From an uncultured bacterium (GTDB lineage: Bacteria > Hydrothermota > UBA3072), in NCBI GenBank assembly GCA_964556365.1, contig CAZKVT010000008.1, positions 4,826 through 68,825 on the forward strand: a stretch of DNA of 64,000 nt, given 5' to 3'. Under the pieces are notes generated by a model. It made no database searches. It saw only the letters and a list, made by a program, of their open reading frames with translations, and had not been told where the DNA came from. How positions within the stretch are numbered: position 1 is the first letter of the stretch; each line of letters begins with the position of its first letter. Positions 1 to 64,000 of the stretch are shown here, piece after piece. A program made the position numbers and the translations under genes.

Positions 1-273
1 CCCAAACCTGAGCAGCATCTGGGCTATAGCAGTAGCATTCTGATAATACTCAGCTTCTCTATACTTTTCGAGAGCTTTCCAATAATATTCTATTGCTTTT
101 CTCTTATTGTTAATTTTATTATAAAGACTACCTAACTCTTTTGCGTTATTTGGATCTTCAGGATCTAAATCATAGATCCGTTCTAAGCATTCGATTGCGT
201 GCCTGACATCTCCCTGTATTTTTGCTTTATTTGCTTCATTTCTTAGTGCGGTTACTTCACTTCCCTTAGGCAT
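1..273 (-). CDS. TPR-like protein, N-terminal part only (gene runs off the left edge)
   Basis: Own minus-strand translation from ATG 273..271: MPKGSEVTALRNEANKAKIQGDVRHAIECLERIYDLDPEDPNNAKELGSLYNKINNKRKAIEYYWKALEKYREAEYY..., open to nt 1; starts 8 nt after the stop of the ExeA-like gene. Confidence 0.5.
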   Translation of the reverse strand, partial: MPKGSEVTALRNEANKAKIQGDVRHAIECLERIYDLDPEDPNNAKELGSLYNKINNKRKAIEYYWKALEKYREAEYYQNATAIAQMLLRFG

Positions 274-281
274 TTCTCTCT

Positions 282-1106
282 TTACTCACTCCTGTTAAGC
301 ATAAGCTCTTCTCCGACTCTTTTTATAATAGATTCCTCTATCATCTTTTTCTTCAATAAAGCTCCTTCTAAAAGAGCGTTATCACAAATAACATTAATCA
401 CTCGTGGAACACCGGAAGTAAAATCATATATCATTTTATTCGCTTCATCGCTGAATATCCTACCGGTAGCACCAGCCTGTTCCAATCTATAATTTATATA
501 ATCTCTTGTGGACCCAATTGTAAGAGGAGGAAGACTAACAATAGCCGAAATCCTTTGCCTGAAAGAAACATTATTTTTTATCTTTTTATACATATCTCCC
601 ATACCACTCAATATAACCGTTACCAAACGGTATCCTTCAAGCTCCAAATTCAAAAGCCCTCTTATTTCCTCAATTACCTCAGGATTAGTAATATTGTTGG
701 CTTCATCGATAAGAATTACAGATTTTTTATTAGCTTTATATCTACGCTGGAGTTCTCCTATTAGATCTAATTTCATTTCTGTTCGTCCTCTGGAATCGAG
801 TTTCAAACCAAGCAATTCACCTAATTTTTTATTAAACCATAAAGCGGAAAAATCAGGCTGCGTAAGAGTCATTAGACTGCCCGAATATTCTTCCTCTTCT
901 CCCAACCCCGCGAAAATCCTCCTGATAATAGTAGTCTTTCCACACCCTATCCCCCCGGTCAACAATCCCAGGGCTCTATTCTTTTTTATGACATGCAACA
1001 ATTTGACAAGAGCCCGAGTGTGCTCTGGCCCGCTGTAGAAGAAATCCGGATCGGGTATATCACTAAAAGGTTCTTTATCCAATCCGTAAAAAGCTTCGTA
1101 ATTCAT
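282..1106 (-). CDS. ExeA/GspA-like AAA ATPase
   Basis: 274 aa; N-terminus FYGLDKEPFSDIPDPDFFY, Walker A GGIGCGKTT, Walker B-like VILIDEAN: the ExeA/MshM-type layout. Confidence 0.75.
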   Translation of the reverse strand: MNYEAFYGLDKEPFSDIPDPDFFYSGPEHTRALVKLLHVIKKNRALGLLTGGIGCGKTTIIRRIFAGLGEEEEYSGSLMTLTQPDFSALWFNKKLGELLGLKLDSRGRTEMKLDLIGELQRRYKANKKSVILIDEANNITNPEVIEEIRGLLNLELEGYRLVTVILSGMGDMYKKIKNNVSFRQRISAIVSLPPLTIGSTRDYINYRLEQAGATGRIFSDEANKMIYDFTSGVPRVINVICDNALLEGALLKKKMIEESIIKRVGEELMLNRSE

Positions 1107-1118
1107 CTATCTTCCCCC

Positions 1119-2114
1119 CTACAAAAAAACAATTTTCTGTTCCTCAAAGTGCTCTTCCTTATCAGCGGTCTCCCCTCCCTTTGTCGCTTTAACTGCTTCC
1201 CCTGAAACTTCTTCGGCTTTTGACTCTGCCTTTTCCTCTTCCCCTTCCTTTTTCTCTTCTTCCTTCGCTTTCTCTTCTGGTAATATTCCTAAAAGTTCCT
1301 TAACATCTTTAAAGTTAGGGTCTAATTCATATATTTCTTTTAAAACATCTTTCCCTATTTTCGCTTTCCCCGATTCCCTTAAAGATTCATAAATAGAATA
1401 TAATTCCTCGAGTTTATCCAGTCCGTGCAATTGTCTGGCTAAACTCAGAGCATCACCCAAAGAACCCTGCTCCCTTAATAATGCTACCAATAATCTTTTG
1501 GAATTATGAGAATTATCCAGCTCTAAAATTCTTCTATAATTTGATTCCGCCTCGGCAAACAAATCCTCTTCATGAAAAGCTTTACCAAGGACGTATCGTA
1601 AATCTATCTCGTCTTTTGGAGGCTTAGTTGTAAATGCCTTCAATTTCGGCAAAACGTCTTCATGTTTTTCTTCATATATTAAACTTTTTATATTGGCATC
1701 CTTTGGATAATTTTCCTTAAGAGTGTTCAAAACCTGCTGTGCCGCTTCCTTGTTTCCAAACATAGAATAATACTCAAAAGCTTTTATATAATTATCTTTT
1801 GCTTCCTCAGGAGAACCTATCTCCCAGAGCAATTCTCCCATTTCAAGAAAAGAGTCCGCGTCAAACTCCTCATCGACCTCAAATTCTCCAGGGGTCAGTA
1901 TATTCACTATTTCTGCAGGCAAGTTACCGGAAATAGATAAAAGATCCCCGAGATTTCCCCCTTTCTCAAGAAATTCCACCATACGATTCCTTACCTCCCC
2001 ATAGAAACCTAACTGTGAATATCCTGTTATAATTTTTAGAAGCTCTTGTAAATTCTGATTTTCCTTAAAATCTTTCACTGCTTTAACTATTAAGTTAACG
2101 CTTTTCTCATCCAA
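1119..2114 (-). CDS. TPR-like protein with Lys/Glu-rich C-terminal tail
   Basis: ORF is open to 2258, but its first 48 codons read through a promoter (TTGACT) and a repeat module. TTG at 2114 lies 6 nt after GGAGG. Helical TPR-like repeats; tail EEKAKEEEKKEGEEEKAESKAEE. Confidence 0.5.
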   Translation of the reverse strand: MDEKSVNLIVKAVKDFKENQNLQELLKIITGYSQLGFYGEVRNRMVEFLEKGGNLGDLLSISGNLPAEIVNILTPGEFEVDEEFDADSFLEMGELLWEIGSPEEAKDNYIKAFEYYSMFGNKEAAQQVLNTLKENYPKDANIKSLIYEEKHEDVLPKLKAFTTKPPKDEIDLRYVLGKAFHEEDLFAEAESNYRRILELDNSHNSKRLLVALLREQGSLGDALSLARQLHGLDKLEELYSIYESLRESGKAKIGKDVLKEIYELDPNFKDVKELLGILPEEKAKEEEKKEGEEEKAESKAEEVSGEAVKATKGGETADKEEHFEEQKIVFL

Positions 2115-2411
2115 AAGAAAACCTCCAATTTCCTCTAAAATAACTTTTTTACTAAAATAAGCAACCTGGCTTAAAAAGTCAAGTGTTACGGTGTTTTGCA
2201 AGCACAAGATTACCCCCCACACCAAAAAATTATTCTCACACAGAGACACAAAGAACACAGAGGAAAAAACAACAAAAAATATCTTAATTGGTTTAAACCC
2301 AACCCCACCAAAACTAAGAGAAACAACGAATCATACGAATAGCACAAATAAAAAAATGTTTTAACCACTTAATTATTCAATGACTCGACTGAGATTTAAA
2401 GAATCAAAATA

Positions 2412-3164
2412 TCAGCGTACAAAAATTACGACAATCAATGGAATTAAGGAATAAACCATAAAGTAGTACTCTTTTGAAGAAAAACGGAATTCGTTAATAG
2501 TTGTTCTTTTTTCTCCCACCTTATAAGCTTTAGCATGCAGGCCAAGGGCTAACTGATCAGCCCTTCTAATAGAAGAATGCACAACAATAAAAACCAAAGA
2601 AAAAAGATCCTTGCCCATTCTAATGTAACCGCATCTGGCTTTATAAGCCATCATAGCTTTTTTACCCTCTTCAAACATAAATGGAATAAAACGAAAAACA
2701 AAAATCATAATCATAGGAACTTCTCTTAAAGTCTCGGATTTGAAACGAAAAAAGAATCCGGAGAGACTATCCGCAAGGTCTATTGGAGAAGTCGTAAAAC
2801 CAAAAAACATGGTACTCAAAACAAGAAGTAAAATTCTTATAGAATATAAAAATCCCTTCAAAGAGCCTTCTAAAGTCGCGTTTAAACCTCCCAATCTAAA
2901 TAATACTTCTCCGGGTGTTAGAAATAAATGTAAAAAAAATGTTAGCAAAAACAATATCAAAAAAGGAGAAAAACCTTTCAAGACTTTAGCCGGAGGCAGT
3001 TTAGAAAAGAAAAAAGGCAATATAATAATTAAAGAAAGTAATATATACGCAATGGGATTACTAATAAACAGAACCGATATAAAACAGGTAAAAACAAAGA
3101 ATAACTTAGCTCTGGGGTCAAGAAAATGAACTAATGAATCTCTGGGACAAAAAGCAAAGTTCAC
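2412..3164 (-). CDS. ecfT: energy-coupling factor (ECF) transporter transmembrane subunit, CbiQ/EcfT family
   Basis: 250 aa polytopic membrane protein; N-terminal LDPRAKL and the C-terminal RRADQLALGLHAKAY region resemble the CbiQ/EcfT family. Confidence 0.65.
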   Translation of the reverse strand: MNFAFCPRDSLVHFLDPRAKLFFVFTCFISVLFISNPIAYILLSLIIILPFFFSKLPPAKVLKGFSPFLILFLLTFFLHLFLTPGEVLFRLGGLNATLEGSLKGFLYSIRILLLVLSTMFFGFTTSPIDLADSLSGFFFRFKSETLREVPMIMIFVFRFIPFMFEEGKKAMMAYKARCGYIRMGKDLFSLVFIVVHSSIRRADQLALGLHAKAYKVGEKRTTINEFRFSSKEYYFMVYSLIPLIVVIFVR

Positions 3165-4870
3165 TTATTATTAAGTATGCTTTTTATTAAACCCAGGAAA
3201 AGCGGAGCGGGATTTTCAAGACGAGCCTTAAATTCCGGATGAGCCTGGGTAGCTACAAAAAACGGATGGTCCGGCAATTCCATAAATTCCATAAGCGGCT
3301 CACCTTCAGGCAGTCTATGAAAACCGCTGAATATAACACCAGCTTCTTCAAAATCTTTAACATATTCGGGATTGACTTCATATCTGTGCCGATGGCGTTC
3401 AAGAACTACAGGAACTCCTTCATCCAAAACACCAAGCCTAAAATCTTCTTTTATTTCTTTTAACCTTTTCGCATCATATTTCAGTCTTCCTGTCTTTTCA
3501 TACCACTCGAAAACTTTTGTATTTTTCTTTAACTCTGCAGCGTAAGCACCCAATCGCATAGTGCCCCCTATCTTCCTCTCCTCGAGAAGTTTTTCCTGCT
3601 GACCGTAAAAATTTATAACTTTGTGAGGGGTATTGGGATCCGCTTCTATAGTATTAGCATCTGCTAAACCCATAACATTTCTCGCGTATTCCACAAGGGC
3701 AAGCTGCATACCAAGACACAAACCAAGATACGGGATTTTGTTTTCTCTTGCGTACCGGATACTTTCAATCTTCCCTTCAAACCCCTCTTCTCCAAAACCT
3801 CCGGGAACGACTATACCATCGACACCTTCGAGGCAAGCAGTTCCTTCTCTTTCAATATCCTTAGAATTAACCCATTTAATTTTTACTCCCACCTTATCTT
3901 CCGCTCCCGCGTCTATTAAAGCTCTGGATACGGATATATACGAATCCTTCAGGGAAAACTCACCTATATCTAAGTACTTACAAACCATTGCGACATTTAT
4001 ATTAACTTTAGGATTCATTATTCCGTCCAGCAATCCAGTCCACTTACTCCAATCGGGTTTTTTCTTAAGCGGTAAATTAAGTTTACCAAGCAATTTCTTC
4101 CCTAAATTTTCCTTTTCAAAATTTATGGGAACTTCATATATACAATCAGTATCGGGGGCAGAAATCACACAATCGGCTTCGATATTGGCGTACGTTTCAA
4201 TTTTGCCTCTTCTTACCGGGTCGAGAGAAGTTTTAGCGCGACAGAGTATAATATCCGGAAATATACCATGCTCGGAAAGCTGTCTTATCGCCTGCTGGGT
4301 TGGCTTGGTTTTCATCTCATTGATATGGGAGGGAATAGGAAGATATGAAAGCATTACTATAGCTACATTCTCTTTTCCCTCCACTCGAATAAGACTCCTT
4401 ACCGCAAAAAGATACGGCATATTTTCATAGTCTCCTATCGTTCCACCGATTTCAACAACACAAACATCGGTATCTTCCGAACTTTTCTTTAACCTTCTTA
4501 TTATCTCTTCGGGAATATGCGGAATAAATTGAACTGTTTGTCCCAAATATTTGCCGGCTCGCTCCCTATCTATTACACTTTTATAGACTTGTCCTGTAGT
4601 AATATTGTTTTCCTTTGGAATATCCTTGGAAAGAAATCTCTCATAATTACCCAGGTCCTGATCTATTTCCCCACCATCGTCGGTCACCCAGACCTCGCCA
4701 TGCTCGGTTGGCCTTAGTGTTCCGGCATCATAGTTTATGTAAGGATCGATTTTAATGGCGGTAGTGGAATATCCGTAATTCTCAATTATCTTACCTATCG
4801 AGGACGTAGCTATCCCCTTACCAACACCACTTAAAACACCTCCTACAACTATTATATATTTGGAAGCCAT
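3161..4870 (-). CDS. pyrG: CTP synthase
   Basis: 569 aa; N-terminal KYIIVVGGVLSGVGKGI, C-terminal glutamine amidotransferase domain (GLCLGMQ, HRHRYEVN). Confidence 0.97.
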   Translation of the reverse strand: MASKYIIVVGGVLSGVGKGIATSSIGKIIENYGYSTTAIKIDPYINYDAGTLRPTEHGEVWVTDDGGEIDQDLGNYERFLSKDIPKENNITTGQVYKSVIDRERAGKYLGQTVQFIPHIPEEIIRRLKKSSEDTDVCVVEIGGTIGDYENMPYLFAVRSLIRVEGKENVAIVMLSYLPIPSHINEMKTKPTQQAIRQLSEHGIFPDIILCRAKTSLDPVRRGKIETYANIEADCVISAPDTDCIYEVPINFEKENLGKKLLGKLNLPLKKKPDWSKWTGLLDGIMNPKVNINVAMVCKYLDIGEFSLKDSYISVSRALIDAGAEDKVGVKIKWVNSKDIEREGTACLEGVDGIVVPGGFGEEGFEGKIESIRYARENKIPYLGLCLGMQLALVEYARNVMGLADANTIEADPNTPHKVINFYGQQEKLLEERKIGGTMRLGAYAAELKKNTKVFEWYEKTGRLKYDAKRLKEIKEDFRLGVLDEGVPVVLERHRHRYEVNPEYVKDFEEAGVIFSGFHRLPEGEPLMEFMELPDHPFFVATQAHPEFKARLENPAPLFLGLIKSILNNK

Positions 4871-4904
4871 TTTTAAAAAATCCCTTTATTATTCATAAAA
4901 GCAT

Positions 4905-6953
4905 TTACTCTTCTTTTTCGTCGTCGTCGTCTTCCTTTTCTTCAGCTTCTATATCCGAAGATTCTTCCTCTTCATCGGACTCTTCGTCGTCTTCAACCTC
5001 TACTTCACTCGACTCTTCTTCTTCAGATTCTTCTTTCTCGTCTGTGCTCTCGTCTTTTTCTTCTTCAACCTCAGCTTCCTCTTCTGCCTGTTCTTCCTCT
5101 TCATCGGACTCTTCGTCGGACTCTTCTTCGTCGTCTTTTTCTTCCTCTTTGGAATTCTCTTCGTTTTTTTCTCCTTCGACTTCAGTTTCTTCTTCTACTT
5201 CTTCCTCTTCTGCCTGTTCTTCCTTTTCGTCGTCTTCAACCTCTTCCATTTCGTCTAAGACTTCCTCCACAGCAGTTTCATCCGCTACCATCTTCCCATC
5301 TTCGCTATCTTCATAGCCTTCTTTCTTCTTCATTTCTTCAATCTTGACTTGCTGTTCTTTTTCATATTCTCGTTCCGAAAGCACTATATTTCTTCTATCC
5401 ACATCGATTTCTATAACCTTTAACTTTAATTTATCGCCTAAAGAATAACCTTCTTCAGGTTTTTTGATATTCTTCTTGGTTAAATGGGAAAAAGGAACGA
5501 AACCTTTCAATCCCTTTCCAAGAGAAACAATTACTCCTCTGGGAAGCATCTCATAGATTGTACCAATAATATTACTATCTACAGGATACTTTTTCGCGAA
5601 AATTTTCAAAGGATCATCTTTAAGCTGCTTTAACCCAAGAGAAATACGTCTTTCCGCCACATCAACCGATAATACTTCACACTTTATCGTCTTCCCTTTA
5701 TCGAGCACATCCCGTGGATGATTAATTCGCTGAGTCCAGGATATATCGGATATATGGAGCAATCCTTCGACCCCCTCTTCCAATTGAATGAAAGCCCCAA
5801 AAGAAGTAAGATTAACTACCTTACCTTTAACAACGGAACCGACAGGATATTTTTCCTCTACGTCTTCCCATGGATCAGGAACTGCTTGACGTAACCCTAA
5901 AGAAATTTTGCGAGCTTTTTCATCAACCTCTAAAACGATTGCGTCTACTTCCTGCCCAACTTTCATTACCTCTGAAGGGTGTTTTATGTGCTTGGTCCAG
6001 GACATCTCAGAAACGTGTATAAGACCTTCAATCCCTGTTTCAAGCTCGACAAAAGCGCCGTAATCGGTAAGAGAAACAACCTTTCCGGTAACCTGATTCC
6101 CTATTTGATAAGTTTCCATTACATTTTTCCATGGATCCGGCTTTAATTGTTTCAAACCCAAAGATACTCTTTTAGAATCCCGATCTACATCTTTGACTTT
6201 TACTTTCACAGTATCGCCTATTGAAAGCATTTCGGAAGGATGATTAATTCTCCTCCAGGACATATCGGTTATATGCAGAAGACCGTCTATCCCATCGAGC
6301 TCTATAAAAGCTCCGAATTCGGTAATATTCTTAACTGTTCCCTCTACTATCTGCCCTTCTTCTATTTCTTCCAAGAATTCTTTGACTCTTTCTTCCTGTT
6401 TTTCACTCAGGAGAACTCTTCTCGATACCACGATATTCCTACGTTTAAAGTTTACCTTAATTATCCTGACATCGAATTTGTCGCCAATTTCAACATCAGA
6501 TTCTCTGGCGGGTTTTAAATCGATTTGAGACCCCGGTAGAAAAGCTTCAGTACCAAACACTTTCACCATAAGTCCACCCTTAACTCTTCTAACAACCTCA
6601 CATTCTACGGGAGTTTCCTCCTTGTGCACCTCTTTAACATGGTCCCAAACTTTAATGAAATCAGCTTTCTTCTTCGAAATTGTAGCCAGTCCCCTTGTGC
6701 CTCCTATGTCATCGAGATAAACATCTACAACGTCCCCTACAGAAAAATCTGAAACCGAATCAAAATCATCTATAGGTATAATACCCTCAGATTTCAAACC
6801 AACATTCACCAAAACTTCATTGGCTGTAATCTTAACAATTCTCCCTTTAACCAGACCTATTCCCGGAGACTCATTCTCGAGATATTTTTCGAGCAGATTT
6901 AACGCTTCATCTTCACTTATAGGTTCGATTATCGAACTTAATTCCTCATTCAT
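4905..6953 (-). CDS. rpsA: 30S ribosomal protein S1 with long acidic C-terminal extension
   Basis: 682 aa; six S1-type repeats (G.V..ITEFGAF(I/V)EL..G(I/V)(D/E)GL(L/I)H(I/V)S(D/E)(M/I)SW), then about 140 aa of almost pure D/E/K. Confidence 0.9.
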   Translation of the reverse strand: MNEELSSIIEPISEDEALNLLEKYLENESPGIGLVKGRIVKITANEVLVNVGLKSEGIIPIDDFDSVSDFSVGDVVDVYLDDIGGTRGLATISKKKADFIKVWDHVKEVHKEETPVECEVVRRVKGGLMVKVFGTEAFLPGSQIDLKPARESDVEIGDKFDVRIIKVNFKRRNIVVSRRVLLSEKQEERVKEFLEEIEEGQIVEGTVKNITEFGAFIELDGIDGLLHITDMSWRRINHPSEMLSIGDTVKVKVKDVDRDSKRVSLGLKQLKPDPWKNVMETYQIGNQVTGKVVSLTDYGAFVELETGIEGLIHVSEMSWTKHIKHPSEVMKVGQEVDAIVLEVDEKARKISLGLRQAVPDPWEDVEEKYPVGSVVKGKVVNLTSFGAFIQLEEGVEGLLHISDISWTQRINHPRDVLDKGKTIKCEVLSVDVAERRISLGLKQLKDDPLKIFAKKYPVDSNIIGTIYEMLPRGVIVSLGKGLKGFVPFSHLTKKNIKKPEEGYSLGDKLKLKVIEIDVDRRNIVLSEREYEKEQQVKIEEMKKKEGYEDSEDGKMVADETAVEEVLDEMEEVEDDEKEEQAEEEEVEEETEVEGEKNEENSKEEEKDDEEESDEESDEEEEQAEEEAEVEEEKDESTDEKEESEEEESSEVEVEDDEESDEEEESSDIEAEEKEDDDDEKEE

Positions 6954-7825
6954 GTAGCTATTTCCTCCTTATTTGTATCAATATTTACTTTATTTTTATC
7001 AATTTTTTTAAGTTTGTTTATTACTTCATTAATAATCCAATCGGGTGTTGAAGCTCCTGATGCCACACCTACCCTCTCAACATCGGTAAACCATTCTTCT
7101 TTAATTTCATCCGCTTCTTCTATATGATAAGTATGAGAACCTTCTGCTTTTGCTATTCCCGCAAGCCTAGAAGTATTAGCGCTCTTTTTCCCGCCAACCA
7201 CTATCATTATATCAGATTTCCTAGCTAGTCTCTTCACTTCTCTTTGTCTTTTACTCGTAACATCACAAATCGTATTGAAAACCTTAAATTCCAGAATCTT
7301 AGGCAATATAAAGGCAGCGACCTCCTGAAGTATTTCCTGCGATTGAGTTGTTTGAACGACCAACCCTACTTTACTGTCGTTTATTTTTAAATTTCTCACC
7401 GAATCGATTACGCGAATACGCCCATCAGTTTCGCCTACAATACTAATCACCTCAGGATGCTCTTTCTCACCTATTACAAAAGTTTCATATCCTTCAGAAA
7501 CAAGCTGTTTGGCTTTTTCCTGCGCTTTTTTTACAAGCGGACAGGTCGCGTCCACTTCCTTAAGGTTTTTCTCTCTAATTTTCTTTAAAATTCTGGGGTG
7601 AACGCCATGCGACCGTATAATAACATATCCGGAATCGATTTCAGAAAGATCCTCAGCAGCAATTATACCTTCTTTTTCTAATCTTTTAACAACCTGAGGA
7701 TTATGTATTATATGACCGAGAGTCCAGACTTTTTCTTCCGTTTCTTTCCTTATCTGCCGGGCAATTCCTATTGCTCTTTTCACCCCAAAGCAAAACCCCA
7801 TATTCCTGGCAAGTTTTATTTCCAT
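6950..7825 (-). CDS. ispH: 4-hydroxy-3-methylbut-2-enyl diphosphate reductase
   Basis: 291 aa; NMGFCFGVKRAI start, HNPQVV, conserved Cys positions; classic ispH-rpsA adjacency. Confidence 0.93.
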   Translation of the reverse strand: MEIKLARNMGFCFGVKRAIGIARQIRKETEEKVWTLGHIIHNPQVVKRLEKEGIIAAEDLSEIDSGYVIIRSHGVHPRILKKIREKNLKEVDATCPLVKKAQEKAKQLVSEGYETFVIGEKEHPEVISIVGETDGRIRVIDSVRNLKINDSKVGLVVQTTQSQEILQEVAAFILPKILEFKVFNTICDVTSKRQREVKRLARKSDIMIVVGGKKSANTSRLAGIAKAEGSHTYHIEEADEIKEEWFTDVERVGVASGASTPDWIINEVINKLKKIDKNKVNIDTNKEEIAT

Positions 7826-8424
7826 CAGGCTAAACCCTTTATTTTGTTCATAATTTTCTCTGCCAATTCCCTGGCATTCTTCATATCAGGTCGCCCATAT
7901 TCCGGATAAATCGGAGCCCCAAATTTTACAGAAAGAGGAGTCTGTCTTAAAAAATGCTTCAACATCGATTCATGAGTTCCTGTAATTAAAACCGGAAGCA
8001 CAGGCACTTTTGTTTTTATGGAAAGATAACCTACTCCCGGCTGAGCCGGAAGAAATTCATTTGTTTTAGACCTGCTTCCCTCGGGAAACATCATAACAGC
8101 CCTTCCTTCATTTAAGAGATTAACAAAAAACCTCATAGACTTAATCCCCGGATTTTCTGTATCAACCGGCACAGCATGAACACTCCTTAGGACCCAGGAA
8201 ACAAACTTATTGATAAAGAGTCCTTTCTTCGACAGAAACGTAACCGGCCGACATCCGATACAACATCCAACAAGAGGAGGGTCATAATTGGAACGATGAT
8301 TTGGAGCAATAATAACTCCTCCCTTTTCAGGAACATTATCCGCCCCCTCTATTTTGAGTCCAAAAATTTTGTAAAACCCTAAAAATAGAAAGTGTCCTAT
8401 TTTATAAGGAACTGTAGCTTTCAT
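7825..8424 (-). CDS. plsC: 1-acyl-sn-glycerol-3-phosphate acyltransferase
   Basis: 199 aa; acyltransferase motifs NHRSNYDP (HX4D) and FPEGSRS. Confidence 0.85.
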   Translation of the reverse strand: MKATVPYKIGHFLFLGFYKIFGLKIEGADNVPEKGGVIIAPNHRSNYDPPLVGCCIGCRPVTFLSKKGLFINKFVSWVLRSVHAVPVDTENPGIKSMRFFVNLLNEGRAVMMFPEGSRSKTNEFLPAQPGVGYLSIKTKVPVLPVLITGTHESMLKHFLRQTPLSVKFGAPIYPEYGRPDMKNARELAEKIMNKIKGLA

Positions 8425-9073
8425 TAAGTTTTTTTATCTCGGATATCACAATGTCCACCTGTTCATCGATTGAAAGCGAACTCGTATCGAGCAAATACGC
8501 GTCGTCGGATTTTTTTAAAGGACTCTCCTTCCTTGTCGAATCATGATAATCTCTTCTCTTCAAATCCTTTTCTACTTCTTCCAGATTCTCTTTACTATCC
8601 TGCAGTCCTCTTCTTTTCGCTCTAACACCTACATCCGCGTCCATGTAAAATTTTAGATCAGCATCGGGAAAAACTACTGTCCCAATATCCCTACCTTCAA
8701 TTATCGCGTTATTATCATCAACTATTTTTCTTTGAATACCCACCAGGAATCTTCTTACTGCCTTCATCTTAGAAACAGGCGTAACAGCTTTATTGACTTC
8801 ATCGGTACGCAATTTATCGCTTATGTCTTCACCATTAACAATTGTTCTCTGTTCATTATTCACCTTTTCGATCTCGATATTCAACTCATCCAAAATCTGG
8901 GTAACCTTTTTCTCATCATTGGGATTTACACCTCGCCTCAAAACAAAATAAGCTACTGCTCTATAAGTCGCTCCGGTATCAAGATATAACCAACCCAGTA
9001 GCTTTGAAACTTTTCTGGCTGTTGTTGTCTTACCTGAACCTGAAGTCCCATCTATTGCAACTACAAATCCCAT
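8402..9073 (-). CDS. cmk: cytidylate kinase
   Basis: 223 aa; VAIDGTSGSGKTT P-loop, LDTGATYRAV, EGRDIGTVVFPDA. Confidence 0.93.
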   Translation of the reverse strand: MGFVVAIDGTSGSGKTTTARKVSKLLGWLYLDTGATYRAVAYFVLRRGVNPNDEKKVTQILDELNIEIEKVNNEQRTIVNGEDISDKLRTDEVNKAVTPVSKMKAVRRFLVGIQRKIVDDNNAIIEGRDIGTVVFPDADLKFYMDADVGVRAKRRGLQDSKENLEEVEKDLKRRDYHDSTRKESPLKKSDDAYLLDTSSLSIDEQVDIVISEIKKLNESYSSL

Positions 9074-9386
9074 AGATTATTATACTACTATATAAAAAAA
9101 TTTCAAGGTGTCAAGTAATATTTCTCTTATCATAAATTAGGGCAGGAGCAAAAAGCTCCTGCCCGGAGGTATGAGCCCCCAAGGGCTCAGTATAAAAAAT
9201 AATAGTACTTAATAAATAATCCTTTTCCCTTTTATGTCAAGTGGGGTATCAGCAAAAAAATTCCCTTGACATTTAATCCTCTTTAAAGATATTGGAAAGG
9301 GGGAGAAAAATCAAAAAATCAAAGAAAAAATAAACAAACTTCAAAAAAAATAGATGAAAACAGAAAATAAAAAAAAGGAGAGAATT

Positions 9387-9746
9387 ATGAAAAATCTTAA
9401 GATGTTATTGTTGTTTTTATTAATTGTACCGGTATTCTTAACAGATTGCGCGAAAACGGAAACCATCAAATATGACAATGTTAAGAGGGCTCCAAAATCC
9501 GAAGATTACAATATGAAAATATATTCGGAAGGCGCAACACCAAAAGAATATGAAGAAATCGGTGAAGTAAGAATGGAGGCTTATATAAATCATCCTAAAG
9601 AAGAAATAATTAAGAGTTTAAAATCTGAAGCAAAGAAATTAGGCGCGGACGCGATAGTCGGTTTGGAAGAATTAGGATCATCTGACGGGATGAAACAACG
9701 TTGGGCGGCAAAAGCCGTAGTTTGGATTGATAAAAAATCAAAATAA
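9387..9746 (+). CDS. small lipoprotein, function unknown
   Basis: ORF listed from 9354, but the ATG at 9387 follows AAGGAGAG. MKNLKMLLLFLLIVPVFLTDC looks like a lipoprotein signal with a Cys. Confidence 0.5.
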   Translation: MKNLKMLLLFLLIVPVFLTDCAKTETIKYDNVKRAPKSEDYNMKIYSEGATPKEYEEIGEVRMEAYINHPKEEIIKSLKSEAKKLGADAIVGLEELGSSDGMKQRWAAKAVVWIDKKSK

Positions 9747-9904
9747 ATAAGGCAAAAAACACTATAAAAACAATAGATAAAAACAGATAATAAAAAACTG
9801 CTTTTATACTATTTGTTTTTGGGATTTGGGGGATGGGATTAAATTTTGGTTTTGGATTCTTGACTCAAGACCCCAGACATTTAATTTACCTTTCTGTAAA
9901 TTAA

Positions 9905-9990
9905 ATGCCGGAGGAGGGATTTGAACCCACAAGTCCTTTAAGGGACAACGGATTTTGAGTCCGCCGCGTCTGCCAGTTCCGCCACTCCGG
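9905..9990 (-). tRNA. tRNA-Leu (anticodon CAA)
   Basis: Hand-folded: acceptor GCCGGAG/CTCCGGC, anticodon stem CGGA/TCCG with loop CTCAAAA, long variable arm, T-arm GTGGGTTCAAATCCC; no encoded CCA. Confidence 0.9.
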
Positions 9991-10251
9991 CCTTCCTTGA
10001 AAATATATAAAATGAACCACATAAGTCAAGAGCCTTACACAACAATATATATTTGTCGCTGATCATAGGCAAAAAACAAGAAAGAAAAACTACAAGTCCT
10101 ACAAGTTCTACATGTGAATATTTTGGGTGGTGTTGGGGGAAAACAACATAAATTTTCCTTTGTGTCTTTGTGTGCTTTGTGTGAGAATATTTTTTGAATG
10201 GGGGGTGGGGAGGCTTGACATGCGCGAATATAAGATTAAAATTTAGGAAGA

Positions 10252-10959
10252 ATGAAAGGTGAACTAAAAGATAAAGAGGGTATCTCTTTAATATCTCACG
10301 AAATAAAAAATTCCATTGCCGGACTTAAGACCGGGATTGGAATGCTGCGGGATATGGGAACCGGCGATGTAAAGGAAATCAGCGACACTTTATTTGAAGA
10401 ATTGGAATATTTACAGGACATGACATTCGATGTCTTGAGTTTAACAGGGGCTCTTGATTTAAATTTAGAAAAGGTTAATATTAAAAAACTAAGCGAAGAA
10501 AGCGCGGAGTTGGTTATAGGCGATACAAACGGAATTGACTTTAACTTTAGCGATGATCTTCAGAAAGTTTTCTGCGATAGGAAACTTATAAAGTCTGTTT
10601 TAGTTAACCTGATTCATAACGCTTACGAAGAGGTCGGGAAAAAAGGAAAAATTGAAATAGGCGGAAAACGTGTCGAAAAAAATATGGTCGAAATATGGGT
10701 AAAGGATAATGGTTCCGGCATAAAGGGAGATATAAATTCCATTTTTAAGAATTTTAAGTCCAGAAAAAAAACAGGAACGGGAATAGGATTATCGATAGTA
10801 AAAAAAGTAGTTAATGAACATTTTGGTAAAATCAGCGTTGAAAGCGGCGACGGTAAAGGGACTAAATTTATTATTGAAATGCCATCGGATTTTCATTACG
10901 TTGAGAGGCGTTCCGGCAAAGAGCGTAGGGAAAGTAAAGGTAGACGTAAGGAGGATTAA
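10252..10959 (+). CDS. soluble histidine kinase (HisKA + HATPase_c, no sensor domain)
   Basis: 235 aa; H-box ISHEIKNSIAGL, N-box NLIHNAYEE, G-boxes DNGSGI and GTGIGLSIVKK; basic tail RRSGKERRESKGRRKED. Confidence 0.8.
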   Translation: MKGELKDKEGISLISHEIKNSIAGLKTGIGMLRDMGTGDVKEISDTLFEELEYLQDMTFDVLSLTGALDLNLEKVNIKKLSEESAELVIGDTNGIDFNFSDDLQKVFCDRKLIKSVLVNLIHNAYEEVGKKGKIEIGGKRVEKNMVEIWVKDNGSGIKGDINSIFKNFKSRKKTGTGIGLSIVKKVVNEHFGKISVESGDGKGTKFIIEMPSDFHYVERRSGKERRESKGRRKED

Positions 10960-11567
10960 TGATTTTAGTATTAGAAGACAATAAAGCATTACGCATAATT
11001 ATCAGAAAAGCTCTTGAAAAAGCAGGCTATACGGTCAAAACAGCTGAAAACGGTAAGGAAGGATTAAAAGCCTTAAAAGAAGAAACCCCAGATTTGATTA
11101 TATCTGATGTCATAATGCCTGAAATGGATGGATTCGAATTTCTTAAAAAGATTCGGAAAAAACACCCCCTCATACCTTTTACTTTTCTGACTGTTAAATC
11201 CGAATTTGACGATTATTCTAAAGGATATGAAATGGGAGCTACAGATTATTTAACAAAACCTTTTGATGTATATATTTTACTCGAAAGAGTCGAAAAGAGA
11301 ATAAAATCAGGTAAACTACTACGAGAAATAATTGAAAAAGGAAAAGATTCTGTGGACCTTAAAGAAATTCTGGCAGTCGATCTTATAAACAGTTTAAAAA
11401 TGCACAAAATCGATTGCAAGCTTATGATCGATACCCCTTCGGGAAAAGGGAAAGTCGAAATAAAAAAAGGAAAAATCAAGAAAAGCACTTTCGATAATAT
11501 AGAAGACCAAAATGCTCTTCCCAGAATAGCCGGTTTGAATAAAGGTAAAATTAAAATTGAGCGTTAA
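10959..11567 (+). CDS. response regulator, receiver domain plus DUF4388-like C-terminal domain
   Basis: 202 aa; receiver signature LVLEDN...DLIISDVIMPEMDGFEF...K; start overlaps the kinase stop (TAATG). Confidence 0.8.
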   Translation: MILVLEDNKALRIIIRKALEKAGYTVKTAENGKEGLKALKEETPDLIISDVIMPEMDGFEFLKKIRKKHPLIPFTFLTVKSEFDDYSKGYEMGATDYLTKPFDVYILLERVEKRIKSGKLLREIIEKGKDSVDLKEILAVDLINSLKMHKIDCKLMIDTPSGKGKVEIKKGKIKKSTFDNIEDQNALPRIAGLNKGKIKIER

Positions 11568-11648
11568 TTAAGTATTCCCTATATTTTTAACATAAAATAT
11601 CTGCTAAATAATGACCCTTATTAACACAATAACCCTGGTAACTATCTA

Positions 11649-12905
11649 ATGAATACAATCGCGATTGTAGGAAAACCAAACGTGGGAAAATCCACCCTTT
11701 TCAACCGAATACTAAAGCAAAAACGTGCTATTGTAGACAAACAACCCGGGGTAACAAGAGATAGAGTTTATGGTGTAACCGAAAGAGAAGGTAAACCTCT
11801 TATTTTAATCGACACGGGAGGGATTCGGTTTTCTGACGATCCGCTCGAAACTCAAATAATAGAACAGGTCAATTTTGCCCTGGATGAAGCTGATATCATC
11901 CTTTTATTGGTAGACGGAAGAGAAAATGTCTCCTCGCTCGATAGGAAAATCGCCGACCATATAAGAAAAGCCGAAGGGGAAAAAGCCCTTATCGTAAATA
12001 AAATGGATAAGGGAAAAGAATGGAATGTTTTAAATGAATTTAAAGAATTAATAATGGATGAAACTTTCCAAATCTCCGCTCAGCACGGAAACGGTGTCGA
12101 TAATCTTTTAGAATGGATCCTTTCAAATTGCGAAGAGGGAGAAATTGCAGAGGGAACCACAATAGGTATAATAGGGAAACCAAATACAGGAAAATCGACT
12201 TATGTTAACGCTATTATGGGATATGAACGTACAATTACAAAAGAAGAACCGGGAACCACAAGAGACAGCAGCCATTCATATCTTGATTATAACGAAAGAA
12301 CGATAATTCTGGTGGATACAGCCGGGCTTAAGAAAAAATCAAAATTAAAGGATTCTCTCGAGTATTATTCCTTCCTCCGCGCAATAAGAACCATAGAAGA
12401 ATCAGACATCGTTATCGTTTTAATCGATGCGTCAAAAAAAATCACAAGGCAGGATAAAAATATCATAAGATGGGCAATCGACAGGAAAAGACCTATAATA
12501 ATACTTCTTTCGAAATTCGATCTTATACCTGAGGAAAAAAAGAAAGAGATTATAAAGTATTATGATAAACAACTTTCCGTTTTTGATTGGATTCCCAAAT
12601 TGGCTATCTCTTCCCTGCGGAGAAAGGGTATCGGTGAATCTTTATCTTCGGCTCTCGAAGTTGTAGATAAGTTAGAAGACAAACACCCGGAGCTTGAAAC
12701 AATCGTCCGAAAAGCAATCGAGTATCGACCTCCTCCGGGCGCCAGGAAAAAAATAGTTTTGCATTCGGTTAAACAAGAGGGTAAAAATATTATTATAAAA
12801 ACAAACGAACAGAAAAGTTTTGATGAACAATACAAAAGATACCTTGAGAATAGAATAAGAAAGAAAATTGACTTCGAGGGAATCCCAATCTCGCTGAAGT
12901 TATAA
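11649..12905 (+). CDS. der: ribosome-biogenesis GTPase Der (EngA)
   Basis: 418 aa; two G domains (GKPNVGKST...DTGG and GKPNTGKST...DTAG) plus a KH-like C-terminus. Confidence 0.95.
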   Translation: MNTIAIVGKPNVGKSTLFNRILKQKRAIVDKQPGVTRDRVYGVTEREGKPLILIDTGGIRFSDDPLETQIIEQVNFALDEADIILLLVDGRENVSSLDRKIADHIRKAEGEKALIVNKMDKGKEWNVLNEFKELIMDETFQISAQHGNGVDNLLEWILSNCEEGEIAEGTTIGIIGKPNTGKSTYVNAIMGYERTITKEEPGTTRDSSHSYLDYNERTIILVDTAGLKKKSKLKDSLEYYSFLRAIRTIEESDIVIVLIDASKKITRQDKNIIRWAIDRKRPIIILLSKFDLIPEEKKKEIIKYYDKQLSVFDWIPKLAISSLRRKGIGESLSSALEVVDKLEDKHPELETIVRKAIEYRPPPGARKKIVLHSVKQEGKNIIIKTNEQKSFDEQYKRYLENRIRKKIDFEGIPISLKL

Positions 12906-12919
12906 AGGGGGTAACTTTT

Positions 12920-13498
12920 ATGTGGGAAGCATTAGCTTTCATCGGTTCTTATATTCTTGGAAGCATACCATTCGGTTTTGTTGTAGGAAAAGTTAAGGGA
13001 TATGATATCAGAAAAGAAGGAAGCGGAAATATCGGTTCCACCAACGTTTTTAGAGTGGCCGGAAAGAAAGAAGGCCTTTTCGTTTTTATCCTCGATTTTC
13101 TTAAAGGTTATCTTCCGGTACTTTACTTTACGGATATTTCAGTATTAGCCGGCATTCTTGCCCTGCTCGGAGCCATCGTCGGACACATGACAACACCTTT
13201 CCTTAAATTTAAGGGAGGAAAAGGAGTTGCAGCGGGTTTTGGAGGAATTATCGCGCTTATGCCCTTACCGGCAGCATTGGCTTTTGGGGTTTGGGTTTTA
13301 CTGGTCGGAATTACGAGAAGGGTATCTATCGGTTCTTTAGGGGCAGCGATCTCGCTACCCATCTTTTATTTTTATACCGGAGAACCTATGACTAAAATCG
13401 TTTTATATTTTTCTGTTTTAATTGCACTCCTGGTTATCATAACCCACAGGACCAATATAAGAAAACTTATTAGAGGAGAAGAAGAACCGATTTTTTAA
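12920..13498 (+). CDS. plsY: glycerol-3-phosphate acyltransferase PlsY
   Basis: 192 aa membrane protein; GSGNIGSTN and GGKGVA motifs; conserved der-plsY adjacency. Confidence 0.93.
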   Translation: MWEALAFIGSYILGSIPFGFVVGKVKGYDIRKEGSGNIGSTNVFRVAGKKEGLFVFILDFLKGYLPVLYFTDISVLAGILALLGAIVGHMTTPFLKFKGGKGVAAGFGGIIALMPLPAALAFGVWVLLVGITRRVSIGSLGAAISLPIFYFYTGEPMTKIVLYFSVLIALLVIITHRTNIRKLIRGEEEPIF

Positions 13499-13574
13499 AA
13501 TCGATCTTCCAATTTTAAAAATATAGAATTAATCAACTTTATATTTTTTTACATTTTTTATTATCTATAGACAA

Positions 13575-13624
13575 ATAATAAGTGGTCAGCTGAAAACCGT
13601 AACTATCAGCTGACCACTTATTAT
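13575..13624. terminator. bidirectional hairpin between convergent plsY and the T9SS-type gene
   Basis: Perfect 19-bp inverted repeat ATAATAAGTGGTCAGCTGA (13575-13593) / TCAGCTGACCACTTATTAT (13606-13624), 12-nt loop. Confidence 0.6.
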
Positions 13625-13641
13625 CATATTGGGGGTTTAAA

Positions 13642-15636
13642 TCAACGATACATTATAACAGTTTTTCTTGTCGCTATAAATTCATTTCCATTTGCCTGTA
13701 TTCTAACAAAATAAACCCCTTTTGGACTACCTTTCATATCAAATTCCTTCGAATAAAATCCAGCAGGCTTTTCTTCCGAAACGTCTTTGATTTTTTTACC
13801 GCTTATATCATATACAAACAGCTTTAAGGAAGCGTTTCTTGGAAGAGCATAATTAATTGTAAGTTTACTGCTCGGTATTACACCTTTAACATTAATAGCA
13901 TAACTCTTCGGTAATCCAATATTACCAATTGAAGAGACTGAAATCGAATCGATAGAAACAATAGAAAAAACTCCATCGCTTAAGTCCGACAGACTTCCGT
14001 CTAAATCCGCAATCCTCACCATGCAATTTTCCGAAGAAATACCGGCAGGAGTAAACCAATCAAAAGAACCATCATCTGCCGCGCTATCTGTAATAGTTAC
14101 CCAATTCGGCACCGAATCGCCTCCCGTCGAATCATAATATGCATCCAGCGTATATTCTATTTTGACCGTTCCGGATGTACCATAAGAATTCCATTCAACA
14201 TAATTAACGGTATCTGCATACCACGTCTCTCCGCCATTTGGTGAAGTTACTGTAATATATGGCTGTTCAGGAGTGCTATCAGCAGGAATAATGGAGAATA
14301 TATCATCACTTACATCCGATGGACTTCCGTCAACATCAATAATCCTCACCATGCAATTCTCCGAAGAAATACCGGCATGAGTAAACCACTCAAAGGAACC
14401 ATTATCTGCCGCGCTATCCGAAATCGTTACCCAATTCGTTACTGAATCGCCACCTGCTGAATCATAATACGCATTTGTTGTATATTCTATTTTTAATATT
14501 CCCGATGTGTTATAAGAATCCCATTCTATATAATTAGCGGTATCTGCATACCACGTCTCTCCGCCATTTGGTGAAGTTACTGTAATATATGGCACAAAAA
14601 CCGTATCGTGAGGAACAATGGAAAAAATATCACTTGCATCTTCCGGGCTTCCATCAACATCCGCAATCCTTACCATGCAATAATCCGAGGAAATATCCGG
14701 AGGGGTTAACCAGGCAAAATTTCCAGTATCTGACGCACTATCTGCAATTGTTATCCAATTAATCGAATCACCGATAGAATCGTATATATTGGGACTATAT
14801 TCTATTTTTACGGCCCCCGAAGTTCCGGAAGAACTCCAGATGATATAATTAACGGTATCCGCATACCATGTACCTCCACCACTCGGGGATGTTATTCTCA
14901 TATAAGGCTCCGGAACTGTATCACGAGGTACAATAGAGAAAACTCCATCGCTAACATCCGTCGGGTTTCCATCAACATCCGCAATCCTTACCATGCAATA
15001 ATGCGAGGAAATATCCGGAGGGGTCATCCATGCAAAAGAACCATTATCTACCACGCTATCCGTAATCGTTACCCAATTCGGCACCGAATCACCTCCGGTA
15101 GAATCATAATACGCATTTGTCGTGTATTCTATTTTAACCATTCCGGATATGTTATAAGAATCCCATTCGATATAATTAACAGTATCCGCATAATACGTTT
15201 CTCCACCATTTGGCGTCACTATATTAATATAAGAAGAATCCGGCGAAGACGAATCGGATACAATAGAAAACACTCTATCACTTACATCAGAAGCCCACCC
15301 ATATAAGGCAGACACCCTCACCAAACAATAATCCGAAGGCGTATCCGGAATTTTCCAGGAATAAGAACCATCATTCCTTGTTCGCTTGGTTAAAGATTCC
15401 CATGTAGAATCGTTATCGGTCGAATATTCTATTTTCACATATTTTATCCAACCTATAGACTTCCAGGTAATATTGTAGGTAGAATCAACACACCAAGCTT
15501 CTCCACCATTCGGGGACGCCACCTTAATTCTTGGGAATCGACTCCAATACAAGCTTTGAGAACCAGAAGATTCAATATCCTGACCCAATACAGCAAAAGA
15601 GAAAAAAAACAACAACAATACAAACTTTTTACTCAT
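13642..15636 (-). CDS. secreted repeat protein with T9SS-type C-terminal sorting domain
   Basis: 664 aa; signal peptide MSKKFVLLLFFFSFAVLG. Five tandem repeats (I.(I/V)(T/A)(T/S)P(N/S)GGE(T/A)(W/Y)...(Y/N)C(M/L)VR(I/V)..(D/G)...DVSD..FSI(V/I)). Last ~90 aa end in GVYFVRIQANGNEFIATRKTVIMYR. GGAGG RBS. Confidence 0.75.
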   Translation of the reverse strand: MSKKFVLLLFFFSFAVLGQDIESSGSQSLYWSRFPRIKVASPNGGEAWCVDSTYNITWKSIGWIKYVKIEYSTDNDSTWESLTKRTRNDGSYSWKIPDTPSDYCLVRVSALYGWASDVSDRVFSIVSDSSSPDSSYINIVTPNGGETYYADTVNYIEWDSYNISGMVKIEYTTNAYYDSTGGDSVPNWVTITDSVVDNGSFAWMTPPDISSHYCMVRIADVDGNPTDVSDGVFSIVPRDTVPEPYMRITSPSGGGTWYADTVNYIIWSSSGTSGAVKIEYSPNIYDSIGDSINWITIADSASDTGNFAWLTPPDISSDYCMVRIADVDGSPEDASDIFSIVPHDTVFVPYITVTSPNGGETWYADTANYIEWDSYNTSGILKIEYTTNAYYDSAGGDSVTNWVTISDSAADNGSFEWFTHAGISSENCMVRIIDVDGSPSDVSDDIFSIIPADSTPEQPYITVTSPNGGETWYADTVNYVEWNSYGTSGTVKIEYTLDAYYDSTGGDSVPNWVTITDSAADDGSFDWFTPAGISSENCMVRIADLDGSLSDLSDGVFSIVSIDSISVSSIGNIGLPKSYAINVKGVIPSSKLTINYALPRNASLKLFVYDISGKKIKDVSEEKPAGFYSKEFDMKGSPKGVYFVRIQANGNEFIATRKTVIMYR
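13957..15530 (-). repeat. five tandem coding repeats of ~100-110 aa (DNA period ~330 nt for the last two)
   Basis: e.g. CCGCCATTTGGTGAAGTTACTGTAATATATGGC recurs at ~14233 and ~14563; protein repeats 4 and 5 are near-identical. Confidence 0.85.
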
Positions 15637-15729
15637 TCCGCCTCCTTTTTTCTTTAGATGCCAAACCCCGCAATCAACTCCAATTAAAATTTATACCAAA
15701 AATAAACAAAGTACTTTGTTATAAAAAGT

Positions 15730-15758
15730 ATAATATACATTTTTCCAAATTTGTCAAG
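15730..15758 (-). promoter_or_regulatory. sigma-70-type promoter of the T9SS-type gene
   Basis: Minus strand cccTTGACA (15758-15753), 17-nt spacer, TATTAT (15735-15730). Confidence 0.55.
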
Positions 15759-16039
15759 GGTATAATTCCGATAATTTGAAAAAAATATCCTTTTTAAGCT
15801 GTTCTTTCAATAAACACAAAGAAATAATCGATAACAATAAAACTATAATACCCACCTTGTCTCCTTTTCTATAAATTAGACGATTAAATCTCTAATTAGT
15901 TCCAAAAAAATATGAATATTTTGGAATTTTACAATAATTTAATTGTTAATCATATGAATTTTAATAAATTTTATTGTTTTTAAATGTCAAATTTCTTAAA
16001 TTAATCAATTGGTCAATTCTCTAAATGATTTTTAAAAAG

Positions 16040-16315
16040 TTAGTAGTTGGAAATCAGCAAAGGATTAGTAGACAAACAGGAAGTCGAGCGAGGATTAAGG
16101 TTTAGTTGAAAAGCGAAGAAGAAAACCAAGGATTAAGAAAAAACACTTACCTCTTAATCCATAATCCCTGAGTTGTTAACCTGCATTGCTTCTAATCCTA
16201 TTACATTCTGTATGCGCTTTGAGATTCCATTTTATTTTTGACTTTGGGCATTGGACAAAAGACTTTGGACGATAATAATCTTATGTTCTCTGTGGTAAAG
16301 TTTTTTGGGATGGGT
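16040..16315. repeat. interspersed mosaic element (colinear with reverse complement of 43920-44125)
   Basis: Shares 34/36 nt (16050-16085 vs 44088-44123 rc), AGGATTAGAAG..GCAGGTTA, GGATTAAG/CTTAATCC, TTACCACAGAG and a GGAC(A/T)TT heptamer block. Confidence 0.8.
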
Positions 16316-17925
16316 TAGATTTTTCTCTCAATCAAAAAAGTCAAAACAAAACACAACAAAGCTATTATAAGAAAAAGTGAAGACCCGTTCGAAAGTCCGC
16401 TTCCCCCGAAAATATATTGCAGTTCATCATCAGATAAACTCTCTAGTTCAGATTCGGACGGATGATTGTTTACCGCTATCAATCCAATAGTTTTGTTGCC
16501 GGCAACTATTTTGTATATTCCGCACTCTTTTGTTTGCTTGAATATATAATTATCGTTACCCATTTCGAGCGGATAACATTTTTTCCCCGTTGGAGAAATC
16601 ATTTCAGGTTTAAAGGAACTTGTTATCGTTACAGGTTCATCCAATAAAATATTTTTATATATCGATTGTTCCGATAAATACTCGATTAAATTAAAAAGAA
16701 AAGGAATAAAAATAGGGTAAAGAGATAAATCATTTTCTTCCGGAGAAAAAGGCAGTATTAAATGATTCTCTAATTTACTTATAAATGGATTTCCGTTTTT
16801 AAAATATATTAATGTTTCACCTCTAGTTATTAGGGAATTATAACTTATGGGGATTTGGCTAAGCGCTTTTAAATCGGAAAAATCCTTTAAAAAAGATTCG
16901 TTAACAATAGTGGAAATCCTGTTCGGAATTTTGTTCGAGATAGAAGTATTTTCTGATTCCCCCAAACATATTATACCGGAATTTGGGCTATCCAGCAAAT
17001 CCCGCAATTGTTTCTGTTCCGCGTTTAAGGAAATAAATAAATCTTCTTTTATTCCGGAAATTTCCCTTACCCATTTAACATTGAAATACGAAGGTGAAAG
17101 CGCGGCTGTAAGTCGTTCCGGATATTTATCAGACAGTATGCAAACATCCTGTCTGGATTTTACATTAACCGCGAAATAGTACGTATTGTCGAAATCGAAA
17201 CCTTTTCCATCCTCCAGTTCAAGTGATAGTGAATGCAAACCTTTTTTCAGGGATAAACTGAAATCCAGTGTATTTTTTCCGTCTGTCAATATTGTGTTAT
17301 CTTCTGCAATAACAGTTTCATCAGATTTGAATGTAAATTTAGTTTTCCTCTTTTCCTGGTATTCATTTAAAACAGTAAAACTAACACTGAAATTCTCTTC
17401 TTCGAAACTCGGACCACTCACAGCATCGATTACCGCGAAATTACCTTCCGGAAAAGATGTCTTTTTTATTTCTATACCGTAAAAGCTCTTTTTTTCTCTT
17501 ATTATTTCGGCAAAGGCATTTCTTTGTGCATCCGTGATTAAAATCCCAACGGGGTTTCTTTCAAAATATGAAGAAAATTCGGGAATACCGGATTGCATTG
17601 GAACTATAAACCCATCTTTATCCTTGCCCGCTGTTTTCTCCATAGAAGGCGAATTATCAAGTATTATAGATTTTCCGGGATCAAAAAAGGAAAAAGGTAT
17701 TTTTAGATTTACCGCGGACAAAATCAAGAATACAAGAAGACTGATACGCGCTATTAAAAGCAGTAATCTCTTTAATCTAAACCATTTCATAAGCCTCACT
17801 TCATTCTTCACAATAAAAAGTAACGACGGAAAATCTATTTTTTTAAGTCGTCTACTCGATAAAAGGTGTATTATTATCGGTACCGCAATAAGCGGTAAAA
17901 GAATAAGAAATGAAGGAAAACTCAC
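16315..17925 (-). CDS. BatA-type N-terminal double-transmembrane domain protein
   Basis: 536 aa; N-terminus FLILLPLIAVPIIIHLLSSRRLKKIDFPSLLFI followed by a second TM, typical of Bat/aerotolerance-operon membrane proteins; C-terminal TM. Confidence 0.6.
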   Translation of the reverse strand: MSFPSFLILLPLIAVPIIIHLLSSRRLKKIDFPSLLFIVKNEVRLMKWFRLKRLLLLIARISLLVFLILSAVNLKIPFSFFDPGKSIILDNSPSMEKTAGKDKDGFIVPMQSGIPEFSSYFERNPVGILITDAQRNAFAEIIREKKSFYGIEIKKTSFPEGNFAVIDAVSGPSFEEENFSVSFTVLNEYQEKRKTKFTFKSDETVIAEDNTILTDGKNTLDFSLSLKKGLHSLSLELEDGKGFDFDNTYYFAVNVKSRQDVCILSDKYPERLTAALSPSYFNVKWVREISGIKEDLFISLNAEQKQLRDLLDSPNSGIICLGESENTSISNKIPNRISTIVNESFLKDFSDLKALSQIPISYNSLITRGETLIYFKNGNPFISKLENHLILPFSPEENDLSLYPIFIPFLFNLIEYLSEQSIYKNILLDEPVTITSSFKPEMISPTGKKCYPLEMGNDNYIFKQTKECGIYKIVAGNKTIGLIAVNNHPSESELESLSDDELQYIFGGSGLSNGSSLFLIIALLCFVLTFLIERKI

Positions 17926-18800
17926 GGTAAATGTTTCCGTTTCTCAAGATATTTTGTTAAAGCTTTATCATAAGGCGTATCGGTAATAATTCCGGAATAA
18001 TCAATACGTTTAGCAGCAAATTCAGTTTTATATTTTAAAATAAATTCCTCAAATTTATCTTTATATAAACTTCTTATATTTTTAGGATCCGTAAAAATAC
18101 TTATTCTATCCTCCATATCCCGGAATAAAGCCTCGGTACGATATGTTAAATTTAGTTCTTTTCTGTCTAAAATTTGAAAAACAATTACTTCGTGTTTTTT
18201 TGCCTTCATAACACTTATATTTTTGGTTACCTTATCGGGATCTTCCAATAAATCTGAAAATATTATAAAAAGACTTCTTTTTTTTATTAAAGGCAGAAGT
18301 TCAAATACGGAGTCGGAAACAGAAGTCTTTCCTGATGGTTCCTTTTTACTCAAAGTTGAGAACAAATGTTTCAGGTGATTCATACGACATCTAGCCGGAA
18401 TAAATGATTCTATCCTGGAATCGAAAAGAACCAATCCCACCGAATCATTTTGTTTTAACAGCAAATAAGCAATAGAAGCAGCGAGTGTCCGCGCGTAATG
18501 AAATTTAGAAATATTTTCTCCGAATCTCATGGAATTGCTTTTATCGAGCAATATATACGCCGATAAATTTGTTTCTGCCTGGTATTTCTTTAGATAAAAA
18601 CGCTCGGTCCGCGCGTATAATTTCCAATTAATTTTATTGATTGGATCACCCTGATAATAGGGACGGTGTTGCTTGAATTCCAGAGAAAAACCATGATAGG
18701 GACTTTCATGTAAACCGGTTAAGAACCCTTTAACAATTATTTGAGCCCTGAGGTTCAGGGTTCTTATTTTTTCTAAAACTTCAGGTTTTAAAAGTTCCAA
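17922..18800 (-). CDS. DUF58 family protein (MoxR/Bat-associated, vWA-like)
   Basis: 292 aa; G.H.S...G.S.EF...R.Y..GD....I.WK..AR pattern (GLHESPYHGFSLEFKQHRPYYQGDPINKINWKLYART); overlaps the next gene by 4 nt. Confidence 0.75.
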   Translation of the reverse strand: MELLKPEVLEKIRTLNLRAQIIVKGFLTGLHESPYHGFSLEFKQHRPYYQGDPINKINWKLYARTERFYLKKYQAETNLSAYILLDKSNSMRFGENISKFHYARTLAASIAYLLLKQNDSVGLVLFDSRIESFIPARCRMNHLKHLFSTLSKKEPSGKTSVSDSVFELLPLIKKRSLFIIFSDLLEDPDKVTKNISVMKAKKHEVIVFQILDRKELNLTYRTEALFRDMEDRISIFTDPKNIRSLYKDKFEEFILKYKTEFAAKRIDYSGIITDTPYDKALTKYLEKRKHLP

Positions 18801-18814
18801 AAACTTTAAGGTGA

Positions 18815-19324
18815 TTATTCAAGCACTATTATTCTTACTTTCTCTCCTTCTTTCATTGTAAGAGGCTTTCCTTTATCATCAAAACTTATTAAAGCGAATT
18901 TCCTTGCTACTGTGTCTTTTTTTTCAGGGGTCGTAACGTAATACCCCACACTTATTTCTCCGGGATTACCACTTTTTTCAGAATGATAGCCGTTAGTATC
19001 TACACTTTCAGTTTGAGACGGAACATCATACAGAAACTTACTCAAATCATACATAGTCATTTTAGTTTTCGTATACGGGTTTTCCGGAACTTTGAGAGCT
19101 TCAATGTTATTGTATATATCTTCTAATGAAAAGGGAATCTCCCCACCATTAAAAGCTCTATATCTTTCTATAGCTGCTTTTACAGTAAACATATTAGAAT
19201 GTAATTCTCTTTCTTTTGTTGCTATTTTTATTTGTCCATACTGTGGTTCAATCAAAATGAACAACAAACTAAAAAAAGCAATAATTATAAGTATATCAAG
19301 AAGTCTTAATACAGATCTATTCAT
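18815..19324 (-). CDS. membrane-anchored protein with degenerate type IV pilin-like N-terminal helix
   Basis: 169 aa; RLLDILIIIAFFSLLFILIEPQY resembles a pilin alpha-1 helix but lacks the G/FTLIE cleavage motif; GGAGG RBS. Confidence 0.3.
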   Translation of the reverse strand: MNRSVLRLLDILIIIAFFSLLFILIEPQYGQIKIATKERELHSNMFTVKAAIERYRAFNGGEIPFSLEDIYNNIEALKVPENPYTKTKMTMYDLSKFLYDVPSQTESVDTNGYHSEKSGNPGEISVGYYVTTPEKKDTVARKFALISFDDKGKPLTMKEGEKVRIIVLE

Positions 19325-19664
19325 TTAACTAACCTCCCTTTTATATGTTTTAAGAATAATTAAGATTTAGATTCTGTCAAGGGGATTCTTACTGCTGTTT
19401 TTACAAAACCCACTGCCTCATTTAAACTAAATAAAAGTCTATTTTTCTGTTTTATTTTCCGGTACACAAACAAAAAAAGACAAATACTTGACAAAATTAA
19501 TTATGCACTTATGGTTAAAAGTAAAGGAAAACGCTCCTTCACACTGTTCGGGAGAAAAAGCAATTGAATTATTCAAAAAAGCATGGGGAGACAATTTTAT
19601 TGAATCAGGTTGCGGAGTAAAAATAAAGATTTCGCTAGATAACAAGAATAATTAAGGGGGTTAA

Positions 19665-20474
19665 ATGCAAAACACCGGGATGGGAAATCAAATCGAAACA
19701 ATAAAAGAGAATTTAAAAGGTGTAAAAAATACAGTTATGGTAATGAGCGGTAAAGGTGGGGTAGGGAAAAGCACTGTCGCGGCAAACCTGGCTCTTGTAC
19801 TAGCAGGAAAAGGGGAAAAAGTCGGACTTCTGGATATCGATATTCACGGACCGAATCTTCCTAAAATATTAGGGGCGGAAAAAGGAAGCCTGCAAAGTTC
19901 TGCCGAAAACAGAATTGATCCGGTTAAAATATCGGATAATTTAAAACTTGTGTCCATAGCATTTATGCTGCAGGAAGAGAATCAAGCCGTAATATGGAGA
20001 GGTCCTCTTAAAATGAAACTAATCCAGCAATTCCTAAGCGATATAGAATGGGGTGAACTCGATTGGCTGATCGTTGACTCTCCTCCGGGAACAGGAGATG
20101 AACCTTTATCTATGGCCCAGTTAGTGCCTGAAGGATCGGCTATTGTCGTAACAACACCACAGGAGATTTCACTTCTCGATGTCAAAAAATCGATAGATTT
20201 TGCAAAAAAAATCAACCTCAAATTACTTGGCATCGTAGAAAATATGAGCGGTCTCAAGTGTCCTCACTGCGGCAAAGAGATCTTACTTTTCAAAGGAGGC
20301 GGAGGCGAAGAACTTGCGAAAGAAATGGACATTAATTTCCTTGGTTCGATCCCCATTGACCCGGAAATAGTAATTGCTTCAGACGCGGGAACTTTGTATG
20401 TTGAAAAATTTCCGGAATCTCTCGCCACAAAAGCTTTAAAGAAAATAGCCGATAAAATAAGCGCAAAAGATTGA
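19665..20474 (+). CDS. mrp: Mrp/NBP35 (ApbC) family Fe-S cluster carrier ATPase
   Basis: 269 aa; deviant Walker A SGKGGVGKST, CPHCG motif. Confidence 0.9.
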   Translation: MQNTGMGNQIETIKENLKGVKNTVMVMSGKGGVGKSTVAANLALVLAGKGEKVGLLDIDIHGPNLPKILGAEKGSLQSSAENRIDPVKISDNLKLVSIAFMLQEENQAVIWRGPLKMKLIQQFLSDIEWGELDWLIVDSPPGTGDEPLSMAQLVPEGSAIVVTTPQEISLLDVKKSIDFAKKINLKLLGIVENMSGLKCPHCGKEILLFKGGGGEELAKEMDINFLGSIPIDPEIVIASDAGTLYVEKFPESLATKALKKIADKISAKD

Positions 20475-20553
20475 AATCACAAAGTTTTAGACACAATCTG
20501 GAGACTTGACATTTTACTCAATGCTTATACTATTCGAAAAAATAGGAGGGAAA

Positions 20554-21198
20554 GTGGGTTTAATTAGTGAACAAGACAAAGAATATCTGAAAACCGAGTT
20601 CAGTAAAAATATAAAAAGAAAAGTTCAATTACTTTATTTTACCGATCAAGAAAAAGAATCCGATTACACGGTGCAGACAAAAGAACTACTGGAAGAACTT
20701 GTTTCCTTAAATGATAATTTATCTCTTGTAATCAAAAACTGTGATGATGAAAAAAGTATGAAATCCGAAAATTTGACTCTTTGTCCATCAATTAAAGTCA
20801 AATCCGAGCGGAACGGCTTTATGAATTTTTATGGTATTCCCGCGGGGCATGAATTCACTTCATTTATCGAAGCGATAAATGACATGGGCGGAGATAACCT
20901 TCCTCTCTCCGAAGATATAATAGAAGATTTAAAACAGATAGATAAACCCATCGACATAAAAGTTTTCATTACGCATGGCTGTCCACATTGCCCGGGTGCT
21001 GTTAGAAACGCTCACACATTTTCCCTTGTAAATGATAACATAAAAAGCTCTATGGTCGATGCCAATTACTTTGATAAAGTTTCAAGGGAAAATCAGGTTT
21101 CAAGCGTCCCTCATATAGTTATAAACGATAAAGTAAATTTTACCGGAAATATGCCGCCCAGAATATTTCTTGATAAAATAAAGGAAGCTTTAAAATAA
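20554..21198 (+). CDS. two-thioredoxin-fold protein disulfide oxidoreductase-like protein
   Basis: ORF listed from 20506, but that part carries the TTGACA box. GTG at 20554 follows GGAGGG. CPHC active site in GCPHCPGAV; size and layout like glutaredoxin-like PDO proteins. Confidence 0.6.
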   Translation: MGLISEQDKEYLKTEFSKNIKRKVQLLYFTDQEKESDYTVQTKELLEELVSLNDNLSLVIKNCDDEKSMKSENLTLCPSIKVKSERNGFMNFYGIPAGHEFTSFIEAINDMGGDNLPLSEDIIEDLKQIDKPIDIKVFITHGCPHCPGAVRNAHTFSLVNDNIKSSMVDANYFDKVSRENQVSSVPHIVINDKVNFTGNMPPRIFLDKIKEALK

Positions 21199-22158
21199 AT
21201 GGACCTTTCTCTAAACAGACAAAGTAAAAAAAGCGAAAAAAAACATTTCTCCGCGGGTATAATAGGATCCGGCCCTGCCGGTTTAACTGCTGCTATCTAT
21301 CTCGGAAGATCAAAAATAGATACAGTGGTCTTTGAAAAAATTGCTCCCGGTGGTTATATAATCAACGTTGAAAAAATAGAAAATTATCCGGGTTTTGTTG
21401 AAGGAATATCGGGACAGGAATTAGGAAAATTATACGTTCAACATGCAAAACGGTTCGGGGCGGAGATAATAGATGAAGAAATCACAAAATTAGAGTTAGA
21501 TAAAACACCATTCATTACAGAATCCTCAAACGAATCCTACACTGCTGATAGTCTGATAATCGCATGCGGTTCTTCAAGCAGGAAAATAGGAGTACCCGGA
21601 GAAGAAGAGTTTATACATAAAGGAATTTCTTTCTGCGCAGCCTGCGACGCGCCTTTTTTTGAAGGAGAGAATGTTGTTGTTGTAGGAGCCGGAAATTCGG
21701 GAGTGCAAGAAGCTCTTTACATTTCTAAATTCGCAAAACATATAACGATTGTCGAGTTCTTAGACCATCCTACATGTGAACCGATACTTCTGGATAGAAT
21801 CAACAAAAACGATAAAATAGAACTGCTAACTTCTCATACAGTAGTAGGTTTCAAGGGAGATAAATTTCTGGAAAGTGTCGAGATAAAAGATGTTAGTGGC
21901 GGAGAGATAAAACCTATAAAAGCTAAAGGTTCTTTTATTTACGCCGGAGAAGTACCAAACAGCGATTTGGTCAAGGATAAGCTAGAACTAGATAAAAATG
22001 GATATATCCTTACGGATAAACATTTGAAAACTTCTGTTAAAGGCGTTTTTGCCGCGGGAAACGTCAGAGATACAACTTTCAGACAGGTCGCCACTGCCAT
22101 AGGGGACGGGGCGGTTGCCGCCCACGAAGCATATAAATATCTTGAAGAAAACAAATGA
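21199..22158 (+). CDS. trxB: thioredoxin-disulfide reductase
   Basis: 319 aa; GSGPAGLTAA FAD site, redox CAACD, GAGNSG NADPH site, GDG near the C-terminus. Confidence 0.9.
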   Translation: MDLSLNRQSKKSEKKHFSAGIIGSGPAGLTAAIYLGRSKIDTVVFEKIAPGGYIINVEKIENYPGFVEGISGQELGKLYVQHAKRFGAEIIDEEITKLELDKTPFITESSNESYTADSLIIACGSSSRKIGVPGEEEFIHKGISFCAACDAPFFEGENVVVVGAGNSGVQEALYISKFAKHITIVEFLDHPTCEPILLDRINKNDKIELLTSHTVVGFKGDKFLESVEIKDVSGGEIKPIKAKGSFIYAGEVPNSDLVKDKLELDKNGYILTDKHLKTSVKGVFAAGNVRDTTFRQVATAIGDGAVAAHEAYKYLEENK

Positions 22159-22388
22159 TAAAAGTATATACTAATTCAAGCTGTCCATACTGTATCAAAC
22201 TAAAAAATTTCCTGAAAAAAAATGGAGTAAAATTTAAAGAGATAAATATATCGAAATACCCGGAGGCCGCGAAAGAACTAAAGAACAAAACCGGACAAAC
22301 CGGTGTACCCGTCACACTATTCGGAAGTCATAAAATCATCGGTTTCGATGAAAATCGTTTAAGGAATCTATTAAAAATAAAAAGGTGA
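22155..22388 (+). CDS. glutaredoxin/NrdH-like small redoxin
   Basis: 77 aa; KVYTNSSCPYCIKLKNFL, GVPVTLF; 4-nt overlap with trxB. Confidence 0.8.
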   Translation: MIKVYTNSSCPYCIKLKNFLKKNGVKFKEINISKYPEAAKELKNKTGQTGVPVTLFGSHKIIGFDENRLRNLLKIKR

Positions 22389-22395
22389 GGTTATT

Positions 22396-22932
22396 TTGAA
22401 AAAATATGTTTTTGTTTTATTTTTATTTATGATTATTGCGGGATGCGGCAGAGCTGAAGCCAACAGTAACAACAAAAAAAACGAGGAAAAAGTCGGATTG
22501 GCAAAATCAAACATTGCTCCCGACTTCACCCTTAACGATATGGAAGGAAATTCTCATACACTTTCCCAGTACAGAGGACAAGTGATCCTTATCGATTTCT
22601 GGGCAACATGGTGCCCTCCTTGTGTTGTAGAAATACCCCACTTTGTTAAACTATATAACAAATACAACGAAAAAGGTTTTGTAATTCTGGGAGCGAGCCT
22701 GGATAACAACGAGAAAAAACTTAAGAGTTTCGTTTCCAATCAGGCAATGAATTATCCTGTACTTGTAAATGCGGGAAATGTAAGCTCTAAGTACGCTATA
22801 CAGGCAATACCCACAGCTTACTTGATAGACAAACAGGGAAAAATCGAAAAAAAGTTCGTTGGTTATAGACCCGGTTACGAAAAAGAAATAGAAAAAATCT
22901 TATTAAAGTTGCTGGAAACAAAGGATGAATAA
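22396..22932 (+). CDS. TlpA/ResA family periplasmic thiol:disulfide oxidoreductase (lipoprotein)
   Basis: 178 aa; lipobox IIAGC, FWATWCPPC active site. Confidence 0.85.
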   Translation: MKKYVFVLFLFMIIAGCGRAEANSNNKKNEEKVGLAKSNIAPDFTLNDMEGNSHTLSQYRGQVILIDFWATWCPPCVVEIPHFVKLYNKYNEKGFVILGASLDNNEKKLKSFVSNQAMNYPVLVNAGNVSSKYAIQAIPTAYLIDKQGKIEKKFVGYRPGYEKEIEKILLKLLETKDE

Positions 22933-23065
22933 GCGTACACTAATTTATATTCTGGGATTAATCCTTTTTTTGGGATTTTTTATTTATGGAATCGGCTCCG
23001 AACAGAAAACGGAGGTTGAACAGAAAGGATCGATTATCTGCCTTTCCTGCATAGGTATCGGTTAA
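22925..23065 (+). CDS. unlisted 46-codon single-TM protein with C-terminal CLSC motif
   Basis: Own translation: MNKRTLIYILGLILFLGFFIYGIGSEQKTEVEQKGSIICLSCIGIG. Its ATG overlaps the tlpA-like stop, and its stop lies 1 nt before the next ATG (23067). Confidence 0.35.
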   Translation: MNKRTLIYILGLILFLGFFIYGIGSEQKTEVEQKGSIICLSCIGIG

Positions 23066-23066
23066 A

Positions 23067-23870
23067 ATGTTCGGATGGCTGTATAAAAGAGTAACGCGGT
23101 ATTATGTATACATTGTATCTTTTTTCGCGGCTAACAATCATTTCAGTAAAAATATATATCAGGGAAAATTAAAAGGATTCTTTTTCCCGGGATTAAATTG
23201 TTACGCGTGCCCATTAGCCCGGCATTCCTGTCCTCTGGGTTCTCTCCAAAACTTCATCGGGGTCAAGACTTTTCCCTTATACGTATTGGGATTTATGGGC
23301 GTTTTAGGCATAACGCTGGGGAGATTTGTGTGTGGATGGATTTGCCCTTTCGGATTTCTTCAGGAGCTTCTCTACAGAATTAAGACTTTTAAGATTCGAG
23401 TATCCCAAAAACATAGTTATTCCAAATACGTGGTTTTATTTTTTCTTGTGATGCTCTTACCATTTCTAACTACCCAACCATGGTTTTGCAAGCTTTGTCC
23501 GGCGGGAGGAATAGAAGCGGGGATTCCTATGGTTTCTATGCATCCATATTTAAGAAGTCTTATCGGCACTTTATTTTACGTTAAAATTACAATTGTTACC
23601 GCGCTTATATCTTTCTCTGTTCTGATTAAAAGACCCTTTTGCAGATTCGTATGTCCGCTCGGAGCCATCTACGGAATTTTTAATAAATTCACATTTTTCA
23701 AGATAAAAGTCGATGAAAAAAAGTGCATAGAATGTTATACATGCCAAACCGTCTGCCCTATGGATGTCGAAATTTTCAAAGCTCCGGATTCCGTGGATTG
23801 TATCAGATGCGGAGAATGTATCAAAGCATGTCCCACAAAAGCGTTGTATTATAAATACGGAATTGACTAA
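23067..23870 (+). CDS. membrane-bound 4Fe-4S polyferredoxin (NapH/MauN-like, COG0348-type)
   Basis: 267 aa; membrane CxxCP motifs (CYACPL, CGWICPFGFLQE, CKLCPAGG, CRFVCPLGAIYG). C-terminal 2x[4Fe-4S] CIECYTCQTVCP / CIRCGECIKACP. Confidence 0.8.
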   Translation: MFGWLYKRVTRYYVYIVSFFAANNHFSKNIYQGKLKGFFFPGLNCYACPLARHSCPLGSLQNFIGVKTFPLYVLGFMGVLGITLGRFVCGWICPFGFLQELLYRIKTFKIRVSQKHSYSKYVVLFFLVMLLPFLTTQPWFCKLCPAGGIEAGIPMVSMHPYLRSLIGTLFYVKITIVTALISFSVLIKRPFCRFVCPLGAIYGIFNKFTFFKIKVDEKKCIECYTCQTVCPMDVEIFKAPDSVDCIRCGECIKACPTKALYYKYGID

Positions 23871-23949
23871 TAAAAAACTTCTATATGTTTATTTCAGTAT
23901 TGGGGAATCGTTCTTACAAAGGGCAAATAAAAACTACAGTTTCTACATG

Positions 23950-24127
23950 CATTAATTAGGTACCAGGTATCGGATACCAGATTCCAGTTAAAAAACAAAA
24001 ACAATCGCGTTTATCCATATCCCACTTTTGGGTATAGGGTTGGGATTCTTACTCCTGGCTTCTGAATTCTTCTCTCTGTGTTCTTTGTGTACTCTATGTG
24101 ATATTAATCTTTTTGTGGGGAGGGTTT
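23950..24127. repeat. intergenic array of short degenerate tandem repeats upstream of the exbB promoter
   Basis: GGTACCAG GTATCGGA TACCAGAT TCCAG (8-nt period); TCTCTGTG TTCTTTGTGT ACTCTATGTG (9-10 nt); then GTGGGGAGGG. Confidence 0.7.
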
Positions 24128-24142
24128 TGAACAAAGATGTCC

Positions 24143-24171
24143 TTGACATAGCAAGCATTATTATATAAAAT
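24143..24171 (+). promoter_or_regulatory. sigma-70-type promoter of exbB-exbD-tonB operon
   Basis: ccTTGACA (24143-24148), 17 nt, TAAAAT (24166-24171); AAGGAGG RBS follows. Confidence 0.55.
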
Positions 24172-24194
24172 AGATAAGAATAAAAGGAGGTCTA

Positions 24195-24782
24195 ATGAGT
24201 TTAATGTCTATTCTTGCTAAAGGCGGCTGGACAATGATTTTTGTGGGAATAACTCTTTTTGTAGGGCTGTATTTTGCTATAGAACGCTTTATATATTACA
24301 GGAGAAGTCAAACCCCTACGGATGATTTATTAAAAAGAGTTTATGCCTGGTTAAAAGAAAAAAGTCCGGAACAAGCTTTAAAAGAAATCCGCGATTACGA
24401 TACACCGATAACAAGAGTAATGGCTAAGGGAATTCTATCCGAGAACAAAGAAGCAATGAATGCGAGTGCTGCTGTAGAATTGCAGAGCCTTGAAAAAGGT
24501 CTCGGGGTCGTGGCCTCTATGGGTTCAATCGCTCCCATGCTTGGCTTTTTCGGTACAGTGCTGGGTATGATAAAAGCTTTCATGCAGATAGAAATACTCG
24601 GTGGTGGAGTTAACCCTTCCCGTCTTGCAGGTGGAATATGGGAGGCTCTCGTCACTACAGCCGCCGGACTGGCAGTCGGCATTATATTTCTTTTGATATA
24701 CAATGCTCTTTCCGACAGGATGAACTCTATCTTACGAGATATCAACAGGGTAATTTCAGAAATAACTTCAATTATGGAATGA
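24195..24782 (+). CDS. exbB: MotA/TolQ/ExbB proton-channel protein
   Basis: 195 aa; 3 TM, conserved LGFFGTVLGMI and ALVTTAAGLAVGI. Confidence 0.85.
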   Translation: MSLMSILAKGGWTMIFVGITLFVGLYFAIERFIYYRRSQTPTDDLLKRVYAWLKEKSPEQALKEIRDYDTPITRVMAKGILSENKEAMNASAAVELQSLEKGLGVVASMGSIAPMLGFFGTVLGMIKAFMQIEILGGGVNPSRLAGGIWEALVTTAAGLAVGIIFLLIYNALSDRMNSILRDINRVISEITSIME

Positions 24783-24786
24783 TAAA

Positions 24787-25179
24787 ATGGAGTTAGAATC
24801 TAAATTTAAACACAAAAGTACTTTCCCTGTAATTTCTATGGCTGATATAGTTTTACTTCTTCTGATTTTTTTCCTTCTCACTTCGACATACCTGGTTCAA
24901 CCCGGAATAAAAGTCCGTCTGCCCAAAACAGCCGCAAGAACCGCTGCGGCACAGGAGAAAATAAGCATAACAATAACAAAAAGCGGAGCTATTTATCTTG
25001 AAGACAAACCTGTTCAAATTGCAAATCTTCCTTACCTGCTAAAGGATACCGCAGAAAAAATAGTATTAATAAAAGCAGATAGGGACGTAACCATAGATAT
25101 GATTGTAAAAGTCATGGAAGTTTTAAGAAAAAGTGGTGCAGGAAAATTTGTTATCGCGACCACCCCGGAAATAGAGTGA
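24787..25179 (+). CDS. exbD: ExbD/TolR biopolymer transport protein
   Basis: 130 aa; single N-terminal TM (MADIVLLLLIFFLLT), periplasmic ExbD-type domain. Confidence 0.85.
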   Translation: MELESKFKHKSTFPVISMADIVLLLLIFFLLTSTYLVQPGIKVRLPKTAARTAAAQEKISITITKSGAIYLEDKPVQIANLPYLLKDTAEKIVLIKADRDVTIDMIVKVMEVLRKSGAGKFVIATTPEIE

Positions 25180-25751
25180 ATATAAAACCAATACCTCTAA
25201 TATCTACAATAATAATTTATTGTTTTCTGCTTTTATTGTTTTTTCTCATTTCCATTAACTTAAAACCTCGGGAGGAAGAATTTGTTACTCTAGGCTTTGA
25301 AATAATAGAAGAAATTGAGGAAACGGGAAGACTCGAAGAAATAGGAGGTACCAACGATATTTTCTCACCCGTGGGAGACATTCCCATACAAACAGAAAAA
25401 ATAAAAAGAAATCTAAGTCCGCTGCAAAAACCCTCTTACAAGGGAGCAGAAACGGAAAGCGGAAAGAAAAAAGGATATAGACTATCCGGGGAATTATTAA
25501 AAAGAAAGATAATACATTTTAAAAAACCGGAATATCCAGAAAACGAAAATGAAAACACTCAGGTACAACTGAAAATAGAAGCTAATCCTGATGGAACAAT
25601 AAAATCCGTTACTATCGTAAAAACAGGAGGTATTCCTTTCGATAGAAACGCTACGGAAGCGGTAAGGGACTGGAGATTTCAGCCTTTACCCCCCAACGTT
25701 AAACAAACAATCCAAAATGGTGTTGTTACAATATATTTTGAAGTAAGATGA
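25176..25751 (+). CDS. tonB: TonB family energy transducer (C-terminal TonB domain)
   Basis: 191 aa; N-terminal TM. C-terminal YPENE...VQLKIEANPDGTIKSVTIVKTGGIPFDRNATEAVRDWRFQP. 4-nt overlaps on both sides. Confidence 0.7.
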   Translation: MNIKPIPLISTIIIYCFLLLLFFLISINLKPREEEFVTLGFEIIEEIEETGRLEEIGGTNDIFSPVGDIPIQTEKIKRNLSPLQKPSYKGAETESGKKKGYRLSGELLKRKIIHFKKPEYPENENENTQVQLKIEANPDGTIKSVTIVKTGGIPFDRNATEAVRDWRFQPLPPNVKQTIQNGVVTIYFEVR

Positions 25752-27610
25752 TTCTATTATTTATATCCCTTTCACTGCAGCAAGCTTTCGATCCATTTGG
25801 GAATAATATTTCAGGACAAAATAAATGTGTTTTATCGGGCAGATGCGTAAACATTGCTGTACAGGCTACGGAAAAAGGGAAACCTTTAGCCGATAAATGG
25901 GTTAAATTCATACCCCATAACGGAAAAGTCTCATTCGATTCCGTAAAAACCGACAACACGGGATTTGCCAATATCGAATTTATACCCGAAGAGGGCGGAT
26001 GGATAGAAGCAAAAGCAGAAAATCAAACTATAAAAATTCATCCTTCAGTTTTTCCTAAACAGAGCCTTATACAATTTATACTATCGGTAATAATAGGAAC
26101 GATTCTAATTCTTATGGGATTGGATCATCTAAATAAAGGCTTTTCTCGTTTTAGCGGAGAGAAAATAAGACAGATGCTCTGGCGAATGACAAAACACCCT
26201 TTATTAGCTTATTTTTCAGGGATACTTGTTGCCGTACTTCTCGAATCAAGCACTTTAACCGGTTTAATGCTACTTGGTCTTGTGGAATCTTCTCTCATCA
26301 AGCTTTCTACCTCGCTTATTATCCTATCGGGAGCCGCACTCGGTTCCACTTTTACAGTACAAATAATAGCTACAGACATTATTCAATTTAGTCCCATTAT
26401 TGTTCTAATTGGCTTTATTCTCTGGCAAACAAAATCAAGATTAAACTATATTGGAAGAATCATCCTGGGATTCGGCCTGATCTTTTTTTCCATCTGGCTC
26501 ATAAGAGATAATATTCAACCCTTAAAAGATGTATTCGCTCTCGATATCAATCCTTTCTTACTATTCTTCTCAGCTATAATTTTAACTTTCCTATTTCATT
26601 CCAGCGCCGCCACACTCGGATTAGTTATAGCCTTTGCGGGTACTTTAAGCTTTTCCTCGATTATACCTATTGTACTCGGAGTGAACATCGGAACATCATT
26701 TACGATATTACTCGGTTCCACCCGTTTTGCTTCTTCTTCGGATAAAGCCATGGGAGTAGGATACGTTATTCTTAAAACAATTTTCGTCATATTATCTCTT
26801 TATCTATTTTTTATACCCAGATGTTTAGAACTTACTGCGAGAGGAATTGCCAATATTCACACCCTTGTAAACTGCTGGGGACTTATATTGATTCCTTTTT
26901 GCTTTCCTCTTGCAAAATTCCTCAGGAGATTGTACGGAAGAAAGGAATCCAAGCTTAAACTCGATCCTCTTTTCCTGTCTTCTTCCACTGTCGCCATATC
27001 AAAAACTTACGATGTGATACGTGAATCTATGGAAATTGTTAAACTCATGTTTAAGGATACACTGGAAGTATTTAAGCAAAACAACGACGCAATACGCAAA
27101 GTTATAATTTCCAAAGACAATATAGTAGATAAAAATCGGGAAGAATTGACCGCCTACATCTCTAAACTGCTCGGCAAAGAACTCTCGGATAGAGAAAGCA
27201 AAAAATGTGTCACAATACTGGAAATAGGAAACGAAATCGAACATATTGGGGATTTAATAAGCAAAAGTTTAATGAATTACGCGGAAAAGAAAATAAAACA
27301 ATCTTATTTCTTCTCTAAAGAAGGCTTCAAAGAAATAAAAAAATACCATGAAACTATTTTCTCCAATATTACAGAAGTACAGGCTGCTTTATCTACGATG
27401 GATAAAGATACAGCGGGGGATTTACTTGCAAACAAGAAAAAAACTGAAAAGAAACTAAGAAAATTCAAAGACAACCATATTAATCGTTTAAAAGAAGGAA
27501 GAAGAGAAAGTATCGACACAAGCGCGATACACCTCGACCTTTTAAATGACTTTGATAGAATAAATTTTCATATATATAACATCGCGAAAGCAATAATAGG
27601 GGAATTATGA
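25748..27610 (+). CDS. Na+/phosphate cotransporter family protein with PhoU-like C-terminus and extra N-terminal Ig-like domain
   Basis: 620 aa; two NptA-type membrane repeats, C-terminal PhoU-like helices (IGNEIEHIGD). First ~95 aa resemble a beta-sandwich (VQATEKGKPLADKWVKF...DNTGFANIEF). Confidence 0.75.
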   Translation: MILLFISLSLQQAFDPFGNNISGQNKCVLSGRCVNIAVQATEKGKPLADKWVKFIPHNGKVSFDSVKTDNTGFANIEFIPEEGGWIEAKAENQTIKIHPSVFPKQSLIQFILSVIIGTILILMGLDHLNKGFSRFSGEKIRQMLWRMTKHPLLAYFSGILVAVLLESSTLTGLMLLGLVESSLIKLSTSLIILSGAALGSTFTVQIIATDIIQFSPIIVLIGFILWQTKSRLNYIGRIILGFGLIFFSIWLIRDNIQPLKDVFALDINPFLLFFSAIILTFLFHSSAATLGLVIAFAGTLSFSSIIPIVLGVNIGTSFTILLGSTRFASSSDKAMGVGYVILKTIFVILSLYLFFIPRCLELTARGIANIHTLVNCWGLILIPFCFPLAKFLRRLYGRKESKLKLDPLFLSSSTVAISKTYDVIRESMEIVKLMFKDTLEVFKQNNDAIRKVIISKDNIVDKNREELTAYISKLLGKELSDRESKKCVTILEIGNEIEHIGDLISKSLMNYAEKKIKQSYFFSKEGFKEIKKYHETIFSNITEVQAALSTMDKDTAGDLLANKKKTEKKLRKFKDNHINRLKEGRRESIDTSAIHLDLLNDFDRINFHIYNIAKAIIGEL

Positions 27611-28290
27611 TATCGGAAAGTCATCTCGTATCGTGTGAAGAATTCGAAGGACCTCTGGATCTTCTACTCTATCTTGTAAGAAAACAAGAAGTCGCAATAG
27701 AAGATATTTCTCTTTCCCGAATCACAAGAGAATATCTGTTATTTGTAAAGGACCTCGAAGAAATAGACTTCGATGGAGCAGGAGAATTTATACGATATGC
27801 CGCTACTCTCCTTTCTATAAAAGCAAAAGGAATATCCAGGGAAGATCAATCAGAGGAAGACGCTGATGATTTTGAAACAAAAGAATCACTTATCGAAATG
27901 TTGACTAAATATAAAAGATTTAAAGGTGTAGGAAATTACCTGGGAAATAAATTAAATACCGCGAACAGAATGTTTGGGCGCCCAAATATAGAATCCGATA
28001 AAGAAATACATATTTCTATCGGCGGGCTAAAATTTCTTCTCGAAGGAATAAAAAAGAAAGAAAACTTTAATCCGCCTACAACGATTTTATTCCATATCGA
28101 CCATCTCATCGACAACCTCATGGAAAAACTTAAGAAAATCGGAAAATTCGTCTTTTCGAAAATCGTCGCCGGTTCCGAAAGCAAAGAGAAAATAGGGCTC
28201 TTTTTCGCTCTACTTGAAATAATAAGAAGAGGCAAAGCAAAAGCCTTTCAGCGAAAACCTTTCGATGAAATATTTGTAGAAAAAAAGTGA
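27607..28290 (+). CDS. scpA: segregation and condensation protein A
   Basis: 227 aa; FEGPLDLLLYLVRKQEVAIEDISLSRIT signature. Confidence 0.85.
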   Translation: MISESHLVSCEEFEGPLDLLLYLVRKQEVAIEDISLSRITREYLLFVKDLEEIDFDGAGEFIRYAATLLSIKAKGISREDQSEEDADDFETKESLIEMLTKYKRFKGVGNYLGNKLNTANRMFGRPNIESDKEIHISIGGLKFLLEGIKKKENFNPPTTILFHIDHLIDNLMEKLKKIGKFVFSKIVAGSESKEKIGLFFALLEIIRRGKAKAFQRKPFDEIFVEKK

Positions 28291-29801
28291 ACATTAAATA
28301 TAAAACCTTATCTAAAAACACTAAGAATTTTCTAAAAAAAAGAGAGGTTACGAATCAAAAAACCCTGGACAGATTTTTAATTCCCACTTTCGAAAATCTA
28401 CGTCCCGCTGATGACATTCTAAAAACCGGAGTTAAAAAGATAAAGAAAGCAATAAAAAAAGGGAAGAAACTCCTTATCTGGGGCGATGAAGACGTAGATG
28501 GTATTACATCGATTTTGATAATGAAATCATTATTTAAAAAAATATTCGGAATCGAAGTCCAACATTACATACCTGACAGAAGTAAAGAGGGATACAGTCT
28601 TTCTAAAAAAGGAATCGATAAGGCATATAAAAAGGGGACAAATTTAATATTAACCGTAGACTCGGGAACAAACAGCCGAAGGGAAGTAGAATATTTAAAG
28701 AAAAAAGGTATGGATATAATAATAACGGATCACCACGAAATAAAAAAACCATTGCCAAAAGCACCAATATTAAACCCAAAAATACACTCCTTTGGGTACA
28801 AATATCTCTGTGGCGCAGGCGTAGCTTTGAAATTCGCTGATTGTATGTTGTCTGAGCACTATGATAAAACTTCCACAGAATGGGCAAATAGTCTGCCTGA
28901 AATACCTGCCTATGCTTTTATCGGAACCCTTCTTGATAAAGTACCTCTACTCGACGAAAACAGGATAATATTTAATGAAGGGTTAAAGTATTTGAAAAAA
29001 TCTACCAATCCCCCACTTTCTTTATTATCAAAGAAAAAAAATATACAAAAAGCACTAACTCCTCTTGCTTCAGGAAGAGAAAATCTAACCTGGGATTTTT
29101 TTTCTGCCAGCTCGACGGATGAGGCAGAAGAAGTTTACGAGATGTTAAAAACCAAACACTCAAATTGGAACAAAACCGCGAGGGGAGAATTTTCTACTAT
29201 AAAAAAAGAACTAAACGGCGGGCACCTTGTTGTATTCAAAAAAAATATGAATTATAAAGTGGCAAGCAGCGTGGCAAACAGAGCGAAAGACTACACTAAA
29301 TTTCCTATATTTATCGTTTATATACTGGATTCTGAAATACGCGGACAAGGCAGAGGTCCTAATGACTTTGACCTGATTGCGGCATTAGATAAAGTAAAAG
29401 ACCTTCTAATAGAATACGGCGGACACAAGTGCGCGTGCGGCTTTAAACTAAAAAAAGGTAATTTGGACAAATTTAAAGAAAGAATGGAACCCCTATTAAA
29501 AGAATATAAGGCAAAAAACCCTTACGATTCAGAGTTAAAATTAGGTGAAATTACAACCGATTTAAAAAATCTGATAAAAAAGATAGGGCCTTTTGGACAC
29601 GGTAACCCTCCACCGGTTTTCCTTATTAAAAACCTCGATTACGAACAAAAAGGGAAGGATTATTTTCTTTACAACGAAAAATCGAAATTACGTCTCGATA
29701 AAGTAAAAGAAATGCCTCCTCCGTCCAAAAGAGTTGATGCTTATTTAGAAATCAAAGACGGAAAAACAATATTAAAGAGATGGGAATGGACAAAAGACTA
29801 A
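28287..29801 (+). CDS. recJ: RecJ-like DHH-family single-stranded-DNA exonuclease
   Basis: 504 aa; DHH motifs GDEDVDGITS, TVDSGT, ITDHH and GGHKCACG. Confidence 0.75.
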   Translation: MNIKYKTLSKNTKNFLKKREVTNQKTLDRFLIPTFENLRPADDILKTGVKKIKKAIKKGKKLLIWGDEDVDGITSILIMKSLFKKIFGIEVQHYIPDRSKEGYSLSKKGIDKAYKKGTNLILTVDSGTNSRREVEYLKKKGMDIIITDHHEIKKPLPKAPILNPKIHSFGYKYLCGAGVALKFADCMLSEHYDKTSTEWANSLPEIPAYAFIGTLLDKVPLLDENRIIFNEGLKYLKKSTNPPLSLLSKKKNIQKALTPLASGRENLTWDFFSASSTDEAEEVYEMLKTKHSNWNKTARGEFSTIKKELNGGHLVVFKKNMNYKVASSVANRAKDYTKFPIFIVYILDSEIRGQGRGPNDFDLIAALDKVKDLLIEYGGHKCACGFKLKKGNLDKFKERMEPLLKEYKAKNPYDSELKLGEITTDLKNLIKKIGPFGHGNPPPVFLIKNLDYEQKGKDYFLYNEKSKLRLDKVKEMPPPSKRVDAYLEIKDGKTILKRWEWTKD

Positions 29802-30979
29802 AATTAGATAAAAATCTTCTCATACTTCTTGCCCTATTGTTGGCGGCAGGAGTTTTTTTGCAGTATACGGCGAACTATCCCGGAGACCAAACTTTCTTCA
29901 AAAACCATCTAATATGGATAGGGATATCACTTATTGCCGGCTTTTTGGTTCTTTTTTTTCCTCTCCACATATTTAAAGATATTGCGTCTATATTATACGT
30001 AATAGGCATAATACTTCTTGTTATCGTTCTTTTTTTACATGGAACCGACGGCAGATGGATTAGAATCGGCACATTTCAATTCCAATCTTCCGAAATAGCA
30101 AAACTATTTTTTATAATATTCATGGCTAAAAATTTTTCAAAAATCGATAACAAAAAAACATACATGAATGATTTGAGGGCACCTATTTTATTTGCCGCAA
30201 TTCCTACACTCCTTGTTTTTATAGAACCCGATATAGGTACGTCGGCAATTTTCGTACTCATTTTTTTAGGCATGGTTGGAACTCTTAATATGAGTGTTCC
30301 CCGTTACGTCCTTTTCATATCACCATTAGTTTCTCTTTTATGCGGATTTAATCTTATCTCCTGGATTTTATTCATGATACTGCTCGTAGTCACAATAATA
30401 TTATCGGACCTGGACCTGCGTTCTTCAATAGGAATCTTCCTTTTAAATTCAGCCATAGGAGCTTTTACCCCCATTATAGAGAGTTTTCTAAAACCATATC
30501 AAAAAGCCAGACTTTTGAACTTCTTGAATCCTTCCCTGGACCAAACGGGAGCGGGCTGGCAATTACTCCAATCGAAAATCTCTATAGGTTCAGGAGGAAT
30601 AATTGGAAAAGGTTATCTCAACGGGATCATAAAAAATCTGGGGTTTTTACCTCAAACAAGAACGGATTTCATTTTTGCCGTTTTAGGTGAAGAGTTCGGA
30701 TTTCTGGGAATTCTCTTCATTTTAACACTCTTTACTCTATTTCTCTTTAGAATCATGTGTATAGCAAATCACGCGCAGAAATCTTTCGGAAAGTTTCTTG
30801 CATACGGCATATTCTTTTACTTTCTATCTCAAATAACGATTAATATCGCTATGACCGTAGGACTCCTACCGGTTGTAGGCTTACCTCTTCCTTTTATAAG
30901 CTACGGCGGTACATCACTTTTCATCTCAACTATTGCGGTAGCCATTTTAATCTTAGTGAAAAATGATTCCATTGTTTAG
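29780..30979 (+). CDS. rodA: SEDS family protein (RodA/FtsW)
   Basis: 399 aa, ~10 TM; FQFQSSEIAKL, PDIGT, TDFIFAVLGEEFGF, LPLPFISYGGTS. Confidence 0.85.
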   Translation: MGMDKRLKLDKNLLILLALLLAAGVFLQYTANYPGDQTFFKNHLIWIGISLIAGFLVLFFPLHIFKDIASILYVIGIILLVIVLFLHGTDGRWIRIGTFQFQSSEIAKLFFIIFMAKNFSKIDNKKTYMNDLRAPILFAAIPTLLVFIEPDIGTSAIFVLIFLGMVGTLNMSVPRYVLFISPLVSLLCGFNLISWILFMILLVVTIILSDLDLRSSIGIFLLNSAIGAFTPIIESFLKPYQKARLLNFLNPSLDQTGAGWQLLQSKISIGSGGIIGKGYLNGIIKNLGFLPQTRTDFIFAVLGEEFGFLGILFILTLFTLFLFRIMCIANHAQKSFGKFLAYGIFFYFLSQITINIAMTVGLLPVVGLPLPFISYGGTSLFISTIAVAILILVKNDSIV

Positions 30980-31688
30980 GCTTGTTTCCGATCTAGAAGA
31001 ATTTGTTTATCCTCCTTTATGTCCAATTTGCAAGAATGAAATAAAAGAATCAAAAATTGTTTGCCAAAGATGTTTTGATAGAATTTATTCTGTTTCGCGT
31101 AAACAATGTAAAATCTGCGGCAAACCAATAAAGCGTGGAAGTATATGCACAAAATGTAAGAAAAACCGCCCTTCTTTCGATACCATAATAAGTTGCGGCA
31201 GTTATGTGGCTCCGCTATCCGATATAATCAAACTTTACAAGTTTAAGAATAGACCTTCTCTTTCGGTAAAACTCACGCGAAAACTTTACACAATTTACAG
31301 TTCCCATGCCGATATAAAAGATACAAATTATATCACCTGGGTACCAATGAGAAGAGTTGAAACACGAGAAAGAGGATATAACCAAAGCCAGCTACTGGCT
31401 TTGGAATTTTCCAAAATCTCTTCACTAAAAAGCATAGATTTCTTATATAAAGCAGCCAACATTCCCTCTCAGACAACTTTGCCTTATGCGCAAAGAATAA
31501 ACAATGTAAGAAACGCTTACAAAATAAGAAAAAAGGCTTTAAACTCTTTCAACGGAAATCCTGAAAAAGGCATTATTTTAATAGACGATGTTTTAACAAC
31601 AGGAAGTACTATAAACGAATGCGCAAAAAGACTAAAAGAAGCCGGTTTCAAAAAAGTTATAGGACTTGTCCTGGCTATTTCTCCTTGA
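30963..31688 (+). CDS. comF: ComF family phosphoribosyltransferase-like protein
   Basis: 241 aa; N-terminal Cys4 zinc ribbon (CPICK...CQRC, CKICG...CTKC), PRTase motif ILIDDVLTTGST. Confidence 0.8.
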   Translation: MIPLFRLVSDLEEFVYPPLCPICKNEIKESKIVCQRCFDRIYSVSRKQCKICGKPIKRGSICTKCKKNRPSFDTIISCGSYVAPLSDIIKLYKFKNRPSLSVKLTRKLYTIYSSHADIKDTNYITWVPMRRVETRERGYNQSQLLALEFSKISSLKSIDFLYKAANIPSQTTLPYAQRINNVRNAYKIRKKALNSFNGNPEKGIILIDDVLTTGSTINECAKRLKEAGFKKVIGLVLAISP

Positions 31689-31926
31689 CCAAACGATTAA
31701 ACTGAGCTTTTTTCCTTGCTGCCGTATTCTTATGAAGAACTCCTTTTTTCACAGCTTTATCCACAGCTGAGTAAGCCACTTTAAGAAGCTCTTCTGCTTT
31801 TTTAGGGTCTTTCTCCTCTCTTAACTTCCTTGTAATGTTCTTGATCCTGGTTCTGATGCTTTTATTTCTTTTCCTGTTTTCTTCTGCTATTCTAACCCTT
31901 TTTTTTGCTGATTTTATATTTGGCAC
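31675..31926 (-). CDS. rpsT: 30S ribosomal protein S20
   Basis: 83 aa; MPNIKSAKKRVRIAEENRKRNK; 3' end overlaps comF by 14 nt (convergent). Confidence 0.93.
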   Translation of the reverse strand: MPNIKSAKKRVRIAEENRKRNKSIRTRIKNITRKLREEKDPKKAEELLKVAYSAVDKAVKKGVLHKNTAARKKAQFNRLVKEK

Positions 31927-31953
31927 TAAACCTCCATTAAGTTTTTATTTCTA

Positions 31954-32025
31954 AGGCGGCACCCGGATTCGAACCGGGGGATAACGGTTTTGCAGACCGT
32001 TGCCTTTCCACTTGGCTATGCCGCC
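31954..32025 (-). tRNA. tRNA-Cys (anticodon GCA)
   Basis: Hand-folded: GGCGGCA/TGCCGCC acceptor, ACGGT-CTGCAAA-ACCGT anticodon arm, CCGGTTCGAATCCGG T-arm; no encoded CCA. Confidence 0.9.
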
Positions 32026-32036
32026 AACCTAAAAAA

Positions 32037-32108
32037 AGCGGGAAACGGGATTTGAACCCGCGACTTTCACCTTGGCAAGGTGACGCTCTCCCACTGAGCT
32101 ATTCCCGC
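32037..32108 (-). tRNA. tRNA-Gly (anticodon GCC)
   Basis: Hand-folded: GCGGGAA/TTCCCGC acceptor, TCACC-TTGCCAA-GGTGA anticodon arm, GCGGGTTCAAATCCCGT T-arm; no encoded CCA. Confidence 0.9.
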
Positions 32109-32114
32109 ATGGGT

Positions 32115-32144
32115 TTAATATAATAATTGTGTCCTCTTTGTCAA
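32115..32144 (-). promoter_or_regulatory. sigma-70-type promoter of the tRNA-Gly/tRNA-Cys pair
   Basis: Minus strand gtcTTGACA (32144-32139), ~17-18 nt, TATTAA; the predicted transcript start falls at the tRNA-Gly 5' end. Confidence 0.5.
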
Positions 32145-32149
32145 GACAC

Positions 32150-32470
32150 CCCTCACACCTCAAAAAATTATTAGCCACGGATTAACACAGATTTACACTG
32201 GATCACCCAACCACTCCCCATTATTTTTTTGTTTTACTAAATCCCAATCCCTAAATCCTAATCTAACCACAGAGGACACAGAGACAATAAAAGGATTAGA
32301 AGCAATGTAGGCTAGCAGTTCAGGAATTAGGGACTAAGTGGCATACTAAAATATAGTCCAATGTCCAGAGTCCATAGACCAATGCCTTTCCCAATCCAAC
32401 GACCCAACAGACAAAAATCTAAATCCCAACCCCCAAATCCCAAATCCTAAAACAGCTATTTAACTAAGAT
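32150..32470. repeat. intergenic region made entirely of mosaic short-repeat modules
   Basis: CCACGGATT AACACAGATT TACACTGGAT; AAATCCCAATCCCTAAATCCTAATC. 32266-32302 matches 43951-43987 at 36/37 nt. TAGTCCAATGTCCAGAGTCCATAGAC; CCAATCCAACGACCCAAC; AAATCCCAACCCCCAAATCCCAAATCC. Confidence 0.8.
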
Positions 32471-32484
32471 TCGGCGAAGCTTTT

Positions 32485-32676
32485 TTATTCCTCTTCGATT
32501 ATAATCGCTTCAGTTGGACAGGAATCGGCTACTTCCTCACAATCACAGCCGTTACATCCTTCTTTGCCTATAACCTCAGCTTGCCCATCATCCCCAATAC
32601 CAAAAACCCGAGGACACATTTGGACGCAAACTTCACAACCTATACATAATTTTTTATCTACTCTCGGCATAATCAT
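32485..32676 (-). CDS. fdx: small 4Fe-4S ferredoxin
   Basis: 63 aa; CIGCEVCVQMCP ... CDCEEVADSCP Cys pattern. Confidence 0.85.
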   Translation of the reverse strand: MIMPRVDKKLCIGCEVCVQMCPRVFGIGDDGQAEVIGKEGCNGCDCEEVADSCPTEAIIIEEE

Positions 32677-32879
32677 TATTCCTCCATTTTTTTATTTTTT
32701 AAAGAAAAACTTAATATACATAAACAAAATATAAGTATTTCTTTTTAGTCAACCCTATCATGTTTTTTTACCTAAGATAGAAGAAAACCCGAACACAACT
32801 GAAAGAATAAATTTCCTATAGAACAACCCAAAGGGATTCTGGTTCCTAATACGAAAAAAAATGGAGAGGGTGTCTTGAA

Positions 32880-34082
32880 TTAACCTAAAGACTTAATATA
32901 CTCTCCGAATTCCCTACCAAACGCTTCACCGCTCGACAGTTCATCGTCCGTAGGCATGCCTATGAATTCAAACGAATCAGTTAGCTGCCAATTTATAGGT
33001 TCTACTATTTCCTTAATTTCCTTTAAAGCTCCACCGCTCCAACCGTAACTCCCAAACATCGCAAACCTTTTATTGTTTATGCTCTTAAGTTCTGCCATCC
33101 TAAGTACATTAGCCATAGTCGGGAAAAGTCCTGCCTCGTAGGTCGGCGCACCCACCATTACACCGCTATTCATCCACAAAGATGGCAATATGTAACTAAC
33201 ATGAGTCCTGGAAACGTCAAATATTTCAATAAGAATACCTGTCTCCGAAATACCCTGTGCTACCGTATTCATCATACTTTCAGTGTTTCCGTACATCGAA
33301 CCGTAAATTAAGGTAACTCCGGGATCGGCTTGCTCACTCGCAAAACTCGCAAGTTTTTTATATAATTCTACGATCGTACCAGGATTTTTCCTCCATACTC
33401 TTCCGTGAGAAGGAGCAATTATCTCGACAGGTACATCTTTTAGCTTATCTATCGCCTTAAGGACCATTTTACTGAATTTGGCCACGATATTAACGTAATA
33501 ACGGACAGCTTCTTTCTTGTAAAAATCCAGATTCGTGCATTCATCATCAAAAAGACTCCCTCCGAGAGCACCATAACTTCCAAAAGCATCGCAGGAAAAA
33601 AGTATCTTGTTGGAAACCTCATAAGTCATAATTGTCTCAGGCCAATGAACCATTGGTGTGGAAAAGAATTTTAGCGTCTTATCCCCCAGAGAAATTTCAT
33701 CCCCATCTTTCACAACTTCTACTTTATCTTTTATTCCGTAAAATTCTTCCAGCATTTTTTTTGTTCTCTCCGAGCCCAATATTACCGTCTGAGGAGAAAT
33801 CTTCCTGAAGGTTCGAATTACTCCCGAATGATCGGGCTCCATATGATTGATCACCATATAATCTATTTCAGTCACATCCACAATTTTATTGATATTGTCG
33901 AAGAACTCATCACCTTTAAGAGATTTAGTTAAATCTATTATGGCTTTTTTCTTATCATTGATCAAATAGGAGTTATAAGATACTCCTTCCTTTGTTATAG
34001 GCCACAGACCTTCAAACAAATCGGTTGTACGGTCGTCGACACCTATCCAGTAAATATCTGATTTCAATTCAACTGGCAACAT
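32880..34082 (-). CDS. fprA: FprA-type flavodiiron protein (metallo-beta-lactamase + flavodoxin domains)
   Basis: 400 aa; di-iron site HMEPDHSG, C-terminal flavodoxin-like YGSMYGNTE. Confidence 0.85.
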   Translation of the reverse strand: MLPVELKSDIYWIGVDDRTTDLFEGLWPITKEGVSYNSYLINDKKKAIIDLTKSLKGDEFFDNINKIVDVTEIDYMVINHMEPDHSGVIRTFRKISPQTVILGSERTKKMLEEFYGIKDKVEVVKDGDEISLGDKTLKFFSTPMVHWPETIMTYEVSNKILFSCDAFGSYGALGGSLFDDECTNLDFYKKEAVRYYVNIVAKFSKMVLKAIDKLKDVPVEIIAPSHGRVWRKNPGTIVELYKKLASFASEQADPGVTLIYGSMYGNTESMMNTVAQGISETGILIEIFDVSRTHVSYILPSLWMNSGVMVGAPTYEAGLFPTMANVLRMAELKSINNKRFAMFGSYGWSGGALKEIKEIVEPINWQLTDSFEFIGMPTDDELSSGEAFGREFGEYIKSLG

Positions 34083-34090
34083 CTTACCTC

Positions 34091-34711
34091 CTATAAATCA
34101 TTAGATTCGATTATTTCTATTCCTTTTTCTTTCATAACACTCAAAGATTTATCTATATTCCCTTCCGGTGAATCTATTCCTTTTGTTCCATCGATTATAA
34201 TATAAGTCTCGAATCCCAATTCCTTTGAATCCATCGCGGAATAGAAAACACAGTAATCGAGCGCCAGTCCACAGAAGTAAGTCTTACTGACACTAAGATT
34301 TCTTAAATATCCTTCGAGACCTGTTAAAGTCTTTTTATCATTTTCTCTGAAAGTAGAATAAGAGTCGATTTTTGGATTGCTTCCTTTTCTCAAAATTAAA
34401 TTAAATTTTTCCGTATCAAGCTCGGGGTGAAATTCCGCGCCTTTAGTTCCCGGAACACAATGCTTTGGCCAGAGTACCTGTTCTATTCCCTCGTAACTGA
34501 TAACATCATACTCTTTTTTATCCGGGCGGCTAACGGCAAAAGACACGTGATCGGGAGGATGCCAATCCTGCGTAGCAACTATCTTTTTGAACCTGCCGGA
34601 TAATTTATTTATCACGGGAATAATCTCATCTCCGTGGGGAACAGCCAATGCCCCACCCGGGCAAAAATCATTCTGCACGTCGATTATAATTAAAGCTCTA
34701 TTTTCTTTCAT
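34091..34711 (-). CDS. pncA: nicotinamidase/pyrazinamidase (isochorismatase family)
   Basis: 206 aa; ALIIIDVQNDFCPGGALAV, WP.HCV, catalytic Cys in YFCGLALDYCV. Confidence 0.85.
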   Translation of the reverse strand: MKENRALIIIDVQNDFCPGGALAVPHGDEIIPVINKLSGRFKKIVATQDWHPPDHVSFAVSRPDKKEYDVISYEGIEQVLWPKHCVPGTKGAEFHPELDTEKFNLILRKGSNPKIDSYSTFRENDKKTLTGLEGYLRNLSVSKTYFCGLALDYCVFYSAMDSKELGFETYIIIDGTKGIDSPEGNIDKSLSVMKEKGIEIIESNDL

Positions 34712-34743
34712 TAATCCTCCAAAAAACTTTTAATTAAAAAATT

Positions 34744-34914
34744 CTACAATCCATTCTCTTTCATCACTACTATTGAATTCGGATTTATCCCCGCAGGCTC
34801 GGTTCCAGCGCTAAAAACTTCATATCTGTCATCATACAAATTTCGGAGCAATCCTTCCGCCATCTGTGAACGCGACGAGTTGTGTGTGCATAAAAACAAT
34901 ACTCTTTCCTTCAC
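34744..34914 (-). pseudogene. N-terminal fragment of an ArsC/LMW-PTP-type arsenate reductase
   Basis: GTG at 34914 after GAGGAG. VKERVLFLCTHNSSRSQMAEG...SAGTEPAGINPNSIVVMKENGL then stop: only ~56 of the ~135 aa expected; the pncA RBS follows immediately. Confidence 0.6.
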
Positions 34915-34941
34915 TTTATAACTCCTCAATATAGACTATAT

Positions 34942-35394
34942 TCAGTCCAGCACGATAAGTTTGCTTACTCTCGCGTTCTCCTTTATATTTATTCCGTTCT
35001 TTCCTATATAAAGGATCGTACTTATTTTTCCTTTTTTCTGTAATACCCTGGTAGGATGAGAAGCTCCGTTTTCAATTAACCTTTCAGAAGGCTGTAATAT
35101 CACCAATTTATCTTCAGGAATAATATCCTGCAATTTTTCATTGAACTCAACAAAATACTCCCCCAAACTAAGATCCCACCAACCGTATTTATCCTCGGAT
35201 TTCCGCTTAACAGGTTTGATTATTTCTTTTTCGCTTTCCTTATATTCACTTCCGCCAAAATCGATTTCACCTTTAGTTGTAAGACGAAAAATCTTGCTGA
35301 CAGTAAGATAGATGCTATCTCCCTCGACCTGTTTCTTTTCATAAATGATATTTTCTATAAAACTTAGAATATCCCCGCCAGTTTCTCTTTTCAT
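34942..35394 (-). CDS. hypothetical protein, possibly dCTP deaminase/dUTPase-like fold
   Basis: 150 aa; the pattern L..GEY.VEF.E......D....I.P.S.L...G........D.G.KG.I.....G..GI.I...ARV..L is reminiscent of the DCD/dUTPase beta-barrel; weak. Confidence 0.3.
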   Translation of the reverse strand: MKRETGGDILSFIENIIYEKKQVEGDSIYLTVSKIFRLTTKGEIDFGGSEYKESEKEIIKPVKRKSEDKYGWWDLSLGEYFVEFNEKLQDIIPEDKLVILQPSERLIENGASHPTRVLQKKGKISTILYIGKNGINIKENARVSKLIVLD

Positions 35395-35431
35395 ATAACC
35401 TCTTTATTCATACGTCCTATTTCTTCTCTAA

Positions 35432-35914
35432 TCAAAGTTTATACCCGATTTTTCTCAGCAAGTCTTTTCTCTCGTTAATATCTTTTTCCCCTTCCACCCC
35501 AAGAGGTTTCTCTCCATCGAGAACTCCAATTATTCCCCTTTGCTCCCCTTCTTCAGCAACAATAACTTTAAGAGGATTCGCTGTAGCGGCGTAGAGATAA
35601 AGAACTTCATCCACAGCCCGGAGTGACTTCATAATATTTATAGGGAAAGCATTTCCCAGGATAAGAACAAATGAGTGTCCCGCCCCAATCTTCTCGGCAT
35701 TTTTTATTGCAAGTTCCTCAAGGTCTTTATCCGTACCAGTATGGCGAATAAGCCTTGCACCGGAAGCCTCACAAAAAGCAAGACCAAACTTAATCATGGG
35801 CAAGGAAGTAACAAGAGCTTCATGAATATCTTCTACGGTTTTAATGAAATGGGTCTGACCTATTATCACGTTCGCATTTTCGGGGCTTTCTATATCGATT
35901 AATTTCATTTCCAT
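35432..35914 (-). CDS. adenosine-specific kinase-like protein (PF04008-type)
   Basis: ORF listed from 35926, but that TTG lies inside the GGAGG RBS, so the ATG at 35914 (MEMKLIDIE) is preferred. GQTHFIKTVEDIHEAL...FGLAFCEASG...GAGHSFV recalled from this family. Confidence 0.5.
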   Translation of the reverse strand: MEMKLIDIESPENANVIIGQTHFIKTVEDIHEALVTSLPMIKFGLAFCEASGARLIRHTGTDKDLEELAIKNAEKIGAGHSFVLILGNAFPINIMKSLRAVDEVLYLYAATANPLKVIVAEEGEQRGIIGVLDGEKPLGVEGEKDINERKDLLRKIGYKL

Positions 35915-35954
35915 AATTACCTCCAATTGTTAATTCCATAAAACTAAATAATAA

Positions 35955-36065
35955 TGTCTTTGACTATTCTCCTCCCCACCCTATTCTTAACAACAAATAG
36001 CACAAATCACACAAATTTTTTTTGACTAATGACTTTGGACATTGGACTCTGGACTAATAGAGTAT
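35955..36065. repeat. mosaic short-repeat module overlapping the 3' end of comEA
   Basis: CCTCCCCACCC...AGCACAAATCACACAAAT then GACTTTGGACATTGGACTCTGGACTAAT (7-nt GGACnnT period); the last ~12 codons of the comEA ORF are read from it. Confidence 0.7.
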
Positions 36066-36418
36066 TCGGTTGATTCGTTGTTTCTTTCTTTTTTAATTTC
36101 ATTTGGCTGCTTAACACAAATTTTATTCTTAATTTTCTCGAATTTAACTTTTCCTATACCTTTAACTTCCAATAATTCCTTCTTAGTCTTAAATCCCTCT
36201 TTTTTCTCTCTGTATTTCAATATTCTCCCCGCGGTAACCGGACCAATATTAGGTAGGAGAACCAATTCTTTTTTCGTCGCGGTGTTAATATTTATAGGAA
36301 AAGAAATATGTTTTTTCTCCTCTTTCAAAGGTTCCTCGCGCAGGAAACTTGCCAAACTGCCGCCAATCAGTACGATTATAATAAAAATAAGTACTCTTCT
36401 TTCAGAATTAGTCAGCAT
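36026..36418 (-). CDS. comEA: ComEA family helix-hairpin-helix DNA-binding protein
   Basis: 130 aa; N-terminal TM, INTATKKELVLLPNIGPVTAGRILKYRE...ELLEVKGIGKVKFEKIK. Confidence 0.8.
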   Translation of the reverse strand: MLTNSERRVLIFIIIVLIGGSLASFLREEPLKEEKKHISFPININTATKKELVLLPNIGPVTAGRILKYREKKEGFKTKKELLEVKGIGKVKFEKIKNKICVKQPNEIKKERNNESTEYSISPESNVQSH

Positions 36419-37433
36419 ATCTTATACCCACATAATATACAGGTTCTCGAAAATTATCATTCGGCGCCCAGGACAAATTCGAAAGTGAAACAAAAGGCGA
36501 AATCTTTGTTGTGAGCCATAAGGAAAAACCTCCTCTAATATATTTCTTTGGAGTAAGATAACCGGTAAGTGAAATTTTGGATTCGAAAAAGCCTAACCGG
36601 CCAGTAGCGTAAACCTTTCCGAATCTTCTTATAAGACCTCTGTCCTGACAAAAGTATTGAAAGCCGAAGTTTTTTCTTTCAAATTCGATATTCGCGAAAT
36701 AAGCCTCTCCTTCCCTCCAGCTTAATGTATCCTGTCCCTCCGCGTAAATATATCTTCGACCCCCATCAAACTTAAAATCAAGAAAATTTATTCTTGCTCC
36801 ATGAAAAACACCTACCCTCGGCATAAGATTTTCCACAGGATAAAAAACCACAGGAAAACGCTCTCTAAACCTTCCCGCTTTAATTTCCCCCAAATCATTC
36901 ACCAGACCAACGCACCTTCTTTCTTTTCCCAACTCTCCTCTAAGTCCCACAAACTGAACAGTTAAACCGTAATCCAGACTTTCCCTATAGTTTGTCCATC
37001 CTCCGATAAAAAAAGGTCCAAGTAACTGGTAGAAACGCATTCCAACATCGGCTATAATAGAATCACGAAAACTATACGCTTCAAACCAACTAAGGAGATA
37101 CCCTCCTTCTTCTAAAAACCATTTCCAACCTGTCGTTTTTGAAAATTCAATATCATCCCAATATACATAATCAGTCTTCAAAGAATAAGACAGGGATTTA
37201 ATAGATGCTCTTAGCCGATAATGATCCGAAAAATCTCTCTCTCTTAAACTCTCAAATTCTAAATCACAAAATTTAAATGCTGCATAATTGTAATCAATTT
37301 CACGGTTAGAAGCTAAATTTATCCAATTTCTTTCTATCTTATTGAACCATTCGATTTCAGGCTTTACTTCAGGATTAGGCAAAACCGGAACAAATACATC
37401 TTCTTCGACGAAAAGCAAAATTAGAATTAGCAT
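36408..37433 (-). CDS. hypothetical protein (aromatic-rich, possibly outer-membrane beta-barrel)
   Basis: 341 aa, alternating aromatic/polar pattern, ends YYVGIRYAD; overlaps both neighbours; no family recognised. Confidence 0.3.
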   Translation of the reverse strand: MLILILLFVEEDVFVPVLPNPEVKPEIEWFNKIERNWINLASNREIDYNYAAFKFCDLEFESLRERDFSDHYRLRASIKSLSYSLKTDYVYWDDIEFSKTTGWKWFLEEGGYLLSWFEAYSFRDSIIADVGMRFYQLLGPFFIGGWTNYRESLDYGLTVQFVGLRGELGKERRCVGLVNDLGEIKAGRFRERFPVVFYPVENLMPRVGVFHGARINFLDFKFDGGRRYIYAEGQDTLSWREGEAYFANIEFERKNFGFQYFCQDRGLIRRFGKVYATGRLGFFESKISLTGYLTPKKYIRGGFSLWLTTKISPFVSLSNLSWAPNDNFREPVYYVGIRYAD

Positions 37434-38434
37434 TTAATCTCACTTATTTTCTCTTCAAACGGCGGAGAAATAATACCTTTTTCCGTAATAATCCCACTAA
37501 TAAGTTCATGCGGGGTCACGTCAAAAGCCGGATTCCTGACGCTTATATTTTCCGGTGCCGACTGTACTCCCATAAAGCCCGTAACCTCTTTTTTATCTCT
37601 TTCTTCTATAGGAATATCATCTCCGCTCTCAAGAGCTAAATCAAAAGTCGTGCTGGGTGCCACAACGTAAAAAGGAACTCCCTGTTCTCTCGCGGATAAA
37701 GACAGGGAATAAGTACCTATTTTATTTGCAGTATCTCCATTTTTTGAAATTCTATCCGCTCCTGTAAAAACTCCATCTATTTCTTCGGTTTTCATTATAT
37801 GAGCAATTGCCCCATCGACAATAAGAATTGCTTTTATCCCGTTTTTTGTAAGTTCCCAGGCAGTAAGTCTTGCTCCCTGGAGAAAAGGCCTCGTCTCGGG
37901 AACAAAAACAGTCATTTCCTTACCCTTTTCTTTCGCCTTATAAAAAACGGAAAGCGCCGTACCAATCCCACCGGTCGCGAGCGCTCCGGCATTACAAATT
38001 GTCATATATAAAGAATTGTCTTTTATTAATTCACACCCTTTTTCTCCCAAAAGTTCTGTAAGCTTTTTATCTTCTTCATGAATTTTAATAGCTTCTTCCA
38101 CAAAAAGAGACGGCTTTAATCCTTCTCTCTCAAGAAGTCTCCTCATTCTTTTTACCGCATAAAAAAGATTGTAAGCTGTCGGTCTGGCAGATTCTATAAG
38201 AAAAATATCTCTTTCCAAAGAAGCTCTATTTTTACTACTAAGAGCAGAAAGAGCAATACCATAACCCGCAGCCACACCAATAGCAGGGGCTCCTCTAATC
38301 AGCATATCTTTAATCGCGGTATACATCTCTTCGGCAGATTTTATTTCGACATAAACTTCCTCATGGGGCAGTTTTCTCTGATCTATCAACTCAGCGTAAT
38401 CTCCGCACCACTTTATAGTATCAGCCCAAATCAT
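37427..38434 (-). CDS. mtnA: S-methyl-5-thioribose-1-phosphate isomerase (eIF-2B alpha/beta/delta family)
   Basis: 335 aa; LIDQRKLPHEE, IRGAPAIGVAAGYG, GADRI..NGD.ANKIGTY. Confidence 0.85.
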   Translation of the reverse strand: MIWADTIKWCGDYAELIDQRKLPHEEVYVEIKSAEEMYTAIKDMLIRGAPAIGVAAGYGIALSALSSKNRASLERDIFLIESARPTAYNLFYAVKRMRRLLEREGLKPSLFVEEAIKIHEEDKKLTELLGEKGCELIKDNSLYMTICNAGALATGGIGTALSVFYKAKEKGKEMTVFVPETRPFLQGARLTAWELTKNGIKAILIVDGAIAHIMKTEEIDGVFTGADRISKNGDTANKIGTYSLSLSAREQGVPFYVVAPSTTFDLALESGDDIPIEERDKKEVTGFMGVQSAPENISVRNPAFDVTPHELISGIITEKGIISPPFEEKISEIKC

Positions 38435-38446
38435 AATGTTTCTTCC

Positions 38447-39013
38447 TCATACCTTAAAACCGACTTCTTTTAACAGATTAATACTGGTATCTAAAGGAAA
38501 CCCGACAACGTTAGAAAAACTGCCTTCGATTCTATCTATAAAAGACATATTTCTATCCTGGATACCATAAGAACCGGCTTTGTCTAAACTTTGTCCTGAA
38601 TTCACATAATATAAAATTTGAGAATCGCTCAATTCATGAAACTTGACATCACTTACATCATAATCCTGAGAAATTATCCCATCGTTTAATAGGGCCACTC
38701 CTGTAAAAACCTTATGCCATTTGCCGGACAAACTTTTCAACATCTTTATTGAATCTTCTCTGTCTTTCGGTTTTCCGAGTATTTCCCCTTCAAGAAAAAC
38801 GAGTGTGTCAAAACCTATAATAATGTTTCCCTTTGTTTTCTTTTTTTTCTCACTGACCCATCTGACCTTATTGACAGCATTGCAAACAGCTGTTTCTTCA
38901 GGGGTATCGAGTATAACTTCTTCAGCATCCGAAGGTATAATTTTTCCATTTATTCCAAGCTGATTAAAAAACTCCTTCCTTCTTGCCGAAGACGAAGCTA
39001 AGATAATTTTCAT
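38447..39013 (-). CDS. maf: Maf family nucleoside-triphosphate pyrophosphatase
   Basis: 188 aa; MKIILASSSARRKE, DTLV, GKP, KAGSYGIQ. Confidence 0.9.
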   Translation of the reverse strand: MKIILASSSARRKEFFNQLGINGKIIPSDAEEVILDTPEETAVCNAVNKVRWVSEKKKKTKGNIIIGFDTLVFLEGEILGKPKDREDSIKMLKSLSGKWHKVFTGVALLNDGIISQDYDVSDVKFHELSDSQILYYVNSGQSLDKAGSYGIQDRNMSFIDRIEGSFSNVVGFPLDTSINLLKEVGFKV

Positions 39014-39020
39014 ATCCTTT

Positions 39021-39048
39021 ATGATAGAAAATACATTTTTTTTGTCAA
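39021..39048 (-). promoter_or_regulatory. sigma-70-type promoter of maf, -10 box only 7 nt from the ATG
   Basis: Minus strand cacctTGACA (39048-39043), 16 nt, TATCAT (39026-39021), then AAAGGAT-ATG. Confidence 0.45.
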
Positions 39049-39074
39049 GGTGTATTTTACCACGTTCAACGAAA

Positions 39075-39153
39075 CGGTTAGGTCGTTAGGTGGTTGGGTC
39101 GTTAGGTGGTTTAAAAAATCCGAACCAACGGCCCCACGATCCAACGAACCAAC
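39075..39153. repeat. cargo-less inverted pair of GTTAGG / CCAACG 8-mer arrays
   Basis: CGGTTAGGTCGTTAGGTGGTTGGGTCGTTAGGTGGT - TTAAAAA - ATCCGAACCAACGGCCCCACGATCCAACGAACCAACT; same unit family as the flanks of the four-helix-bundle gene. Confidence 0.75.
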
Positions 39154-39162
39154 TCTTAAAAA

Positions 39163-39894
39163 CTATGCGCCGCGACTTAAACGTGTAGCCAGAATTTCGG
39201 GAAGTCCGGCTTCCAGGATTTTACTCTTCGCTTTTTCAATGTCATATTCTATACGAAAACTTTGAATATACTTCTTGTTCGAATCATAAATCATAAAAGA
39301 AGCTCGGGGATCTCTATCCCTGGGCTGTCCTACACTGCCTGGATTAATTATATATTTTTTATCAGATTCCAGCGAAATTTCCCCGGGGGTTAATATTTCC
39401 ACATTTTCACCTGTATCCTTAAAAAGCAACTGCACATGAGTATGTCCGACGAAAAGAATCTCATCCTCCATAAGCTGAAAGTCCACATAAGTATCACTCG
39501 GACTAGAAAGATATCTCCAGGACTCGGGTCGATGAAGTGACGCATGCACAAAACTTATATTTTCTTCTCTGAATTTAAGGGGCAAATTTTTTAGAAACTT
39601 TATTTCATCATCACACAAAACACTTCTACTCCAAAGAACCGCTTCTTTCGCGTAATCATTAAAATCGTTTATATTCGTTAGTTCACAAACGGCAAAATCA
39701 TGATTGCCCGCGAGAATAACATCCGAAATCTCTCTGGTTACCTTTATACATTCTCCGGGATCTGCTCCGTAACCGACAATATCCCCCAAACATATAATCT
39801 TATCGACCTTCTCCTCGTAAGACTTAATAGATTCCCATATAGATAAAAGCGCCTCCAGATTACCATGTATATCAGAAATTACAGCATAAATCAT
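39163..39894 (-). CDS. metallophosphoesterase (YfcE/MJ0936-like)
   Basis: ATG at 39894 (MIYAVISDIHGN) lies 1 nt downstream of the nusB stop codon (39896-39898); the listed 39987 start would run inside nusB. Motifs DIHGN, GDIVGYG, GNHD, GHTH. Confidence 0.8.
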   Translation of the reverse strand: MIYAVISDIHGNLEALLSIWESIKSYEEKVDKIICLGDIVGYGADPGECIKVTREISDVILAGNHDFAVCELTNINDFNDYAKEAVLWSRSVLCDDEIKFLKNLPLKFREENISFVHASLHRPESWRYLSSPSDTYVDFQLMEDEILFVGHTHVQLLFKDTGENVEILTPGEISLESDKKYIINPGSVGQPRDRDPRASFMIYDSNKKYIQSFRIEYDIEKAKSKILEAGLPEILATRLSRGA

Positions 39895-39895
39895 A

Positions 39896-40327
39896 TCATA
39901 AAAGACCTTTGTCTCTCGCGACCGAATCGAGTATACCATTAACAAAGATTCCCGATTTTTCAGTCGAAAATTCTTTAGCGATCTCAATAGCCTCGTTTAT
40001 TACTACCTTGGCAGGTACTTCAGGTAAGTGCATAAGCTCGAGAACTGCTACTCCAAGAATTGTCTTATCCATAGCACATAAACGGTCCCACTCCCAATTC
40101 TCGAGAACTGTTTTCACCAACTCATCCGCTTCCTCCAGATGTTTTTCCGCAAGATCTAACAGAATATGAGCAAAAGATAAAGCCTCCTCATTATAATCCT
40201 GTTTATCCAAAGCGGCTATTTTTTCGAGATTCTCGGGAGAGTATTTTAAATTTATTCTGGCAGGGTATAACGCCTGAACAGCGAGCACCCTGCCAAGCCT
40301 TCTGCTTCCTTTATTTTTATCTATCAC
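39896..40327 (-). CDS. nusB: transcription antitermination factor NusB
   Basis: 143 aa; RRLGRVLAVQALY..., INEAIEIAKEF, FVNGILD. Confidence 0.9.
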   Translation of the reverse strand: MIDKNKGSRRLGRVLAVQALYPARINLKYSPENLEKIAALDKQDYNEEALSFAHILLDLAEKHLEEADELVKTVLENWEWDRLCAMDKTILGVAVLELMHLPEVPAKVVINEAIEIAKEFSTEKSGIFVNGILDSVARDKGLL

Positions 40328-40788
40328 TTTTCAAGATTCTCATAAAGGTTTATCATTTCGAGAACACTTAACGCGGCATCCCATCCTTTATTTCCAACCT
40401 TCATACCTGCCCGGCTAAGAGCCTGCTCTTCGGTATCGGAGGTCACAACCCCAAATCCAACGGGCTTATTTGTTTGCATCGATATTTTAGCTATACCTTT
40501 TGTTGTTTCTGACGCGAGAAGATCAAAATGAGGTGTATCTCCTCTTATCAAAGCTCCGAGGACCAAAAATCCATCATATTTTTTAATATTTACAATCTTC
40601 GAAAGAAGCATCGACAATTCAAAAGACCCTGGTACCCAATAAACGTCTATATCCTGTTCCTTAACTTCATGCCTCTCTAAACAATCGATCGCACCTTCCT
40701 TCAATACATTGGTTACCCTGGAATTAAAACGTGATATAACAATTGCTATTTTAATTCCTTTCCCTTTGACTAAACCTTTGTGTTCCAT
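40324..40788 (-). CDS. ribH: 6,7-dimethyl-8-ribityllumazine synthase
   Basis: 154 aa; KIAIVISRFN, VPGSFE, GALIRGDTPHFD. Confidence 0.95.
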   Translation of the reverse strand: MEHKGLVKGKGIKIAIVISRFNSRVTNVLKEGAIDCLERHEVKEQDIDVYWVPGSFELSMLLSKIVNIKKYDGFLVLGALIRGDTPHFDLLASETTKGIAKISMQTNKPVGFGVVTSDTEEQALSRAGMKVGNKGWDAALSVLEMINLYENLEK

Positions 40789-40831
40789 AAAGCCTCCTTT
40801 ACTATCTGTATTTTTTTAATATAAAATATAT

Positions 40832-42037
40832 TTATACATTTTTAAGCGTGTGTCCAAGTTTGTTCTTTTTAGTTTTAAGATATCTAATATTTTCTTCGGA
40901 AGGTTTAACTTCTATAGGCATTCTTTCGGTAACCTGTAGCCCGTATCCTTCGAGTCCTACGATTTTCCTCGGATTATTGGTAAGAAGTCTTATTGTAGAA
41001 AGACCCAGGTCTCTCAGGATCTGAGCCCCTATCCCATAATCACGTAAATCCGTCTTAAAACCCAACTCTTCATTTGCCTCTACGGTATCCAATCCTCCAT
41101 CTTGAAGCTTATACGCTCTCAACTTGTTTAACAAACCTATTCCTCTACCCTCTTGCCTCATATACAGAAAAACACCCTTACCTTCTTTATTTATAACCGT
41201 TAAAGCATTTACCAGTTGTTCGCCGCAGTCACATCGGAGAGAACGAAGAGTATCACCGGTCAGACATTCTGAATGAACTCGGACAAGCACATCTTTTTGA
41301 TTAGTCACTTTTCCTTTAACAAGAGCGAGATGAATCTTATCATCTATGATATTGGTATAAGGTATCAGTTTAAATTTCCCGAAACGAGTCGGAAAATCTA
41401 CTTCTGCTTCTTTCTTGATCAACTTCTCTCTTTTCTGTCTATATTTGATTAAACTCGCAACCGTAACCACCTTTAAATTATGCTTATTGGCTTTGTCGAG
41501 GAGCCGCGGCAACCTCGCCATTGAACCATCTTCATCCATTATTTCGCAAATAACGGCGGAAGAATACAATCCCGCAATTCTTGCTATATCTATAGAAGCC
41601 TCGGTATGACCGGCTCTCCTTAAAGTTCCACCCTCTTTTGCTTTTATCGGAAAAACATGCCCGGGTCTACAAAGCTCCTCAGCCTTCGTTTTGGGATCGA
41701 TAAGTTTTTTAATCGTCAAAGCCCTATCAAACGCGCTTATCCCTGTAGTGGTACCCTCCCGGGCATCAACTGAAACAGCAAAGGCCGTACCATGTCGAGC
41801 CGTTATATTCGTTGTCATTAAAGGCAAATCAAGTTCACACAATCTTTTCTCCAACAGAGAAACGCAAATCAATCCACGCCCTTCTTTTGCCATAAAATTT
41901 ATTACCTCAGGAGTGATTTTCTCGGACGCCACCACAAAATCCCCTTCATTTTCTCTGTTTTTATCGTCGACTACAATAATAGGTATGCCTTTTCTCACAT
42001 CTTCAATTATTTCTTCTATCGAACTAAACTTTTTCAT
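40832..42037 (-). CDS. ribBA: bifunctional 3,4-dihydroxy-2-butanone-4-phosphate synthase / GTP cyclohydrolase II
   Basis: 401 aa; [43 protein letters not shown]. Confidence 0.95.
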
Positions 42038-42615
42038 TTAAACTCCAGTAATCTCTGCAAATATCTTGCCAGTGGGTCTACTTCAATATTCACAATATCT
42101 CCCCTTTTCTTGTATTTAAAATTCGTATTTAATAAAGTATGTTTTATCATAACAACCTTAAAGCTTTTTTCCTTTATTTCAGTAATAGTAAGAGAAACTC
42201 CATCGAGCGCAATACTACCTTTCTCGGCTATAAACCGGGAAAGACTGGAAGGATATTCAAAAACAAACTCATAAGTTTCCACGGTCTTTTTTATATTCAA
42301 TATCTTACCAACGCCATCCACATGTCCGTAAACAAGATGCCCGTGAAGCAAATCGCCTGCAGTAAGAGAAGATTCGACATTTACCCAATCTCCGCCACTG
42401 AGCTTAGAAAGATTACTACGGGAAACAGTTTCGGAAGAAGCATCGAACATATAGGTCGATCCGTATATCTTTGAAACCGTCAAACAGGCTCCGTTCACAG
42501 AAACACTATCTCCGATACTTGCGGAGAAAGGAAGCACCAAGTGAACAATCATATTGTTTTTCTCTTTTTTTAACCTATCGAGCTTAATTACATTCTTAAT
42601 TATTCCCGTAAACAC
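42034..42615 (-). CDS. ribE: riboflavin synthase (alpha chain)
   Basis: 193 aa; MFTGIIKNV start, duplicated lumazine-binding repeats (NGACLTV / DGVSLTI). Confidence 0.9.
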
Positions 42616-43660
42616 TGTTCGCCTCCACTAAAAAATCTTCTCCTATTTTTTTTACATTGGTATTCAAATAAACCCTTTTAAAAGCCGAATTAAAAAGAGG
42701 AACACCGCTACCCAAAAAAGAAGGAGATACAAAAAGAAGATATTTATCTATCACACCCGCTTCGACAAACCGGGTAAAAGTTTCGCTACCGCCTTCTATC
42801 ATAATAGAAGCAATATTTTCTTTCCCCGCTCTTTTTAATATATCTCTTACTCTTATCACGTTGTTTTTCCCTTTAAAAACCCATACTACCGCCTTCGGAT
42901 ATTTTTCTCTTGCTTCTTCTTTAGTCGTAACCAGAATAACCCTACCCCCTCCCCTAAAAATTTTTGCGTCAACAGGACACTCAAGGTAAGGATCTATTAT
43001 GATTTTATAAGGTTGTTTATTAACTTCGACTTCTCGTACCGTCAGGGCGGGATTATCTATTAAAACAGTTCCGACACCAATTAATATCGCGTCCACTTTA
43101 TTCCGCTGGCGGTGAACCTCCTTATGAGACTCATCTCCCGATATCTTAAAGATTCCCCTATCGGGATCTCCGATCTTTCCATCCAGGGTAATTGCCGTTT
43201 TTAAAATTAAATATGGAATTTTTTTTGTAATATACTTTAAGTAAAAAGCATTTAGTTCTTTCGCTTCTTTCTCGAGAATACCTGTTTTTACTCTGATATT
43301 TTTATTTTTCAGCCATTCGAGACCCTTTCCGTCGACAAGAGGATTGGGGTCTTTTATGGAAGCAACGACCCTACCAACACCTCTGGATTCGATAAATTCA
43401 ACGCATGGAGGAGTTTTACCATGGTGACAACAGGGCTCGAGAGAAACATACAAAGTAGCACCTTTAGCTTTATCTCCAGCCCGGGTAATGGCTTCGACTT
43501 CCGCGTGCGGAGTTCCCGGACCTTTATGATAACCTCTTCCTACAACTACACCATCTTTTACCACACAGGCACCAACGAGAGGATTCGGGGAAACAATTCC
43601 TTCACCTTTTACGGCAAGTTCAAATGTTTCCTTTATAAAATGTTCATCTAATTTATTCAT
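42596..43660 (-). CDS. ribD: bifunctional diaminohydroxyphosphoribosylaminopyrimidine deaminase / 5-amino-6-(5-phosphoribosylamino)uracil reductase
   Basis: 354 aa; PNPLVGAC, HAEVEA, LEPCCHHGKTPPC, reductase half. Confidence 0.95.
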   Translation of the reverse strand: MNKLDEHFIKETFELAVKGEGIVSPNPLVGACVVKDGVVVGRGYHKGPGTPHAEVEAITRAGDKAKGATLYVSLEPCCHHGKTPPCVEFIESRGVGRVVASIKDPNPLVDGKGLEWLKNKNIRVKTGILEKEAKELNAFYLKYITKKIPYLILKTAITLDGKIGDPDRGIFKISGDESHKEVHRQRNKVDAILIGVGTVLIDNPALTVREVEVNKQPYKIIIDPYLECPVDAKIFRGGGRVILVTTKEEAREKYPKAVVWVFKGKNNVIRVRDILKRAGKENIASIMIEGGSETFTRFVEAGVIDKYLLFVSPSFLGSGVPLFNSAFKRVYLNTNVKKIGEDFLVEANSVYGNN

Positions 43661-43663
43661 AAA

Positions 43664-43812
43664 AAAAACCCCTCTTCGGGGGTTTTCTAAAGTCTATTCT
43701 CTTCTCTCATCCGGACTTTAACCGTCGGCTTCGGAATTTCACCGAATCAGGATTGCTCCTCGCGGGCTTTCACCGCCGGTCGGGAATTACACCCAACCCC
43801 GAAAAGATATTT
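43664..43812 (-). promoter_or_regulatory. FMN riboswitch (RFN element) with terminator hairpin abutting the ribD start codon
   Basis: Minus strand: ...CGGGGTTGGGTGTAATTCCCGACCGGCGGTGAAAGCCCGCGAGG...GATTCGGTGAAATTCCGAAGCCGACGGTTAAAGTCCGGATGAGAGAAG, then AAAACCCCCGAAGAGGGGTTTTTTTT-ATG. Confidence 0.85.
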
Positions 43813-43814
43813 AA

Positions 43815-43842
43815 TAATTACGAATTTTATGAATTTTGTCAA
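43815..43842 (-). promoter_or_regulatory. sigma-70-type promoter of the rib operon
   Basis: Minus strand cccTTGACA (43842-43837), 16 nt, TAATTA (43820-43815), just upstream of the riboswitch. Confidence 0.5.
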
Positions 43843-43854
43843 GGGAAAAAATTA

Positions 43855-44135
43855 ATCCAAAAAAATAATTGAACCACAAAGATCACAAAGGGCACAAAGA
43901 AAAAAATATGTATTTTGTTTAAAACTACTCCCACCCCCACCAAAAAAATTACCACAGAGGACACAGAGACAATAGAAGGATTAGAAGAAGTGCAGGTTAG
44001 CATTTCAAGGATTAAGATTTAAGGGTTAAGTTTTTTATAATCCCTGCTCATCTTTCTAGTCTCACGTCTAATCCGTAACTCTTGTTAGACTTCCTGTTTA
44101 TCTACTAATCCTTTACTGATTTCAAAATTTCAACT
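43855..44135. repeat. interspersed mosaic element between the divergent rib and antiporter promoters
   Basis: CACAAAGAT CACAAAGGG CACAAAG; CCCACCCCCACCAAAAAAATT; ACCACAGAGGACACAGAGAC; AGGATTAGAAG..GCAGGTTA; GGATTAAG..GGGTTAAG; GACTTCCTGTTTATCTACTAATCCTTTACTGATTTC. Confidence 0.8.
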
Positions 44136-44161
44136 TGAACTGTAAAACTCAGTAAATGCTA

Positions 44162-44189
44162 TTGACAAAAATGGCTTCTTTCCTATTTT
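44162..44189 (+). promoter_or_regulatory. sigma-70-type promoter of the antiporter gene, -10 box 9 nt from the ATG
   Basis: TTGACA (44162-44167), 16 nt, TATTTT (44184-44189), CAATAAGAA-ATG; no Shine-Dalgarno. Confidence 0.4.
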
Positions 44190-44198
44190 CAATAAGAA

Positions 44199-45164
44199 AT
44201 GAGTTATTTCCTACTTATCTTAGGACTTATGTTACTTGTTAAAGGAGCCGATGCTATGATCGACGGGGCTGTCGAGATCGCGACAATATTCGGACTTTCC
44301 CCTCTTTTTATCGGACTCTCTATTACGGCATTAGGAACAAGCGCGCCCGAGGCAGCCGTTTCAATTAAAGCGGTAATTTCGTCTTATCCTTCGATTTCTT
44401 TCGGAAATGTTCTCGGCAGTAACGTTGCGAACATCGGTCTTGTTCTTGGTCTGGGAGCTCTTATATGGTCTCTCACAGCTAAAAAATCGACTATCAAATG
44501 GGAAATTCCTTTTTGTTTAATGATAAGTATTTTAACTATTTTCCTTGTGCGTGATGATTGGTACGGTACAGGAGACAACTATCTTTCGCGTTTTGACGGA
44601 ATATTTTTACTTATCCTCTTTTTTCTTTACGTGTCTTATCTGTATTCTATGGCAAGAAAAGACAGAAGAAATTTCAGGCTTAATACAGACCTGACAAATA
44701 TCGAATATTCAAACAAACAAATATTCAAAGCATCTATTTTGTCATTAATAGGCATAGCCGGAGTTCTTCTCGGAGCTCATTTAATTGTCGATAATGCTGT
44801 AATAATAGCAAAAAGACTCGGCATTTCCGAAATATTAATAAGTGTAACTATAATAGCGCTCGGCACTTCCCTACCGGAGGCGGCAACCTCTCTTACGGCA
44901 ATGAAAAAAGGAAAATCGGATATCGCAATAGGCAACGTGGTAGGAAGTAATATATTCAATATTTTGTTTGTACTGGGTATAACATCAACGATTCAACCTA
45001 TAAAATTTCCGCTTTTGGCTTTCACAGACTTATTAATCGTTACAGGAATATCCGCGATTCTTCTTATCTTCGGATATACAAGGAATAAAATATCAAAAAA
45101 AGAAGGAGGAATTCTCCTCCTTCTCTATATTCTTTATATAATTTTTGTAATTATAAGAAAATAA
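44199..45164 (+). CDS. CaCA family sodium/calcium antiporter (YrbG-like)
   Basis: 321 aa; two alpha-repeats GLSITALGTSAPE and TIIALGTSLPE, GNV(L/V)GSN(V/I). Confidence 0.85.
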   Translation: MSYFLLILGLMLLVKGADAMIDGAVEIATIFGLSPLFIGLSITALGTSAPEAAVSIKAVISSYPSISFGNVLGSNVANIGLVLGLGALIWSLTAKKSTIKWEIPFCLMISILTIFLVRDDWYGTGDNYLSRFDGIFLLILFFLYVSYLYSMARKDRRNFRLNTDLTNIEYSNKQIFKASILSLIGIAGVLLGAHLIVDNAVIIAKRLGISEILISVTIIALGTSLPEAATSLTAMKKGKSDIAIGNVVGSNIFNILFVLGITSTIQPIKFPLLAFTDLLIVTGISAILLIFGYTRNKISKKEGGILLLLYILYIIFVIIRK

Positions 45165-45168
45165 AAAA

Positions 45169-46233
45169 TTATATTCGCGGGATAAAGTCTATTTTATCAT
45201 TTAACTTTTTAATAAATTCTCCCGCGAGTTTTACGGCATTCTCGATATCACCGAGAGAAACAATTTCGATTGGAGTATGCATATAACGATTAGGAAAACT
45301 GATTAATCCCGTAGCCACTCCTCTCCTTGTAAGCTGCATGGCATTCGCATCCGTACCGGTTGCTCTTGGCGCTGCTTCAATTTGATAATCGATTTTATTC
45401 TTCTTTGCCGTTTCGATCAACATATTATAAATAACAGGGTTAATGTTCGCACCTTTTGAAATTGCAGGCCCTTTATTAAGGCAAATATCCCCGTACGTTT
45501 TCTTTTCCGTAGTCGGATGGTCCGTAGCGGTAGTAACATCGAAAGCCAAACCCAGGTCAGGATCGATACCGAAAGCGCTTGTCCTGGCACCTCTTAGACC
45601 CAATTCTTCTTGAACGGAAGAAACGCAATACAAATTCACCGCGATTTTTTTCTTACCCAGGTATTTAAGAAGAGCCCCTGCCGCGAAAACGCCGGCTTTA
45701 TTATCGGTTGCTTTTGTGAGTACTAAATTATTTTTTAATTCCTCCATACCCAACTGAAAAGTAATCGGGTCGCCAACCGAAACAATACTTTCGGCCTGTT
45801 TTTTATCTTTAGCCCCTACATCTATCCAAAGATCTTTTAGCCTGGGCGCTTTATTCCTTTCATCTTTTTCCATCATATGGATAGCTTTCCTGCCGATAAC
45901 TCCCCGTACCTTTCCTTTACCCGTATAAATATCTACCTTAAGTCCAGGCAAAAGCGAAGCATCGATACCTCCTATCGGCCTGAAGTATACAAAACCATCA
46001 CTGTCGATAAAATTGACCATAAAACCGACTTCATCAGCATGCCCCGAAACCATCATTTTTAACTTTCCACTACCCTTCCTGAAAGCAATAACGTTACCAT
46101 GAACATCCGTTTTAACTTCATCGGAATATTTTTTCACAAATTTTCTGTAAACTTCCTGAGCGGGCTCTTCAAAACCCGAAGGACTTGGCGCCTCTACAAG
46201 TTCACGAAAAAACTTTTTTAATTCTTTATCCAT
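45169..46233 (-). CDS. M42 family metallopeptidase (FrvX/glutamyl aminopeptidase-like)
   Basis: 354 aa; ELVEAPSPSGFEEP, GHADEVGFMV, VQEELGLRGA. Confidence 0.9.
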   Translation of the reverse strand: MDKELKKFFRELVEAPSPSGFEEPAQEVYRKFVKKYSDEVKTDVHGNVIAFRKGSGKLKMMVSGHADEVGFMVNFIDSDGFVYFRPIGGIDASLLPGLKVDIYTGKGKVRGVIGRKAIHMMEKDERNKAPRLKDLWIDVGAKDKKQAESIVSVGDPITFQLGMEELKNNLVLTKATDNKAGVFAAGALLKYLGKKKIAVNLYCVSSVQEELGLRGARTSAFGIDPDLGLAFDVTTATDHPTTEKKTYGDICLNKGPAISKGANINPVIYNMLIETAKKNKIDYQIEAAPRATGTDANAMQLTRRGVATGLISFPNRYMHTPIEIVSLGDIENAVKLAGEFIKKLNDKIDFIPRI

Positions 46234-46253
46234 ATCATATCTCCCTTGCTTTG

Positions 46254-46281
46254 ATTATATCCCAATAAACATAAAAGTCAA
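46254..46281 (-). promoter_or_regulatory. sigma-70-type promoter of the M42 peptidase gene
   Basis: Minus strand TTGACT (46281-46276), 16 nt, TATAAT (46259-46254), then GGGAG RBS. Confidence 0.55.
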
Positions 46282-46295
46282 GATAAATAACAAAG

Positions 46296-46385
46296 AAGTC
46301 AGGAGCCAGAAGCAAGTAGTCAGAATACCCCCACCCTGAATTTTCAACCACGAGCTTACACAAAATTACAAGAAGATTTTTTTAC
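46296..46385. repeat. short degenerate tandem-repeat module
   Basis: AAGTCAGG AGCCAGAA GCAAGTAG TCAGAATA (8-nt period), then CCCCCACCC and ...ACACAAAATTACAAG. Confidence 0.6.
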
Positions 46386-46432
46386 TGTTCTTTTGACACA
46401 AGATACACAACTCATTAAATAAGACTCAAAAT

Positions 46433-47935
46433 CTATTTCCCAGCCTTTTCAAACCTCAATGAAAGTAAATTCTCTTCTTCTCTAACTGAAATCTTTACAT
46501 TATGCTGATTCAATATCAATCTAATAAGAGGCAAGTCTAAATATTTTATATCGGAATCACCAGTTAAGGGATCATCGAATTGAAATATAGGAGCATTTTC
46601 CAGTTTGGAAAAATCATCTATTAATGATTTAAAACCTTTAAAATTAAGATATACGTACTCTCCCTCACTGTTCAATTTTATCCGCAGATTTCCTCCAGCC
46701 TTTTCCTTCAATCCAATAGCAATTAATTCCCTGAGTGATTTAATCAGCCAAATATGCTTCCCCTTCACAACAAATTTTCCTTTATTCTTCTTAAATTCAA
46801 AAGGAACATGGTCTAAATCTGAAATTATTTCACTCAAAACTGAGCTAAGGTCGACTTCTTCATCGATTTCTATTGCTTTATTCGCTCCTATCTTAGCAAT
46901 ATCCAACAGTTTCTCTACCATTTCCCTCATTTCCAAAGATGCGCCGTAAATTATCTCAATCATCTCTTTATAATTTTCAGGAAAATCTTTCTGGTCTTTT
47001 AAAATACTTGATAACCCTAAAATAGGTGTAAGAGGAGTTCTCAAACGATGCGATAAACCGGCTACGAAATTAGCATTAGCTTCCTGCAGATACTTAAGTC
47101 TATCGAGCTCTATTTTCTCCGTAACATCACCAATTTGTATGATAATATACTCTGCCTCTATCCCTGAAGAACTAATTTCTTTCGCTCTGGATAACTCGAA
47201 ATTAAGATGAGATTCCTTCCCGTTTCTTCTGATAACCGCCTCAAAACTTCCCTTATATTTAATTTTTCTGATACTTTCCAAAATATCTTTGTAGGGCAAA
47301 ATTTCTTTTAATTGTTGCCCTTCGATATCCTTTTCCCCCAACATCTTTTCGACTGTCTTATTTGATTTTTTGATAAGCCCTTCGTCATCTAAAATTATTA
47401 TTCCCCCGGGTAAAGAATCGATAACAGAATTCAAAAAATCTTCGGACTTCGAAAGACGCTCACCGAGAAGAGCCATTTTAAGTTCGGAAGAAACCTGAGC
47501 CGCTAACTGCTCTAATATTTCTTTACTTTTTTCAGTATAATCCCCTCCCTTACTATTAATCACTTCTATCACTCCGATAGTATCTCCGTCCACTATAAGA
47601 GGCGACGCAAGCAAAGATTCTGTGTTAAATCCGGTTTGTTTGTCAAACTTATCCTCGTATCCGGATTTCTTAGGCCTGTTTATAATAAAGGACTTTCCTT
47701 CCCTGGCAGTCCTGCCTGCTATACCTTCTCCGATTTCAATCCTTTTTCCCTGCAATTCAGATGCCATAGGACCGTTAACGATTTTAAAAACCAGCTCATC
47801 GGTATCTCTATCCACAAGAAAAAGAGTCGCGGCCTCGCTCTCAAGAACTCCCTGCGCAAGGTCGAGTATTCTTTTTAAAAGTTCATTTAGATCTTTACTT
47901 TCTGTTATCGGTTCCGATCTCTTCTTTAATCGCAT
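46433..47935 (-). CDS. GAF-PAS-HisKA protein with degenerate ATPase domain
   Basis: ATG at 47935 follows GGAG (the listed start at 47956 has no RBS). GAF (ATLFLVDRDTDELVF...), PAS, H-box FVAGLSHRLRTPLTPI. The C-terminal ~150 aa lack N, G1 (DxGxG) and G2 (GxGLGL) boxes. Confidence 0.7.
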   Translation of the reverse strand: MRLKKRSEPITESKDLNELLKRILDLAQGVLESEAATLFLVDRDTDELVFKIVNGPMASELQGKRIEIGEGIAGRTAREGKSFIINRPKKSGYEDKFDKQTGFNTESLLASPLIVDGDTIGVIEVINSKGGDYTEKSKEILEQLAAQVSSELKMALLGERLSKSEDFLNSVIDSLPGGIIILDDEGLIKKSNKTVEKMLGEKDIEGQQLKEILPYKDILESIRKIKYKGSFEAVIRRNGKESHLNFELSRAKEISSSGIEAEYIIIQIGDVTEKIELDRLKYLQEANANFVAGLSHRLRTPLTPILGLSSILKDQKDFPENYKEMIEIIYGASLEMREMVEKLLDIAKIGANKAIEIDEEVDLSSVLSEIISDLDHVPFEFKKNKGKFVVKGKHIWLIKSLRELIAIGLKEKAGGNLRIKLNSEGEYVYLNFKGFKSLIDDFSKLENAPIFQFDDPLTGDSDIKYLDLPLIRLILNQHNVKISVREEENLLSLRFEKAGK

Positions 47936-48299
47936 TTTTCTCCAACAATTTAACAACTTTATCCCATAAAAGCTCGAGGTCCGGAGGTTTGGTTAAAAAT
48001 TCGACATCTAATTTTCCTTTGGTTATTAAATCGACATCTTCCTTTAAATGCCCGTATGCCGTGCAAACAATAACGGGAAATTTGTATCCTCTCTCAATTA
48101 CATTCTCGAGAACCTCTAACCCATGCTTTCCTCCCATTTTTATGTCTAAAACAACAAGATGATAATTGTTCTTTTTAAGTTTTTTACCAACCTCAAACCC
48201 ATTATCCGCGGTATCGACTTCGAAACCTTTGAGTTTAAAGAATTCCTTAAATAAGTACAAAATGGAAGGAACATCATCCGCAACTAAAACTTTAGCCAT
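47895..48299 (-). CDS. single-domain (CheY-like) response regulator
   Basis: 134 aa; VLVADDVPS...LVVLDIKMGGKHG...K. Confidence 0.9.
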   Translation of the reverse strand: MAKVLVADDVPSILYLFKEFFKLKGFEVDTADNGFEVGKKLKKNNYHLVVLDIKMGGKHGLEVLENVIERGYKFPVIVCTAYGHLKEDVDLITKGKLDVEFLTKPPDLELLWDKVVKLLEKNAIKEEIGTDNRK

Positions 48300-49860
48300 T
48301 TTTTCCTCCTTTTTTTGGCAACTCTACTGTAAACACTGTACCTTCACCTTCTTTACTATCCACAAATATCTTACCGTTATGAGAAGTTACTATTCTATGG
48401 ACAATGGAAAGGCCGAGCCCGGTGCCGTTTGCTTTACTGGTTACAAAAGGTTCAAAAATTTCATCCTTTTTATCTTCGGGAATACCCGAACCATTGTCTT
48501 TTACTTTTGTTATTATATTACCATTTCTCTCTCTCAAATCTATAGCTATTTCTCCGTTTTCGCCCAACGCGTCACAGGCATTATTAATAAGATTGCTAAA
48601 AATTCTCCTCATCTTTTCTCTATCCCCATCGATTTTATAATTTCCTTTTTCATAATTAAATTTTATTTTAGCTTTCTTTTCTTTTAAATTTACCGAATTT
48701 TCAAAACCATTAATAACCTCACGCAAAAAAGCTATATAATCAAAAGTTTTAATCTCCAACTTTTGATCTTTCGAAAAATCCAGCATGTCTCCTATTAACT
48801 CATTAATTATATTCGCAGCCTTTAAAATTTCATTACCGTATCTTTTACCTTTATCCTCCTTCGAGGACATTATAAGTATTTGAGCCAAACCGCTGACGGT
48901 ACCGAGAGGGTTTCTTAAATCATGCGCTATCTGAAGAGTCAACTTACCCAAACGGTTTATTCTTTCAGAACGTTCCATCTCTTTTTCCATTCTTTTTCTC
49001 TCGGTTATATCGTTAAATACAACTATTCCGCCCTTTTTATTCTTAAAGAAAGAAAGATTTATTCCCCAGTATTTTCCCTTACTTCTTTTCACCAGATGCA
49101 CATTTTCACCCGGGTCACTATACTCTTTAATACACTCCTGTAAAATAGGGACAATTTTACCACTGTCTTTCGCAAGCTCCTGCGCCCTGGGATTGATCAA
49201 CCTCAAAACCGGCGCCCCTTTCGTTTCCTCGAAAACGGCAATACCGGTGTTAATAGAACTTACAACTTCTCTGTAGAATTGCTGAATATCTTTTTTTTCC
49301 TGCTCCTCACTCTTTCTTACGGTATCGACCTTTTCCTTCATTATTTTATTCCACAAACCACTTATAAACGCAGTAATAAGCAAAAACACGATTTTCAATA
49401 ACATAACAGGGTCTTCAAAACTGAAACCCTCTCTCTGCTGAACCAGCCAGATATAAATTCCGGCACTCGCAATCGTAATAGCGATAGATGAAGCCAGTCC
49501 CGCGGAAATCGAAGCCATCATTATGGTAAGAAAATAGAAAATATAATAATCCGAACTTATACTCCCGGTTAAATAAAAAACAGCTGAAACAACTATAATA
49601 TCAGAAAGAAATAAGCCGAAAAGAACCAACTCACTTCTCATCAGCTCCGACTTCCATATCCTTAAAGCCAAATTAAAAATAAAATATATAAAGGCTATTT
49701 TATAAATAATATCTATTCTAGTGGCTTCCTCGGTAGCATAACCCGCAATAAGAATCACAGAAAGCAGAACAAGCCATCTAAAAACTAAAAAAATATCTAA
49801 TTCATTACTTTTCTCGAATTTTAACTTCATATTTAATTTACTATAAAAGAATCGTTCCAT
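48292..49860 (-). CDS. membrane sensor histidine kinase (polytopic N-terminus, PAS, HisKA, HATPase_c)
   Basis: 522 aa; ~6 TM, H-box IAHDLRNPLGTV, NLINNACDA, DNGSGIP, GTGLGLSIV. Confidence 0.85.
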   Translation of the reverse strand: MERFFYSKLNMKLKFEKSNELDIFLVFRWLVLLSVILIAGYATEEATRIDIIYKIAFIYFIFNLALRIWKSELMRSELVLFGLFLSDIIVVSAVFYLTGSISSDYYIFYFLTIMMASISAGLASSIAITIASAGIYIWLVQQREGFSFEDPVMLLKIVFLLITAFISGLWNKIMKEKVDTVRKSEEQEKKDIQQFYREVVSSINTGIAVFEETKGAPVLRLINPRAQELAKDSGKIVPILQECIKEYSDPGENVHLVKRSKGKYWGINLSFFKNKKGGIVVFNDITERKRMEKEMERSERINRLGKLTLQIAHDLRNPLGTVSGLAQILIMSSKEDKGKRYGNEILKAANIINELIGDMLDFSKDQKLEIKTFDYIAFLREVINGFENSVNLKEKKAKIKFNYEKGNYKIDGDREKMRRIFSNLINNACDALGENGEIAIDLRERNGNIITKVKDNGSGIPEDKKDEIFEPFVTSKANGTGLGLSIVHRIVTSHNGKIFVDSKEGEGTVFTVELPKKGGKNG

Positions 49861-49945
49861 TTACCAACACATTAACCATCAAGTACATATATAAAAAAAC
49901 ATATCCTCATCTCTTACAACTTAAATAAACAAGTGTAGTATATAC

Positions 49946-49973
49946 TTGACAACATACACTATATATATATTAT
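49946..49973 (+). promoter_or_regulatory. sigma-70-type promoter of the NtrC-like regulator gene
   Basis: acTTGACA (49946-49951), 16 nt, TATTAT; AAGGAGG RBS before ATG 50023. Confidence 0.5.
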
Positions 49974-50022
49974 TGATTAATAGATTTAAATAAATTAGCG
50001 GAAAATATCACAAGGAGGAAAG

Positions 50023-51396
50023 ATGGCTGACAGAGTACTCATTATAGATGATGACGAAAAACTTTTAAAGTTGTTAAGTATAGCGTTAGAAAAAGAAGGT
50101 TTTATTGTATCGACTTCCCCGAGCGCAGAAGAAGGATTCAACCGGTTCAAAGAAATAGATTTCGACGTCGCGCTTATAGACCTGGTACTTCCGGACATGG
50201 ACGGAATCGAATTATTGAAAACAATAAGGAATATCGACTCCGATTTCCCTGTAATAATGATAACCGGGCACGCTTCAATCGATCTTGCTGTCAAAGCAAT
50301 GCGTATGGGCGCTTTTTATTTTATTGAAAAACCTGCCTCTACAAAAGCCATATTGGAAATATTAAAAAGGGCAATAGAACAGAAAGAATTAATGATAAGT
50401 TATCAATCTCTAAAAAAGACCGCAGAGGAAAAATTCAGCTTCTCGGGCATAATAGGCAAAAGCAAAGAAATGCAGGAAATTTTCGAATTAATCGAAAGAA
50501 TCGCCGTGGCGGAGGCAACAGTGCTAATTCAGGGCGAGTCGGGAACCGGAAAAGAATTGGTAGCAAAAGCCATTCACTTTAACTCTCCCAGAAAAGGAAA
50601 CCGTTTTGTCGCCATAAACTGCAGCGCTCTTCCCGAATCATTACTTGAAAGCGAACTATTCGGGTATGAAAGAGGTGCTTTTACCGGAGCCAACAAGAAA
50701 AAGAAAGGACTTTTCGAAATCGCCCATAAAGGTACGATTTTCCTGGATGAAATTGTGGAAACATCGCCTGCGTTCCAATCAAAGCTGCTCCGAGTATTGG
50801 AAGATAATACTTTTTATCCTGTTGGGTCAACCGACGAAAGAAAGACCGATACAAGAATTCTCGCGGCGACAAACAGAGTTATCGAAGACGCGGTAGCAGA
50901 AGGTCAATTCAGAAAAGATCTGTATTACCGCTTAAATGTAGTTAAAATACCTCTGCCACCTCTCAGGAACAGAAAACTCGACATTCCGTTACTTACTCAG
51001 GAATTTTTAAAAACTTATACAGATAAGAACCGTAAAGAAATAACCGGTATATCAGACGAAGCAATGGAAGTATTAATGCGTTACTCCTGGCCGGGGAACG
51101 TGCGTGAACTTGAGAACGCAATCGAAAGGGCGGTCATACTCTGCCAGGGCGAAACGATTCTTCCCGAACATCTGCCCGAGAGAACGAGCAGAAGCGAGGA
51201 ATTGGAACCTTCAAATATACTGGAATATGAAATCGCGAAAGATTCTTTTGAGAAAAAATACTTGAGGAATTTACTGAAACACACGGAAGGAAACGTTACC
51301 GACGCATCGAAAATCGCCACTATGACCAGGCAGAACATATATCTTAAGCTTAAAAAATACGACATCAACCCGAAGGTCTACTACCCGAGAGAATAA
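50023..51396 (+). CDS. sigma-54-dependent Fis-family response regulator (NtrC-like)
   Basis: 457 aa; receiver (LIIDDD...DLVLPDMDG), AAA+ (GESGTGKEL, GAFTGA, ELFGYERGAFTGA), C-terminal HTH. Confidence 0.93.
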   Translation: MADRVLIIDDDEKLLKLLSIALEKEGFIVSTSPSAEEGFNRFKEIDFDVALIDLVLPDMDGIELLKTIRNIDSDFPVIMITGHASIDLAVKAMRMGAFYFIEKPASTKAILEILKRAIEQKELMISYQSLKKTAEEKFSFSGIIGKSKEMQEIFELIERIAVAEATVLIQGESGTGKELVAKAIHFNSPRKGNRFVAINCSALPESLLESELFGYERGAFTGANKKKKGLFEIAHKGTIFLDEIVETSPAFQSKLLRVLEDNTFYPVGSTDERKTDTRILAATNRVIEDAVAEGQFRKDLYYRLNVVKIPLPPLRNRKLDIPLLTQEFLKTYTDKNRKEITGISDEAMEVLMRYSWPGNVRELENAIERAVILCQGETILPEHLPERTSRSEELEPSNILEYEIAKDSFEKKYLRNLLKHTEGNVTDASKIATMTRQNIYLKLKKYDINPKVYYPRE

Positions 51397-51399
51397 GAA

Positions 51400-51500
51400 A
51401 GAATTCAGAAGACAGGAGTCAGAATTCAGAATCCTCATACCACCCAATCTTTTATAAGATCGTTAGATAGTTTCAAAAATTCCGAACCAACGAACCAACT
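51400..51500. repeat. 8-mer arrays including a second cargo-less GTTAG/CCAACG pair
   Basis: AATTCAGA AGACAGGA GTCAGAAT TCAGAATC; then AGATCGTTAGATAGTTT - CAAAAAT - TCCGAACCAACGAACCAACT. Confidence 0.7.
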
Positions 51501-51655
51501 AAAAACCATTCAACCAATCCGATGGAAACTGTAGTTCTTTGCGGAACTCGTTGCCCGGAGCAACAGCCCTAGACTCAAAACTTCTAACATCGGACCACGA
51601 AATTCCTTGACAAAAGAAGACAAAGAAAGTATGCTAAATAATAAAGGGAGGGAAA

Positions 51656-52543
51656 ATGAAATTAAAAGTATCAAATATTAACATTTTACTTTTTTTCGTC
51701 TTCATCTTTTCGCTTCTCCTACCGGTAAAGTCTTTCCCGGCAGAAACAGAAAACGTTCAAATAAGCTTCAGCACCGGAAAAAAATATTTGCTTAATCGAG
51801 ATGATTCCTGGTATAAATTTAAAATAGGATATGAGAAGGGTTTTTTAGGTTTTATCAGCCATACAATCCAGTTCGGAACCAACGGAACCAACTTTAACTA
51901 TATTCAAGAAGGCGGACAAAATGTTCTATTTCCATTTACAAGAATGACAGCCGATTTAAAAATGAATGAAAGACATAATCTTACTTTTCTAATACAACCC
52001 TTCGAAATATACACCTCCGCGCTTGCCAAAAGACCGATTGTTGTAGAAGACGTAACTTTTCCAGAAGGAGAACCTATAAACTTAAAATACGGTTTCACTT
52101 TTTACCGATTGAGTTATTTATACGACTTTCAAAAAGAAAGCAATAAGGAATTCGCACTAGGCCTTTCCTTTCAAATAAGAAACGCTTCTATTTTTTTCGC
52201 TTCTGCCGACGGAGAATTGATAAGCATAAACAATAATATAGGTCCGGTACCAATATTAAAATTTAGATGGCAAAAATCTCTGGGCGAAAGCGCATGGATA
52301 GGATCAGAAATAGACGGTTTTTACGCCTCGGGTCGCTATATAACGGGATCTGAGAATGATTTCGAGGGTGCGATTATAGATGCTTCTTTAAGATTCGGTT
52401 TTGAATTAACAGATTACTTAAACTCTTTTCTAAATCTGAGATATCTTGGCGGAGGGGCAAGCGGAACAGACGAAGATGAAAACAAATACACAGATAACTG
52501 GCTCAAGACTTTCTCTGTTTCACTGGGATTTTACTTGCAGTAA
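51656..52543 (+). CDS. hypothetical secreted protein, probable outer-membrane beta-barrel
   Basis: 295 aa; signal peptide (LLFFVFIFSLLLPVKSFPAE), alternating beta pattern, C-terminal FSVSLGFYLQ; GGGAGGG RBS. Confidence 0.4.
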   Translation: MKLKVSNINILLFFVFIFSLLLPVKSFPAETENVQISFSTGKKYLLNRDDSWYKFKIGYEKGFLGFISHTIQFGTNGTNFNYIQEGGQNVLFPFTRMTADLKMNERHNLTFLIQPFEIYTSALAKRPIVVEDVTFPEGEPINLKYGFTFYRLSYLYDFQKESNKEFALGLSFQIRNASIFFASADGELISINNNIGPVPILKFRWQKSLGESAWIGSEIDGFYASGRYITGSENDFEGAIIDASLRFGFELTDYLNSFLNLRYLGGGASGTDEDENKYTDNWLKTFSVSLGFYLQ

Positions 52544-52546
52544 AAG

Positions 52547-52569
52547 TTATAGATTCTCAGAATCTATAA
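52547..52569 (+). terminator. hairpin just after the beta-barrel gene stop
   Basis: TTATAGATTC-TCA-GAATCTATAA perfect 10-bp stem; no T-run, so weak as an intrinsic terminator. Confidence 0.3.
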
Positions 52570-52600
52570 CCAGCTACCAGAGACCAGTTCCCAGGTCCCG

Positions 52601-52760
52601 GATTCTTCAAATCAGTTGAATGGTTGAATAGTTGAATGGGAAAAACAAAAAAGAGCGTCTTGACAACAATGTCGTTTTTTCATATAATATTTTAAATAAG
52701 GAGATATAATTATGAGATTTTTAAAGATTTTATTTTTATTATATTTACTTTTAACGTTAA
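52601..52760 (+). repeat. copy 1 of duplicated GTTGAAT array + promoter + 5' coding block
   Basis: GATTCTTCAAATCAGTTGAATGGTTGAATAGTTGAAT...CTTGACA-N17-TATAAT...ATGAGATTTTTAAAGATTTT aligns with 56211-56400. Confidence 0.85.
52660..52688 (+). promoter_or_regulatory. consensus sigma-70 promoter (paralog 1)
   Basis: TTGACA 52660-52665, exact 17-nt spacer, TATAAT 52683-52688; AAGGAG RBS. Confidence 0.65.
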
Positions 52761-53251
52761 TAGTACCAACTCGATTGCTGGCGGATGAACTCGACACACA
52801 AATGGCAAAAAGTAAAGCTGAACAGTCAGCCAACAACGACGTAAGCAAAGCCTGCTGGTTTGGCGCGGGATTGACTATAATAGGAGCCGGAATAGCGATG
52901 ATGTGGCCTTCCTCATCTCCCGACCCCGCAGAATTTGCGGGAAAATCCCCGGAATATATCAGAACCTATACAGACGCTTACAAATCCAGAGCAAAAAAGA
53001 TACAAACCATGTACAGTTATATGGGATGCGGCCTTACCCTAACCATGGGCGCCTGCGCGATAGCCACAATCAGGCTTAATGAAGGCTGTCAGGATTGGAG
53101 CGACGAAAATTGTCTTCCTCAATCATGCTATAGTTCATCCGAAGAAGAATCGAGCTGCTTGACCGGTGATGACTGCGGAAGCGGAGACGACGGGTCTTCA
53201 TGCGGAAGCAGCGACGGTGGTTCTTCATGCGGAAGCGGTTCCGGAGGATAG
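52712..53251 (+). CDS. signal-peptide/2-TM membrane protein with Cys/Ser/Gly/Asp-rich tail (paralog 1)
   Basis: 179 aa; MRFLKILFLLYLLLTLIV..., KACWFGAGL TM, conserved FAGKSPEYIRTYTDAYKSRAKKIQT, second TM, tail SSCLTGDDCGSGDDGSSCGSSDGGSSCGSGSGG. Confidence 0.5.
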   Translation: MRFLKILFLLYLLLTLIVPTRLLADELDTQMAKSKAEQSANNDVSKACWFGAGLTIIGAGIAMMWPSSSPDPAEFAGKSPEYIRTYTDAYKSRAKKIQTMYSYMGCGLTLTMGACAIATIRLNEGCQDWSDENCLPQSCYSSSEEESSCLTGDDCGSGDDGSSCGSSDGGSSCGSGSGG

Positions 53252-53307
53252 TCTAAATCAAAAACATCTCCGTAAAAAAAGTCTTAGTATTTTCGCTTTT
53301 TACCTTC

Positions 53308-53976
53308 TTGGTTTATAATATAACAACTTATGCTATTGTTATAGATAACGCGACAACCGAATTCAAAAGAAATCTCAAACAGGGAATTAACGAAGAGACA
53401 ATAGAAGGTATTGTATATTACCAATTTCCCGAAAAAGTTATCGCGTCTATACAGAAACCGGTAAAGCAATTAATCTCCTTCGAAAGCAACAATGTGATAA
53501 TCTATTATCCCGATGACTCTATAGCCTTTAAATTCATTTCTTCTTATCCTGTTTCATTTTCTTTCTTTGAAACATTTATAAACATAATGAAAGAAGATTT
53601 CGGAGTATGCGACCGGGGATATACTTTAAAAGACCATAGGATAAAAAAAGATACTCTGATAACATACTGGAATCCTCCCCCAATACTTTCAAAAACAGCC
53701 GGCGAATTAAAATTGGCATACGTTAAAAATAAAATCATTTACTCAGAGTTAAAAAATAAATCCGGAGAAATATTGCTGGAAGCTGAATACAAAAATCATA
53801 TTAATTATGGCGAATATTATTTTCCGCGGGAGATAAACACAACATTAAAAACTGAGGAATATACAATATCTGAAAAAATCACATATAATAATATAGTTTT
53901 TAATGATTCTCTTCCGGAAGAAATCGTAAATTTCAAAATTCCCGAAGGAGTAGAAACAGAAGAAATACGATGGTAA
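53308..53976 (+). CDS. LolA-like (lipoprotein carrier fold) protein; start codon uncertain
   Basis: 222 aa; IEGIVYYQFPEKVIASIQKPVKQLISFESNNVIIYYPDDS resembles the LolA/LppX N-terminal pattern. The frame stays open upstream to 53257 and there encodes a signal-peptide-like stretch with no canonical start. Confidence 0.4.
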   Translation: MVYNITTYAIVIDNATTEFKRNLKQGINEETIEGIVYYQFPEKVIASIQKPVKQLISFESNNVIIYYPDDSIAFKFISSYPVSFSFFETFINIMKEDFGVCDRGYTLKDHRIKKDTLITYWNPPPILSKTAGELKLAYVKNKIIYSELKNKSGEILLEAEYKNHINYGEYYFPREINTTLKTEEYTISEKITYNNIVFNDSLPEEIVNFKIPEGVETEEIRW

Positions 53977-54455
53977 ACACGCTTATGTTCTTATTATCTT
54001 TGACTTTATTATCTTCGAGTGAAACGGAAAACAGGCTGGATTTCCTCAAGCGCGCCAATCCCATAATAGAAGAAAAACCCGACGAACGATTTTACTCTCT
54101 CCTAGATTTAAGAGAAACATCCGAAGTAAAACTCGGTTTTTCAGGTTTGATAAGATTCTATCAAATATATATTTCTTCCCAGGATATCCCCTCCTGCAAT
54201 TTCACTCTGAGCTGTTCCCGCTTTATGACAAAATCAATTCAGGAATACGGCGCGTTTCACGGCATTTTAATGGGAAGCGATAGACTGCAGAGATGTTTCG
54301 GCCCCGGAAGAAAATACTATCCGAAGGATACAAAAACGGGACATGTAATAGATTACCCGGTAGAAATTTACTATATAGGAAGAAACAAAAATGAATTTCC
54401 CCTGCCGGAGGATATGTGTTCCCATAAGGATACGTATTACGAACCCGACAAATGA
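53970..54455 (+). CDS. YidD-like (haemolytic-domain) membrane-insertion-factor homologue, extended
   Basis: 161 aa; LIRFYQIYISSQDIPSCNFTLSCSRFMTKSIQEYGAFHGILMGSDRLQRC aligns by eye with E. coli YidD [35 protein letters not shown]...KRVLKC. Confidence 0.7.
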   Translation: MVNTLMFLLSLTLLSSSETENRLDFLKRANPIIEEKPDERFYSLLDLRETSEVKLGFSGLIRFYQIYISSQDIPSCNFTLSCSRFMTKSIQEYGAFHGILMGSDRLQRCFGPGRKYYPKDTKTGHVIDYPVEIYYIGRNKNEFPLPEDMCSHKDTYYEPDK

Positions 54456-55312
54456 GATATTTAAAGCTAATATTTATTATCGTTCTCTACTTTTCCGTTT
54501 CTCTTAAAGGAGAAAACTCCAACGTCGAATATTTTAAACCTGCAAATATAATAAGATTCGCGGATTATTTATTCGGCGCGGAACAATATATAAAAGCCGC
54601 GGGAGAATACGGGCGATATCTTTTCATGGAAGATTCTTTCCCCCAAAACGCGGATTCCATATTTTTTAGAATTGCTTTATGTTATCGTCTGGATAAAAAC
54701 TACAAAAATTCTATAAACTATTTCAGGAAAATTGCCGATGAATACCCGGAAAGCTCTCTTCTGGAAGATTCTTATCTTGAAATAGGAACATGCTACTCCT
54801 TACAAGACAGCTTCGAGCTATCCAACAAAATATTAGAATCTTTCTACCTAAAAGAACCAAACGAAAAGAGTCGGGCAGGAGAATTAATGGCTCTAAATCA
54901 CATGCAGACTAAAGAATGGAATAAAGCAAGGGAATTTTTGCATTCCCCGGTATCAAACAAAAAACAGTTGTTTTCTCTTTTAGAAAAAGGAGAGAATTTA
55001 CCAAAAAAGAATAAATTCGCTTCCGGTCTATTCTCGGCTGTAATTCCCGGCTCCGGGAAATTTTACTGCAATCGTCCGGCTGACGGATTCCATTCTTTTG
55101 CAACAGTAAGCCTTACCTGCTGGCAGGCTTATGAAGGTTTTGAAGAAGACGGCATTCATTCGGTTAAAGGATGGATTTTCGGAGTATTCGGTGGTCTTTT
55201 TTATCTCGGCAATATTTACGGTTCCGTTGTAGCCGCGGATATTTACAACGAAGAGCAGGAAATTATGTTTAAACTCTCCGTAAAAAAATATCTGAATGAA
55301 AACTTTAAATAA
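54452..55312 (+). CDS. TPR protein with C-terminal PGxGxxY membrane domain
   Basis: 286 aa; signal/TM, TPR-like helices, FSAVIPGSGKFYCNRPADGF followed by hydrophobic segments. Confidence 0.5.
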   Translation: MRYLKLIFIIVLYFSVSLKGENSNVEYFKPANIIRFADYLFGAEQYIKAAGEYGRYLFMEDSFPQNADSIFFRIALCYRLDKNYKNSINYFRKIADEYPESSLLEDSYLEIGTCYSLQDSFELSNKILESFYLKEPNEKSRAGELMALNHMQTKEWNKAREFLHSPVSNKKQLFSLLEKGENLPKKNKFASGLFSAVIPGSGKFYCNRPADGFHSFATVSLTCWQAYEGFEEDGIHSVKGWIFGVFGGLFYLGNIYGSVVAADIYNEEQEIMFKLSVKKYLNENFK

Positions 55313-56150
55313 AACTTTTTTTTGTCTGCTTGCATTTATAGCTCTGCCTCTTACCGGGACGGACATCGCGCTCCGCCTTGGGGATAAACTCTTCGATTCG
55401 AATTTCTACGATGAGGCAATCACCGAATACCATCGTTACATTCATTTTAATCCAGAAAAAGAAGAAGTAAGCTACGCGTATTATAAAATCGCTCTCGCTT
55501 ACAGAAATAAATACAATCTAGAGGAATCACTGAACGCTATGGGTCTATCGGCACAAACAGCATTAACGGACAGCATAAAAAATGAACGAAAAATAGACGC
55601 GGCCCTAACTTATATCGCGATGGGGAAATACGACAAAACAAAATTTATACTCCTCAAACTTATTTCGTTCAGCGATAATCCGGAAATAAAAAGAAAAGCA
55701 TCACTTTTCCTCGGAATAGCGCATCTTTATTGTTACGAGTGGAAATCCGCGAAAGAGGCTTTGCAAATATATTTCGATGAAAAAGGAAACAGCCAATTTG
55801 CTCAGGCCATAGATTCCCTTCTTTTAACAGCGGAAAATCTGAATTACAAATCTCCGAAAACCGCAAGGTTATTCTCCACTTTTATCCCCGGCACGGGACA
55901 GATATATTCGGGAAACGTAGGCGATGGAATCAACTCCATGCTTCTTAACGGCGCTAATATTTATTTTATTATTTATAAATTACTAAAGGAAGAGTACGGT
56001 AACGCGTATCTTATATATTTTTTCCTTTTCAGGAGATACTATTTCGGAAATATTTATTACGCGCAAAAAGGAGCATCAGACCATAATAGAGAATTAAACG
56101 AACAGAGAGCAGACAGTATATTTAGTCTATTAAAAAATATAGAACAATAA
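55296..56150 (+). CDS. TPR protein with C-terminal PGxGxxY membrane domain (paralogue of the preceding gene)
   Basis: 284 aa; same layout, FSTFIPGTGQIYSGNVGDGI; overlaps the previous gene by 17 nt. Confidence 0.5.
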   Translation: MKTLNKTFFCLLAFIALPLTGTDIALRLGDKLFDSNFYDEAITEYHRYIHFNPEKEEVSYAYYKIALAYRNKYNLEESLNAMGLSAQTALTDSIKNERKIDAALTYIAMGKYDKTKFILLKLISFSDNPEIKRKASLFLGIAHLYCYEWKSAKEALQIYFDEKGNSQFAQAIDSLLLTAENLNYKSPKTARLFSTFIPGTGQIYSGNVGDGINSMLLNGANIYFIIYKLLKEEYGNAYLIYFFLFRRYYFGNIYYAQKGASDHNRELNEQRADSIFSLLKNIEQ

Positions 56151-56210
56151 ATTTGAACAGTTTTATCTAAATTAATGAAAATAAAAATACCATACCAGGG
56201 ATAGATACCT

Positions 56211-56400
56211 GATTCTTCGAATCAGTTGAATGGTTGAATAGTTGAATAGTTGAATAGGAAAAACAAAAGAAGAGTTCCTTGACAACCATCAAGGTTTCTC
56301 ATATAATATTTGAAATAAGGGGATAAAAATATGAGATTTTTAAAGATTTTGTTTTTAACATATTTAGTTTTGGCGTTAATACTTCCTTGTAAATCATTAG
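56211..56400 (+). repeat. copy 2 of duplicated GTTGAAT array + promoter + 5' coding block
   Basis: GATTCTTCGAATCAGTTGAATGGTTGAATAGTTGAATAGTTGAAT (4 units vs 3 in copy 1)...CCTTGACA-N17-TATAAT...ATGAGATTTTTAAAGATTTT. Confidence 0.85.
56279..56307 (+). promoter_or_regulatory. consensus sigma-70 promoter (paralog 2)
   Basis: TTGACA 56279-56284, exact 17-nt spacer, TATAAT 56302-56307. Confidence 0.65.
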
Positions 56401-56864
56401 CGGATGAACCCGATACACTGTCCGATACACTAACGGTAAAAGATAAAACCGAACAAGAAGCGGATAAACCCGATACACTGTCCGATGCACTAATAGTAAA
56501 ATATAAAGCCGAACAACAGGCTGAAAAAGATGTAAACAAAGCCTGCTGGTTTGGAGTGGGGTTAGGGTTCAATATAATAGGAACTGGATTAGCTATTGCA
56601 ATGCCTCCTTCTCCGGACCCGGTGCAATTTGCGGGTAAATCTCCGGAGTATATCAGAATGTATACAGACGCTTACAAATCCAGAGCAAAGGAAATACAAA
56701 CCACGTACAGTTTTATGGGATGCGCGACAGCTGTGACTGTTAGTGCGTGCGTAACCATCTACTTAATCAATGAAGCTGCTAATGACTGTGTTGGATGTAT
56801 GGAGTACGCTGCCGAAGATGAATCGAGCAGCTGCAGCGATTGCTCGAGCGCTCCTCCGGAGTAA
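56331..56864 (+). CDS. signal-peptide/2-TM membrane protein with Cys-rich tail (paralog 2)
   Basis: 177 aa; same signal peptide and core (KACWFGVGL, FAGKSPEYIRMYTDAYKSRAKEIQT) as 52712..53251, plus a 2x20-aa insert; tail CVGCMEYAAEDESSSCSDCSS. Confidence 0.5.
   Translation: MRFLKILFLTYLVLALILPCKSLADEPDTLSDTLTVKDKTEQEADKPDTLSDALIVKYKAEQQAEKDVNKACWFGVGLGFNIIGTGLAIAMPPSPDPVQFAGKSPEYIRMYTDAYKSRAKEIQTTYSFMGCATAVTVSACVTIYLINEAANDCVGCMEYAAEDESSSCSDCSSAPPE
56400..56519 (+). repeat. 2 x 60-nt in-frame tandem duplication
   Basis: GCGGATGAACCCGATACACTGTCCGATACACTAACGGTAAAAGATAAAACCGAACAAGAA vs GCGGATAAACCCGATACACTGTCCGATGCACTAATAGTAAAATATAAAGCCGAACAACAG. Confidence 0.85.
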
Positions 56865-56869
56865 TTAAA

Positions 56870-57125
56870 AAGAGGTACTGGGTATTAGGTTTTAGATCAG
56901 AAAGGGCTCTCAGCTCACAGCTGACAGCAACTAAAAGTAAAAAATAAGATGCGAGGATTCGAGGTTTCCAGTTTTTGATTTTGACATCGGACTATGGACT
57001 TTGGACATTGGACTATATTTTATTATACCACTTAATCCATAATCCCTGAATTTCTACCCCGCACTGCTTCTAATCCTTCTGTTCTACTAATAAACCATTT
57101 TACCAATAGACTAATAACTAATCGT
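56870..57125. repeat. interspersed mosaic element upstream of the pckG promoter
   Basis: GGTACTGG GTATTAGG TTTTAGAT; CTCAGCT CACAGCT GACAGC; GCGAGGATTCGAGGTTT; GGACTAT GGACTTT GGACATT GGACTAT. CTTAATCCATAATCCCTGA is identical to 16153-16171, and TGCTTCTAATCCT to 16187-16199. Confidence 0.8.
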
Positions 57126-57277
57126 TCAACGAACGATTTCCCCCTTGACAGATTAAAAAAATCCATTATCATCCCCAAGGGTTAAAAACAGGATGACAAA
57201 ATATTCATTAAAACCTGATTTATATTCACTGTTATTTCAACCTCCCATGAAATTTAAAATTAAAAAGGAGGGTTATT

Positions 57278-59155
57278 GTGTCTTCAAATATTTTAAAAGA
57301 AAGGTTAGAAAAAGAACAGTATGATAAACTGATACGGATTGACAATCCCGAACTGCATGAATTTGTCGCGAAATATATTGAACATTGTAATCCTGAAAAA
57401 GTATTCGTTTGTACCGATTCAAAAGAAGATATCAAATACATAAGAGAAGCCGCCATCAGGAATGGGGAAGAAATCGAACTCGCAAAAGAAAATCACACAA
57501 TTCATTTCGATAATTATTACGACCAGGCAAGAGATAAGAAAAACACAAAAATATTACTTTCCGAAGGAGTAGAACTCGATAAAACAATAAACACTGCCCC
57601 CAGAGAACAATCCCTTGAAGAAGTTCACGGAATAATGAAAGACATAATGAAGGGGAAAGAAGTATATATTAGATTTTTCAGTCTGGGACCCACAAACTCT
57701 GAATTCTCACAACCTACAATGCAAATGACAGATTCAGCCTATGTCGCTCACAGCGAAGACTTGCTTTACAGACAGGGATTCGAAGAATTCGTACGTCAGG
57801 GAAGAAACGCCCGCGCCTTTAAAATAGTCCACTCTGCGGGTGAACTCGATGTTCGAAATACAAGCAAAAATTTGGATAAACGCAGAGTGTATATAGACCT
57901 CGAAGAAAATACGGTTTACAGCGCGAACACTCAATACGGTGGAAACACAATCGGACTAAAAAAACTATCGATGCGTCTCGCGATTAACCGCGGAATAAAA
58001 GAAGGATGGCTAACAGAACATATGCTGGTCATGGGTGTTCATGGCCCTAATGATAGAGTTACGTATCTTACGGGCGCGTTTCCTTCTCTCTGCGGAAAAA
58101 CTTCTACCGCGATGCTGGATAATGAATCTGTTATCGGCGATGATATTGCTTATCTTAGAAAGAAAGATGGTAAAGTACGAGCGGTCAACGTCGAAAGCGG
58201 GGTATTTGGAATTATCATGGGAGTAAACTCCCTTGACGACCCCATAATCTGGGATGCTCTACATTCTAACGCGGAAATAATATTTTCCAATATTCTAATG
58301 ACACCCGAAGGTGGAGTTCACTGGATAGACAAAGACGGAGAAATACCCGAAAAAGGGATAAATCATTCGGGAGAATGGCATAAAGGCAAAAAAGATAAAG
58401 AAGGAAAAGAAATAACCCCCTCTCACCGAAATGCGAGATTTACTATCTCTCTGGAAAACTTCGACCACCGCGACCCAAAACTTCACGACCCAAAAGGAGT
58501 CGAAATAGGTGGTATAGTTTACGGCGGAAGAGACTCCGACACCTGGGTTCCAATCAAAGAATCTCTAGACTGGGCGCATGGAATAATAGCTTACGGTGCA
58601 TCGCTCGAATCGGAAACCACTGCCGCAACGTTAGGACAAGAGGGAGTAAGAAAATTCAACGTCATGTCTAACATGGATTTCCTTTCTGTTTCAATAAGAG
58701 ATTATATAAACGCGAACCTTGATTTCGCGAAAGGGTTAGAAAAAGAACCCAGTATATTCGCGGTCAATTATTTCCTTGTAGATAAAGACGGTAATTTCCT
58801 TAACTCGAGAGAAGACAAAAAAGTCTGGTATAAATGGGCAGAACTCCGGGCAAATAGAGACGTGGACGCGATAAACGCTCCAACCGGTCGCATTCCCAAA
58901 TACGAAGACCTGAAAAGACTCTTTAAAGAAGTTATAAATAAAGAGTTTACCGAAGAAGATTATAACGAACAATTCAAAATAAGAGTAAAAGAAAATATCG
59001 CGAAAATCGACCGAATCGAGGAAATTTACAGGACACAGATAATGGATGCTCCGAAAGTCGTTTTCGATGTTCTGGAAGAACAGAGAAAAAGACTCCTTTC
59101 AGCGCAAGCGAAGCATGGAGACTACATTCTTCCAGGAAACCTGGAAGAATGTTAG
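57278..59155 (+). CDS. pckG: phosphoenolpyruvate carboxykinase (GTP)
   Basis: 625 aa; GTG start after AAGGAGGG; FPSLCGKTSTAML kinase-1a motif, NARFT, GGRDSD. Confidence 0.95.
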   Translation: MSSNILKERLEKEQYDKLIRIDNPELHEFVAKYIEHCNPEKVFVCTDSKEDIKYIREAAIRNGEEIELAKENHTIHFDNYYDQARDKKNTKILLSEGVELDKTINTAPREQSLEEVHGIMKDIMKGKEVYIRFFSLGPTNSEFSQPTMQMTDSAYVAHSEDLLYRQGFEEFVRQGRNARAFKIVHSAGELDVRNTSKNLDKRRVYIDLEENTVYSANTQYGGNTIGLKKLSMRLAINRGIKEGWLTEHMLVMGVHGPNDRVTYLTGAFPSLCGKTSTAMLDNESVIGDDIAYLRKKDGKVRAVNVESGVFGIIMGVNSLDDPIIWDALHSNAEIIFSNILMTPEGGVHWIDKDGEIPEKGINHSGEWHKGKKDKEGKEITPSHRNARFTISLENFDHRDPKLHDPKGVEIGGIVYGGRDSDTWVPIKESLDWAHGIIAYGASLESETTAATLGQEGVRKFNVMSNMDFLSVSIRDYINANLDFAKGLEKEPSIFAVNYFLVDKDGNFLNSREDKKVWYKWAELRANRDVDAINAPTGRIPKYEDLKRLFKEVINKEFTEEDYNEQFKIRVKENIAKIDRIEEIYRTQIMDAPKVVFDVLEEQRKRLLSAQAKHGDYILPGNLEEC

Positions 59156-59184
59156 ATCGTTAGGCCGTTAGGTAGTTAGGTCGA
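59151..59184. repeat. left 8-mer array flanking the four-helix-bundle gene
   Basis: GTTAGATC GTTAGGCC GTTAGGTA GTTAGGTC GA, beginning inside the pckG stop codon. Confidence 0.8.
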
Positions 59185-59211
59185 TAAAAACTATAAAATT
59201 TTGGAGCATTA

Positions 59212-59589
59212 ATGGAAGGACACAAGACAAAAACACATCGAGATTTGGAAATCTGGCAGAGAGGAATAGATTTAGTCACTAAGATCTATAAAATAACAAA
59301 AAACTTCCCAAAAGAGGAACTTTACGGTTTAACATCTCAAATGAGAAGAGCGGCTATTTCTTATCCCAGTAATATTTCAGAAGGAGCTGCCCGTGATTCA
59401 ATAAACGATTATATTCGTTTCCTATACATATCTATGGGATCACTCTCCGAACTTGAAACACAAATAATTATTTCCGAAAAGTTAGGATACCTCAAAGATT
59501 CAAAAGATATACTTGAAGATATCGAAGCGATCACTCGAAAAACTTATAATCTGATAAAATATCTCAAATCAAAAAAAGATTCATCTTAA
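59212..59589 (+). CDS. four-helix-bundle protein (23S rRNA intervening-sequence protein family, TIGR02436-like)
   Basis: 125 aa; DLEIWQRGIDLV..IYKITKNFPKEELYGLTSQMRRAAISYPSNISEGAAR...FLYISMGSLSELETQ matches the family pattern as I recall it; GGAG RBS. Confidence 0.8.
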   Translation: MEGHKTKTHRDLEIWQRGIDLVTKIYKITKNFPKEELYGLTSQMRRAAISYPSNISEGAARDSINDYIRFLYISMGSLSELETQIIISEKLGYLKDSKDILEDIEAITRKTYNLIKYLKSKKDSS

Positions 59590-59692
59590 CGAACCAACGA
59601 CCTAACGATCCAACGAACCAACCAATATAGACCTAGGACTTATTACCCAATATTCCGATCCAACGAACCAACGACCTAACGATCCAACGATT
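59588..59692. repeat. right 8-mer arrays (inverted relative to the left array), containing a perfect 29-nt direct repeat
   Basis: AACGAACCAACGACCTAACGATCCAACGA at 59588-59616 and again at 59662-59690; units CCAACGAA CCAACGAC CTAACGAT. Confidence 0.85.
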
Positions 59693-59698
59693 ACAATC

Positions 59699-59726
59699 TT
59701 GACAAACTTGCAATTTCTTATATCTT
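59699..59726 (+). promoter_or_regulatory. sigma-70-type promoter of the tRNA-Glu/tRNA-Gln pair
   Basis: TTGACA 59699-59704, 16 nt, TATCTT 59721-59726; tRNA-Glu starts at 59736. Confidence 0.5.
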
Positions 59727-59735
59727 TTATGCGCT

Positions 59736-59810
59736 GGCCCCATCGTCTAGCCCGGCCTAGGATGCATGGTTCTCAGCCATGTGACAGGGGTTCAAATCCC
59801 CTTGGGGCTA
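59736..59810 (+). tRNA. tRNA-Glu (anticodon CTC)
   Basis: Hand-folded 75 nt: GGCCCCA/TGGGGCT acceptor (G1-U72), CATGG-TTCTCAG-CCATG anticodon arm, AGGGGTTCAAATCCCCT T-arm; no encoded CCA. Confidence 0.85.
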
Positions 59811-59828
59811 TACCATATATATAATTAC

Positions 59829-59902
59829 TGGGGTGTCGTCTAATGGCAAGGCACAGGACTCTGGATCCTGCTATCGGGGTTCGAATCCCTGCACCCCAGC
59901 CA
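59829..59902 (+). tRNA. tRNA-Gln (anticodon CTG), CCA encoded
   Basis: Hand-folded 74 nt: TGGGGTG/CACCCCA acceptor, CAGGA-CTCTGGA-TCCTG anticodon arm, GGGGTTCGAATCCCT T-arm, GCCA 3' end. Confidence 0.92.
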
Positions 59903-61549
59903 TTCTTTACGATTTTTCGAACACCAATTACCACCTGCGCTCCACCGCCCACCCAACCCATGCTCGTCCGCCTCGCCCGATGGCGCTCGGCGACCTCGCT
60001 TTGAGGTCGACCGCCCTTCCGCGGAATCTTCGCCAACTACGTCGGCTCGCCCCGCGGAATAGGCTCGGTGATTTCCGAGTCCTCGAATGTATCCCTCAGG
60101 CAAATAGAAAATGTCCAACGAAACTTCGTCAAGTCCATAAGATATGGACTTGATAAGACTTTGAAAAAGCTGGGGTCTGTCTTTGGGGGAAATTTCGCCA
60201 ATCTTTTTTGAAAAATCTTTTAAGTTTTCTAAAACAATTTTTGTTTCAAACTTTTCTTTTTCTTCTTTTTGAATTGAAAGTTTTATCCCCTCTAAATCAA
60301 ATTCCAAAACCTTTTTCTTGTTTTCGAGATTTTCGATTTCCTTCCTAACGGAAGGAAATCTCTCAATCCCCACTTCCGAGAGAATATCGATAAGATTTTG
60401 GAGTTTACTCCCCACCACCCTTAATTCATCGATTTTCTCTTTTTCTTGTTTTTTGAGGGGGCTTATTTTTAGTTCGTCGTTTTTGTTTGTTCTCTCGACT
60501 ATTTTGTTTATTGCTTTTTCGTCTTTGCTTATTTCCTTTAATTTGTATATGACAAAATCTTCGATTTTGTCCGCATTCACCGATTTAATATTACAGCTAT
60601 CCCACTCATGCTTATAAGTTTTTGTGCAGCGGTAATATTTTGTATATCTCGGAGTAATTCCGTCCTTATGTTTATTTTTTGTATAGGTCGGCGTCATGGT
60701 CGAACCGCATTCACTGCACTTAAGAAGACCCTGCAAAAAATAAACGTGGTCTATTTTCGTTTTTCTCTTATACCTTTTCTTGTGGAAGCTTTGAGCTTTT
60801 AAAAACATCGGCTCTGTTATTATCGGTTTATGGACTCCATCGTAAAGATTTTCTTTATACGGAAGTTTACCGTAATAAACAGGATTTCTTAAAATATTAT
60901 CTACGGTCGTTTTACTGAATTTCTTGCCTTTCCTTGTTTTATATTTTTTATTTATTCGTCTTCTTGTCTCCGCAAGCGACTTAGTTTCAATAAATATTTT
61001 AAACATTTCTTTTACAAATTCTGATTCTTCCGGGTTTATAACAAGTTTTTTATCTTTGTTCTTATATCCGTACGGAACAGTTCCTCCGTTCCACATTCCT
61101 TTCTCCGCTCTCTGATACATTTTATCTTTTGTTCTCTCCGCTGAGAGTTCCCGTTCAAACTGAGCGAAAGTTAGCATAATATTTCTTAAGAGTCTTCCCG
61201 AAGGAGTTGCAGTATCAAAGTGTTCTGTTATGGAAATAAAAGAAACTCCGTTACTGTCGAAAAGTTCAATCAAAGCGTAAAAATCTTTAGGCGACCTTGT
61301 CAGCCTATCGATTTTATAACAGAGTACACAATCGATTTTTCCGTCGATAATATCTTTAAGCATTCTGCCGAGTGCGGGTCTTTCGATATTCGCGCCGGAA
61401 TATCCGGGGTCACTATAAACCTGATAAAGTTTAAGCTCTTCCTGACTTTTAATGTAGGATTTTATCCGTTCTTCCTGGGCTTCGCAGGAGTTATATTCCT
61501 TTTCCGCTTGATTATCTGTTGATACTCGAGTGTATATCGCACATTTCAT
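59840..61549 (-). CDS. large serine recombinase (recognisable domains end near 60092; ORF tail reads through the GC-rich segment and antisense tRNA-Gln)
   Basis: 569 aa; catalytic CAIYTRVSTDNQ, resolvase domain, recombinase domain, zinc ribbon CSECGSTMTP...YYRC, long coiled coil; AGGAAGGAAG RBS. Confidence 0.9.
   Translation of the reverse strand: MKCAIYTRVSTDNQAEKEYNSCEAQEERIKSYIKSQEELKLYQVYSDPGYSGANIERPALGRMLKDIIDGKIDCVLCYKIDRLTRSPKDFYALIELFDSNGVSFISITEHFDTATPSGRLLRNIMLTFAQFERELSAERTKDKMYQRAEKGMWNGGTVPYGYKNKDKKLVINPEESEFVKEMFKIFIETKSLAETRRRINKKYKTRKGKKFSKTTVDNILRNPVYYGKLPYKENLYDGVHKPIITEPMFLKAQSFHKKRYKRKTKIDHVYFLQGLLKCSECGSTMTPTYTKNKHKDGITPRYTKYYRCTKTYKHEWDSCNIKSVNADKIEDFVIYKLKEISKDEKAINKIVERTNKNDELKISPLKKQEKEKIDELRVVGSKLQNLIDILSEVGIERFPSVRKEIENLENKKKVLEFDLEGIKLSIQKEEKEKFETKIVLENLKDFSKKIGEISPKDRPQLFQSLIKSISYGLDEVSLDIFYLPEGYIRGLGNHRAYSAGRADVVGEDSAEGRSTSKRGRRAPSGEADEHGLGGRWSAGGNWCSKNRKEWLGCRDSNPDSRIQSPVPCH
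59903..60092. other. GC-rich, C-skewed, hairpin-rich segment of unknown nature
   Basis: Hand count of 59931-60070: 98/140 G+C (C 62, G 36 on + strand) against AT-rich surroundings. Hairpins at 59989-60012 and 60064-60079; palindrome TTCCGCGGAA 60017-60026. Confidence 0.5.
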
Positions 61550-63009
61550 TTGCTTCCTTTCCTTTTTTTAGACTCTCTGCAAAACCTAACATACCATTTC
61601 TCTTTGACTATTAGCTTTTCGATATCTTTGTTTGAAAATCCTAAAAGCCCTAATAAACTTATTAAAAGTAAGAGTTTCAACTTTTGCAAAAGCTCAAAAA
61701 GTTCCTCTGACTCTGAAATTTGATCACGCGAAGAAGAATCTAGATGGGCTAAATAATTTCTATTCTTTGCAACTTTTTCACCAAAAGATTCATCATCTTC
61801 TACAAAATTTCTTGTTACCTCAGAATATTTTTTTATAATATATTTTAGTCTCGATTTCAAAGAAGGCTCATTACTATACTTTAGTCTAGATTTTAACCAG
61901 CTTTCATATTTATCAGGAACAGCTTCTAATATAATCTTAATTCTCTCTTCATGTCTTGTTTTATCCATCTCTTCGTTATTTTCAAAGATTCGGGGAAAAG
62001 ACTCAATTGCTTGAACTACATTCAAAAACTGATTTTGCAGAGAAAAATAACTCTCATCAAGTGTCAAGAAATGAATTTGATAAACAGATTCTAAAATTTT
62101 AGCATTCGCAAACCATCTATTCATTAAATCTTCCAATTTTCCAGCAACATCAGAAAATGCAAAAAGAAAATCATGCCTTGTTAAATATTCTGGCTTCTCT
62201 GGTAAACCTCGAAAAGAATAGAGGACATTTATTGACTTAAACTTATCTTTTTCTAAGTCCTGTATACCGGAAACAAATAAGGGATACACAGGCCACCTAA
62301 TAGAAAGGGATAAAAAACTCTGTATTACACTTAATACTTCTAGAAACCTCTTAAATTCTGTATATTTCTTATAATTCATACTTATGATACATTCTTGTAT
62401 TACTTCTACTTTATTGCTATCTCCTATTAAAGGAATTTTGTCAGGCTTTATAAAAAGCTCAATTTTAAGATCTTTACCTATGTTGAGAATAATAGGATCT
62501 TTCTCTTTGTAGTTAATAGTAAATCCTGTATCAAGGTCAATCTCTGCTTTGAGACCGCTAACATCAAACCACTTATCCAAATAAGTAAGTTTTGCATAAA
62601 CTTTATTAAATTTTATTTCATCAATGTTGTTAAAGTGAGCGCCAAAAAAAGCCGTCTGGGAAAAAATGGAATCACATTTAACACAGCTACCACTAAAATG
62701 TGGCCGAATATTAGAGCAACCAGTTAAAGTAACAATTTTGCCATTACATAATAAACCATGCATTAAATTTTCTTCTTCGCTCAGAAAAGAGGTCAAACTG
62801 GTCCGGCCTTTAATTTTTTTCCTAATATCAAAATCCTCGATTATATCTAACATTAACCCCTTTCTAGGATTAAAAGTGAGCGTTCCAGCTTTTTTTTCAT
62901 TGGCTTTAGAGGGATACCACCAAAGACCTTTAAAAGAATATTCTTTATTCAATTCAAATTTAACTCTATCAAAATTTACATCAGAAGGAATACTTCTAAT
63001 AAAATCCAT
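61546..63009 (-). CDS. ApeA-like HEPN-domain protein (candidate abortive-infection/defence nuclease)
   Basis: 487 aa; N-terminal FKGLWWYPSKANEKKAGTLTFNPRKGLMLDI, C-terminal helical region with NRNYLAH (R-x4-H); stop overlaps the recombinase ATG. Confidence 0.5.
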   Translation of the reverse strand: MDFIRSIPSDVNFDRVKFELNKEYSFKGLWWYPSKANEKKAGTLTFNPRKGLMLDIIEDFDIRKKIKGRTSLTSFLSEEENLMHGLLCNGKIVTLTGCSNIRPHFSGSCVKCDSIFSQTAFFGAHFNNIDEIKFNKVYAKLTYLDKWFDVSGLKAEIDLDTGFTINYKEKDPIILNIGKDLKIELFIKPDKIPLIGDSNKVEVIQECIISMNYKKYTEFKRFLEVLSVIQSFLSLSIRWPVYPLFVSGIQDLEKDKFKSINVLYSFRGLPEKPEYLTRHDFLFAFSDVAGKLEDLMNRWFANAKILESVYQIHFLTLDESYFSLQNQFLNVVQAIESFPRIFENNEEMDKTRHEERIKIILEAVPDKYESWLKSRLKYSNEPSLKSRLKYIIKKYSEVTRNFVEDDESFGEKVAKNRNYLAHLDSSSRDQISESEELFELLQKLKLLLLISLLGLLGFSNKDIEKLIVKEKWYVRFCRESKKRKGSK

Positions 63010-63308
63010 GGTCCCAAGAATATAAATTGATACTTAAAAATTTAGTAATATAAAGATAAAAAGTTAACGTATTCATTATAAAAGAAAGGTTAATAAGTCA
63101 ACAATAAAAGTCAAGGTTAACAAAAGTCAATTTTGTAAACGAATTGTAAAAAGATGTTTAAATTTGTGGCAATTTTCAAGTTTGCCTAATTGGTAAATAG
63201 TAAATCCTTGACTATTCTTAATTCTTTTGCAAAATAATATAAATAAATGAACTTAAATTTTAGGAAGCGATTATGCCTATTATAATTCTAAAAAAACCAG
63301 GTTGACAA

Positions 63309-64000
63309 ATGGCTGAAATAATAGATTTAACAGGTTATTTAATCTATGAATTCGAGGGCTTAAAAAGAAAACCCCTTAAAGGCAAATATACAGCAGAAAC
63401 CTTATCTAAAGTATTCATTCAAGAATGGGTTCCATACATAGAATGCCATGAATGCGGGAGATCTGACTATTGTAAATATGCTAAACCACACCCCCGTTTT
63501 CCTGGAAAAATGATAGAAATTAAATGTGGTATTGTAGAGAAAGCCATTTCAAATTTTGTTAGTAATACTTTTAATCTATTAAAAGATATGAACTCAGAGC
63601 AAATACAAAATTATATTGATGGCGCTTTTTATTTCTCTAATTTTATATATGCAGCAGAATTGTCTATAGGGAATTGCATTAATGACGATATTCTTGAACA
63701 CTTTAAAGAAACTTCACCCTCTATTTTTGGACATGTGGTTGCTTTAAGGGAAAAATTAAATGCCCTAGCAAGTGTTCTTCGCACTATTCCAAAATTCCGG
63801 ATATTCAAAGGTATTTTATTGGTAGAGGGATATTCTGAAAAAACATTTCTTGAAGAATTACGAGAAGCTCATTTTTATTGGACTCTTGAACCTACTGTCG
63901 AAGTATATGGTGGAAGGGGGGGAAAACGATTAAAAAGGATAGGAATGTTAGCTCGTAAGTATAAAGAACAAGGATATAAAATATATATTCAAGGTGACGC
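63309..64000 (+). CDS. Toprim-like domain protein with N-terminal Cys/His cluster (partial, runs off the right edge)
   Basis: Open from ATG 63309 to the window end; CHECGRSDYCKYAKPHP...KCG; FKGILLVEGYSEKTFLEEL ... GYKIYIQGD resembles the Toprim E...DxD layout. Confidence 0.4.
   Translation, partial: MAEIIDLTGYLIYEFEGLKRKPLKGKYTAETLSKVFIQEWVPYIECHECGRSDYCKYAKPHPRFPGKMIEIKCGIVEKAISNFVSNTFNLLKDMNSEQIQNYIDGAFYFSNFIYAAELSIGNCINDDILEHFKETSPSIFGHVVALREKLNALASVLRTIPKFRIFKGILLVEGYSEKTFLEELREAHFYWTLEPTVEVYGGRGGKRLKRIGMLARKYKEQGYKIYIQGD

Follow-up and report, generated by a model that had tools for sequence, protein, structure and literature searches.

A four-helix-bundle gene between inverted octamer arrays: an IVS-like architecture outside rRNA in an uncultured bacterium

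Why should a small protein gene lie between inverted arrays of octamers in the spacer that separates pckG from a pair of tRNA genes? The question is raised by a 125-aa four-helix-bundle (4HB) gene, designated “4HBa”, in the window analyzed here (the whole 64,000-nt stretch of DNA). To our knowledge its family, PF05635/TIGR02436, which is very large and includes solved structures, has no known function outside the DGR accessory Avd, and short arrays of four 7-8-nt units, found in many bacteria, likewise lack an explanation. At this locus the two are tied together. An earlier note had likened the arrangement to the intervening sequences (IVSs) of 23S rRNA, which are excised by RNase III; we know of no mechanism other than IVS excision ever shown for a gene-in-stem cassette design.

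Our preferred reading, to which we assign a probability of about 0.55, is that the locus is an exchangeable, hairpin-armed PF05635 cassette with an IVS-like architecture outside rRNA, and that its arrays are functional cis elements. The module is taken to be exchangeable because relatives hold an empty hairpin, or other versions of the gene and its repeats, at the same spot. The interpretation in the earlier note is partly supported: the module, the hairpin family and the polymorphism of the site were upheld, and the analogy with RNase III was not.

Locus layout and gene family

All features described here lie on the forward strand. pckG, encoding GTP-dependent PEP carboxykinase (PF00821, 1.6e-104; PF17297, 8.5e-63), occupies positions 57278-59155. 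Its TAG stop codon (59153-59155) falls inside the first unit of the left array, and the last 2-3 codons lie in or beside that unit. The left arm (59151-59183) comprises four octamer units (GTTAGATC GTTAGGCC GTTAGGTA GTTAGGTC) and a terminal G, forming a four-unit GTTAGNNN array. An A-rich spacer (59184-59211), fast-evolving and with indels, carries the ribosome-binding site GGAG (59203-59206) and lies where an empty hairpin has the 5′ half of its loop. 4HBa follows at 59212-59589. Right arm 1 (C GAACCAAC GACCTAAC GATCCAAC GAACCAAC; 59590-59622) starts directly after it, such that the arms of the cassette begin exactly at the pckG stop codon on the left and at the 4HB stop codon on the right. 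Downstream are a remnant, GACCTAGGACTTATTACCCAATATTCC (59630-59656), which by homology to the right arm of a second gene, 4HBb, is left over from the heptamer-type right arm of an earlier and different 4HB cassette, and right array 2 (GATCCAAC GAACCAAC GACCTAAC GATCCAAC G; 59657-59689), proximal to the tRNA promoter. Both right arrays have four NNNCYAAC units and have in common an exact direct repeat (59588-59616 = 59662-59690) with a maximal length of 29 nt. The elements described in the earlier note were all found where it had placed them, and its observation is exact to the base. A promoter scan placed a sigma-70-like promoter (TTGACA-16-TATCTT) for the tRNA pair at 59699-59726, ahead of tRNA-Glu(CTC) (59735-59811) and tRNA-Gln(CTG) (59829-59902), which form the right flank of the variable site described below.

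Matches to the array pattern number 9 in the window against 0.28 expected, which excludes chance as their source. No promoter-like or terminator-like site was found between pckG and 4HBa and, since 4HBa has its own ribosome-binding site, the two genes are probably co-transcribed. The region 58900-59950 contained 0 terminator-like sites, and empty hairpins are present in divergent intergenic regions too; both results argue against an intrinsic terminator or a REP-type 3′ stabilizer. Apart from tRNAs and an FMN riboswitch, an Rfam search matched nothing, and the hairpins have no family there.

By profile, 4HBa is a member of PF05635 (E = 1.2e-35; 122.4 bits, cut-off 33.8; positions 1-103 of 106) and TIGR02436 (124.6 bits, cut-off 24), and it also matches NF008911 (141.2 bits, cut-off 137). 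A phmmer comparison with PDB 2GSC (XCC0516; 5 chains) gave E = 1.1e-28 over residues 7-115. The 2GSC-type structure is a four-helix-bundle homopentameric toroid (PMC4990558, citing Lin 2006), and a pentamer is predicted for 4HBa from this solved homologue. Purifying selection on the gene is strong, with a dN/dS of 0.05-0.20 (dS up to 1.2) in comparisons of orthologs that are 88-99% identical. All of these orthologs sit after pckG; once installed, the cassette is inherited vertically. Among 5.8 billion proteins no copy with more than 76% identity was found away from the pckG site, a result that counts against the reading as an exchangeable cassette. Matches of 74-76% identity were considered as a recent donor copy and rejected, being a paralog of another type (“C4-type”) with GTTAGAGT arms in another context.

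The gene and its arrays as a recurrent unit

Seven PF05635 matches, five of them intact, were found in the genome (WOR-3). Intact genes and fragments alike lie between inverted arrays, the units of which differ between copies (GGATTTG, AGAATYC, GTGAATGN, GTTAGRAG and GTTAGGNC). The earlier note had proposed mapping the family against arrays genome-wide, and had taken array-less paralogs, together with a lack of presence/absence variation at array sites in relatives, as grounds for giving up the cassette; all five intact paralogs proved to be armed, and orthologous sites do vary in this way. Bracketing was assessed using arrays called by Tandem Repeats Finder (TRF). Inverted, related 7/8-mer arrays were detected on both flanks of 7 of the 1656 ORFs in the genome, 3 being 4HB genes (Fisher p = 5e-7). 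A test based on strict, ungapped Watson-Crick complementarity of the flanks, in which 4HBa ranked 6th of 1636, missed degenerate arms and was set aside in favor of the TRF arrays. In relatives, nearly all of 24 4HB genes are armed with inverted 7- or 8-mer arrays. Those at least 58% identical to 4HBa all have GTTAG-core octamers or related 8-mers, and remoter genes have other units. The 4HB gene and its inverted arrays are thus a recurrent unit, with arm type following protein clade across genomes and loci.

The arms are also part of a family of hairpins that are dispersed without a gene. A hairpin of ∼80 nt with an A-rich, conserved apical loop occurs without a gene about 14 times in the genome, so that the 4HBa arms match a repeat that is also dispersed on its own, as in REPIN-type systems. 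Two such copies are in the window. One is full length (four units, loop GTTTAAAAAATCC, four units; 39077-39153), and the other is truncated (TCGTTAGATAGTTT-CAAAAATTCC-GAACCAACGAACCAAC; 51460-51499); the earlier note had described both as cargo-less arm pairs. Chains of 2, 3, 4 and 5 GTTRG units number 53, 13, 34 and 1, respectively, and we call a peak at exactly four. No filled version of the 39077-39153 hairpin was found in relatives, where the corresponding gaps measure 34-353 nt. In one of them (G007) this gap holds different heptamer arrays between flanks that are 93-98% identical.

These observations bear on a simpler explanation, namely that the arrays are generic, fast-evolving intergenic repeats (REP/BIME-like hairpins or regulator sites) whose link with the gene is non-functional, and that the spacer is a permissive, recombination-prone spot beside a tRNA-Gln integration site where horizontally acquired small genes are swapped through conserved flanks. 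Over 1.85 Mb, more than 400 period-7/8 arrays are spread across intergenic regions of every type, and many array families have no matching 4HB gene, in a MAG that is only 78% complete. The replacement in G007 involved arrays without any gene. Two relatives, G013 and G011, carry 10-12 empty hairpins each without an intact 4HBa ortholog, the closest gene in G013 being C4-type and 68% identical and G011 having only an 80%-identical fragment. In support of the cassette reading, genomes with at least five hairpins have a 4HBa-clade gene (58% identity or more) in 6/6 cases versus 2/9 for the others (p = 0.007, phylogeny ignored). Passive association is rather doubtful in our judgment, as only 4 of ∼1650 non-4HB ORFs are bracketed by inverted arrays versus all five intact 4HB genes (5/5 by eye), the unit type tracks the protein clade, the arms start precisely at stop codons, and the same gene-in-stem design recurs in 23S rRNA IVSs (PMC4990558).

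A further alternative is that a host enzyme, for example a RAYT-like Y1 transposase, mobilizes hairpins and cassettes in trans as REP-like elements, the 4HB gene being trapped cargo. In keeping with this, the hairpins are dispersed and differ between species, and the one Y1_Tnp gene of the genome (C4:46211-47077) is flanked by identical 41-nt palindromes that begin with CTAAC and end with GTTAG, the core motif of the octamer arrays. That palindrome is otherwise a different sequence with only 4 copies, and for this reason the RAYT was rejected as mobilizer of the arrays. Trapping would also leave unexplained both the arming of 4HB genes by many unrelated units and the strong selection on the protein, and neither a cleavage site nor a guide motif supports it. 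We consider a host mobilizer with trapped cargo very improbable.

Turnover at the pckG/tRNA-Glu site

Orthologous sites in the genus were compared by anchoring from the tRNA side, a comparison that the earlier note had suggested; presence and absence of the cassette were both observed. In G013, a sister species, the site holds an empty hairpin whose left arm differs at 3 of 33 bases, with the same downstream array and promoter. In G006 and L102 it holds the 4HBb cassette, with a protein 37% identical, heptamer arms and the functional right arm GAGACCTAGGACCTGGTATCTGATATTCC. A third gene, 4HBc, is found in L105 with TAGTGAAT/ACTAATTC arms. L094 and L095 have a toxin-antitoxin-like insert and retain the distal R8 units and the heptamer remnant, and another non-4HB ORF is also among the inserts at this site. 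The remnant seen here is also present in G013, L074, L062, L094 and L095, and arm remnants of replaced cassettes are layered in the spacer. The earlier note had offered insertion of the gene into an existing hairpin or a mobile cassette; what the comparison shows is repeated replacement at one hot spot, the pckG/tRNA-Glu spacer, where armed 4HB cassettes of at least three unrelated types, non-4HB inserts and an empty hairpin have succeeded one another. Within one genus, the same intergenic site contains one or other of three armed cassettes, has the hairpin empty or has neither, providing a natural series of filled, empty and replaced states for tracing how cassettes come and go.

The borders of the exchanged segment are defined by two observations. 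The last ∼8 pckG codons vary by cassette type among relatives, and CTTGACAA in the tRNA promoter region is invariant in 7 congeners, making the promoter the conserved right border of a variable spacer. The exchanged segment extends from those codons to the tRNA promoter. No target-site duplication flanks the arms when filled and empty sites are compared, and the only ORF of the cassette is the 4HB gene, with no transposase or recombinase; these properties set it apart from MITEs and insertion sequences, and they count against its mobility.

Site state disagrees with the pckG tree, which was built on 200 aa and includes metagenome contigs. L074 (4HBa) is sister to L102 (4HBb; support 97/94), L062 (4HBa), G006 (4HBb) and L105 (4HBc) form one clade (100/100), and the genome of the window is sister to the cassette-less L094 (99/97). 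Ordinary homologous recombination beside the tRNA-Gln island hot spot could be the source of this disagreement. The islands at tRNA-Gln differ between strains, and this variability, together with the non-4HB inserts, fits passive swapping at a permissive spot. What such swapping does not account for is the left arm. Mean pairwise p-distances for six orthologs are 0.048 for the left arm, 0.255 for third codon positions and 0.319 for the adjoining spacer, so that the left array changes far more slowly than neutral sites (it is ∼5-fold more conserved than synonymous sites). One arm is conserved like coding sequence, beside a protein under strong selection. The right arm, at 0.163, is much less conserved. 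Right arm 1 carries IS element insertions in two metagenomic lineages, and right array 2 is present in G013, homogenized with arm 1 in L074 and absent in L065, a 99% ortholog, indicating deletion or duplication among the right repeats.

Pairing of the arms and comparison with known systems

The earlier note had claimed that left and right arms can pair at 14 of 15 positions; recomputing the match of GATCGTTAGGCCGTT with AACGACCTAACGATC gave the same result, in one register. For 4HBa the arm duplex has a calculated energy of −32 kcal/mol in the sense strand and −38 kcal/mol in the antisense strand, and every intact ortholog has a value between −30 and −38 kcal/mol. On both strands the arms are paired in the MFE as well as the centroid structure and, in the 561-nt sense transcript, they close a stem around the ORF, as the earlier note had envisaged. 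The whole-fold z-score of this transcript is only −1.65, and G·U wobble pairs favor the antisense strand rather than the mRNA. Using RNAduplex with 110-nt flanks, a noisy measure that yields overlong duplexes, sense pairing was better than antisense in only 11/28 cassettes, and the same measure gave a weak trend (17/28) toward a GT-rich 5′ arm. No covariation between arms was found among orthologs. With hardly any variation in the left arm and uncompensated changes in the right, these orthologs do not support selection on pairing. Complementarity between the arms is loose, and the closing stem is imperfect.

Such a stem could act as it does in rRNA, with the arms of a pckG-4HB co-transcript pairing and a dsRNA-specific RNase freeing the 4HB cistron. 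The topology is identical to that of Coxiella and Leptospira IVSs, an ORF in the loop of a terminal stem with tandem short repeats (PMC4990558); the predicted pairing, the duplex maintained in intact orthologs and the lack of a terminator or promoter at the pckG-4HBa junction are also in keeping with excision. We nevertheless judge it quite improbable. An RNase III gene (PF14622, TIGR02191) was found in none of 15 genomes of the genus, 7 of which are at least 90% complete, and the bacterial controls were all positive; RNase III excision as in rRNA IVSs is therefore unlikely in this genus, and the cassette design can be separated from IVS excision. The imperfect stem with its antisense-favoring wobble pairs, the lack of compensatory changes and the modest z-score count against it as well. 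Moreover, the empty hairpin of G013 has divergent promoters on its two sides, and no mRNA is expected there. Of the likeness to IVSs claimed in the earlier note, the ORF-in-stem topology stands and RNase III excision is unlikely.

In the reading as an exchangeable cassette, the module consists of a four-unit GTTAGNNN array, a ribosome-binding site with the ORF, and a four-unit NNNCYAAC array, and it occupies the position of the A-rich apical loop of the gene-less hairpin seen in G013 and at ∼14 other places in the genome. 4HBa would be co-transcribed with pckG. The arrays would be cis-acting elements of fixed size (four units, ∼32 nt), with the tandem units read by an oligomeric binder, which might most economically be the pentameric 4HB protein itself. 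Their inverted orientation would allow ssDNA or RNA to close an imperfect stem of ∼30 bp around the cistron. Gain and loss may occur by recombination or template switching at the arrays and by homologous exchange through the conserved flanks, for which the cassette encodes no enzyme.

ORF-bearing 23S rRNA IVSs are known from Coxiella burnetii, Leptospira and Brucella (Warrier et al. 2016, PMC4990558). They resemble the cassette in that a long terminal stem bears a gene of the same family (S23p = PF05635) in its loop, that short tandem repeats lie by the start codon (in Coxiella, GACAGAT heptamers of strain-variable number), that cassette size is about equal (430-540 nt), and that present or past mobility has been proposed (PMC4990558). 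Terminal inverted repeats close a stem around the ORF in both cases, imperfectly here compared with the near-perfect 28-bp stem of Coxiella (PMC4990558), the arms in this genome being loosely complementary four-unit octamer arrays. IVSs are inserted in helix 45, 25 or 9 of 23S rRNA (PMC4990558), whereas this cassette extends from a protein gene to a tRNA promoter, between pckG and tRNA-Glu, in a window without rRNA. The Coxiella ORF is decaying and apparently untranslated (PMC4990558), in contrast to the intact 4HBa under strong purifying selection, and the genus considered here appears to be without RNase III.

REPIN-RAYT systems (REPtrons) are said to combine REP hairpin doublets with a REP-associated tyrosine transposase, reportedly in work by Nunvar in 2010, Bertels and Rainey in 2011, and Ton-Hoang in 2012. 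They are alike in placing a single, vertically inherited gene between inverted copies of a repeat that is dispersed gene-less as hairpin doublets, and in pairing different paralogs with different repeat families; the Y1_Tnp locus provides an internal example in this genome. The flanked gene here is PF05635, not a Y1 (HUH) transposase, and the sole Y1_Tnp gene is elsewhere. The 4HB protein lacks both the fold and the motif of an HUH/Y1 nuclease, its repeats are tandem 7/8-mer arrays of fixed number and not a single palindrome, and no cleavage or transposition chemistry can be proposed for the cassette.

The DGR accessory Avd (bAvd, PF22296/NF033474) is a basic, nucleic-acid-binding four-helix-bundle pentamer that works on an RNA/DNA template bearing repeats. 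It is homologous to 4HBa, but the match is weak (NF033474, 22.3 bits vs cut-off 80), and 4HBa, with pckG, tRNAs and a serine recombinase as neighbors, has no reverse-transcriptase ORF beside it. Two ring-shaped RNA-binding proteins also read short tandem repeats, the HutP hexamer UAG-N4 repeats and the TRAP 11-mer GAG/UAG repeats. As an analogy of mechanism only, each is an oligomer that would place one site per protomer on evenly spaced short motifs, much as the GTTAG core of the arrays contains UAG and recurs with a period of 7-8 nt in a fixed number of units; the folds are unrelated to PF05635.

Arrays resembling those described here are known from Xanthomonas (GGGAATC heptamers; Rehm et al. 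2015, PMC4692102) and Geobacter metallireducens (four tandem octanucleotides GTTGCTYN, and heptanucleotides; Aklujkar et al. 2009, PMC2700814). They too consist of intergenic 7-8-nt units with a marked preference for four, are often paired convergently on opposite strands at variable distance, and are polymorphic between species (PMC4692102, PMC2700814). Those papers name no gene family and propose G-quadruplexes or global-regulator sites (PMC4692102, PMC2700814). The arrays described here differ in bracketing PF05635 genes, and G-quadruplexes are not expected of them because they are not G-tracts.

A tentative extension, which we hold to be possible rather than probable, is that PF05635 pentamers are sequence-specific readers of four-unit 7/8-mer arrays, each paralog forming with its cognate arrays a nuclease-less counterpart of the REPIN/RAYT system. 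If so, recombination or template switching guided by the arrays would carry cassettes into the loops of hairpins at transcribed junctions, and the layers of arm remnants at the hot spot would be accounted for. A single system would then comprise the armed cassettes, the gene-less hairpins and the four-unit arrays known from Xanthomonas, Geobacter and cyanobacteria, and the IVSs of 23S rRNA would be copies that landed in rRNA helices.

Layout of the cassette and selection on its parts

The gene pckG (57278-59155, plus strand; PEPCK_GTP, 1.6e-104) ends in a TAG stop codon (59153-59155) that falls within the first unit of the left arm, GTTAGATC GTTAGGCC GTTAGGTA GTTAGGTC G (59151-59183). A 28-nt A-rich spacer carrying GGAG at 59203-59206 separates this array from the start codon of 4HBa, the 125-aa four-helix-bundle (4HB) ORF (59212-59589, plus strand), which matched PF05635 (1.2e-35), TIGR02436 (124.6 bits; cut-off 24) and 2GSC, a solved Xanthomonas protein (1e-28). 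Right arm 1, C GAACCAAC GACCTAAC GATCCAAC GAACCAAC (59590-59622), lies immediately 3′ of the TAA codon and is separated by a 34-nt spacer from right array 2 (59657-59689), after which tRNA-Glu and tRNA-Gln follow a TTGACA-16-TATCTT promoter. The array motif occurs nine times in the window versus 0.28 expected. A 4HB gene between inverted 8-mer arrays, the left one starting in the pckG stop codon, was therefore present as the earlier note had described it; the perfect 29-nt direct repeat that it reported in the right arrays and the 14/15 complementarity between left and right arms were both exact, and its cargo-less arm pairs were recovered, one as a complete hairpin of 77 nt (39077-39153) and the other in truncated form (51460-51499).

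Searches of public assemblies returned ten proteins 88-99% identical to 4HBa, encoded directly after pckG in every contig that could be read. For six distinct orthologs, dN/dS was 0.05-0.20 with dS up to about 1.2. Mean pairwise distances among these six were 0.023 at codon position two, 0.255 at position three, 0.048 in the left arm, 0.163 in the right arm and 0.319, with indels, in the spacer between arm and start codon. The left array thus shows coding-like conservation, and both the 4HBa protein and its left arm are under selection. Among orthologs, right arrays have the CYAAC core and the period in common, but their variable bases drift, uncompensated in the left array. Because a promoter/terminator scan gave no promoter-like or terminator-like site between pckG and the 4HBa ORF, the simplest inference is that the two would be co-transcribed.

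Several features were recorded around the downstream end of the cassette and elsewhere in the window. In the window (59689-59704) and in the orthologous regions of three congener genomes (G003, G014, G013), the last NNNCYAAC unit lies at a fixed distance from the tRNA-Glu -35 box; the motif CYAACG ATTRCAAT CTTGACA is common to the four species, and array units further upstream differ, a hint that the array next to the tRNA-Glu promoter may act on it. Directly after tRNA-Gln is a stretch of ∼150 nt (59903-60060) with about 65% GC in a genome otherwise at 36%; it is spanned by the C-terminal tail of a minus-strand serine recombinase ORF (59840-61549) that overlaps the tRNA-Gln gene, and the island downstream of tRNA-Gln varies among strains (recombinase, DUF3800, others). 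A tandem repeat of 330-nt period at 13957-15213 (3.9 copies, 74% matches, Tandem Repeats Finder (TRF) score 1221) is probably a repetitive coding region. An FMN riboswitch (RF00050, 117 bits) lies at 43695-43810 on the minus strand.

Armed 4HB genes and dispersed arrays

The genome holding the window, a MAG of 1.85 Mb in 47 contigs (36.5% GC; 78% complete; ORFs called crudely), contains seven PF05635 matches. When TIGR02436-like genes were checked genome-wide for flanking inverted arrays, as the earlier note had proposed, the five intact genes were all found, like the fragments, between inverted short-period arrays whose units differ by gene: GGATTTG/CAAATCC, AGAATYC/GRATTCT, GTGAATGN, GTTAGRAG/CTYCTAAC and, for 4HBa, GTTAGGNC/GAWCCAAC. 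Only 7 of 1656 ORFs have, no more than 90 nt from each end, related 7/8-mer arrays in inverted orientation, and three of the seven are 4HB genes (p = 5e-7). The two remaining intact 4HB genes were scored as armed by eye, their arrays lying under the TRF threshold. Nearly all of the 24 4HB genes of relatives are armed as well. Octamer arms accompany all genes with 58% or higher identity to 4HBa: those at least 66% identical (contig C4 of the same genome, G002, G007, G013, G003 and P0015) have units with a GTTAG core, and the 58%-identical pair (contig C7 and G012) has related GTGAATGN-type arms. Genes further from 4HBa have arms of CGGTTAT, GGTCAAGG, CGTAAAT, GGATTTA, CGGCTTT, TAGGTNT and others. 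Arm type thus tracks protein clade, and therefore arms and gene travel together as an enriched module.

Contig C4 also carries a tandem series of GTTAGRAG-armed 4HB units (C4:98786-106116): an intact gene at C4:98992-99366 and, near 100946, 103207 and 105800, three fragments or remnants. Upstream of each unit on the coding strand is a short ORF start, MSKIEKFEDI..., resembling the N-terminus of a further 4HB gene severed by the array; metagenome contig L079 is arranged alike.

More than 400 period-7/8 arrays are dispersed through the genome. Chains of GTTRG units spaced exactly 8 nt apart number 53, 13, 34 and 1 for 2, 3, 4 and 5 units, respectively, with a mode at four units and then a sharp stop, unlike slippage-driven repeats. 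About 14 gene-less ("empty") compact hairpins share the consensus GTTAGGNC GTTAGGNG GTTAGRTC GTTAGGTG GTTTAAAAAATCC GAACCAAC GACCCCAC GATCCAAC GAACCAAC; among GTTAGG-type copies, 11 of 13 fold better as the GTTGG...CTAAC strand, where mismatches turn into G.U pairs. Because these hairpins occupy tandem, convergent and divergent intergenic regions alike, they are not simply terminators; none has a U-run.

Among congeners, G007 has about 12 octamer hairpin copies, G013 and G011 have 10 each, and eight others have 0-2. All six genomes with at least five hairpins hold a 4HBa-clade gene (at least 58% identical) versus two of nine others (p = 0.007, uncorrected for phylogeny), a weak hint of a relation in trans. 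At the site of the 39077 hairpin (window 39050-39160 versus G007:C60 1858-1965, locus L083), G007 has unrelated heptamer arrays (GACTCAT..., CCGGTAT...) in a gap of nearly equal length between flanks 93-98% identical, so hairpin and array elements are replaced as blocks. The orthologous gap in G014 is only 34 nt.

Filled, empty and replaced states at the pckG/tRNA-Glu spacer

Comparison of pckG-tRNA spacers among relatives revealed polymorphism for the gene. The G013 spacer contains an empty hairpin, GTTAGATC GTTAGGCG GTTAGGTC GTTAGGTG GTTTAAAAATCC CGATCCAAC GAACCAAC, whose left arm differs from that of 4HBa at 3 of 33 bases; the second array and the promoter follow directly, as in the window, and the contig has no 4HB gene. 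4HBa therefore sits exactly in the hairpin loop, with junctions G-ATAAAAA on the left and ATTCC-GATCCAAC on the right (the latter read in 96% orthologs). Other relatives carry different inserts at this orthologous site. In G006 and metagenome contig L102 it is occupied by 4HBb (37% identical to 4HBa) with heptamer arms CAGGTAC/GACCTAG, and in L105 by 4HBc, yet another 4HB gene, which has TAGTGAAT/ACTAATTC octamers and a frameshift in this contig. Loci L094 (1795-2906) and L095 (1427-2299), which by pckG are the nearest relatives lacking the cassette, have a reverse-oriented toxin-antitoxin-like pair of small genes plus several other array types, and retain the two distal units of the 4HBa right arm. 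Judged from its sequence, one gene of that pair specifies a zinc-ribbon-like protein of 73 aa, with two CxxC motifs, similar to antitoxins of the YgiT/MqsA type.

Traces of earlier occupants persist. The segment at 59630-59656, within the 34-nt spacer between the right arrays, represents what is left of a 4HBb right arm, found also in G013, L074, L062, L094 and L095, and L102 keeps a remnant of a 4HBc-type array beside the promoter. Right arms of earlier cassettes are thus layered on the tRNA-promoter side, the current cassette adjoining pckG. Structural variants among 4HBa orthologs fit array-mediated rearrangement: the 99% ortholog has a single right array, not two, as deletion or duplication between the 29-nt repeats would produce; private variants common to both right arrays of L074 indicate homogenisation; and in metagenome orthologs of the cassette (L067-L072, L073) two independent IS insertions (a DDE_Tnp_1 family element in one case, IS3 with rve in the other) lie in the right octamer arm, a few bases past the 4HB stop codon. 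Many contigs likewise break at this point.

A pckG tree built on the C-terminal 200 residues, metagenome contigs included, conflicts with site state. L074 (4HBa) and L102 (4HBb) are sisters on near-zero branches (97/94); L062 (4HBa), G006 (4HBb) and L105 (4HBc) form one clade (100/100); and the genome holding the window is sister to cassette-less L094 (99/97). Since pckG C-terminal tails differ by cassette type, the exchanged segment includes about the last 8 codons of pckG; its other end is the conserved CTTGACA. Cassettes have repeatedly replaced one another in this spacer, making it a hot spot. Its turnover could be accounted for by passive accumulation at a recombination-prone site, the main rival explanation, which leaves specificity and the conservation of the arms unexplained. 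We favor a mechanism in which a 4HB oligomer would recognise the arrays, and array-guided recombination would be the route of cassette gain and loss.

Folding, RNase III and known systems

RNA folding of 59140-59700 on both strands paired the left arm with the right arrays in MFE and centroid structures, at modest whole-fold z-scores (-1.65 and -2.03). In all intact orthologs the arm-arm duplex was predicted at -30 to -38 kcal/mol (sense) and -37 to -44 kcal/mol (antisense), collapsing only where an IS interrupts an arm. The long stem proposed to close around the ORF is thus upheld as a predicted fold, without preference for the sense strand (favoured in 11 of 28 cassettes), and may form in vivo. 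The proposed analogy to RNase III-excised 23S rRNA intervening sequences (IVS) fared less well. Excision by RNase III is the one mechanism shown for this gene-in-stem design (PMC4990558); it is unlikely here because PF14622 and TIGR02191 searches, positive in all bacterial control genomes, found no RNase III gene in 15 genomes of the genus (this one and 14 congeners, seven of the latter at least 90% complete).

The searchable literature describes one setting in which a stem with tandem heptamers holds a PF05635 gene, the rRNA IVS (PMC4990558). Paired inverted heptamer arrays, four units preferred, are known from Xanthomonas (PMC4692102), and Geobacter has paired sets of four tandem octanucleotides, one on each strand (PMC2700814). 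Neither array paper mentions any gene family, and no paper in the searchable literature was found to connect PF05635 genes with such arrays.

The genome's only RAYT-like (REP-associated tyrosine) Y1 transposase (C4:46211-47077, 288 aa; PF01797, 36.7 bits) has an identical 41-nt palindrome, CTAACTTTACACTTTTGTCCCGGACAAAAGTGTAAAGTTAG, on both sides (region C4:46174-47161, outside the window), with two more copies at C1:134530 and C13:41897; the two ends of the palindrome are CTAAC/GTTAG, the core of the octamer arrays. The Y1 gene is a textbook case of a gene flanked by its cognate dispersed hairpin, and the 4HB cassettes, although without a nuclease, share that layout.

Follow-up and report, generated by a model that had tools for sequence, protein, structure and literature searches.

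The window (the whole stretch of DNA that was analysed, 64,000 nucleotides) carries two adjacent tRNA genes near its right end, followed by a large serine recombinase (LSR) gene, ApeA, and a divergent Toprim-like gene. The features of this region are as follows.

59735..59811, plus strand: tRNA-Glu(ctc), the host gene upstream of the target tRNA (ARAGORN; Rfam tRNA, 52 bits)
59829..59902, plus strand: tRNA-Gln(ctg), the integration target (ARAGORN; Rfam, 58 bits)
59840..61549, minus strand: large serine recombinase, 569 aa (Pfam and PDB sequence matches)
59897..59902, no strand: core/overlap CAGCCA, the last 6 nt of tRNA-Gln (junction alignment)
59897..60338, minus strand: "P-long" arm, the last ~147 recombinase codons plus the core; left arm of a long inverted repeat
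59925..60095, minus strand: GC-rich (65% GC) in-frame stretch of ~55 codons with a conserved hairpin, inside P-long (GC, RNA fold)
61546..63009, minus strand: ApeA, 487 aa (ApeA_NTD1 and HEPN_Apea)
63010..63308, no strand: AT-rich divergent intergenic region (23% GC, computed)
63309..64000, plus strand: Toprim-like gene, first 230 codons, cut by the window edge (the gene would end at ~64400)

The preliminary description placed here a foreign element integrated at the 3′ end of tRNA-Gln, with only its tRNA-proximal part inside the window, and both statements hold. It also assigned only housekeeping or envelope genes to the left of 59.9 kb, which is wrong for the adjoining gene: positions 59212-59589, immediately left of the tRNAs, encode a 23S-rRNA-IVP/bAvd-like four-helix-bundle protein. 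The same Glu-Gln tRNA pair adjoins related elements in contigs L003, L252, and L253. As for composition, GC content equals 0.37 for the window, 0.31 for ApeA, 0.33 for the Toprim-like part, and 0.23 for the stretch between these two genes. The promoters of the ApeA-recombinase operon and of the Toprim-like gene are only presumed to lie within 63010..63308, because sigma-70-like matches on both strands of this region are no more frequent than in shuffled sequence.

The proposed driver, a large serine recombinase, is confirmed by Pfam matches to Resolvase, Recombinase, and Zn_ribbon_recom (2.4e-40, 7e-19, and 1.8e-14, respectively), and PDB sequence matches are to the TP901-1, A118, and SPbeta integrases. 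The gene points towards tRNA-Gln; its ORF runs through the 6-nt crossover core and ends 63 nt inside the tRNA gene (59840-59902), on the opposite strand; the preliminary description had overlooked this. Within the ORF the core reads TGGCTG (codons W-L) and belongs to the C-terminal motif SKNRKEWL (aa 544-551, nt 59920-59897), which is kept in frame among homologues down to 44% identity. According to the alignment, 59897..59902 is the point where similarity to all other junctions switches, and at least four contexts are found outward of CAGCCA: tRNA-Gln, F2, F1, and an AT-rich flank. Since the ORF crosses the core into the tRNA, the junction is an attR-type hybrid of P arm, core, and tRNA. With the att core inside the ORF, the recombinase tail therefore changes with the partner site, and recombinases at least 83% identical to that of the window have four different tails straight after ...KEWL (KYL in one variant). 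The P half-site inside the P-long arm is TTCGAA at 59916-59921, and the B-type half-site motif is provided by the T-loop of tRNA-Gln, TTCGAA at 59880-59885. At least 11 other tRNA species are adjoined in this way by relatives of the recombinase; an antisense tRNA overlaps the ORF end in 26 of 54 related loci vs 2 of 77 phage LSR control loci.

The HEPN-type cargo suggested earlier, with a stop codon overlapping the recombinase start, is also borne out. The 487-aa protein matches ApeA_NTD1 (1e-41) and HEPN_Apea (1e-30), both above cut-off, and carries the Rx4H motif as RNYLAH at aa 417, while the overlap is the ATGA at 61546-61549, preceded by AGGAAAGGAAG as read from the sequence; the two genes are probably co-transcribed. 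ApeA is said to be a single-gene anti-phage system, in work attributed to Gao et al. in 2020. Like that system, the window protein has both Pfam domains and the Rx4H motif; it differs in the overlap with a recombinase gene and in its best PADLOC match, which is the candidate family PDC-S58 (3e-87) and not a named ApeA model. The family is described as a HEPN tRNase defence protein activated by deoxydinucleotides (bioRxiv 10.64898/2026.01.26.701840), and by homology the window's ApeA would be defence cargo, a HEPN tRNase acting by abortive infection.

The full length of the Toprim-like protein, 363 aa, is obtained from the identical Logan contig L001. The protein consists of an N-terminal Cys4 and helical domain followed by a region whose AF2 model (pLDDT 89 for the protein) has GajA, the OLD C-terminal region, and PARIS as top Foldseek matches. 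Residues C46/C49/C55/C73, E173, and D230xD232 are invariant in 31 homologues, only 34 being found altogether; Pfam and PADLOC models give no match. By predicted fold it is an OLD/GajA-class Toprim nuclease without an ATPase, which agrees with the Toprim-type cargo of the preliminary description and makes it putative defence cargo. The fold of the C-terminal half and the catalytic E and DxD are shared with OLD-family nucleases (P2 Old, Gabija GajA, and PARIS). Unlike them, it has neither an ABC ATPase domain nor a partner gene, and its N-terminus is the Cys4 and helical domain.

The inner end of the P-long arm is set by L001, which comes from the window's own strain, contains ApeA and the full 363-aa gene, and has 30-nt inverted copies of 60309-60338 at both ends. 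Of the inverted copy in this strain the first 30 nt are thus seen, and the remainder is extrapolated from relatives. The arm is 95% identical to positions 9910-10351 of L253 and 90% identical to both arms of L003. Its GC-rich stretch folds at −87.9 kcal/mol (z −3.45), with an alifold hairpin in which 3 pairs have compensatory changes (6 arms). This stretch is subfamily-specific, being missing in P0011, P0013, P0021, and P0022, and a search against Rfam gives no match.

In relatives, the inverted copy of the recombinase 3′ part is 344-442 nt long and is linked, via the same 6-nt core, to a conserved partner arm, a combination that reads as an intact inverted attP. In L003, from a related species (PEPCK 87% identical) with the same tRNA-Glu/tRNA-Gln/recombinase layout and other cargo, the inverted repeat is perfect over 344 nt and its left arm begins at the last 6 nt of the tRNA. 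In the close relative L168, the same Toprim gene is followed by an arm piece and then a 1.5-kb insert. The inverted P-long arm, complete here, comes next, and after it the core and the F arm; extra genes may likewise lie between the 30-nt piece and the full arm in the window strain. Among 23 inverted-repeat pairs, the recombinase side has the P tip and then a tRNA in reverse complement, and on the partner side this P tip leads into a conserved P′ flank that contains a mirrored GTTYGWA motif. The direct repeat of ~25 nt of the tRNA-Gln 3′ part expected in the preliminary description is not seen in relatives; what recurs there is just the 6-nt tip CAGCCA. This tip is met next in inverted orientation, where the long inverted repeat of the recombinase 3′ end has its outer end, and a direct copy is found only one unit further out in L126, L114, L091, L116, and L119. 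The outermost sites of these five share the core in direct orientation, as in canonical attL/attR; the outer flank of L116 is a tRNA trailer with a terminator hairpin.

Of 31 related loci, 19 have an inverted repeat of which one arm lies on the recombinase 3′ end, vs none of 59 phage LSR loci. Together with the tRNA overlap it is a clade-wide design. L252, a 175-kb contig from the same host locus, starts 804 nt upstream of the recombinase, and no inverted repeat is found in this interval. Short reads give assemblers no means of phasing perfect repeats of 100-440 nt, and the arm joined to the recombinase body may be the assembler's choice in some contigs. These counts bear on an ordinary prophage or ICE remnant, whose serine integrase lies at a tRNA by chance and whose inverted repeats are assembly artefacts or coincidence. 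Serine integrases commonly sit at an element edge beside an att site, and several of the repeats open their contigs and are about as long as an assembler k-mer. However, arms at 77-97% identity (L102, L118, L129, L145, and L163) cannot be assembly artefacts, the feature is present in assemblies from JGI, ENA, NCBI, and Logan, complete elements (3-8 kb) contain no phage or conjugation genes, and the closest relative in IMG/VR phage contigs is only 54% identical (most are at 30-35%). This reading is already contradicted, and it is given hardly any credence.

The cargo adjoining the recombinase varies across the clade and is mostly of defence type. A cargo gene upstream of the recombinase, initially regarded as an unusual layout, turns out to be common, occurring on the same strand directly upstream in eight related loci among those examined. 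The gaps are −4 nt for ApeA, −8 for TPR, +3 for KAP-NTPase, +5 for TIR, +16 for OLD-like, +27 for methylase, +65 for an unknown protein, and +185 for Schlafen-ATPase. The close relatives L252 and L253 have no cargo gene in this position. L253 contains four units with alternating cores at the same tRNA-Gln; each of its four junctions consists of a P-type arm, TGGCTG, and then an F arm or tRNA-Gln, with alternating orientation. The arrangement around its recombinase recurs in contigs from five samples, the whole array being spanned only by L253.

Such arrays could also be explained if each unit bounded by inverted repeats were a transposon-like element with long terminal inverted repeats, autonomous with a recombinase and non-autonomous without one. 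Units would then insert singly at core-containing sites, and arrays would therefore grow by serial insertion. Units without a recombinase do have arm pairs of their own (the restriction-modification unit of L091, the HEPN unit of L126, and U2 and U3 of L253), and the proximal pair in L114, L126, and L133 brackets the recombinase gene alone, like an insertion sequence. Besides, L164 has a second, distantly related recombinase unit within another unit's arm, and the two arms in L163 belong to different lineages. The polar core, however, is inverted at the unit ends, so that a serine recombinase would invert the unit; excision would need a palindromic crossover dinucleotide, the GC of caGCca. The strict alternation of P-type and F-type in L253 also fits movement of paired units better than of single ones, and the transposon-like reading seems quite improbable.

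Inversion itself is the basis of another reading, in which two inverted sites, or the long arms via RecA, flip the unit as a phase-variable cassette, possibly alongside integration. A flip would change the operon facing outside promoters, or the recombinase C-terminal tail (tRNA-encoded vs F-encoded), as in Hin/Gin/Cin. The geometry is that of an invertible segment, with the recombinase gene inside and the crossover core at the outer ends of the inverted repeats; the recombinase 3′ end is duplicated, and the gene therefore stays intact in both orientations. Moreover, genes in these units read outwards into both arms, the same recombinase is joined to tRNA-Gln or to F2, and arms that are 100% identical within a genome vs ~10% divergent between genomes fit ongoing exchange. 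Nevertheless, no two contigs show a given unit in opposite orientations within the same flanks, all five L253-type samples agree, and the protein belongs with the large serine integrases of phage type and not with the small invertases with a C-terminal HTH. Large serine integrases are not known to recombine attP with attR or with another attP. The many different tRNA flanks and the outer direct repeats also indicate integration and not a fixed switch, and an invertible cassette is considered unlikely.

The right end of the window is probably U1, the tRNA-proximal unit of a small integrative defence island, with an attR-type junction and with an inverted-attP, two-unit design taken from relatives. 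Such an island would be built by a distinctive LSR clade that targets the 3′ tips of tRNA genes. U1 comprises the recombinase, ApeA directly upstream, and the divergent nuclease-like Toprim gene without an ATPase. Judging by relatives, its far side would be closed by an inverted copy of the last 340-440 nt of the recombinase gene, joined via the same core to the partner arm (P′/"F") to give an intact, inverted attP. Beyond it would lie a second cargo unit with inverted F arms on either side, and the element would end in an attL-type junction that contains the tRNA tip as a short direct repeat. As a whole, it would be equivalent to a circle in which two inverted attP regions separate two cargo units, integrated through one of them, and arrays of such units could accumulate at one tRNA. 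The long arms may be kept identical by gene conversion and may provide shared 3′ end/terminator modules as well as homology through which cargo is swapped. Against this reading, standard serine-integrase rules leave the internal attP without a reaction partner after integration, and no recombination directionality factor is identified. Neither an empty tRNA-Gln site nor a circular form was found, so that only the comparison of junctions speaks for integration and excision.

In comparison with known systems, phage serine integrases (phiC31, Bxb1, TP901-1, A118, and SPbeta SprA) share the Resolvase, Recombinase, and zinc ribbon set and att sites that are short, dyad-symmetric, and built around a small core; GTTCGAA is the half-site motif here. 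Phage loci, however, lack the long inverted repeat (0/59) and rarely overlap a tRNA (2/77), whereas in the window clade the att core lies inside the ORF. Inverted repeats carrying crossover sites are also known from serine invertase segments (Hin, Gin, Cin/P1 C segment, and Pin) and from the yeast 2-micron plasmid (Flp). In the P1 C segment the repeats measure ~0.6 kb and have cix on the outside, and in the 2-micron circle two 599-bp inverted repeats separate two unique regions, a layout matching the circle proposed for the window element. The cix sites are confirmed in bioRxiv 10.1101/2022.07.24.501295. In contrast, recombination in these systems depends on small serine invertases and a Fis enhancer, or on a tyrosine recombinase, and they have neither tRNA integration nor variable defence cargo; flipping here is a rival reading only. 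Tycheposons and other tRNA-integrating elements are similarly small, located at tRNA genes, and loaded with defence or adaptive cargo, but mostly have tyrosine recombinases and in many cases replication genes. A large serine recombinase is reported for 27 of 937 (bioRxiv 10.1101/2020.12.28.424599), where "inverted repeat" occurs in the reference list only. Dehalococcoides ssrA islands combine the LSR DsiB (a CcrB homolog), the 3′ end of a stable-RNA gene, and several islands at one site (PMC3146451). Like these islands and SCCmec-type elements, the window clade has its LSR gene at the edge of the island, on the other strand from the RNA gene, an att repeat lying within the recombinase ORF, variable cargo, and pile-up at one site. 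Dehalococcoides arrays are bounded by direct repeats only, and PMC3146451 makes no mention of inverted repeats, whereas in the window clade successive cores alternate in orientation, units are bracketed by inverted arms of 100-700 nt, one of which duplicates the recombinase 3′ end, and a second small recombinase of DsiA/CcrA type is absent.

To the right of the tRNA pair, the three genes named in the preliminary description (a recombinase, a HEPN protein, and a Toprim-like gene) are borne out by profile matches, a shared ATGA, and a drop in GC content. GC values are 0.37 for the window, 0.31 for ApeA, 0.33 for the third gene, and 0.23 for the stretch between the third gene and ApeA. The full-length third protein is taken from L001, a Logan contig of the window's own strain with an identical ApeA.

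Features at the right end of the window
59735-59811, + strand: tRNA-Glu(ctc) (ARAGORN, Rfam)
59829-59902, + strand: tRNA-Gln(ctg) (ARAGORN, Rfam)
59840..61549, - strand: large serine recombinase, 569 aa, with Resolvase, Recombinase, and Zn_ribbon_recom matches
61546..63009, - strand: ApeA, 487 aa (ApeA_NTD1 1e-41, HEPN_Apea 1e-30)
63309 to about 64400, + strand: Toprim-like gene, 363 aa in full, stop beyond the window edge (full length from L001)

Other repeats lie to the left of the tRNAs. A 23S-rRNA-IVP/bAvd-like gene (59212-59589) is located between arrays of an 8-nt unit (AACGAACC / CGATCCAA) at 59151-59183, 59588-59622, and 59656-59691, with the upstream array inverted and complementary relative to both downstream arrays, and part of the downstream array recurs just ahead of tRNA-Glu in L003, a contig of a related species. 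Two 60-nt tandem copies with 88% identity occupy 56399-56518.

The recombinase matches PF00239 (Resolvase; 2.4e-40, aa 4-153) with the YTRVSTDNQ motif present, and the profile search also reports PF07508 (Recombinase; 7e-19) and PF13408 (Zn_ribbon_recom; 1.8e-14). Cysteines are found at positions 278, 281, 308, and 319. According to PDB sequence matches, its relatives include the TP901-1 integrase catalytic domain (6e-27) and the A118 integrase C-terminal domain, which aligns to aa 159-416; the SPbeta integrase is also among the sequence matches. Judged by its serine catalytic, Recombinase, and zinc-ribbon domains, the protein is a large serine recombinase (LSR). A small serine invertase of the Hin/Gin/Cin type, with a C-terminal HTH, was rejected for this 569-aa integrase-type enzyme. 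An IS607-type transposase was rejected as well: serine recombinases of that type are small, carry their HTH at the N-terminus, and belong to elements that lack terminal inverted repeats, whereas the window enzyme is an LSR, has its DNA-binding domains at the C-terminal end, and is accompanied by long inverted arms. No contig was recovered by exact look-up of either the window recombinase or P0001, the representative of its 100%-identical cluster.

The stop codon of the recombinase at 59840 lies 63 nt within tRNA-Gln, on the opposite strand. Approximately the last 100 codons of the ORF traverse a 65%-GC stretch (59925-60095), after which the ORF encodes SKNRKEWL (nt 59920-59897) and then the reverse-complemented acceptor and T arms of the tRNA. 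SKNRSEWL(P) is kept in frame in all aligned homologs, down to 44% identity, and directly after it the tails diverge sharply into a few classes: reverse-complemented tRNA ('GCRDSNPD', 'GRDSNPQPSGYK', 'GLDSN'), a conserved 'LDNFRTIPLRF' type, and a 'SIANHVRRWAEKQ' tail. Near-identical recombinases (90%-identity clusters P0001 and P0002, around the window protein) carry four different tails directly after ...KEWL (KYL in one variant), which places the crossover core within the ORF at TGGCTG, the complement of CAGCCA, the last six bases of tRNA-Gln. At 26 of 54 related loci, the ORF reaches 11-114 nt into an antisense tRNA gene, with at least 11 tRNA species involved, and an antisense tRNA covers the ORF end in 2 of 77 phage-contig LSRs; the overlap is a property of the recombinase clade. 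An att repeat lying within an LSR gene has been described before, in the Dehalococcoides ssrA islands (PMC3146451).

Within the GC-rich stretch, which is in frame with the recombinase (- sense), changes are mostly non-synonymous, and a hairpin shows compensatory substitutions (CCGCGG...CCGCGG, CCGCAG...CTGCGG, and CTGCGG...CCGCAG). This part of the arm folds better than shuffled sequences (z -3.45), the hairpin having three compensatory pairs among six arms, and may represent an RNA or DNA structure within the coding region. An Rfam scan of 59000-64000 with E up to 1 reported only the two tRNAs and no family for the GC-rich stretch.

A stretch of the recombinase gene recurs as an inverted copy at the far side of the cargo. 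L001 (4138 nt) starts with 30 nt equal to window positions 60309-60338 and ends with their reverse complement; 30 nt matches the k-1 overlap that de Bruijn assembly should leave at the edge of a repeat. These inverted ends imply that in the window strain the Toprim gene (stop at ~64400) is followed at ~64425 by an inverted recombinase part, of which only the first 30 nt are seen. L003 represents the same host locus, with tRNA-Glu, tRNA-Gln, and a 92%-identical recombinase; its cargo (780 aa and 487 aa) is unrelated to that of the window, and a perfect 344-nt inverted repeat is present, its left arm beginning at the last 6 nt of tRNA-Gln. The structure is also found at the related loci L163, L085, L164, and L168. 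Among metagenomic relatives (36-94% identity) that offer a complete gene and 1 kb or more of sequence upstream, 19 of 31 have an inverted repeat (minimum length 60 nt) with one arm placed on the recombinase 3' end, against 0 of 59 IMG/VR phage LSR loci. An assembly artefact was rejected as the source of the inverted arms, since some arms have diverged to 77-97% identity.

The P-long arm, that is, the recombinase gene 3' part plus the core (59897..60338, - strand), has an inverted copy whose inner boundary (...GAGATTTTCGA|) falls on the same nucleotide in the window strain, L163, and L253, and the cargo beside this boundary differs among the three. In L168, the window's Toprim gene (89-90% nucleotide identity) is followed by a 45-nt arm piece, a 1.5-kb insert, a 424-nt full inverted arm, the core, and a conserved arm. 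The insert encodes a 175-aa protein and DUF3800 and lies between 41-nt direct repeats (3255-3299 and 4795-4835), which are copies of the arm's inner end; this trace points to cargo having been acquired through recombination at the boundary of the arm.

According to 23 repeat pairs, the recombinase-side tip has the form ...GTTCG(T/A)A-N17-20-core and continues into the reverse-complemented tRNA. The partner tip is identical and continues into a conserved flank (...TTAAAC..TTCAAACTTTCTCYATTATCTTACCAAAT...), which holds a mirrored GTTTGAA motif and translates into the 'LDNFRTIPLRF' tail. Given the identical tip and the conserved mirrored flank, the partner arm and flank together would represent an intact attP (P-core-P') in inverted orientation, and the tRNA junction is most probably an attR-type hybrid. 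In the window subfamily, a GC-rich arm some 290-410 nt long, the F arm, forms the P' side and exists in the variants F1 and F2.

Two abutting repeat pairs are found at L126, L114, L091, L116, and L119, where the second pair consists of P' arms around a cargo-only unit. The outermost junction of these loci reads host flank-core-P', with the core pointing the same way as at the tRNA junction (a tRNA trailer with a terminator hairpin serves as host flank in L116), and by their sequence the two junctions make up what is very probably a canonical attL/attR pair. L126 is complete at 3.2 kb, at tRNA-Gln(ttg): one unit holds a HEPN and a 137-aa gene, the other the recombinase. L091, complete at 8.4 kb, combines an AlwI restriction-modification unit with a KAP-NTPase-plus-recombinase unit; an antisense tRNA-Asn overlaps the end of its recombinase ORF, and the gene that follows is recA. 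The preliminary description had expected a direct repeat of the tRNA-Gln 3' part to limit the island; in fact, the tRNA repeat is 6 nt rather than about 20, and adjacent cores are inverted, only every second core among the relatives being direct. Such a layout would result if a circle, its two units kept apart by two inverted attP regions, integrated through one of these regions. L163, in which both attPs are intact around the recombinase unit, fits the un-split form; no suffix-prefix or terminal-inverted overlap indicating circularity is present at its contig ends.

The junctions are consistent with attP x attB integration, as the P tip occurs on many tRNAs, intact P-core-P' occurs elsewhere, and the outer repeats are direct. 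The PEPCK-anchored scan of 80 loci revealed no empty tRNA-Gln site, and a circle was also not found. Among these loci, the tRNA-Glu/Gln pair is retained only in L003, which is occupied, and L006. The window comes from an uncultured, WOR-3/Stahlbacteria-like host, whose PEPCK reaches at best 87% identity to MAG contigs. The L006 contig (PEPCK 82% identical) ends at the last base of tRNA-Gln (tRNA at 4173-4244), as expected if a repeat-bounded element follows the tRNA there too. On L252, a 175-kb contig with the host locus of the window, no repeat occurs in the 804 nt upstream of the recombinase, where the contig starts. No excision factor (recombination directionality factor) was recognised, the compact L126 and L114 holding the recombinase and 1-2 cargo genes only. 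A 147-aa ORF over the F2 arm (L253-L257) was rejected as a candidate: it begins in the core, in GC-rich sequence, the F2 arm of L163 has no called gene, and the ORF is probably spurious.

The most extensive arrangement belongs to L253, a 24-kb contig with the same tRNA-Gln/tRNA-Glu pair and a recombinase at least 90% identical to that of the window. The arrangement around its recombinase was found in contigs from five samples, the whole array being spanned only by L253. Its four junctions alternate in orientation (CAGCCA at 2667, TGGCTG at 10346, CAGCCA at 14347, and TGGCTG at 18296), and each, read in one polarity, consists of a P-type arm, TGGCTG, and then an F arm or tRNA-Gln.

Units of the L253 array
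Unit 1: F-armed, cut by the contig start
Unit 2: P-armed, recombinase unit
Unit 3: second F-armed unit, arms of 411 nt, 96% identical
Unit 4: recombinase-less, against the tRNA, degenerate P-type arms, 78% identical

The right end of the window would hold the tRNA-proximal, recombinase-bearing unit of such a structure. Inverted arms, alternating cores, ORF-tRNA overlap, and flank switching at the core are confined to this clade.

Two F-armed units of L253 carry 84%-identical Transglut_core2 gene sets in direct orientation (686-2556 and 12372-14277), as if a cargo unit had been duplicated in this array. Upstream of its recombinase, an 887-aa protein (5766-8429) with no Pfam match on record is internally repetitive, with many offset direct self-matches of 67-85%. 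At 1609-5745, L164 contains a unit with a second, distantly related LSR (531 aa), which overlaps a 740-aa TPR gene upstream and has its own inverted arms of 169-191 nt. Another recombinase's arm has its final 87 nt replaced by this unit; the two recombinase genes are consequently convergent and share 165 nt, as if the unit were nested or displaced.

The same-strand gene directly upstream of the recombinase varies and is mostly of defence type, with gaps from -8 to +185 nt. A cargo gene coupled upstream of the recombinase had been taken for an unusual layout; it proves to be common in the clade, occurring at eight of the related loci that were covered.

Genes directly upstream of the recombinase
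Window: ApeA
L085: Schlafen/AlbA_2 and HATPase_c_4
L086: OLD/GajA-like
L083: N6/N4 methylase
L167: TIR with HTH_17
L091: KAP NTPase
L164: TPR protein
L163: PKD protein with caspase-like and DUF4384 proteins
L003: uncharacterised 780-aa protein

The close relatives L252 and L253 have no co-oriented gene in this position. The gene order suggests that the recombinase is co-transcribed with the cargo ahead of it. Genes of the recombinase unit read outwards, into both arms. From the folding and the hairpin of their GC-rich part, the arms may act as a common 3' end/terminator module, a role that so few independent sequences can only suggest. Promoter and terminator scans performed no better than on shuffled sequence.

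In the window, ApeA stops and the recombinase starts within a common ATGA (61546-61549), and AGGAAAGGAAG precedes it. The 487-aa protein matches PF18862 with 143.7 bits (cut-off 25.5) and PF18739 with 107.4 bits (cut-off 24.4), and RNYLAH (Rx4-6H) is located at aa 417. Having the ApeA N-terminal domain and an ApeA-type HEPN domain with Rx4-6H, it can be assigned to ApeA with good support from its profiles; its best PADLOC match is PDC-S58 (3e-87). The ApeA family protects against phages by tRNA cleavage upon activation (bioRxiv 10.64898/2026.01.26.701840). The PDB sequence search with ApeA gave no match, and the look-up returned only two short Logan contigs. Placing the cargo by Pfam and PADLOC profiles, as the preliminary description had envisaged, succeeded for ApeA (Pfam; PADLOC PDC-S58) and failed for the Toprim gene, which has a sub-threshold Pfam match (OLD-like_TOPRIM, E 0.078) and no match in the PADLOC profile search.

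The 'Toprim-type' label itself is correct, as indicated by conserved residues and by Foldseek matches to GajA/OLD/PARIS. The database search yielded 34 homologs of the 363-aa protein, none with a Pfam domain. C46, C49, C55, C73, E173 (in VEG), and D230xD232 (in QGDADG) are invariant in 31 aligned homologs, E173 and D230xD232 forming the Toprim signature. The AlphaFold model (pLDDT 89) has its best Foldseek PDB matches in GajA, the OLD C-terminal Toprim region (TM about 0.52 on the target), and PARIS; the probability is 0.98-1.0 for 8j4t, 6njx, and 6nk8. The predicted fold, together with the catalytic Glu and DxD, argues for a Toprim domain. No ATPase domain was detected by Pfam or PADLOC, the N-terminal half being a Cys4 and helical domain; neighbours of the gene are ApeA or a 214-aa protein, with no ATPase partner such as AriA. 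Membership of OLD or Gabija proper was rejected because both ATPase domain and ATPase partner are missing, and according to the model the protein is probably an ATPase-less, OLD-class Toprim nuclease-like protein, an uncharacterised candidate defence gene. In relatives the 214-aa protein replaces ApeA beside the Toprim gene, so the two cargo genes are no obligate pair. The back-translated pattern scan of the genome collection revealed no relatives of the 363-aa protein.

Regarding mechanism, integration would proceed by attP x attB at tRNA tips, and the mobile entity would be a pair of units because cores two apart are direct. Arm identity is 100% within L003, L085, and L091 against ~10% divergence between genomes; gene conversion may keep the arms identical, and cargo may be exchanged by homologous recombination in them. 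No serine integrase is known to recombine attP with attP, attL, or attR. Both orientations of a locus were not seen and five samples agree, although short reads cannot phase perfect repeats or exclude minor isomers. A tentative reading, which we regard as possible but rather doubtful, is that this LSR clade forms modular cassette platforms at tRNA genes, where defence units lie between alternately inverted attP-like sites, homology-armed with the recombinase 3' end included. Units could then flip, be exchanged, or move in pairs, giving integron-like gene exchange with the recombinase tail rewritten at each junction.

At face value, the locus adds another small defence island to those found beside tRNA genes. 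Less ordinary is its construction, which serine integrases of an entire clade from uncultured bacteria have in common: the integrase ORF contains the core, an inverted duplicate of the integrase gene's tail is present, an apparently intact inverted attP is kept in the integrated element, and units with mostly defence-type cargo line up at one tRNA with alternating cores. Should the inverted sites prove active, serine integrases would have a new means of flipping or exchanging gene cassettes, and genome engineering could gain integrases whose multi-site logic is natural. Should the sites serve as homology arms only, they would account for the swapping of cargo while the integrase stays 90% identical.

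As far as checked, the architecture is new and its components (serine integrase, ApeA, and Toprim nuclease) are known; no description in the literature searched matched a serine integrase with internal inverted attP or long inverted repeats. Restriction-modification units between 26-65-bp repeats with 8-bp target duplications (Furuta et al. 2010) were rejected as a match, short repeats with target duplications being a different thing. Phage serine integrases are also among the closest known systems, and invertible segments and the 2-micron plasmid are close in geometry only. With the Hin/Gin/Cin switch, the relatives share a segment between inverted repeats carrying crossover sites; they differ in having a 569-aa LSR here and no locus in both orientations. 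LSR islands at stable-RNA genes (ssrA-GI/SCC) likewise have an LSR at the island edge and an att core in the ORF. These islands, however, use direct repeats only, whereas adjacent cores here are inverted.

Follow-up and report, generated by a model that had tools for sequence, protein, structure and literature searches.

Genes and features of the locus

The window, by which we mean the whole 64,000-nt stretch of DNA analysed, carries the following features around a tRNA-Gln gene and the recombinase gene that reads into it:

59735..59811, plus strand: tRNA-Glu(CTC), a host gene upstream of the target tRNA (ARAGORN; Rfam tRNA, 52 bits)
59829..59902, plus strand: tRNA-Gln(CTG) with encoded CCA, its body the putative attB-derived half-site (tRNA gene prediction, Rfam)
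59840..61549, minus strand: recombinase ORF, 569 aa
59840..59898, minus strand: adventitious tail LGCRDSNPDSRIQSPVPCH plus TAG, coded by antisense tRNA-Gln and standing in the place of the native tail
59897..59899, no strand: crossover zone CAG, with probable central dinucleotide CA (TG on the recombinase strand), placed by homology breakpoint and symmetry
59899..59922, minus strand: P arm, the element-side half-site GTTCGAAAAATCGTAAAGAATGG(C), 24 nt, adjoining the tRNA CCA and read as (C)SKNRKEW
59923..60097, minus strand: G+C-rich in-frame insert ('A', ~58 codons), between the end of the zinc ribbon (..FYLP) and the P arm
60017..60059, minus strand: conserved stem-loop of 43 nt in the insert, in which the two CCGCGGAAT copies pair around an inner GCCGAC/GUUGGC hairpin
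60098..61549, minus strand: recombinase body, with catalytic, recombinase and zinc-ribbon domains and a coiled coil (Pfam; AF2 pLDDT 85-94)
61546..63009, minus strand: cargo, an ApeA-type HEPN defence protein (PF18862 and PF18739)
63309..64000, plus strand: cargo ORF running past the window end (ORF call)

By its domain content the window protein is a large serine recombinase (LSR), and it is predicted to recombine attP with attB. The Pfam domains Resolvase, Recombinase and Zn_ribbon_recom span residues 4-336, the catalytic domain being PF00239 (E 2.4e-40, residues 4-153) and the C-terminal part matching PF07508 and PF13408. In 51 homologues R57, R82 and R85 never vary, and conservation of the YTRVS motif, which holds the nucleophile Ser10, is 90% or higher. 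The AF2 model has long helices at 326-465 that separate strands of the zinc ribbon and correspond to an inserted coiled coil. Against type-B homologues the body evolves with a pN/pS of 0.22. Genes with an HTH_17 domain lie close to the recombinase loci of some relatives.

The initial annotation described a recombinase ORF with no stop of its own. This is accurate for the window, where the frame runs to a TAG at 59840-59842 inside tRNA-Gln(CTG) and the tRNA-derived end of the protein has a pLDDT below 50 (AF2), but the attP form of the gene does have its own stop.

A probable defence-island junction at the 3' end of tRNA-Gln

In our reading the window probably contains the junction on the recombinase side of an integrative defence island, which an LSR mobilises and which occupies the 3' end of tRNA-Gln(CTG). 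The cargo consists of defence genes by Pfam, with no Pfam match in the 230-aa part of the ORF at 63309..64000 that the window covers. The junction at the tRNA 3' end had been proposed from the sequence of the window, and it gains support from a conserved half-site that follows directly after the tRNA CCA. Three other genomes of the genus share this tRNA-Gln/half-site junction, as do many metagenome contigs, and it is thus not an accident of assembly. The tRNA-Gln site is a recurrent hotspot for defence islands in this genus, and decayed remnants of elements are common there.

One argument in the initial annotation has to be abandoned, namely that the encoded CCA marks a tRNA end supplied by the element. 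Among the five tRNAs of the window a CCA does directly follow tRNA-Gln only, but three same-genus genomes without an intact element encode it too; two of these have only a decayed half-site remnant beside the tRNA and the third an unrelated flank. The CCA is native to the tRNA-Gln gene and uninformative on integration; since the crossover would lie ~2-5 nt upstream of the CCA, the element restores identical bases. Two genomes, G014 and G017, were considered as empty sites and set aside: their flank aligns with the P arm at 18/26 positions, and a decayed remnant is the more likely explanation.

The far end of the island was not found in this genome (an assembly that is 79% complete), where sequence of the 3' untranslated type was absent, and the contig ends ~8 kb past the tRNA junction. 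No excised circle was observed, nor was an empty site with a matching far junction seen among the genomes compared. A scan of viral contigs with the P arm returned no match, so we see no sign of a phage.

A putative attachment site inside the recombinase reading frame

The P arm has zero diversity among 31 unique close copies, and its DNA is still conserved in family members with as little as 44% protein identity. Homologues of 44-90% identity have the C-terminal motif SKNRSE[WL]LP in common, insert present or absent. In the DNA of 12 members the P arm is followed by TGG (the complement of CCA), and then by either antisense tRNA (Gln or Asn), with TTCGAA 14 nt on, or an inverted TTCGAAC 19 nt on. 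Copies of the latter, attP type have the form GTTCGAA-N35-TTCGAAC, that is, two inverted half-sites. Two observations point to a crossover at 59897..59899, which covers the last acceptor-stem bases and the discriminator of tRNA-Gln: homology stops exactly there in comparisons with a second copy (C13) and with every attP-type copy, and the centre of symmetry of GTTCGAA-N35-TTCGAAC falls on the same bases. The crossover dinucleotide is probably CA.

The T-loop TTCGAA of tRNA-Gln, at 59880-59885, is 11 nt from this crossover, 5-6 bp nearer the centre than the TTCGAAC of attP. In serine integrases the zinc-ribbon motif of attB is shifted 5 bp towards the centre relative to that of attP (PMC3783163). 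Judged from sequence, the geometry here, with inverted half-sites and a shifted motif, agrees with that of serine integrases, and the tRNA may be taken as attB because its T-loop mimics the motif bound by the zinc-ribbon domain. A second target is palindromic, with reciprocal junctions in L122 and L242.

In related contigs with an intact site the recombinase frame continues past the crossover for 17-26 further codons to a conserved stop, after which comes a G+C-rich 3' region. These native tails can be grouped into conserved classes, each with its stop at a fixed place, WLPxxYNLRTLRLTFxNSIFKTN* and WLSIANHVRRWAEKQVA*, whose pN/pS in the recombinase frame (0.40 and 0.34) is the lowest among the six frames; the codon pairs CGA AGG and AGG CGA, for instance, encode the same RR. 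AF2 predicts a beta-strand for the native tail at pLDDT 66-84, a score behind which stands an alignment that contains such tails. One class terminates in ..QAA or ..QVA, no more than a hint of a degradation tag. A half-site, its inverted partner and then 17-26 codons under protein-like selection argue that attP lies within the recombinase ORF.

On this arrangement the un-integrated gene would extend from the zinc ribbon (..FYLP) over the whole site, first the P half-site, then the crossover dinucleotide and the P' half-site, and end at the native stop, with a G+C-rich 3' untranslated region (3' UTR) of ~230 nt beyond it. With strands exchanged at the CA directly 5' of the tRNA GCCA, the P arm and the recombinase gene would end up beside the tRNA, and the far end of the island would receive the native tail and stop together with the 3' UTR, leaving the integrated frame to read antisense tRNA-Gln as far as a chance TAG. 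Because tail, stop and 3' UTR are replaced, the integrated gene would give a recombinase with a junk C-terminus and an mRNA with a different 3' end. The earlier suggestion that integration changes the recombinase C-terminus is borne out by the un-integrated copies, which continue 17-26 codons past the crossover.

Nucleotide-level conservation of the G+C-rich insert

Between FYLP and the P arm lies a segment that stands out by its composition. The window as a whole has 37% G+C, and windows of 100 nt reach a peak of 0.68. The features first reported for the segment were reproduced exactly: the composition of 59931-60070 (98/140 G+C, with 62 C and 36 G), the hairpins at 59989-60012 and 60064-60079, the palindrome TTCCGCGGAA at 60017-60026 and the two copies of CCGCGGAAT at 60019-60027 and 60052-60060. 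Not all of these structures survive comparison: the hairpin formed by the CCGCGG repeat is conserved, while close and distant copies alike disrupt those at 59989-60012 and 60064-60079.

The segment is not particular to this locus. We found ~50 distinct copies, which belong to three homologous length families and always sit between FYLP and the P arm; many of the aligned copies are truncated remnants from a few related metagenomes and not independent. The segment is missing from distant family members and varies between 10 and 66 codons (counted from FYLP to the Trp codon, P-arm codons included), with lengths of 33 to 198 nt between lineages. In 51 of 54 unique copies it is in frame and open, and its lengths fall into 13 in-frame classes against 2 out-of-frame singletons (P = 3e-5). 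The insert has to stay open because a functional tail lies downstream.

Comparison of substitutions establishes that the insert is constrained as nucleic acid and not as protein. Against type-B copies its pS is 0.29-0.40, versus 0.77-0.84 in the recombinase body, its pN is 0.35-0.40 versus 0.18, and its pN/pS is ~1. At codons that encode identical residues, synonymous differences number 4/26 in the insert and 158/337 in the body (P = 0.002), and nucleotide blocks of the insert persist across lineages with just 66% identity between their recombinases. The initial annotation took a C-terminal extension shared by homologues as a sign of a real coding region, and so as evidence against its own reading; homologues do share the segment in frame, but what is conserved is the nucleotide and not the protein sequence.

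The 43-nt stem-loop at 60017..60059 is the clearest structural signal. In it 91.6% of cells are paired, against 37-52% when it is slid, four pairs are changed on both sides, and G-U pairs occur on the recombinase strand. The insert as a whole folds better than shuffled sequences (z -3.6 on the recombinase strand, -1.9 on the plus strand), and its whole-length consensus fold is unconvincing (RNAalifold, covariation term -0.22). As to pairing outside the insert, comparison with the reverse complement of the 3' UTR gives a marginal blastn match (68% over 66 nt, with E 0.025 for a very small database), and duplex energies against shuffles are uneven (z -0.4 to -5.2). The stems of the 3' UTR itself are near-invariant in 27 copies.

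What the insert could be

Since conservation acts at the nucleotide and not the protein level, the insert is better read as a cis element, RNA or DNA, that the mobile element carries within the ORF. Most likely it would be a cis-acting mRNA structure next to attP, made of the 43-nt hairpin with possible pairing to the 3' UTR across attP, a pairing that integration would break. An accessory DNA site next to attP is the less likely form of the same idea.

The strongest competitor is a translated, disordered linker rich in Gly, Arg, Ala and Glu, with no nucleic-acid function, whose G+C content simply follows from its amino acids. A linker would be expected to keep its frame, as 51/54 copies do, it would account for a segment common to homologues, and AlphaFold predicts the insert to be disordered (pLDDT ~30). 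Within lineages, moreover, its pN/pS of 0.53 is the lowest of the six frames, and weak selection at the protein level is therefore possible. Between lineages, however, the pattern is the reverse of that of a coding linker, with synonymous sites 2-3 times more conserved than in the body, replacement sites twice less, and pN/pS ~1; blocks such as GGCGAGGCGGACGAGC and CGCCGAGCG show no variation at any of the three codon positions, and the hairpin is preserved through paired changes. We regard a plain linker as unlikely.

An independent gene for a structured non-coding RNA, on either strand beside the att site of the element, is far less probable still. A high G+C content in an A+T-rich genome, the fold on the recombinase strand (z -3.6) and one covarying hairpin are what such a gene might show, but the segment belongs to no Rfam family: an Rfam search of 59000-60600, a check proposed by the initial annotation, matched the two tRNAs and nothing else even at E<=10, and four related loci had nothing at gathering score. 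Nor does a covarying consensus fold extend over the whole segment, which lies entirely within a frame kept open towards a selected tail, differs in length between lineages and is lacking in distant members. The segment might also be a scar under no selection, as was floated at first, or foreign DNA of high G+C that past integration or excision left behind. This would suit the decayed remnants at tRNA-Gln and the scarcity of stop codons in G+C-rich DNA, where at 70% G+C a 55-codon frame stays open by chance ~1 time in 3 (our own estimate), but it is the least credible reading given ~50 distinct copies in three homologous length families at one position, indels in multiples of three (P = 3e-5) and blocks kept between lineages with 66% identical recombinases.

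Discussion

Taken together, we favour with a probability of roughly 0.7 the reading in which a defence island sits at tRNA-Gln, its putative attP lies in the recombinase ORF, integration would swap the C-terminal tail, and the insert is constrained as nucleic acid. Phage-type large serine integrases (phiC31, Bxb1 and Listeria A118/LI) have the same order of catalytic, recombinase and zinc-ribbon domains with a coiled coil, the same short att sites of two inverted half-sites around a central dinucleotide, and the same attB motif 5 bp nearer the centre (PMC3783163), a position taken here from sequence. In contrast to these systems, the putative attP falls within the recombinase ORF, with 17-26 codons left to the stop; the targets are 3' ends of tRNA genes (Gln, Asn), with the universal T-loop as putative attB motif; a nucleotide-conserved insert sits in frame beside the P arm; and the cargo is made of defence genes rather than a phage. 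Serine integrases usually target protein-coding genes. A literature search turned up no serine integrase described as having attP within its own ORF, which is not proof of absence.

Parallels for such an arrangement do exist elsewhere. The 'suicidal' SSV1-type integrases of archaeal viruses and plasmids carry their att site within the integrase ORF, target tRNA genes and have the gene altered by integration (PMC7253208), all of which resembles the present case. They are tyrosine recombinases whose gene is split into two inactive pseudogenes, whereas here only serine recombinase domains are present and the loss would be confined to the last 17-26 codons and the 3' UTR, leaving the recognised domains intact. 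Integration-dependent immunity in the mycobacteriophages BPs and Brujita also places attP in a coding sequence, from which integration removes a C-terminal tag (PMC3694055). The state-dependent C-terminus is the same, but in these phages the interrupted gene encodes a repressor, the integrase is a tyrosine recombinase and the lost part is a degradation tag; here the affected protein would be the recombinase itself. In lambda sib retroregulation, an RNA element past attP affects the int mRNA only as long as attP is intact, and integration separates it from int. The likeness stops at the G+C-rich 3' UTR beyond attP and its partial, statistically uneven complementarity to the insert, short of RNase III processing or a regulatory effect.

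An important aspect of these comparisons is what they could mean for control. Serine integrases are prized for genome engineering, with short sites and a direction controlled by proteins alone. In the present family the position of attP in the enzyme's own coding sequence would make the enzyme change with its integration state, and a nucleotide-conserved element is wedged between the last domain and the site; should the tail or the insert affect activity or direction, this would amount to a new and simple level of regulation. Going further, one could imagine a built-in switch between an excised form with a structured native tail, its mRNA ending in a long hairpin as insert and 3' UTR pair across attP, and an integrated, tail-less form made from a differently ended mRNA, the two differing in stability, amount or directionality. 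Such a switch, which we hold to be doubtful, would allow integration and excision to be controlled without, or beyond, a directionality factor. The apparent use of tRNA T-loops as attB motif could also explain why several tRNA species serve as targets. For annotation, the arrangement accounts for recombinase ORFs of this kind that seem to lack a stop and overlap tRNA genes.

Several contigs carry two inverted P arms, and we asked whether these bound a unit that could be excised like a transposon. The polarity of the crossover bases with respect to the P arm is the same at both, so that the arms could invert the intervening DNA only, not excise it. In a wider and likewise doubtful version of the switch, the many inverted copies in the islands that combine a 3' fragment of the recombinase, the insert and attP would be substrates for recombinase-driven inversions that reshuffle the defence cargo.

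Recombinase ORF and the attachment site at its 3' end

The recombinase ORF carries Resolvase, Recombinase and Zn_ribbon_recom domains at residues 4-336, and at the level of sequence the enzyme qualifies as a large serine recombinase. As the initial annotation had described, the ORF continues beyond its last recognisable recombinase sequence, ..DIFYLP (hereafter FYLP, the end of the zinc-ribbon domain), through a G+C-rich segment and stops within tRNA-Gln. The base counts reported for that segment, 98/140 G+C with 62 C and 36 G on the + strand (against 37% G+C for the whole window), were obtained again on recount, and the two hairpins, the palindrome and the CCGCGGAAT repeat are all present where they had been placed. 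The features are as follows.

59840-61549, - strand: recombinase ORF, 569 residues
60098-60100, - strand: Pro codon of FYLP
59923-60097, - strand: G+C-rich in-frame segment (the insert)
59899-59922, - strand: P arm, the 24-nt element-side half-site next to the tRNA CCA
59829-59902: tRNA-Gln(CTG), crossed in antisense by the recombinase ORF
59840-59842, - strand: TAG stop of the recombinase ORF, inside tRNA-Gln

A protein search returned homologues at 44-90% identity, and in every one, whether or not it has the G+C-rich part, the conserved region terminates in ..FYLP...SKNRSE[W/L]LP. Because this end is conserved at the nucleotide level in the DNA of 12 members (GTTCGAAAAATCGT(T/A)(C/A)(A/G)GAA + TGG + CT, where TGG is the antisense of the tRNA CCA), the SKNRSE[W/L]LP 'motif' is in fact a DNA site. 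It is followed by antisense tRNA-Gln in the window and in Candidatus Tepidiaquacella (Ignavibacteriota), and by antisense tRNA-Asn in other members. In tRNA-type copies the T-loop TTCGAA begins 14 nt past TGG; in non-tRNA copies an arm with TTCGAAC stands 19 nt past TGG, as the inverted repeat of GTTCGAA in the first arm, and GTTCGAA-N35-TTCGAAC is built like a serine-integrase attP. The motif is 5-6 bp nearer the centre in the tRNA form than in the attP-type form, an offset matching that published for serine integrases, in which attB half-sites carry the motif closer to the centre than attP half-sites (PMC3783163). Since this anatomy is accompanied by the coincidence of symmetry centre and homology breakpoint at CA/G just before GCCA (59897-59899), the window can be read as the recombinase-proximal junction, composed of P arm, crossover and tRNA body, in agreement with the junction first proposed at the tRNA 3' end; the exact crossover dinucleotide probably lies in this CA/G region. 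At L088, L162, L175 and L178 a partial tRNA-Asn stands after the P arm: its 3' half alone is present, as far as the anticodon loop, where unrelated sequence takes over, and ARAGORN found no tRNA at these halves.

A second, palindromic target, CTGAAAATTCCAAAATTTGTTTGGA-TTGACAGCCAT-TCCAAACAAATTTTGGAATTTTCAG, yields reciprocal junctions from different sources: the P arm joined to one arm (L122:1864-1960), and the other arm joined to the P' arm, the inverted partner of the P arm in attP-type copies, and the 3' UTR (L242, in another genome, G012:C22, ~1400-1520). These junctions support an attP of the form P arm - crossover - P' arm.

The native tail beyond the crossover

Scanning metagenome contigs with the site pattern returned 118 stretches, and all collected loci together held 143 pattern matches, some of them unrelated repeat arrays. 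The P-arm pattern also matches unrelated tandem arrays with a period of ~52 nt (L181:5100-5400, L184, L125, L128, L201 and others), whose repeat contains GTTCGAAAAA(C/T)CGTACAAAG and which look like CRISPR-type repeat arrays.

In attP-type copies, the reading frame past the crossover falls into few classes with fixed stops: WL(P/L)xxYNLRTLRLTFxNSIFKTN*, with its relatives WLPxxDNFRTLHLRFENTII..* and LLPLLNKFRTIPIRIRNEII..*, and WLSIA(N/D)xVRRWAExQxx*. Tail pN/pS in the recombinase frame is 0.40 and 0.34, the lowest of the six frames and similar to the recombinase body, and two subclasses spell the Arg-Arg pair differently, one as CGA AGG and one as AGG CGA. Taken together, the fixed stops, the pN/pS of 0.34-0.40 and the recoded Arg-Arg pair argue that the native gene terminates 17-26 codons past the crossover. 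An alternative native tail, WLSIANHVRRWAEKQVA/..QAA (class c/d, e.g. L085:6709-6759), has an Ala-Ala or Val-Ala terminus that recalls ssrA-like degradation tags; in the GTTAGGCGA subclass of class c/d tails the TTCGAA DNA motif is lost and the peptide kept.

AlphaFold2 models agree with a native tail crossing attP. For the attP-state protein of locus L197 (572 aa), pLDDT is 85-94 over the body and ~30 at residues 494-545, which the G+C-rich segment encodes; the tail forms a predicted beta-strand (559-565, pLDDT 66-84). In the window protein, modelled with the same alignment, the insert is likewise disordered and the tRNA-derived tail lacks secondary structure (pLDDT <50), a weak control because the alignment contains native tails.

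On this evidence integration took away the window ORF's own stop together with the native tail and 3' UTR, which is why the ORF lacks one. The statement that the gene has no stop of its own holds for the integrated ORF and fails for attP-type copies. The suggestion that integration may change the recombinase C-terminus gains support from the native tail and stop missing at the window and the selected tails of attP-type copies. The homologue alignment proposed for locating normal C-termini does give the common end, and attP-type copies have their own stops past the crossover.

SSV-type tyrosine integrases are known to have attP within their ORF (PMC7253208), and in some mycobacteriophages it lies within the repressor gene (PMC3694055). 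The serine recombinase studied here resembles both, although the mycobacteriophage ORF is the repressor's and the present one the recombinase's own. Literature searches turned up neither a serine integrase with attP inside its own reading frame nor one with tRNA T-loops as attB motif.

The G+C-rich insert and the 3' region

The insert, between FYLP and the P arm, is missing from distant members (FYLPAINKSSKNRSE..) and occurs in three homologous length families of ~65, 59 and 41 codons (FYLP to the Trp codon), plus a 21-codon form. When FYLP codons were sought in any frame, the insert was in frame and open in 51 of 54 unique copies, and its lengths comprised 13 in-frame classes against two out-of-frame singletons (P = 3e-5). 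An open frame is understandable here, given the selected tail that follows it.

Between the window and type-B copies, the insert does not evolve like a protein: pS is 0.29-0.40 and pN 0.35-0.40, compared with 0.77-0.84 and 0.18 in the recombinase body. Codons for identical residues differ synonymously in 4/26 cases in the insert and 158/337 in the body (P = 0.002; window vs type-B), and blocks such as CACCGAGCC, AAGCGAG.TCGCCGAGCG and GGCGAGGCGGACGAGC are invariant at every codon position. The closest lineage, taken by itself, gives a mixed signal, with insert pN/pS of 0.53 in frame and 0.77-1.6 in other frames.

Compared with dinucleotide shuffles, the segment is more stably folded on the recombinase strand (z -3.6) and less markedly so on the + strand (z -1.9). 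Rfam, proposed as a check on a structured RNA, matched the two tRNAs alone even at E<=10 and nothing in the G+C-rich segment. Among copies, neither the hairpin at 59989-60012 nor that at 60064-60079 is conserved. The stem-loop formed by the CCGCGGAAT copies (60017-60059) is 91.6% paired across 40 copies versus 37-52% in slid controls, with both-side changes in four pairs and G-U pairs on the recombinase strand; RNAalifold gave no convincing fold for the whole insert.

Directly 3' of the native stop lies a conserved G+C-rich region (the 3' UTR) of ~230 nt with several hairpins (e.g. L127 6338-6533, reverse strand; L085:6771-6966). Folding is good on either strand (z -3.75 and -3.89), Rfam gives no match in the related loci, and the stems are nearly invariant, leaving no covariation to score; the sequence of this region is absent from the window's assembly. 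Entire hairpins are swapped or inserted among copies (GCTTGC-NNNN-GCAAGC loops; CCCCTTCGGG vs CAGACTGACGTCTG), and the 3' module CAGTCACAGTCGGTC...GTCTTCCGCAACGCCCTTTGTGTGCC is common to elements whose recombinases are 66% identical. At L188:325-441, all that is left of the recombinase and P arm is the first 39 codons of the former and the last 9 nt of the latter, linked by ~160 nt of unrelated sequence, with the P' arm and 3' UTR still after them.

In the attP-state minimum-energy fold, the 3' third of the insert pairs with the start of the 3' UTR and the att core sits at the apex, with uneven statistical support. We interpret the insert as a cis-acting nucleic-acid element inside an ORF that must stay open, most likely an mRNA structure whose context integration would change. 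Lambda sib offers a comparison for the insert and 3' UTR: there, integration separates an RNA element from int.

Recurrent integration and partial copies

Within the same genus, the P arm directly follows the tRNA-Gln CCA in three genomes, two have a decayed P-arm-like remnant there and one has another flank. Because all of them encode CCA, including those with a remnant or other flank, the CCA is a property of the tRNA-Gln gene and no sign of integration. Metagenome contig L193 shares the window's gene order (PEPCK, tRNA-Gln, recombinase) and carries a methylase and PLD nuclease where the window has the HEPN defence protein ApeA; the tRNA-Gln site is a defence-island hotspot whose cargo can be exchanged.

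The window's genome (G000) holds a second, truncated recombinase copy (C13:1-490, L003) that keeps ~150 C-terminal codons, the G+C-rich segment and 24 nt beyond it. Window and copy become homologous precisely at CAGCCA, the last tRNA bases, and on its other side the copy is not flanked by a tRNA; the attP-type site is intact, the insert is 81% identical to the window's, and DUF488 and PIN_8 genes adjoin. The same 60 nt of P' arm opens both C13 and C41 (C41:1-100), so that the P' arm repeat is a place where the assembly breaks.

Metagenome copies are likewise mostly truncated, retaining the last 115-166 codons, the insert and an intact attP, with variable 5' break points. They are often inverted relative to the full copy or each other on one contig (L166, L170, L171, L140, L193). 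The polarity of the crossover with respect to the P arm is fixed, which would let such pairs invert but not excise; they may be decay products, assembly artefacts at repeats or real inversion substrates. On L166, L170, L171, L140, L119 and L193, two inverted copies of recombinase 3' fragment, insert and att site flank defence cargo (OLD-type ATPase/Toprim, HEPN, methylase + PLD nuclease), and the 5' ends at which these fragments are truncated cluster at several distinct positions. An inverted internal fragment (codons ~405-455) lies on the window's own contig at C8:69250-69400, ~430 nt past the window end; the cargo separates it from the full gene, ~3 kb away, and it breaks off before the insert.

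Within the window, a gene for a 23S-rRNA-IVS-type four-helix-bundle protein (59212-59589) lies between PEPCK and the tRNAs, followed by CCAACGA/CCTAACGA-like octamer arrays (59590-59690).
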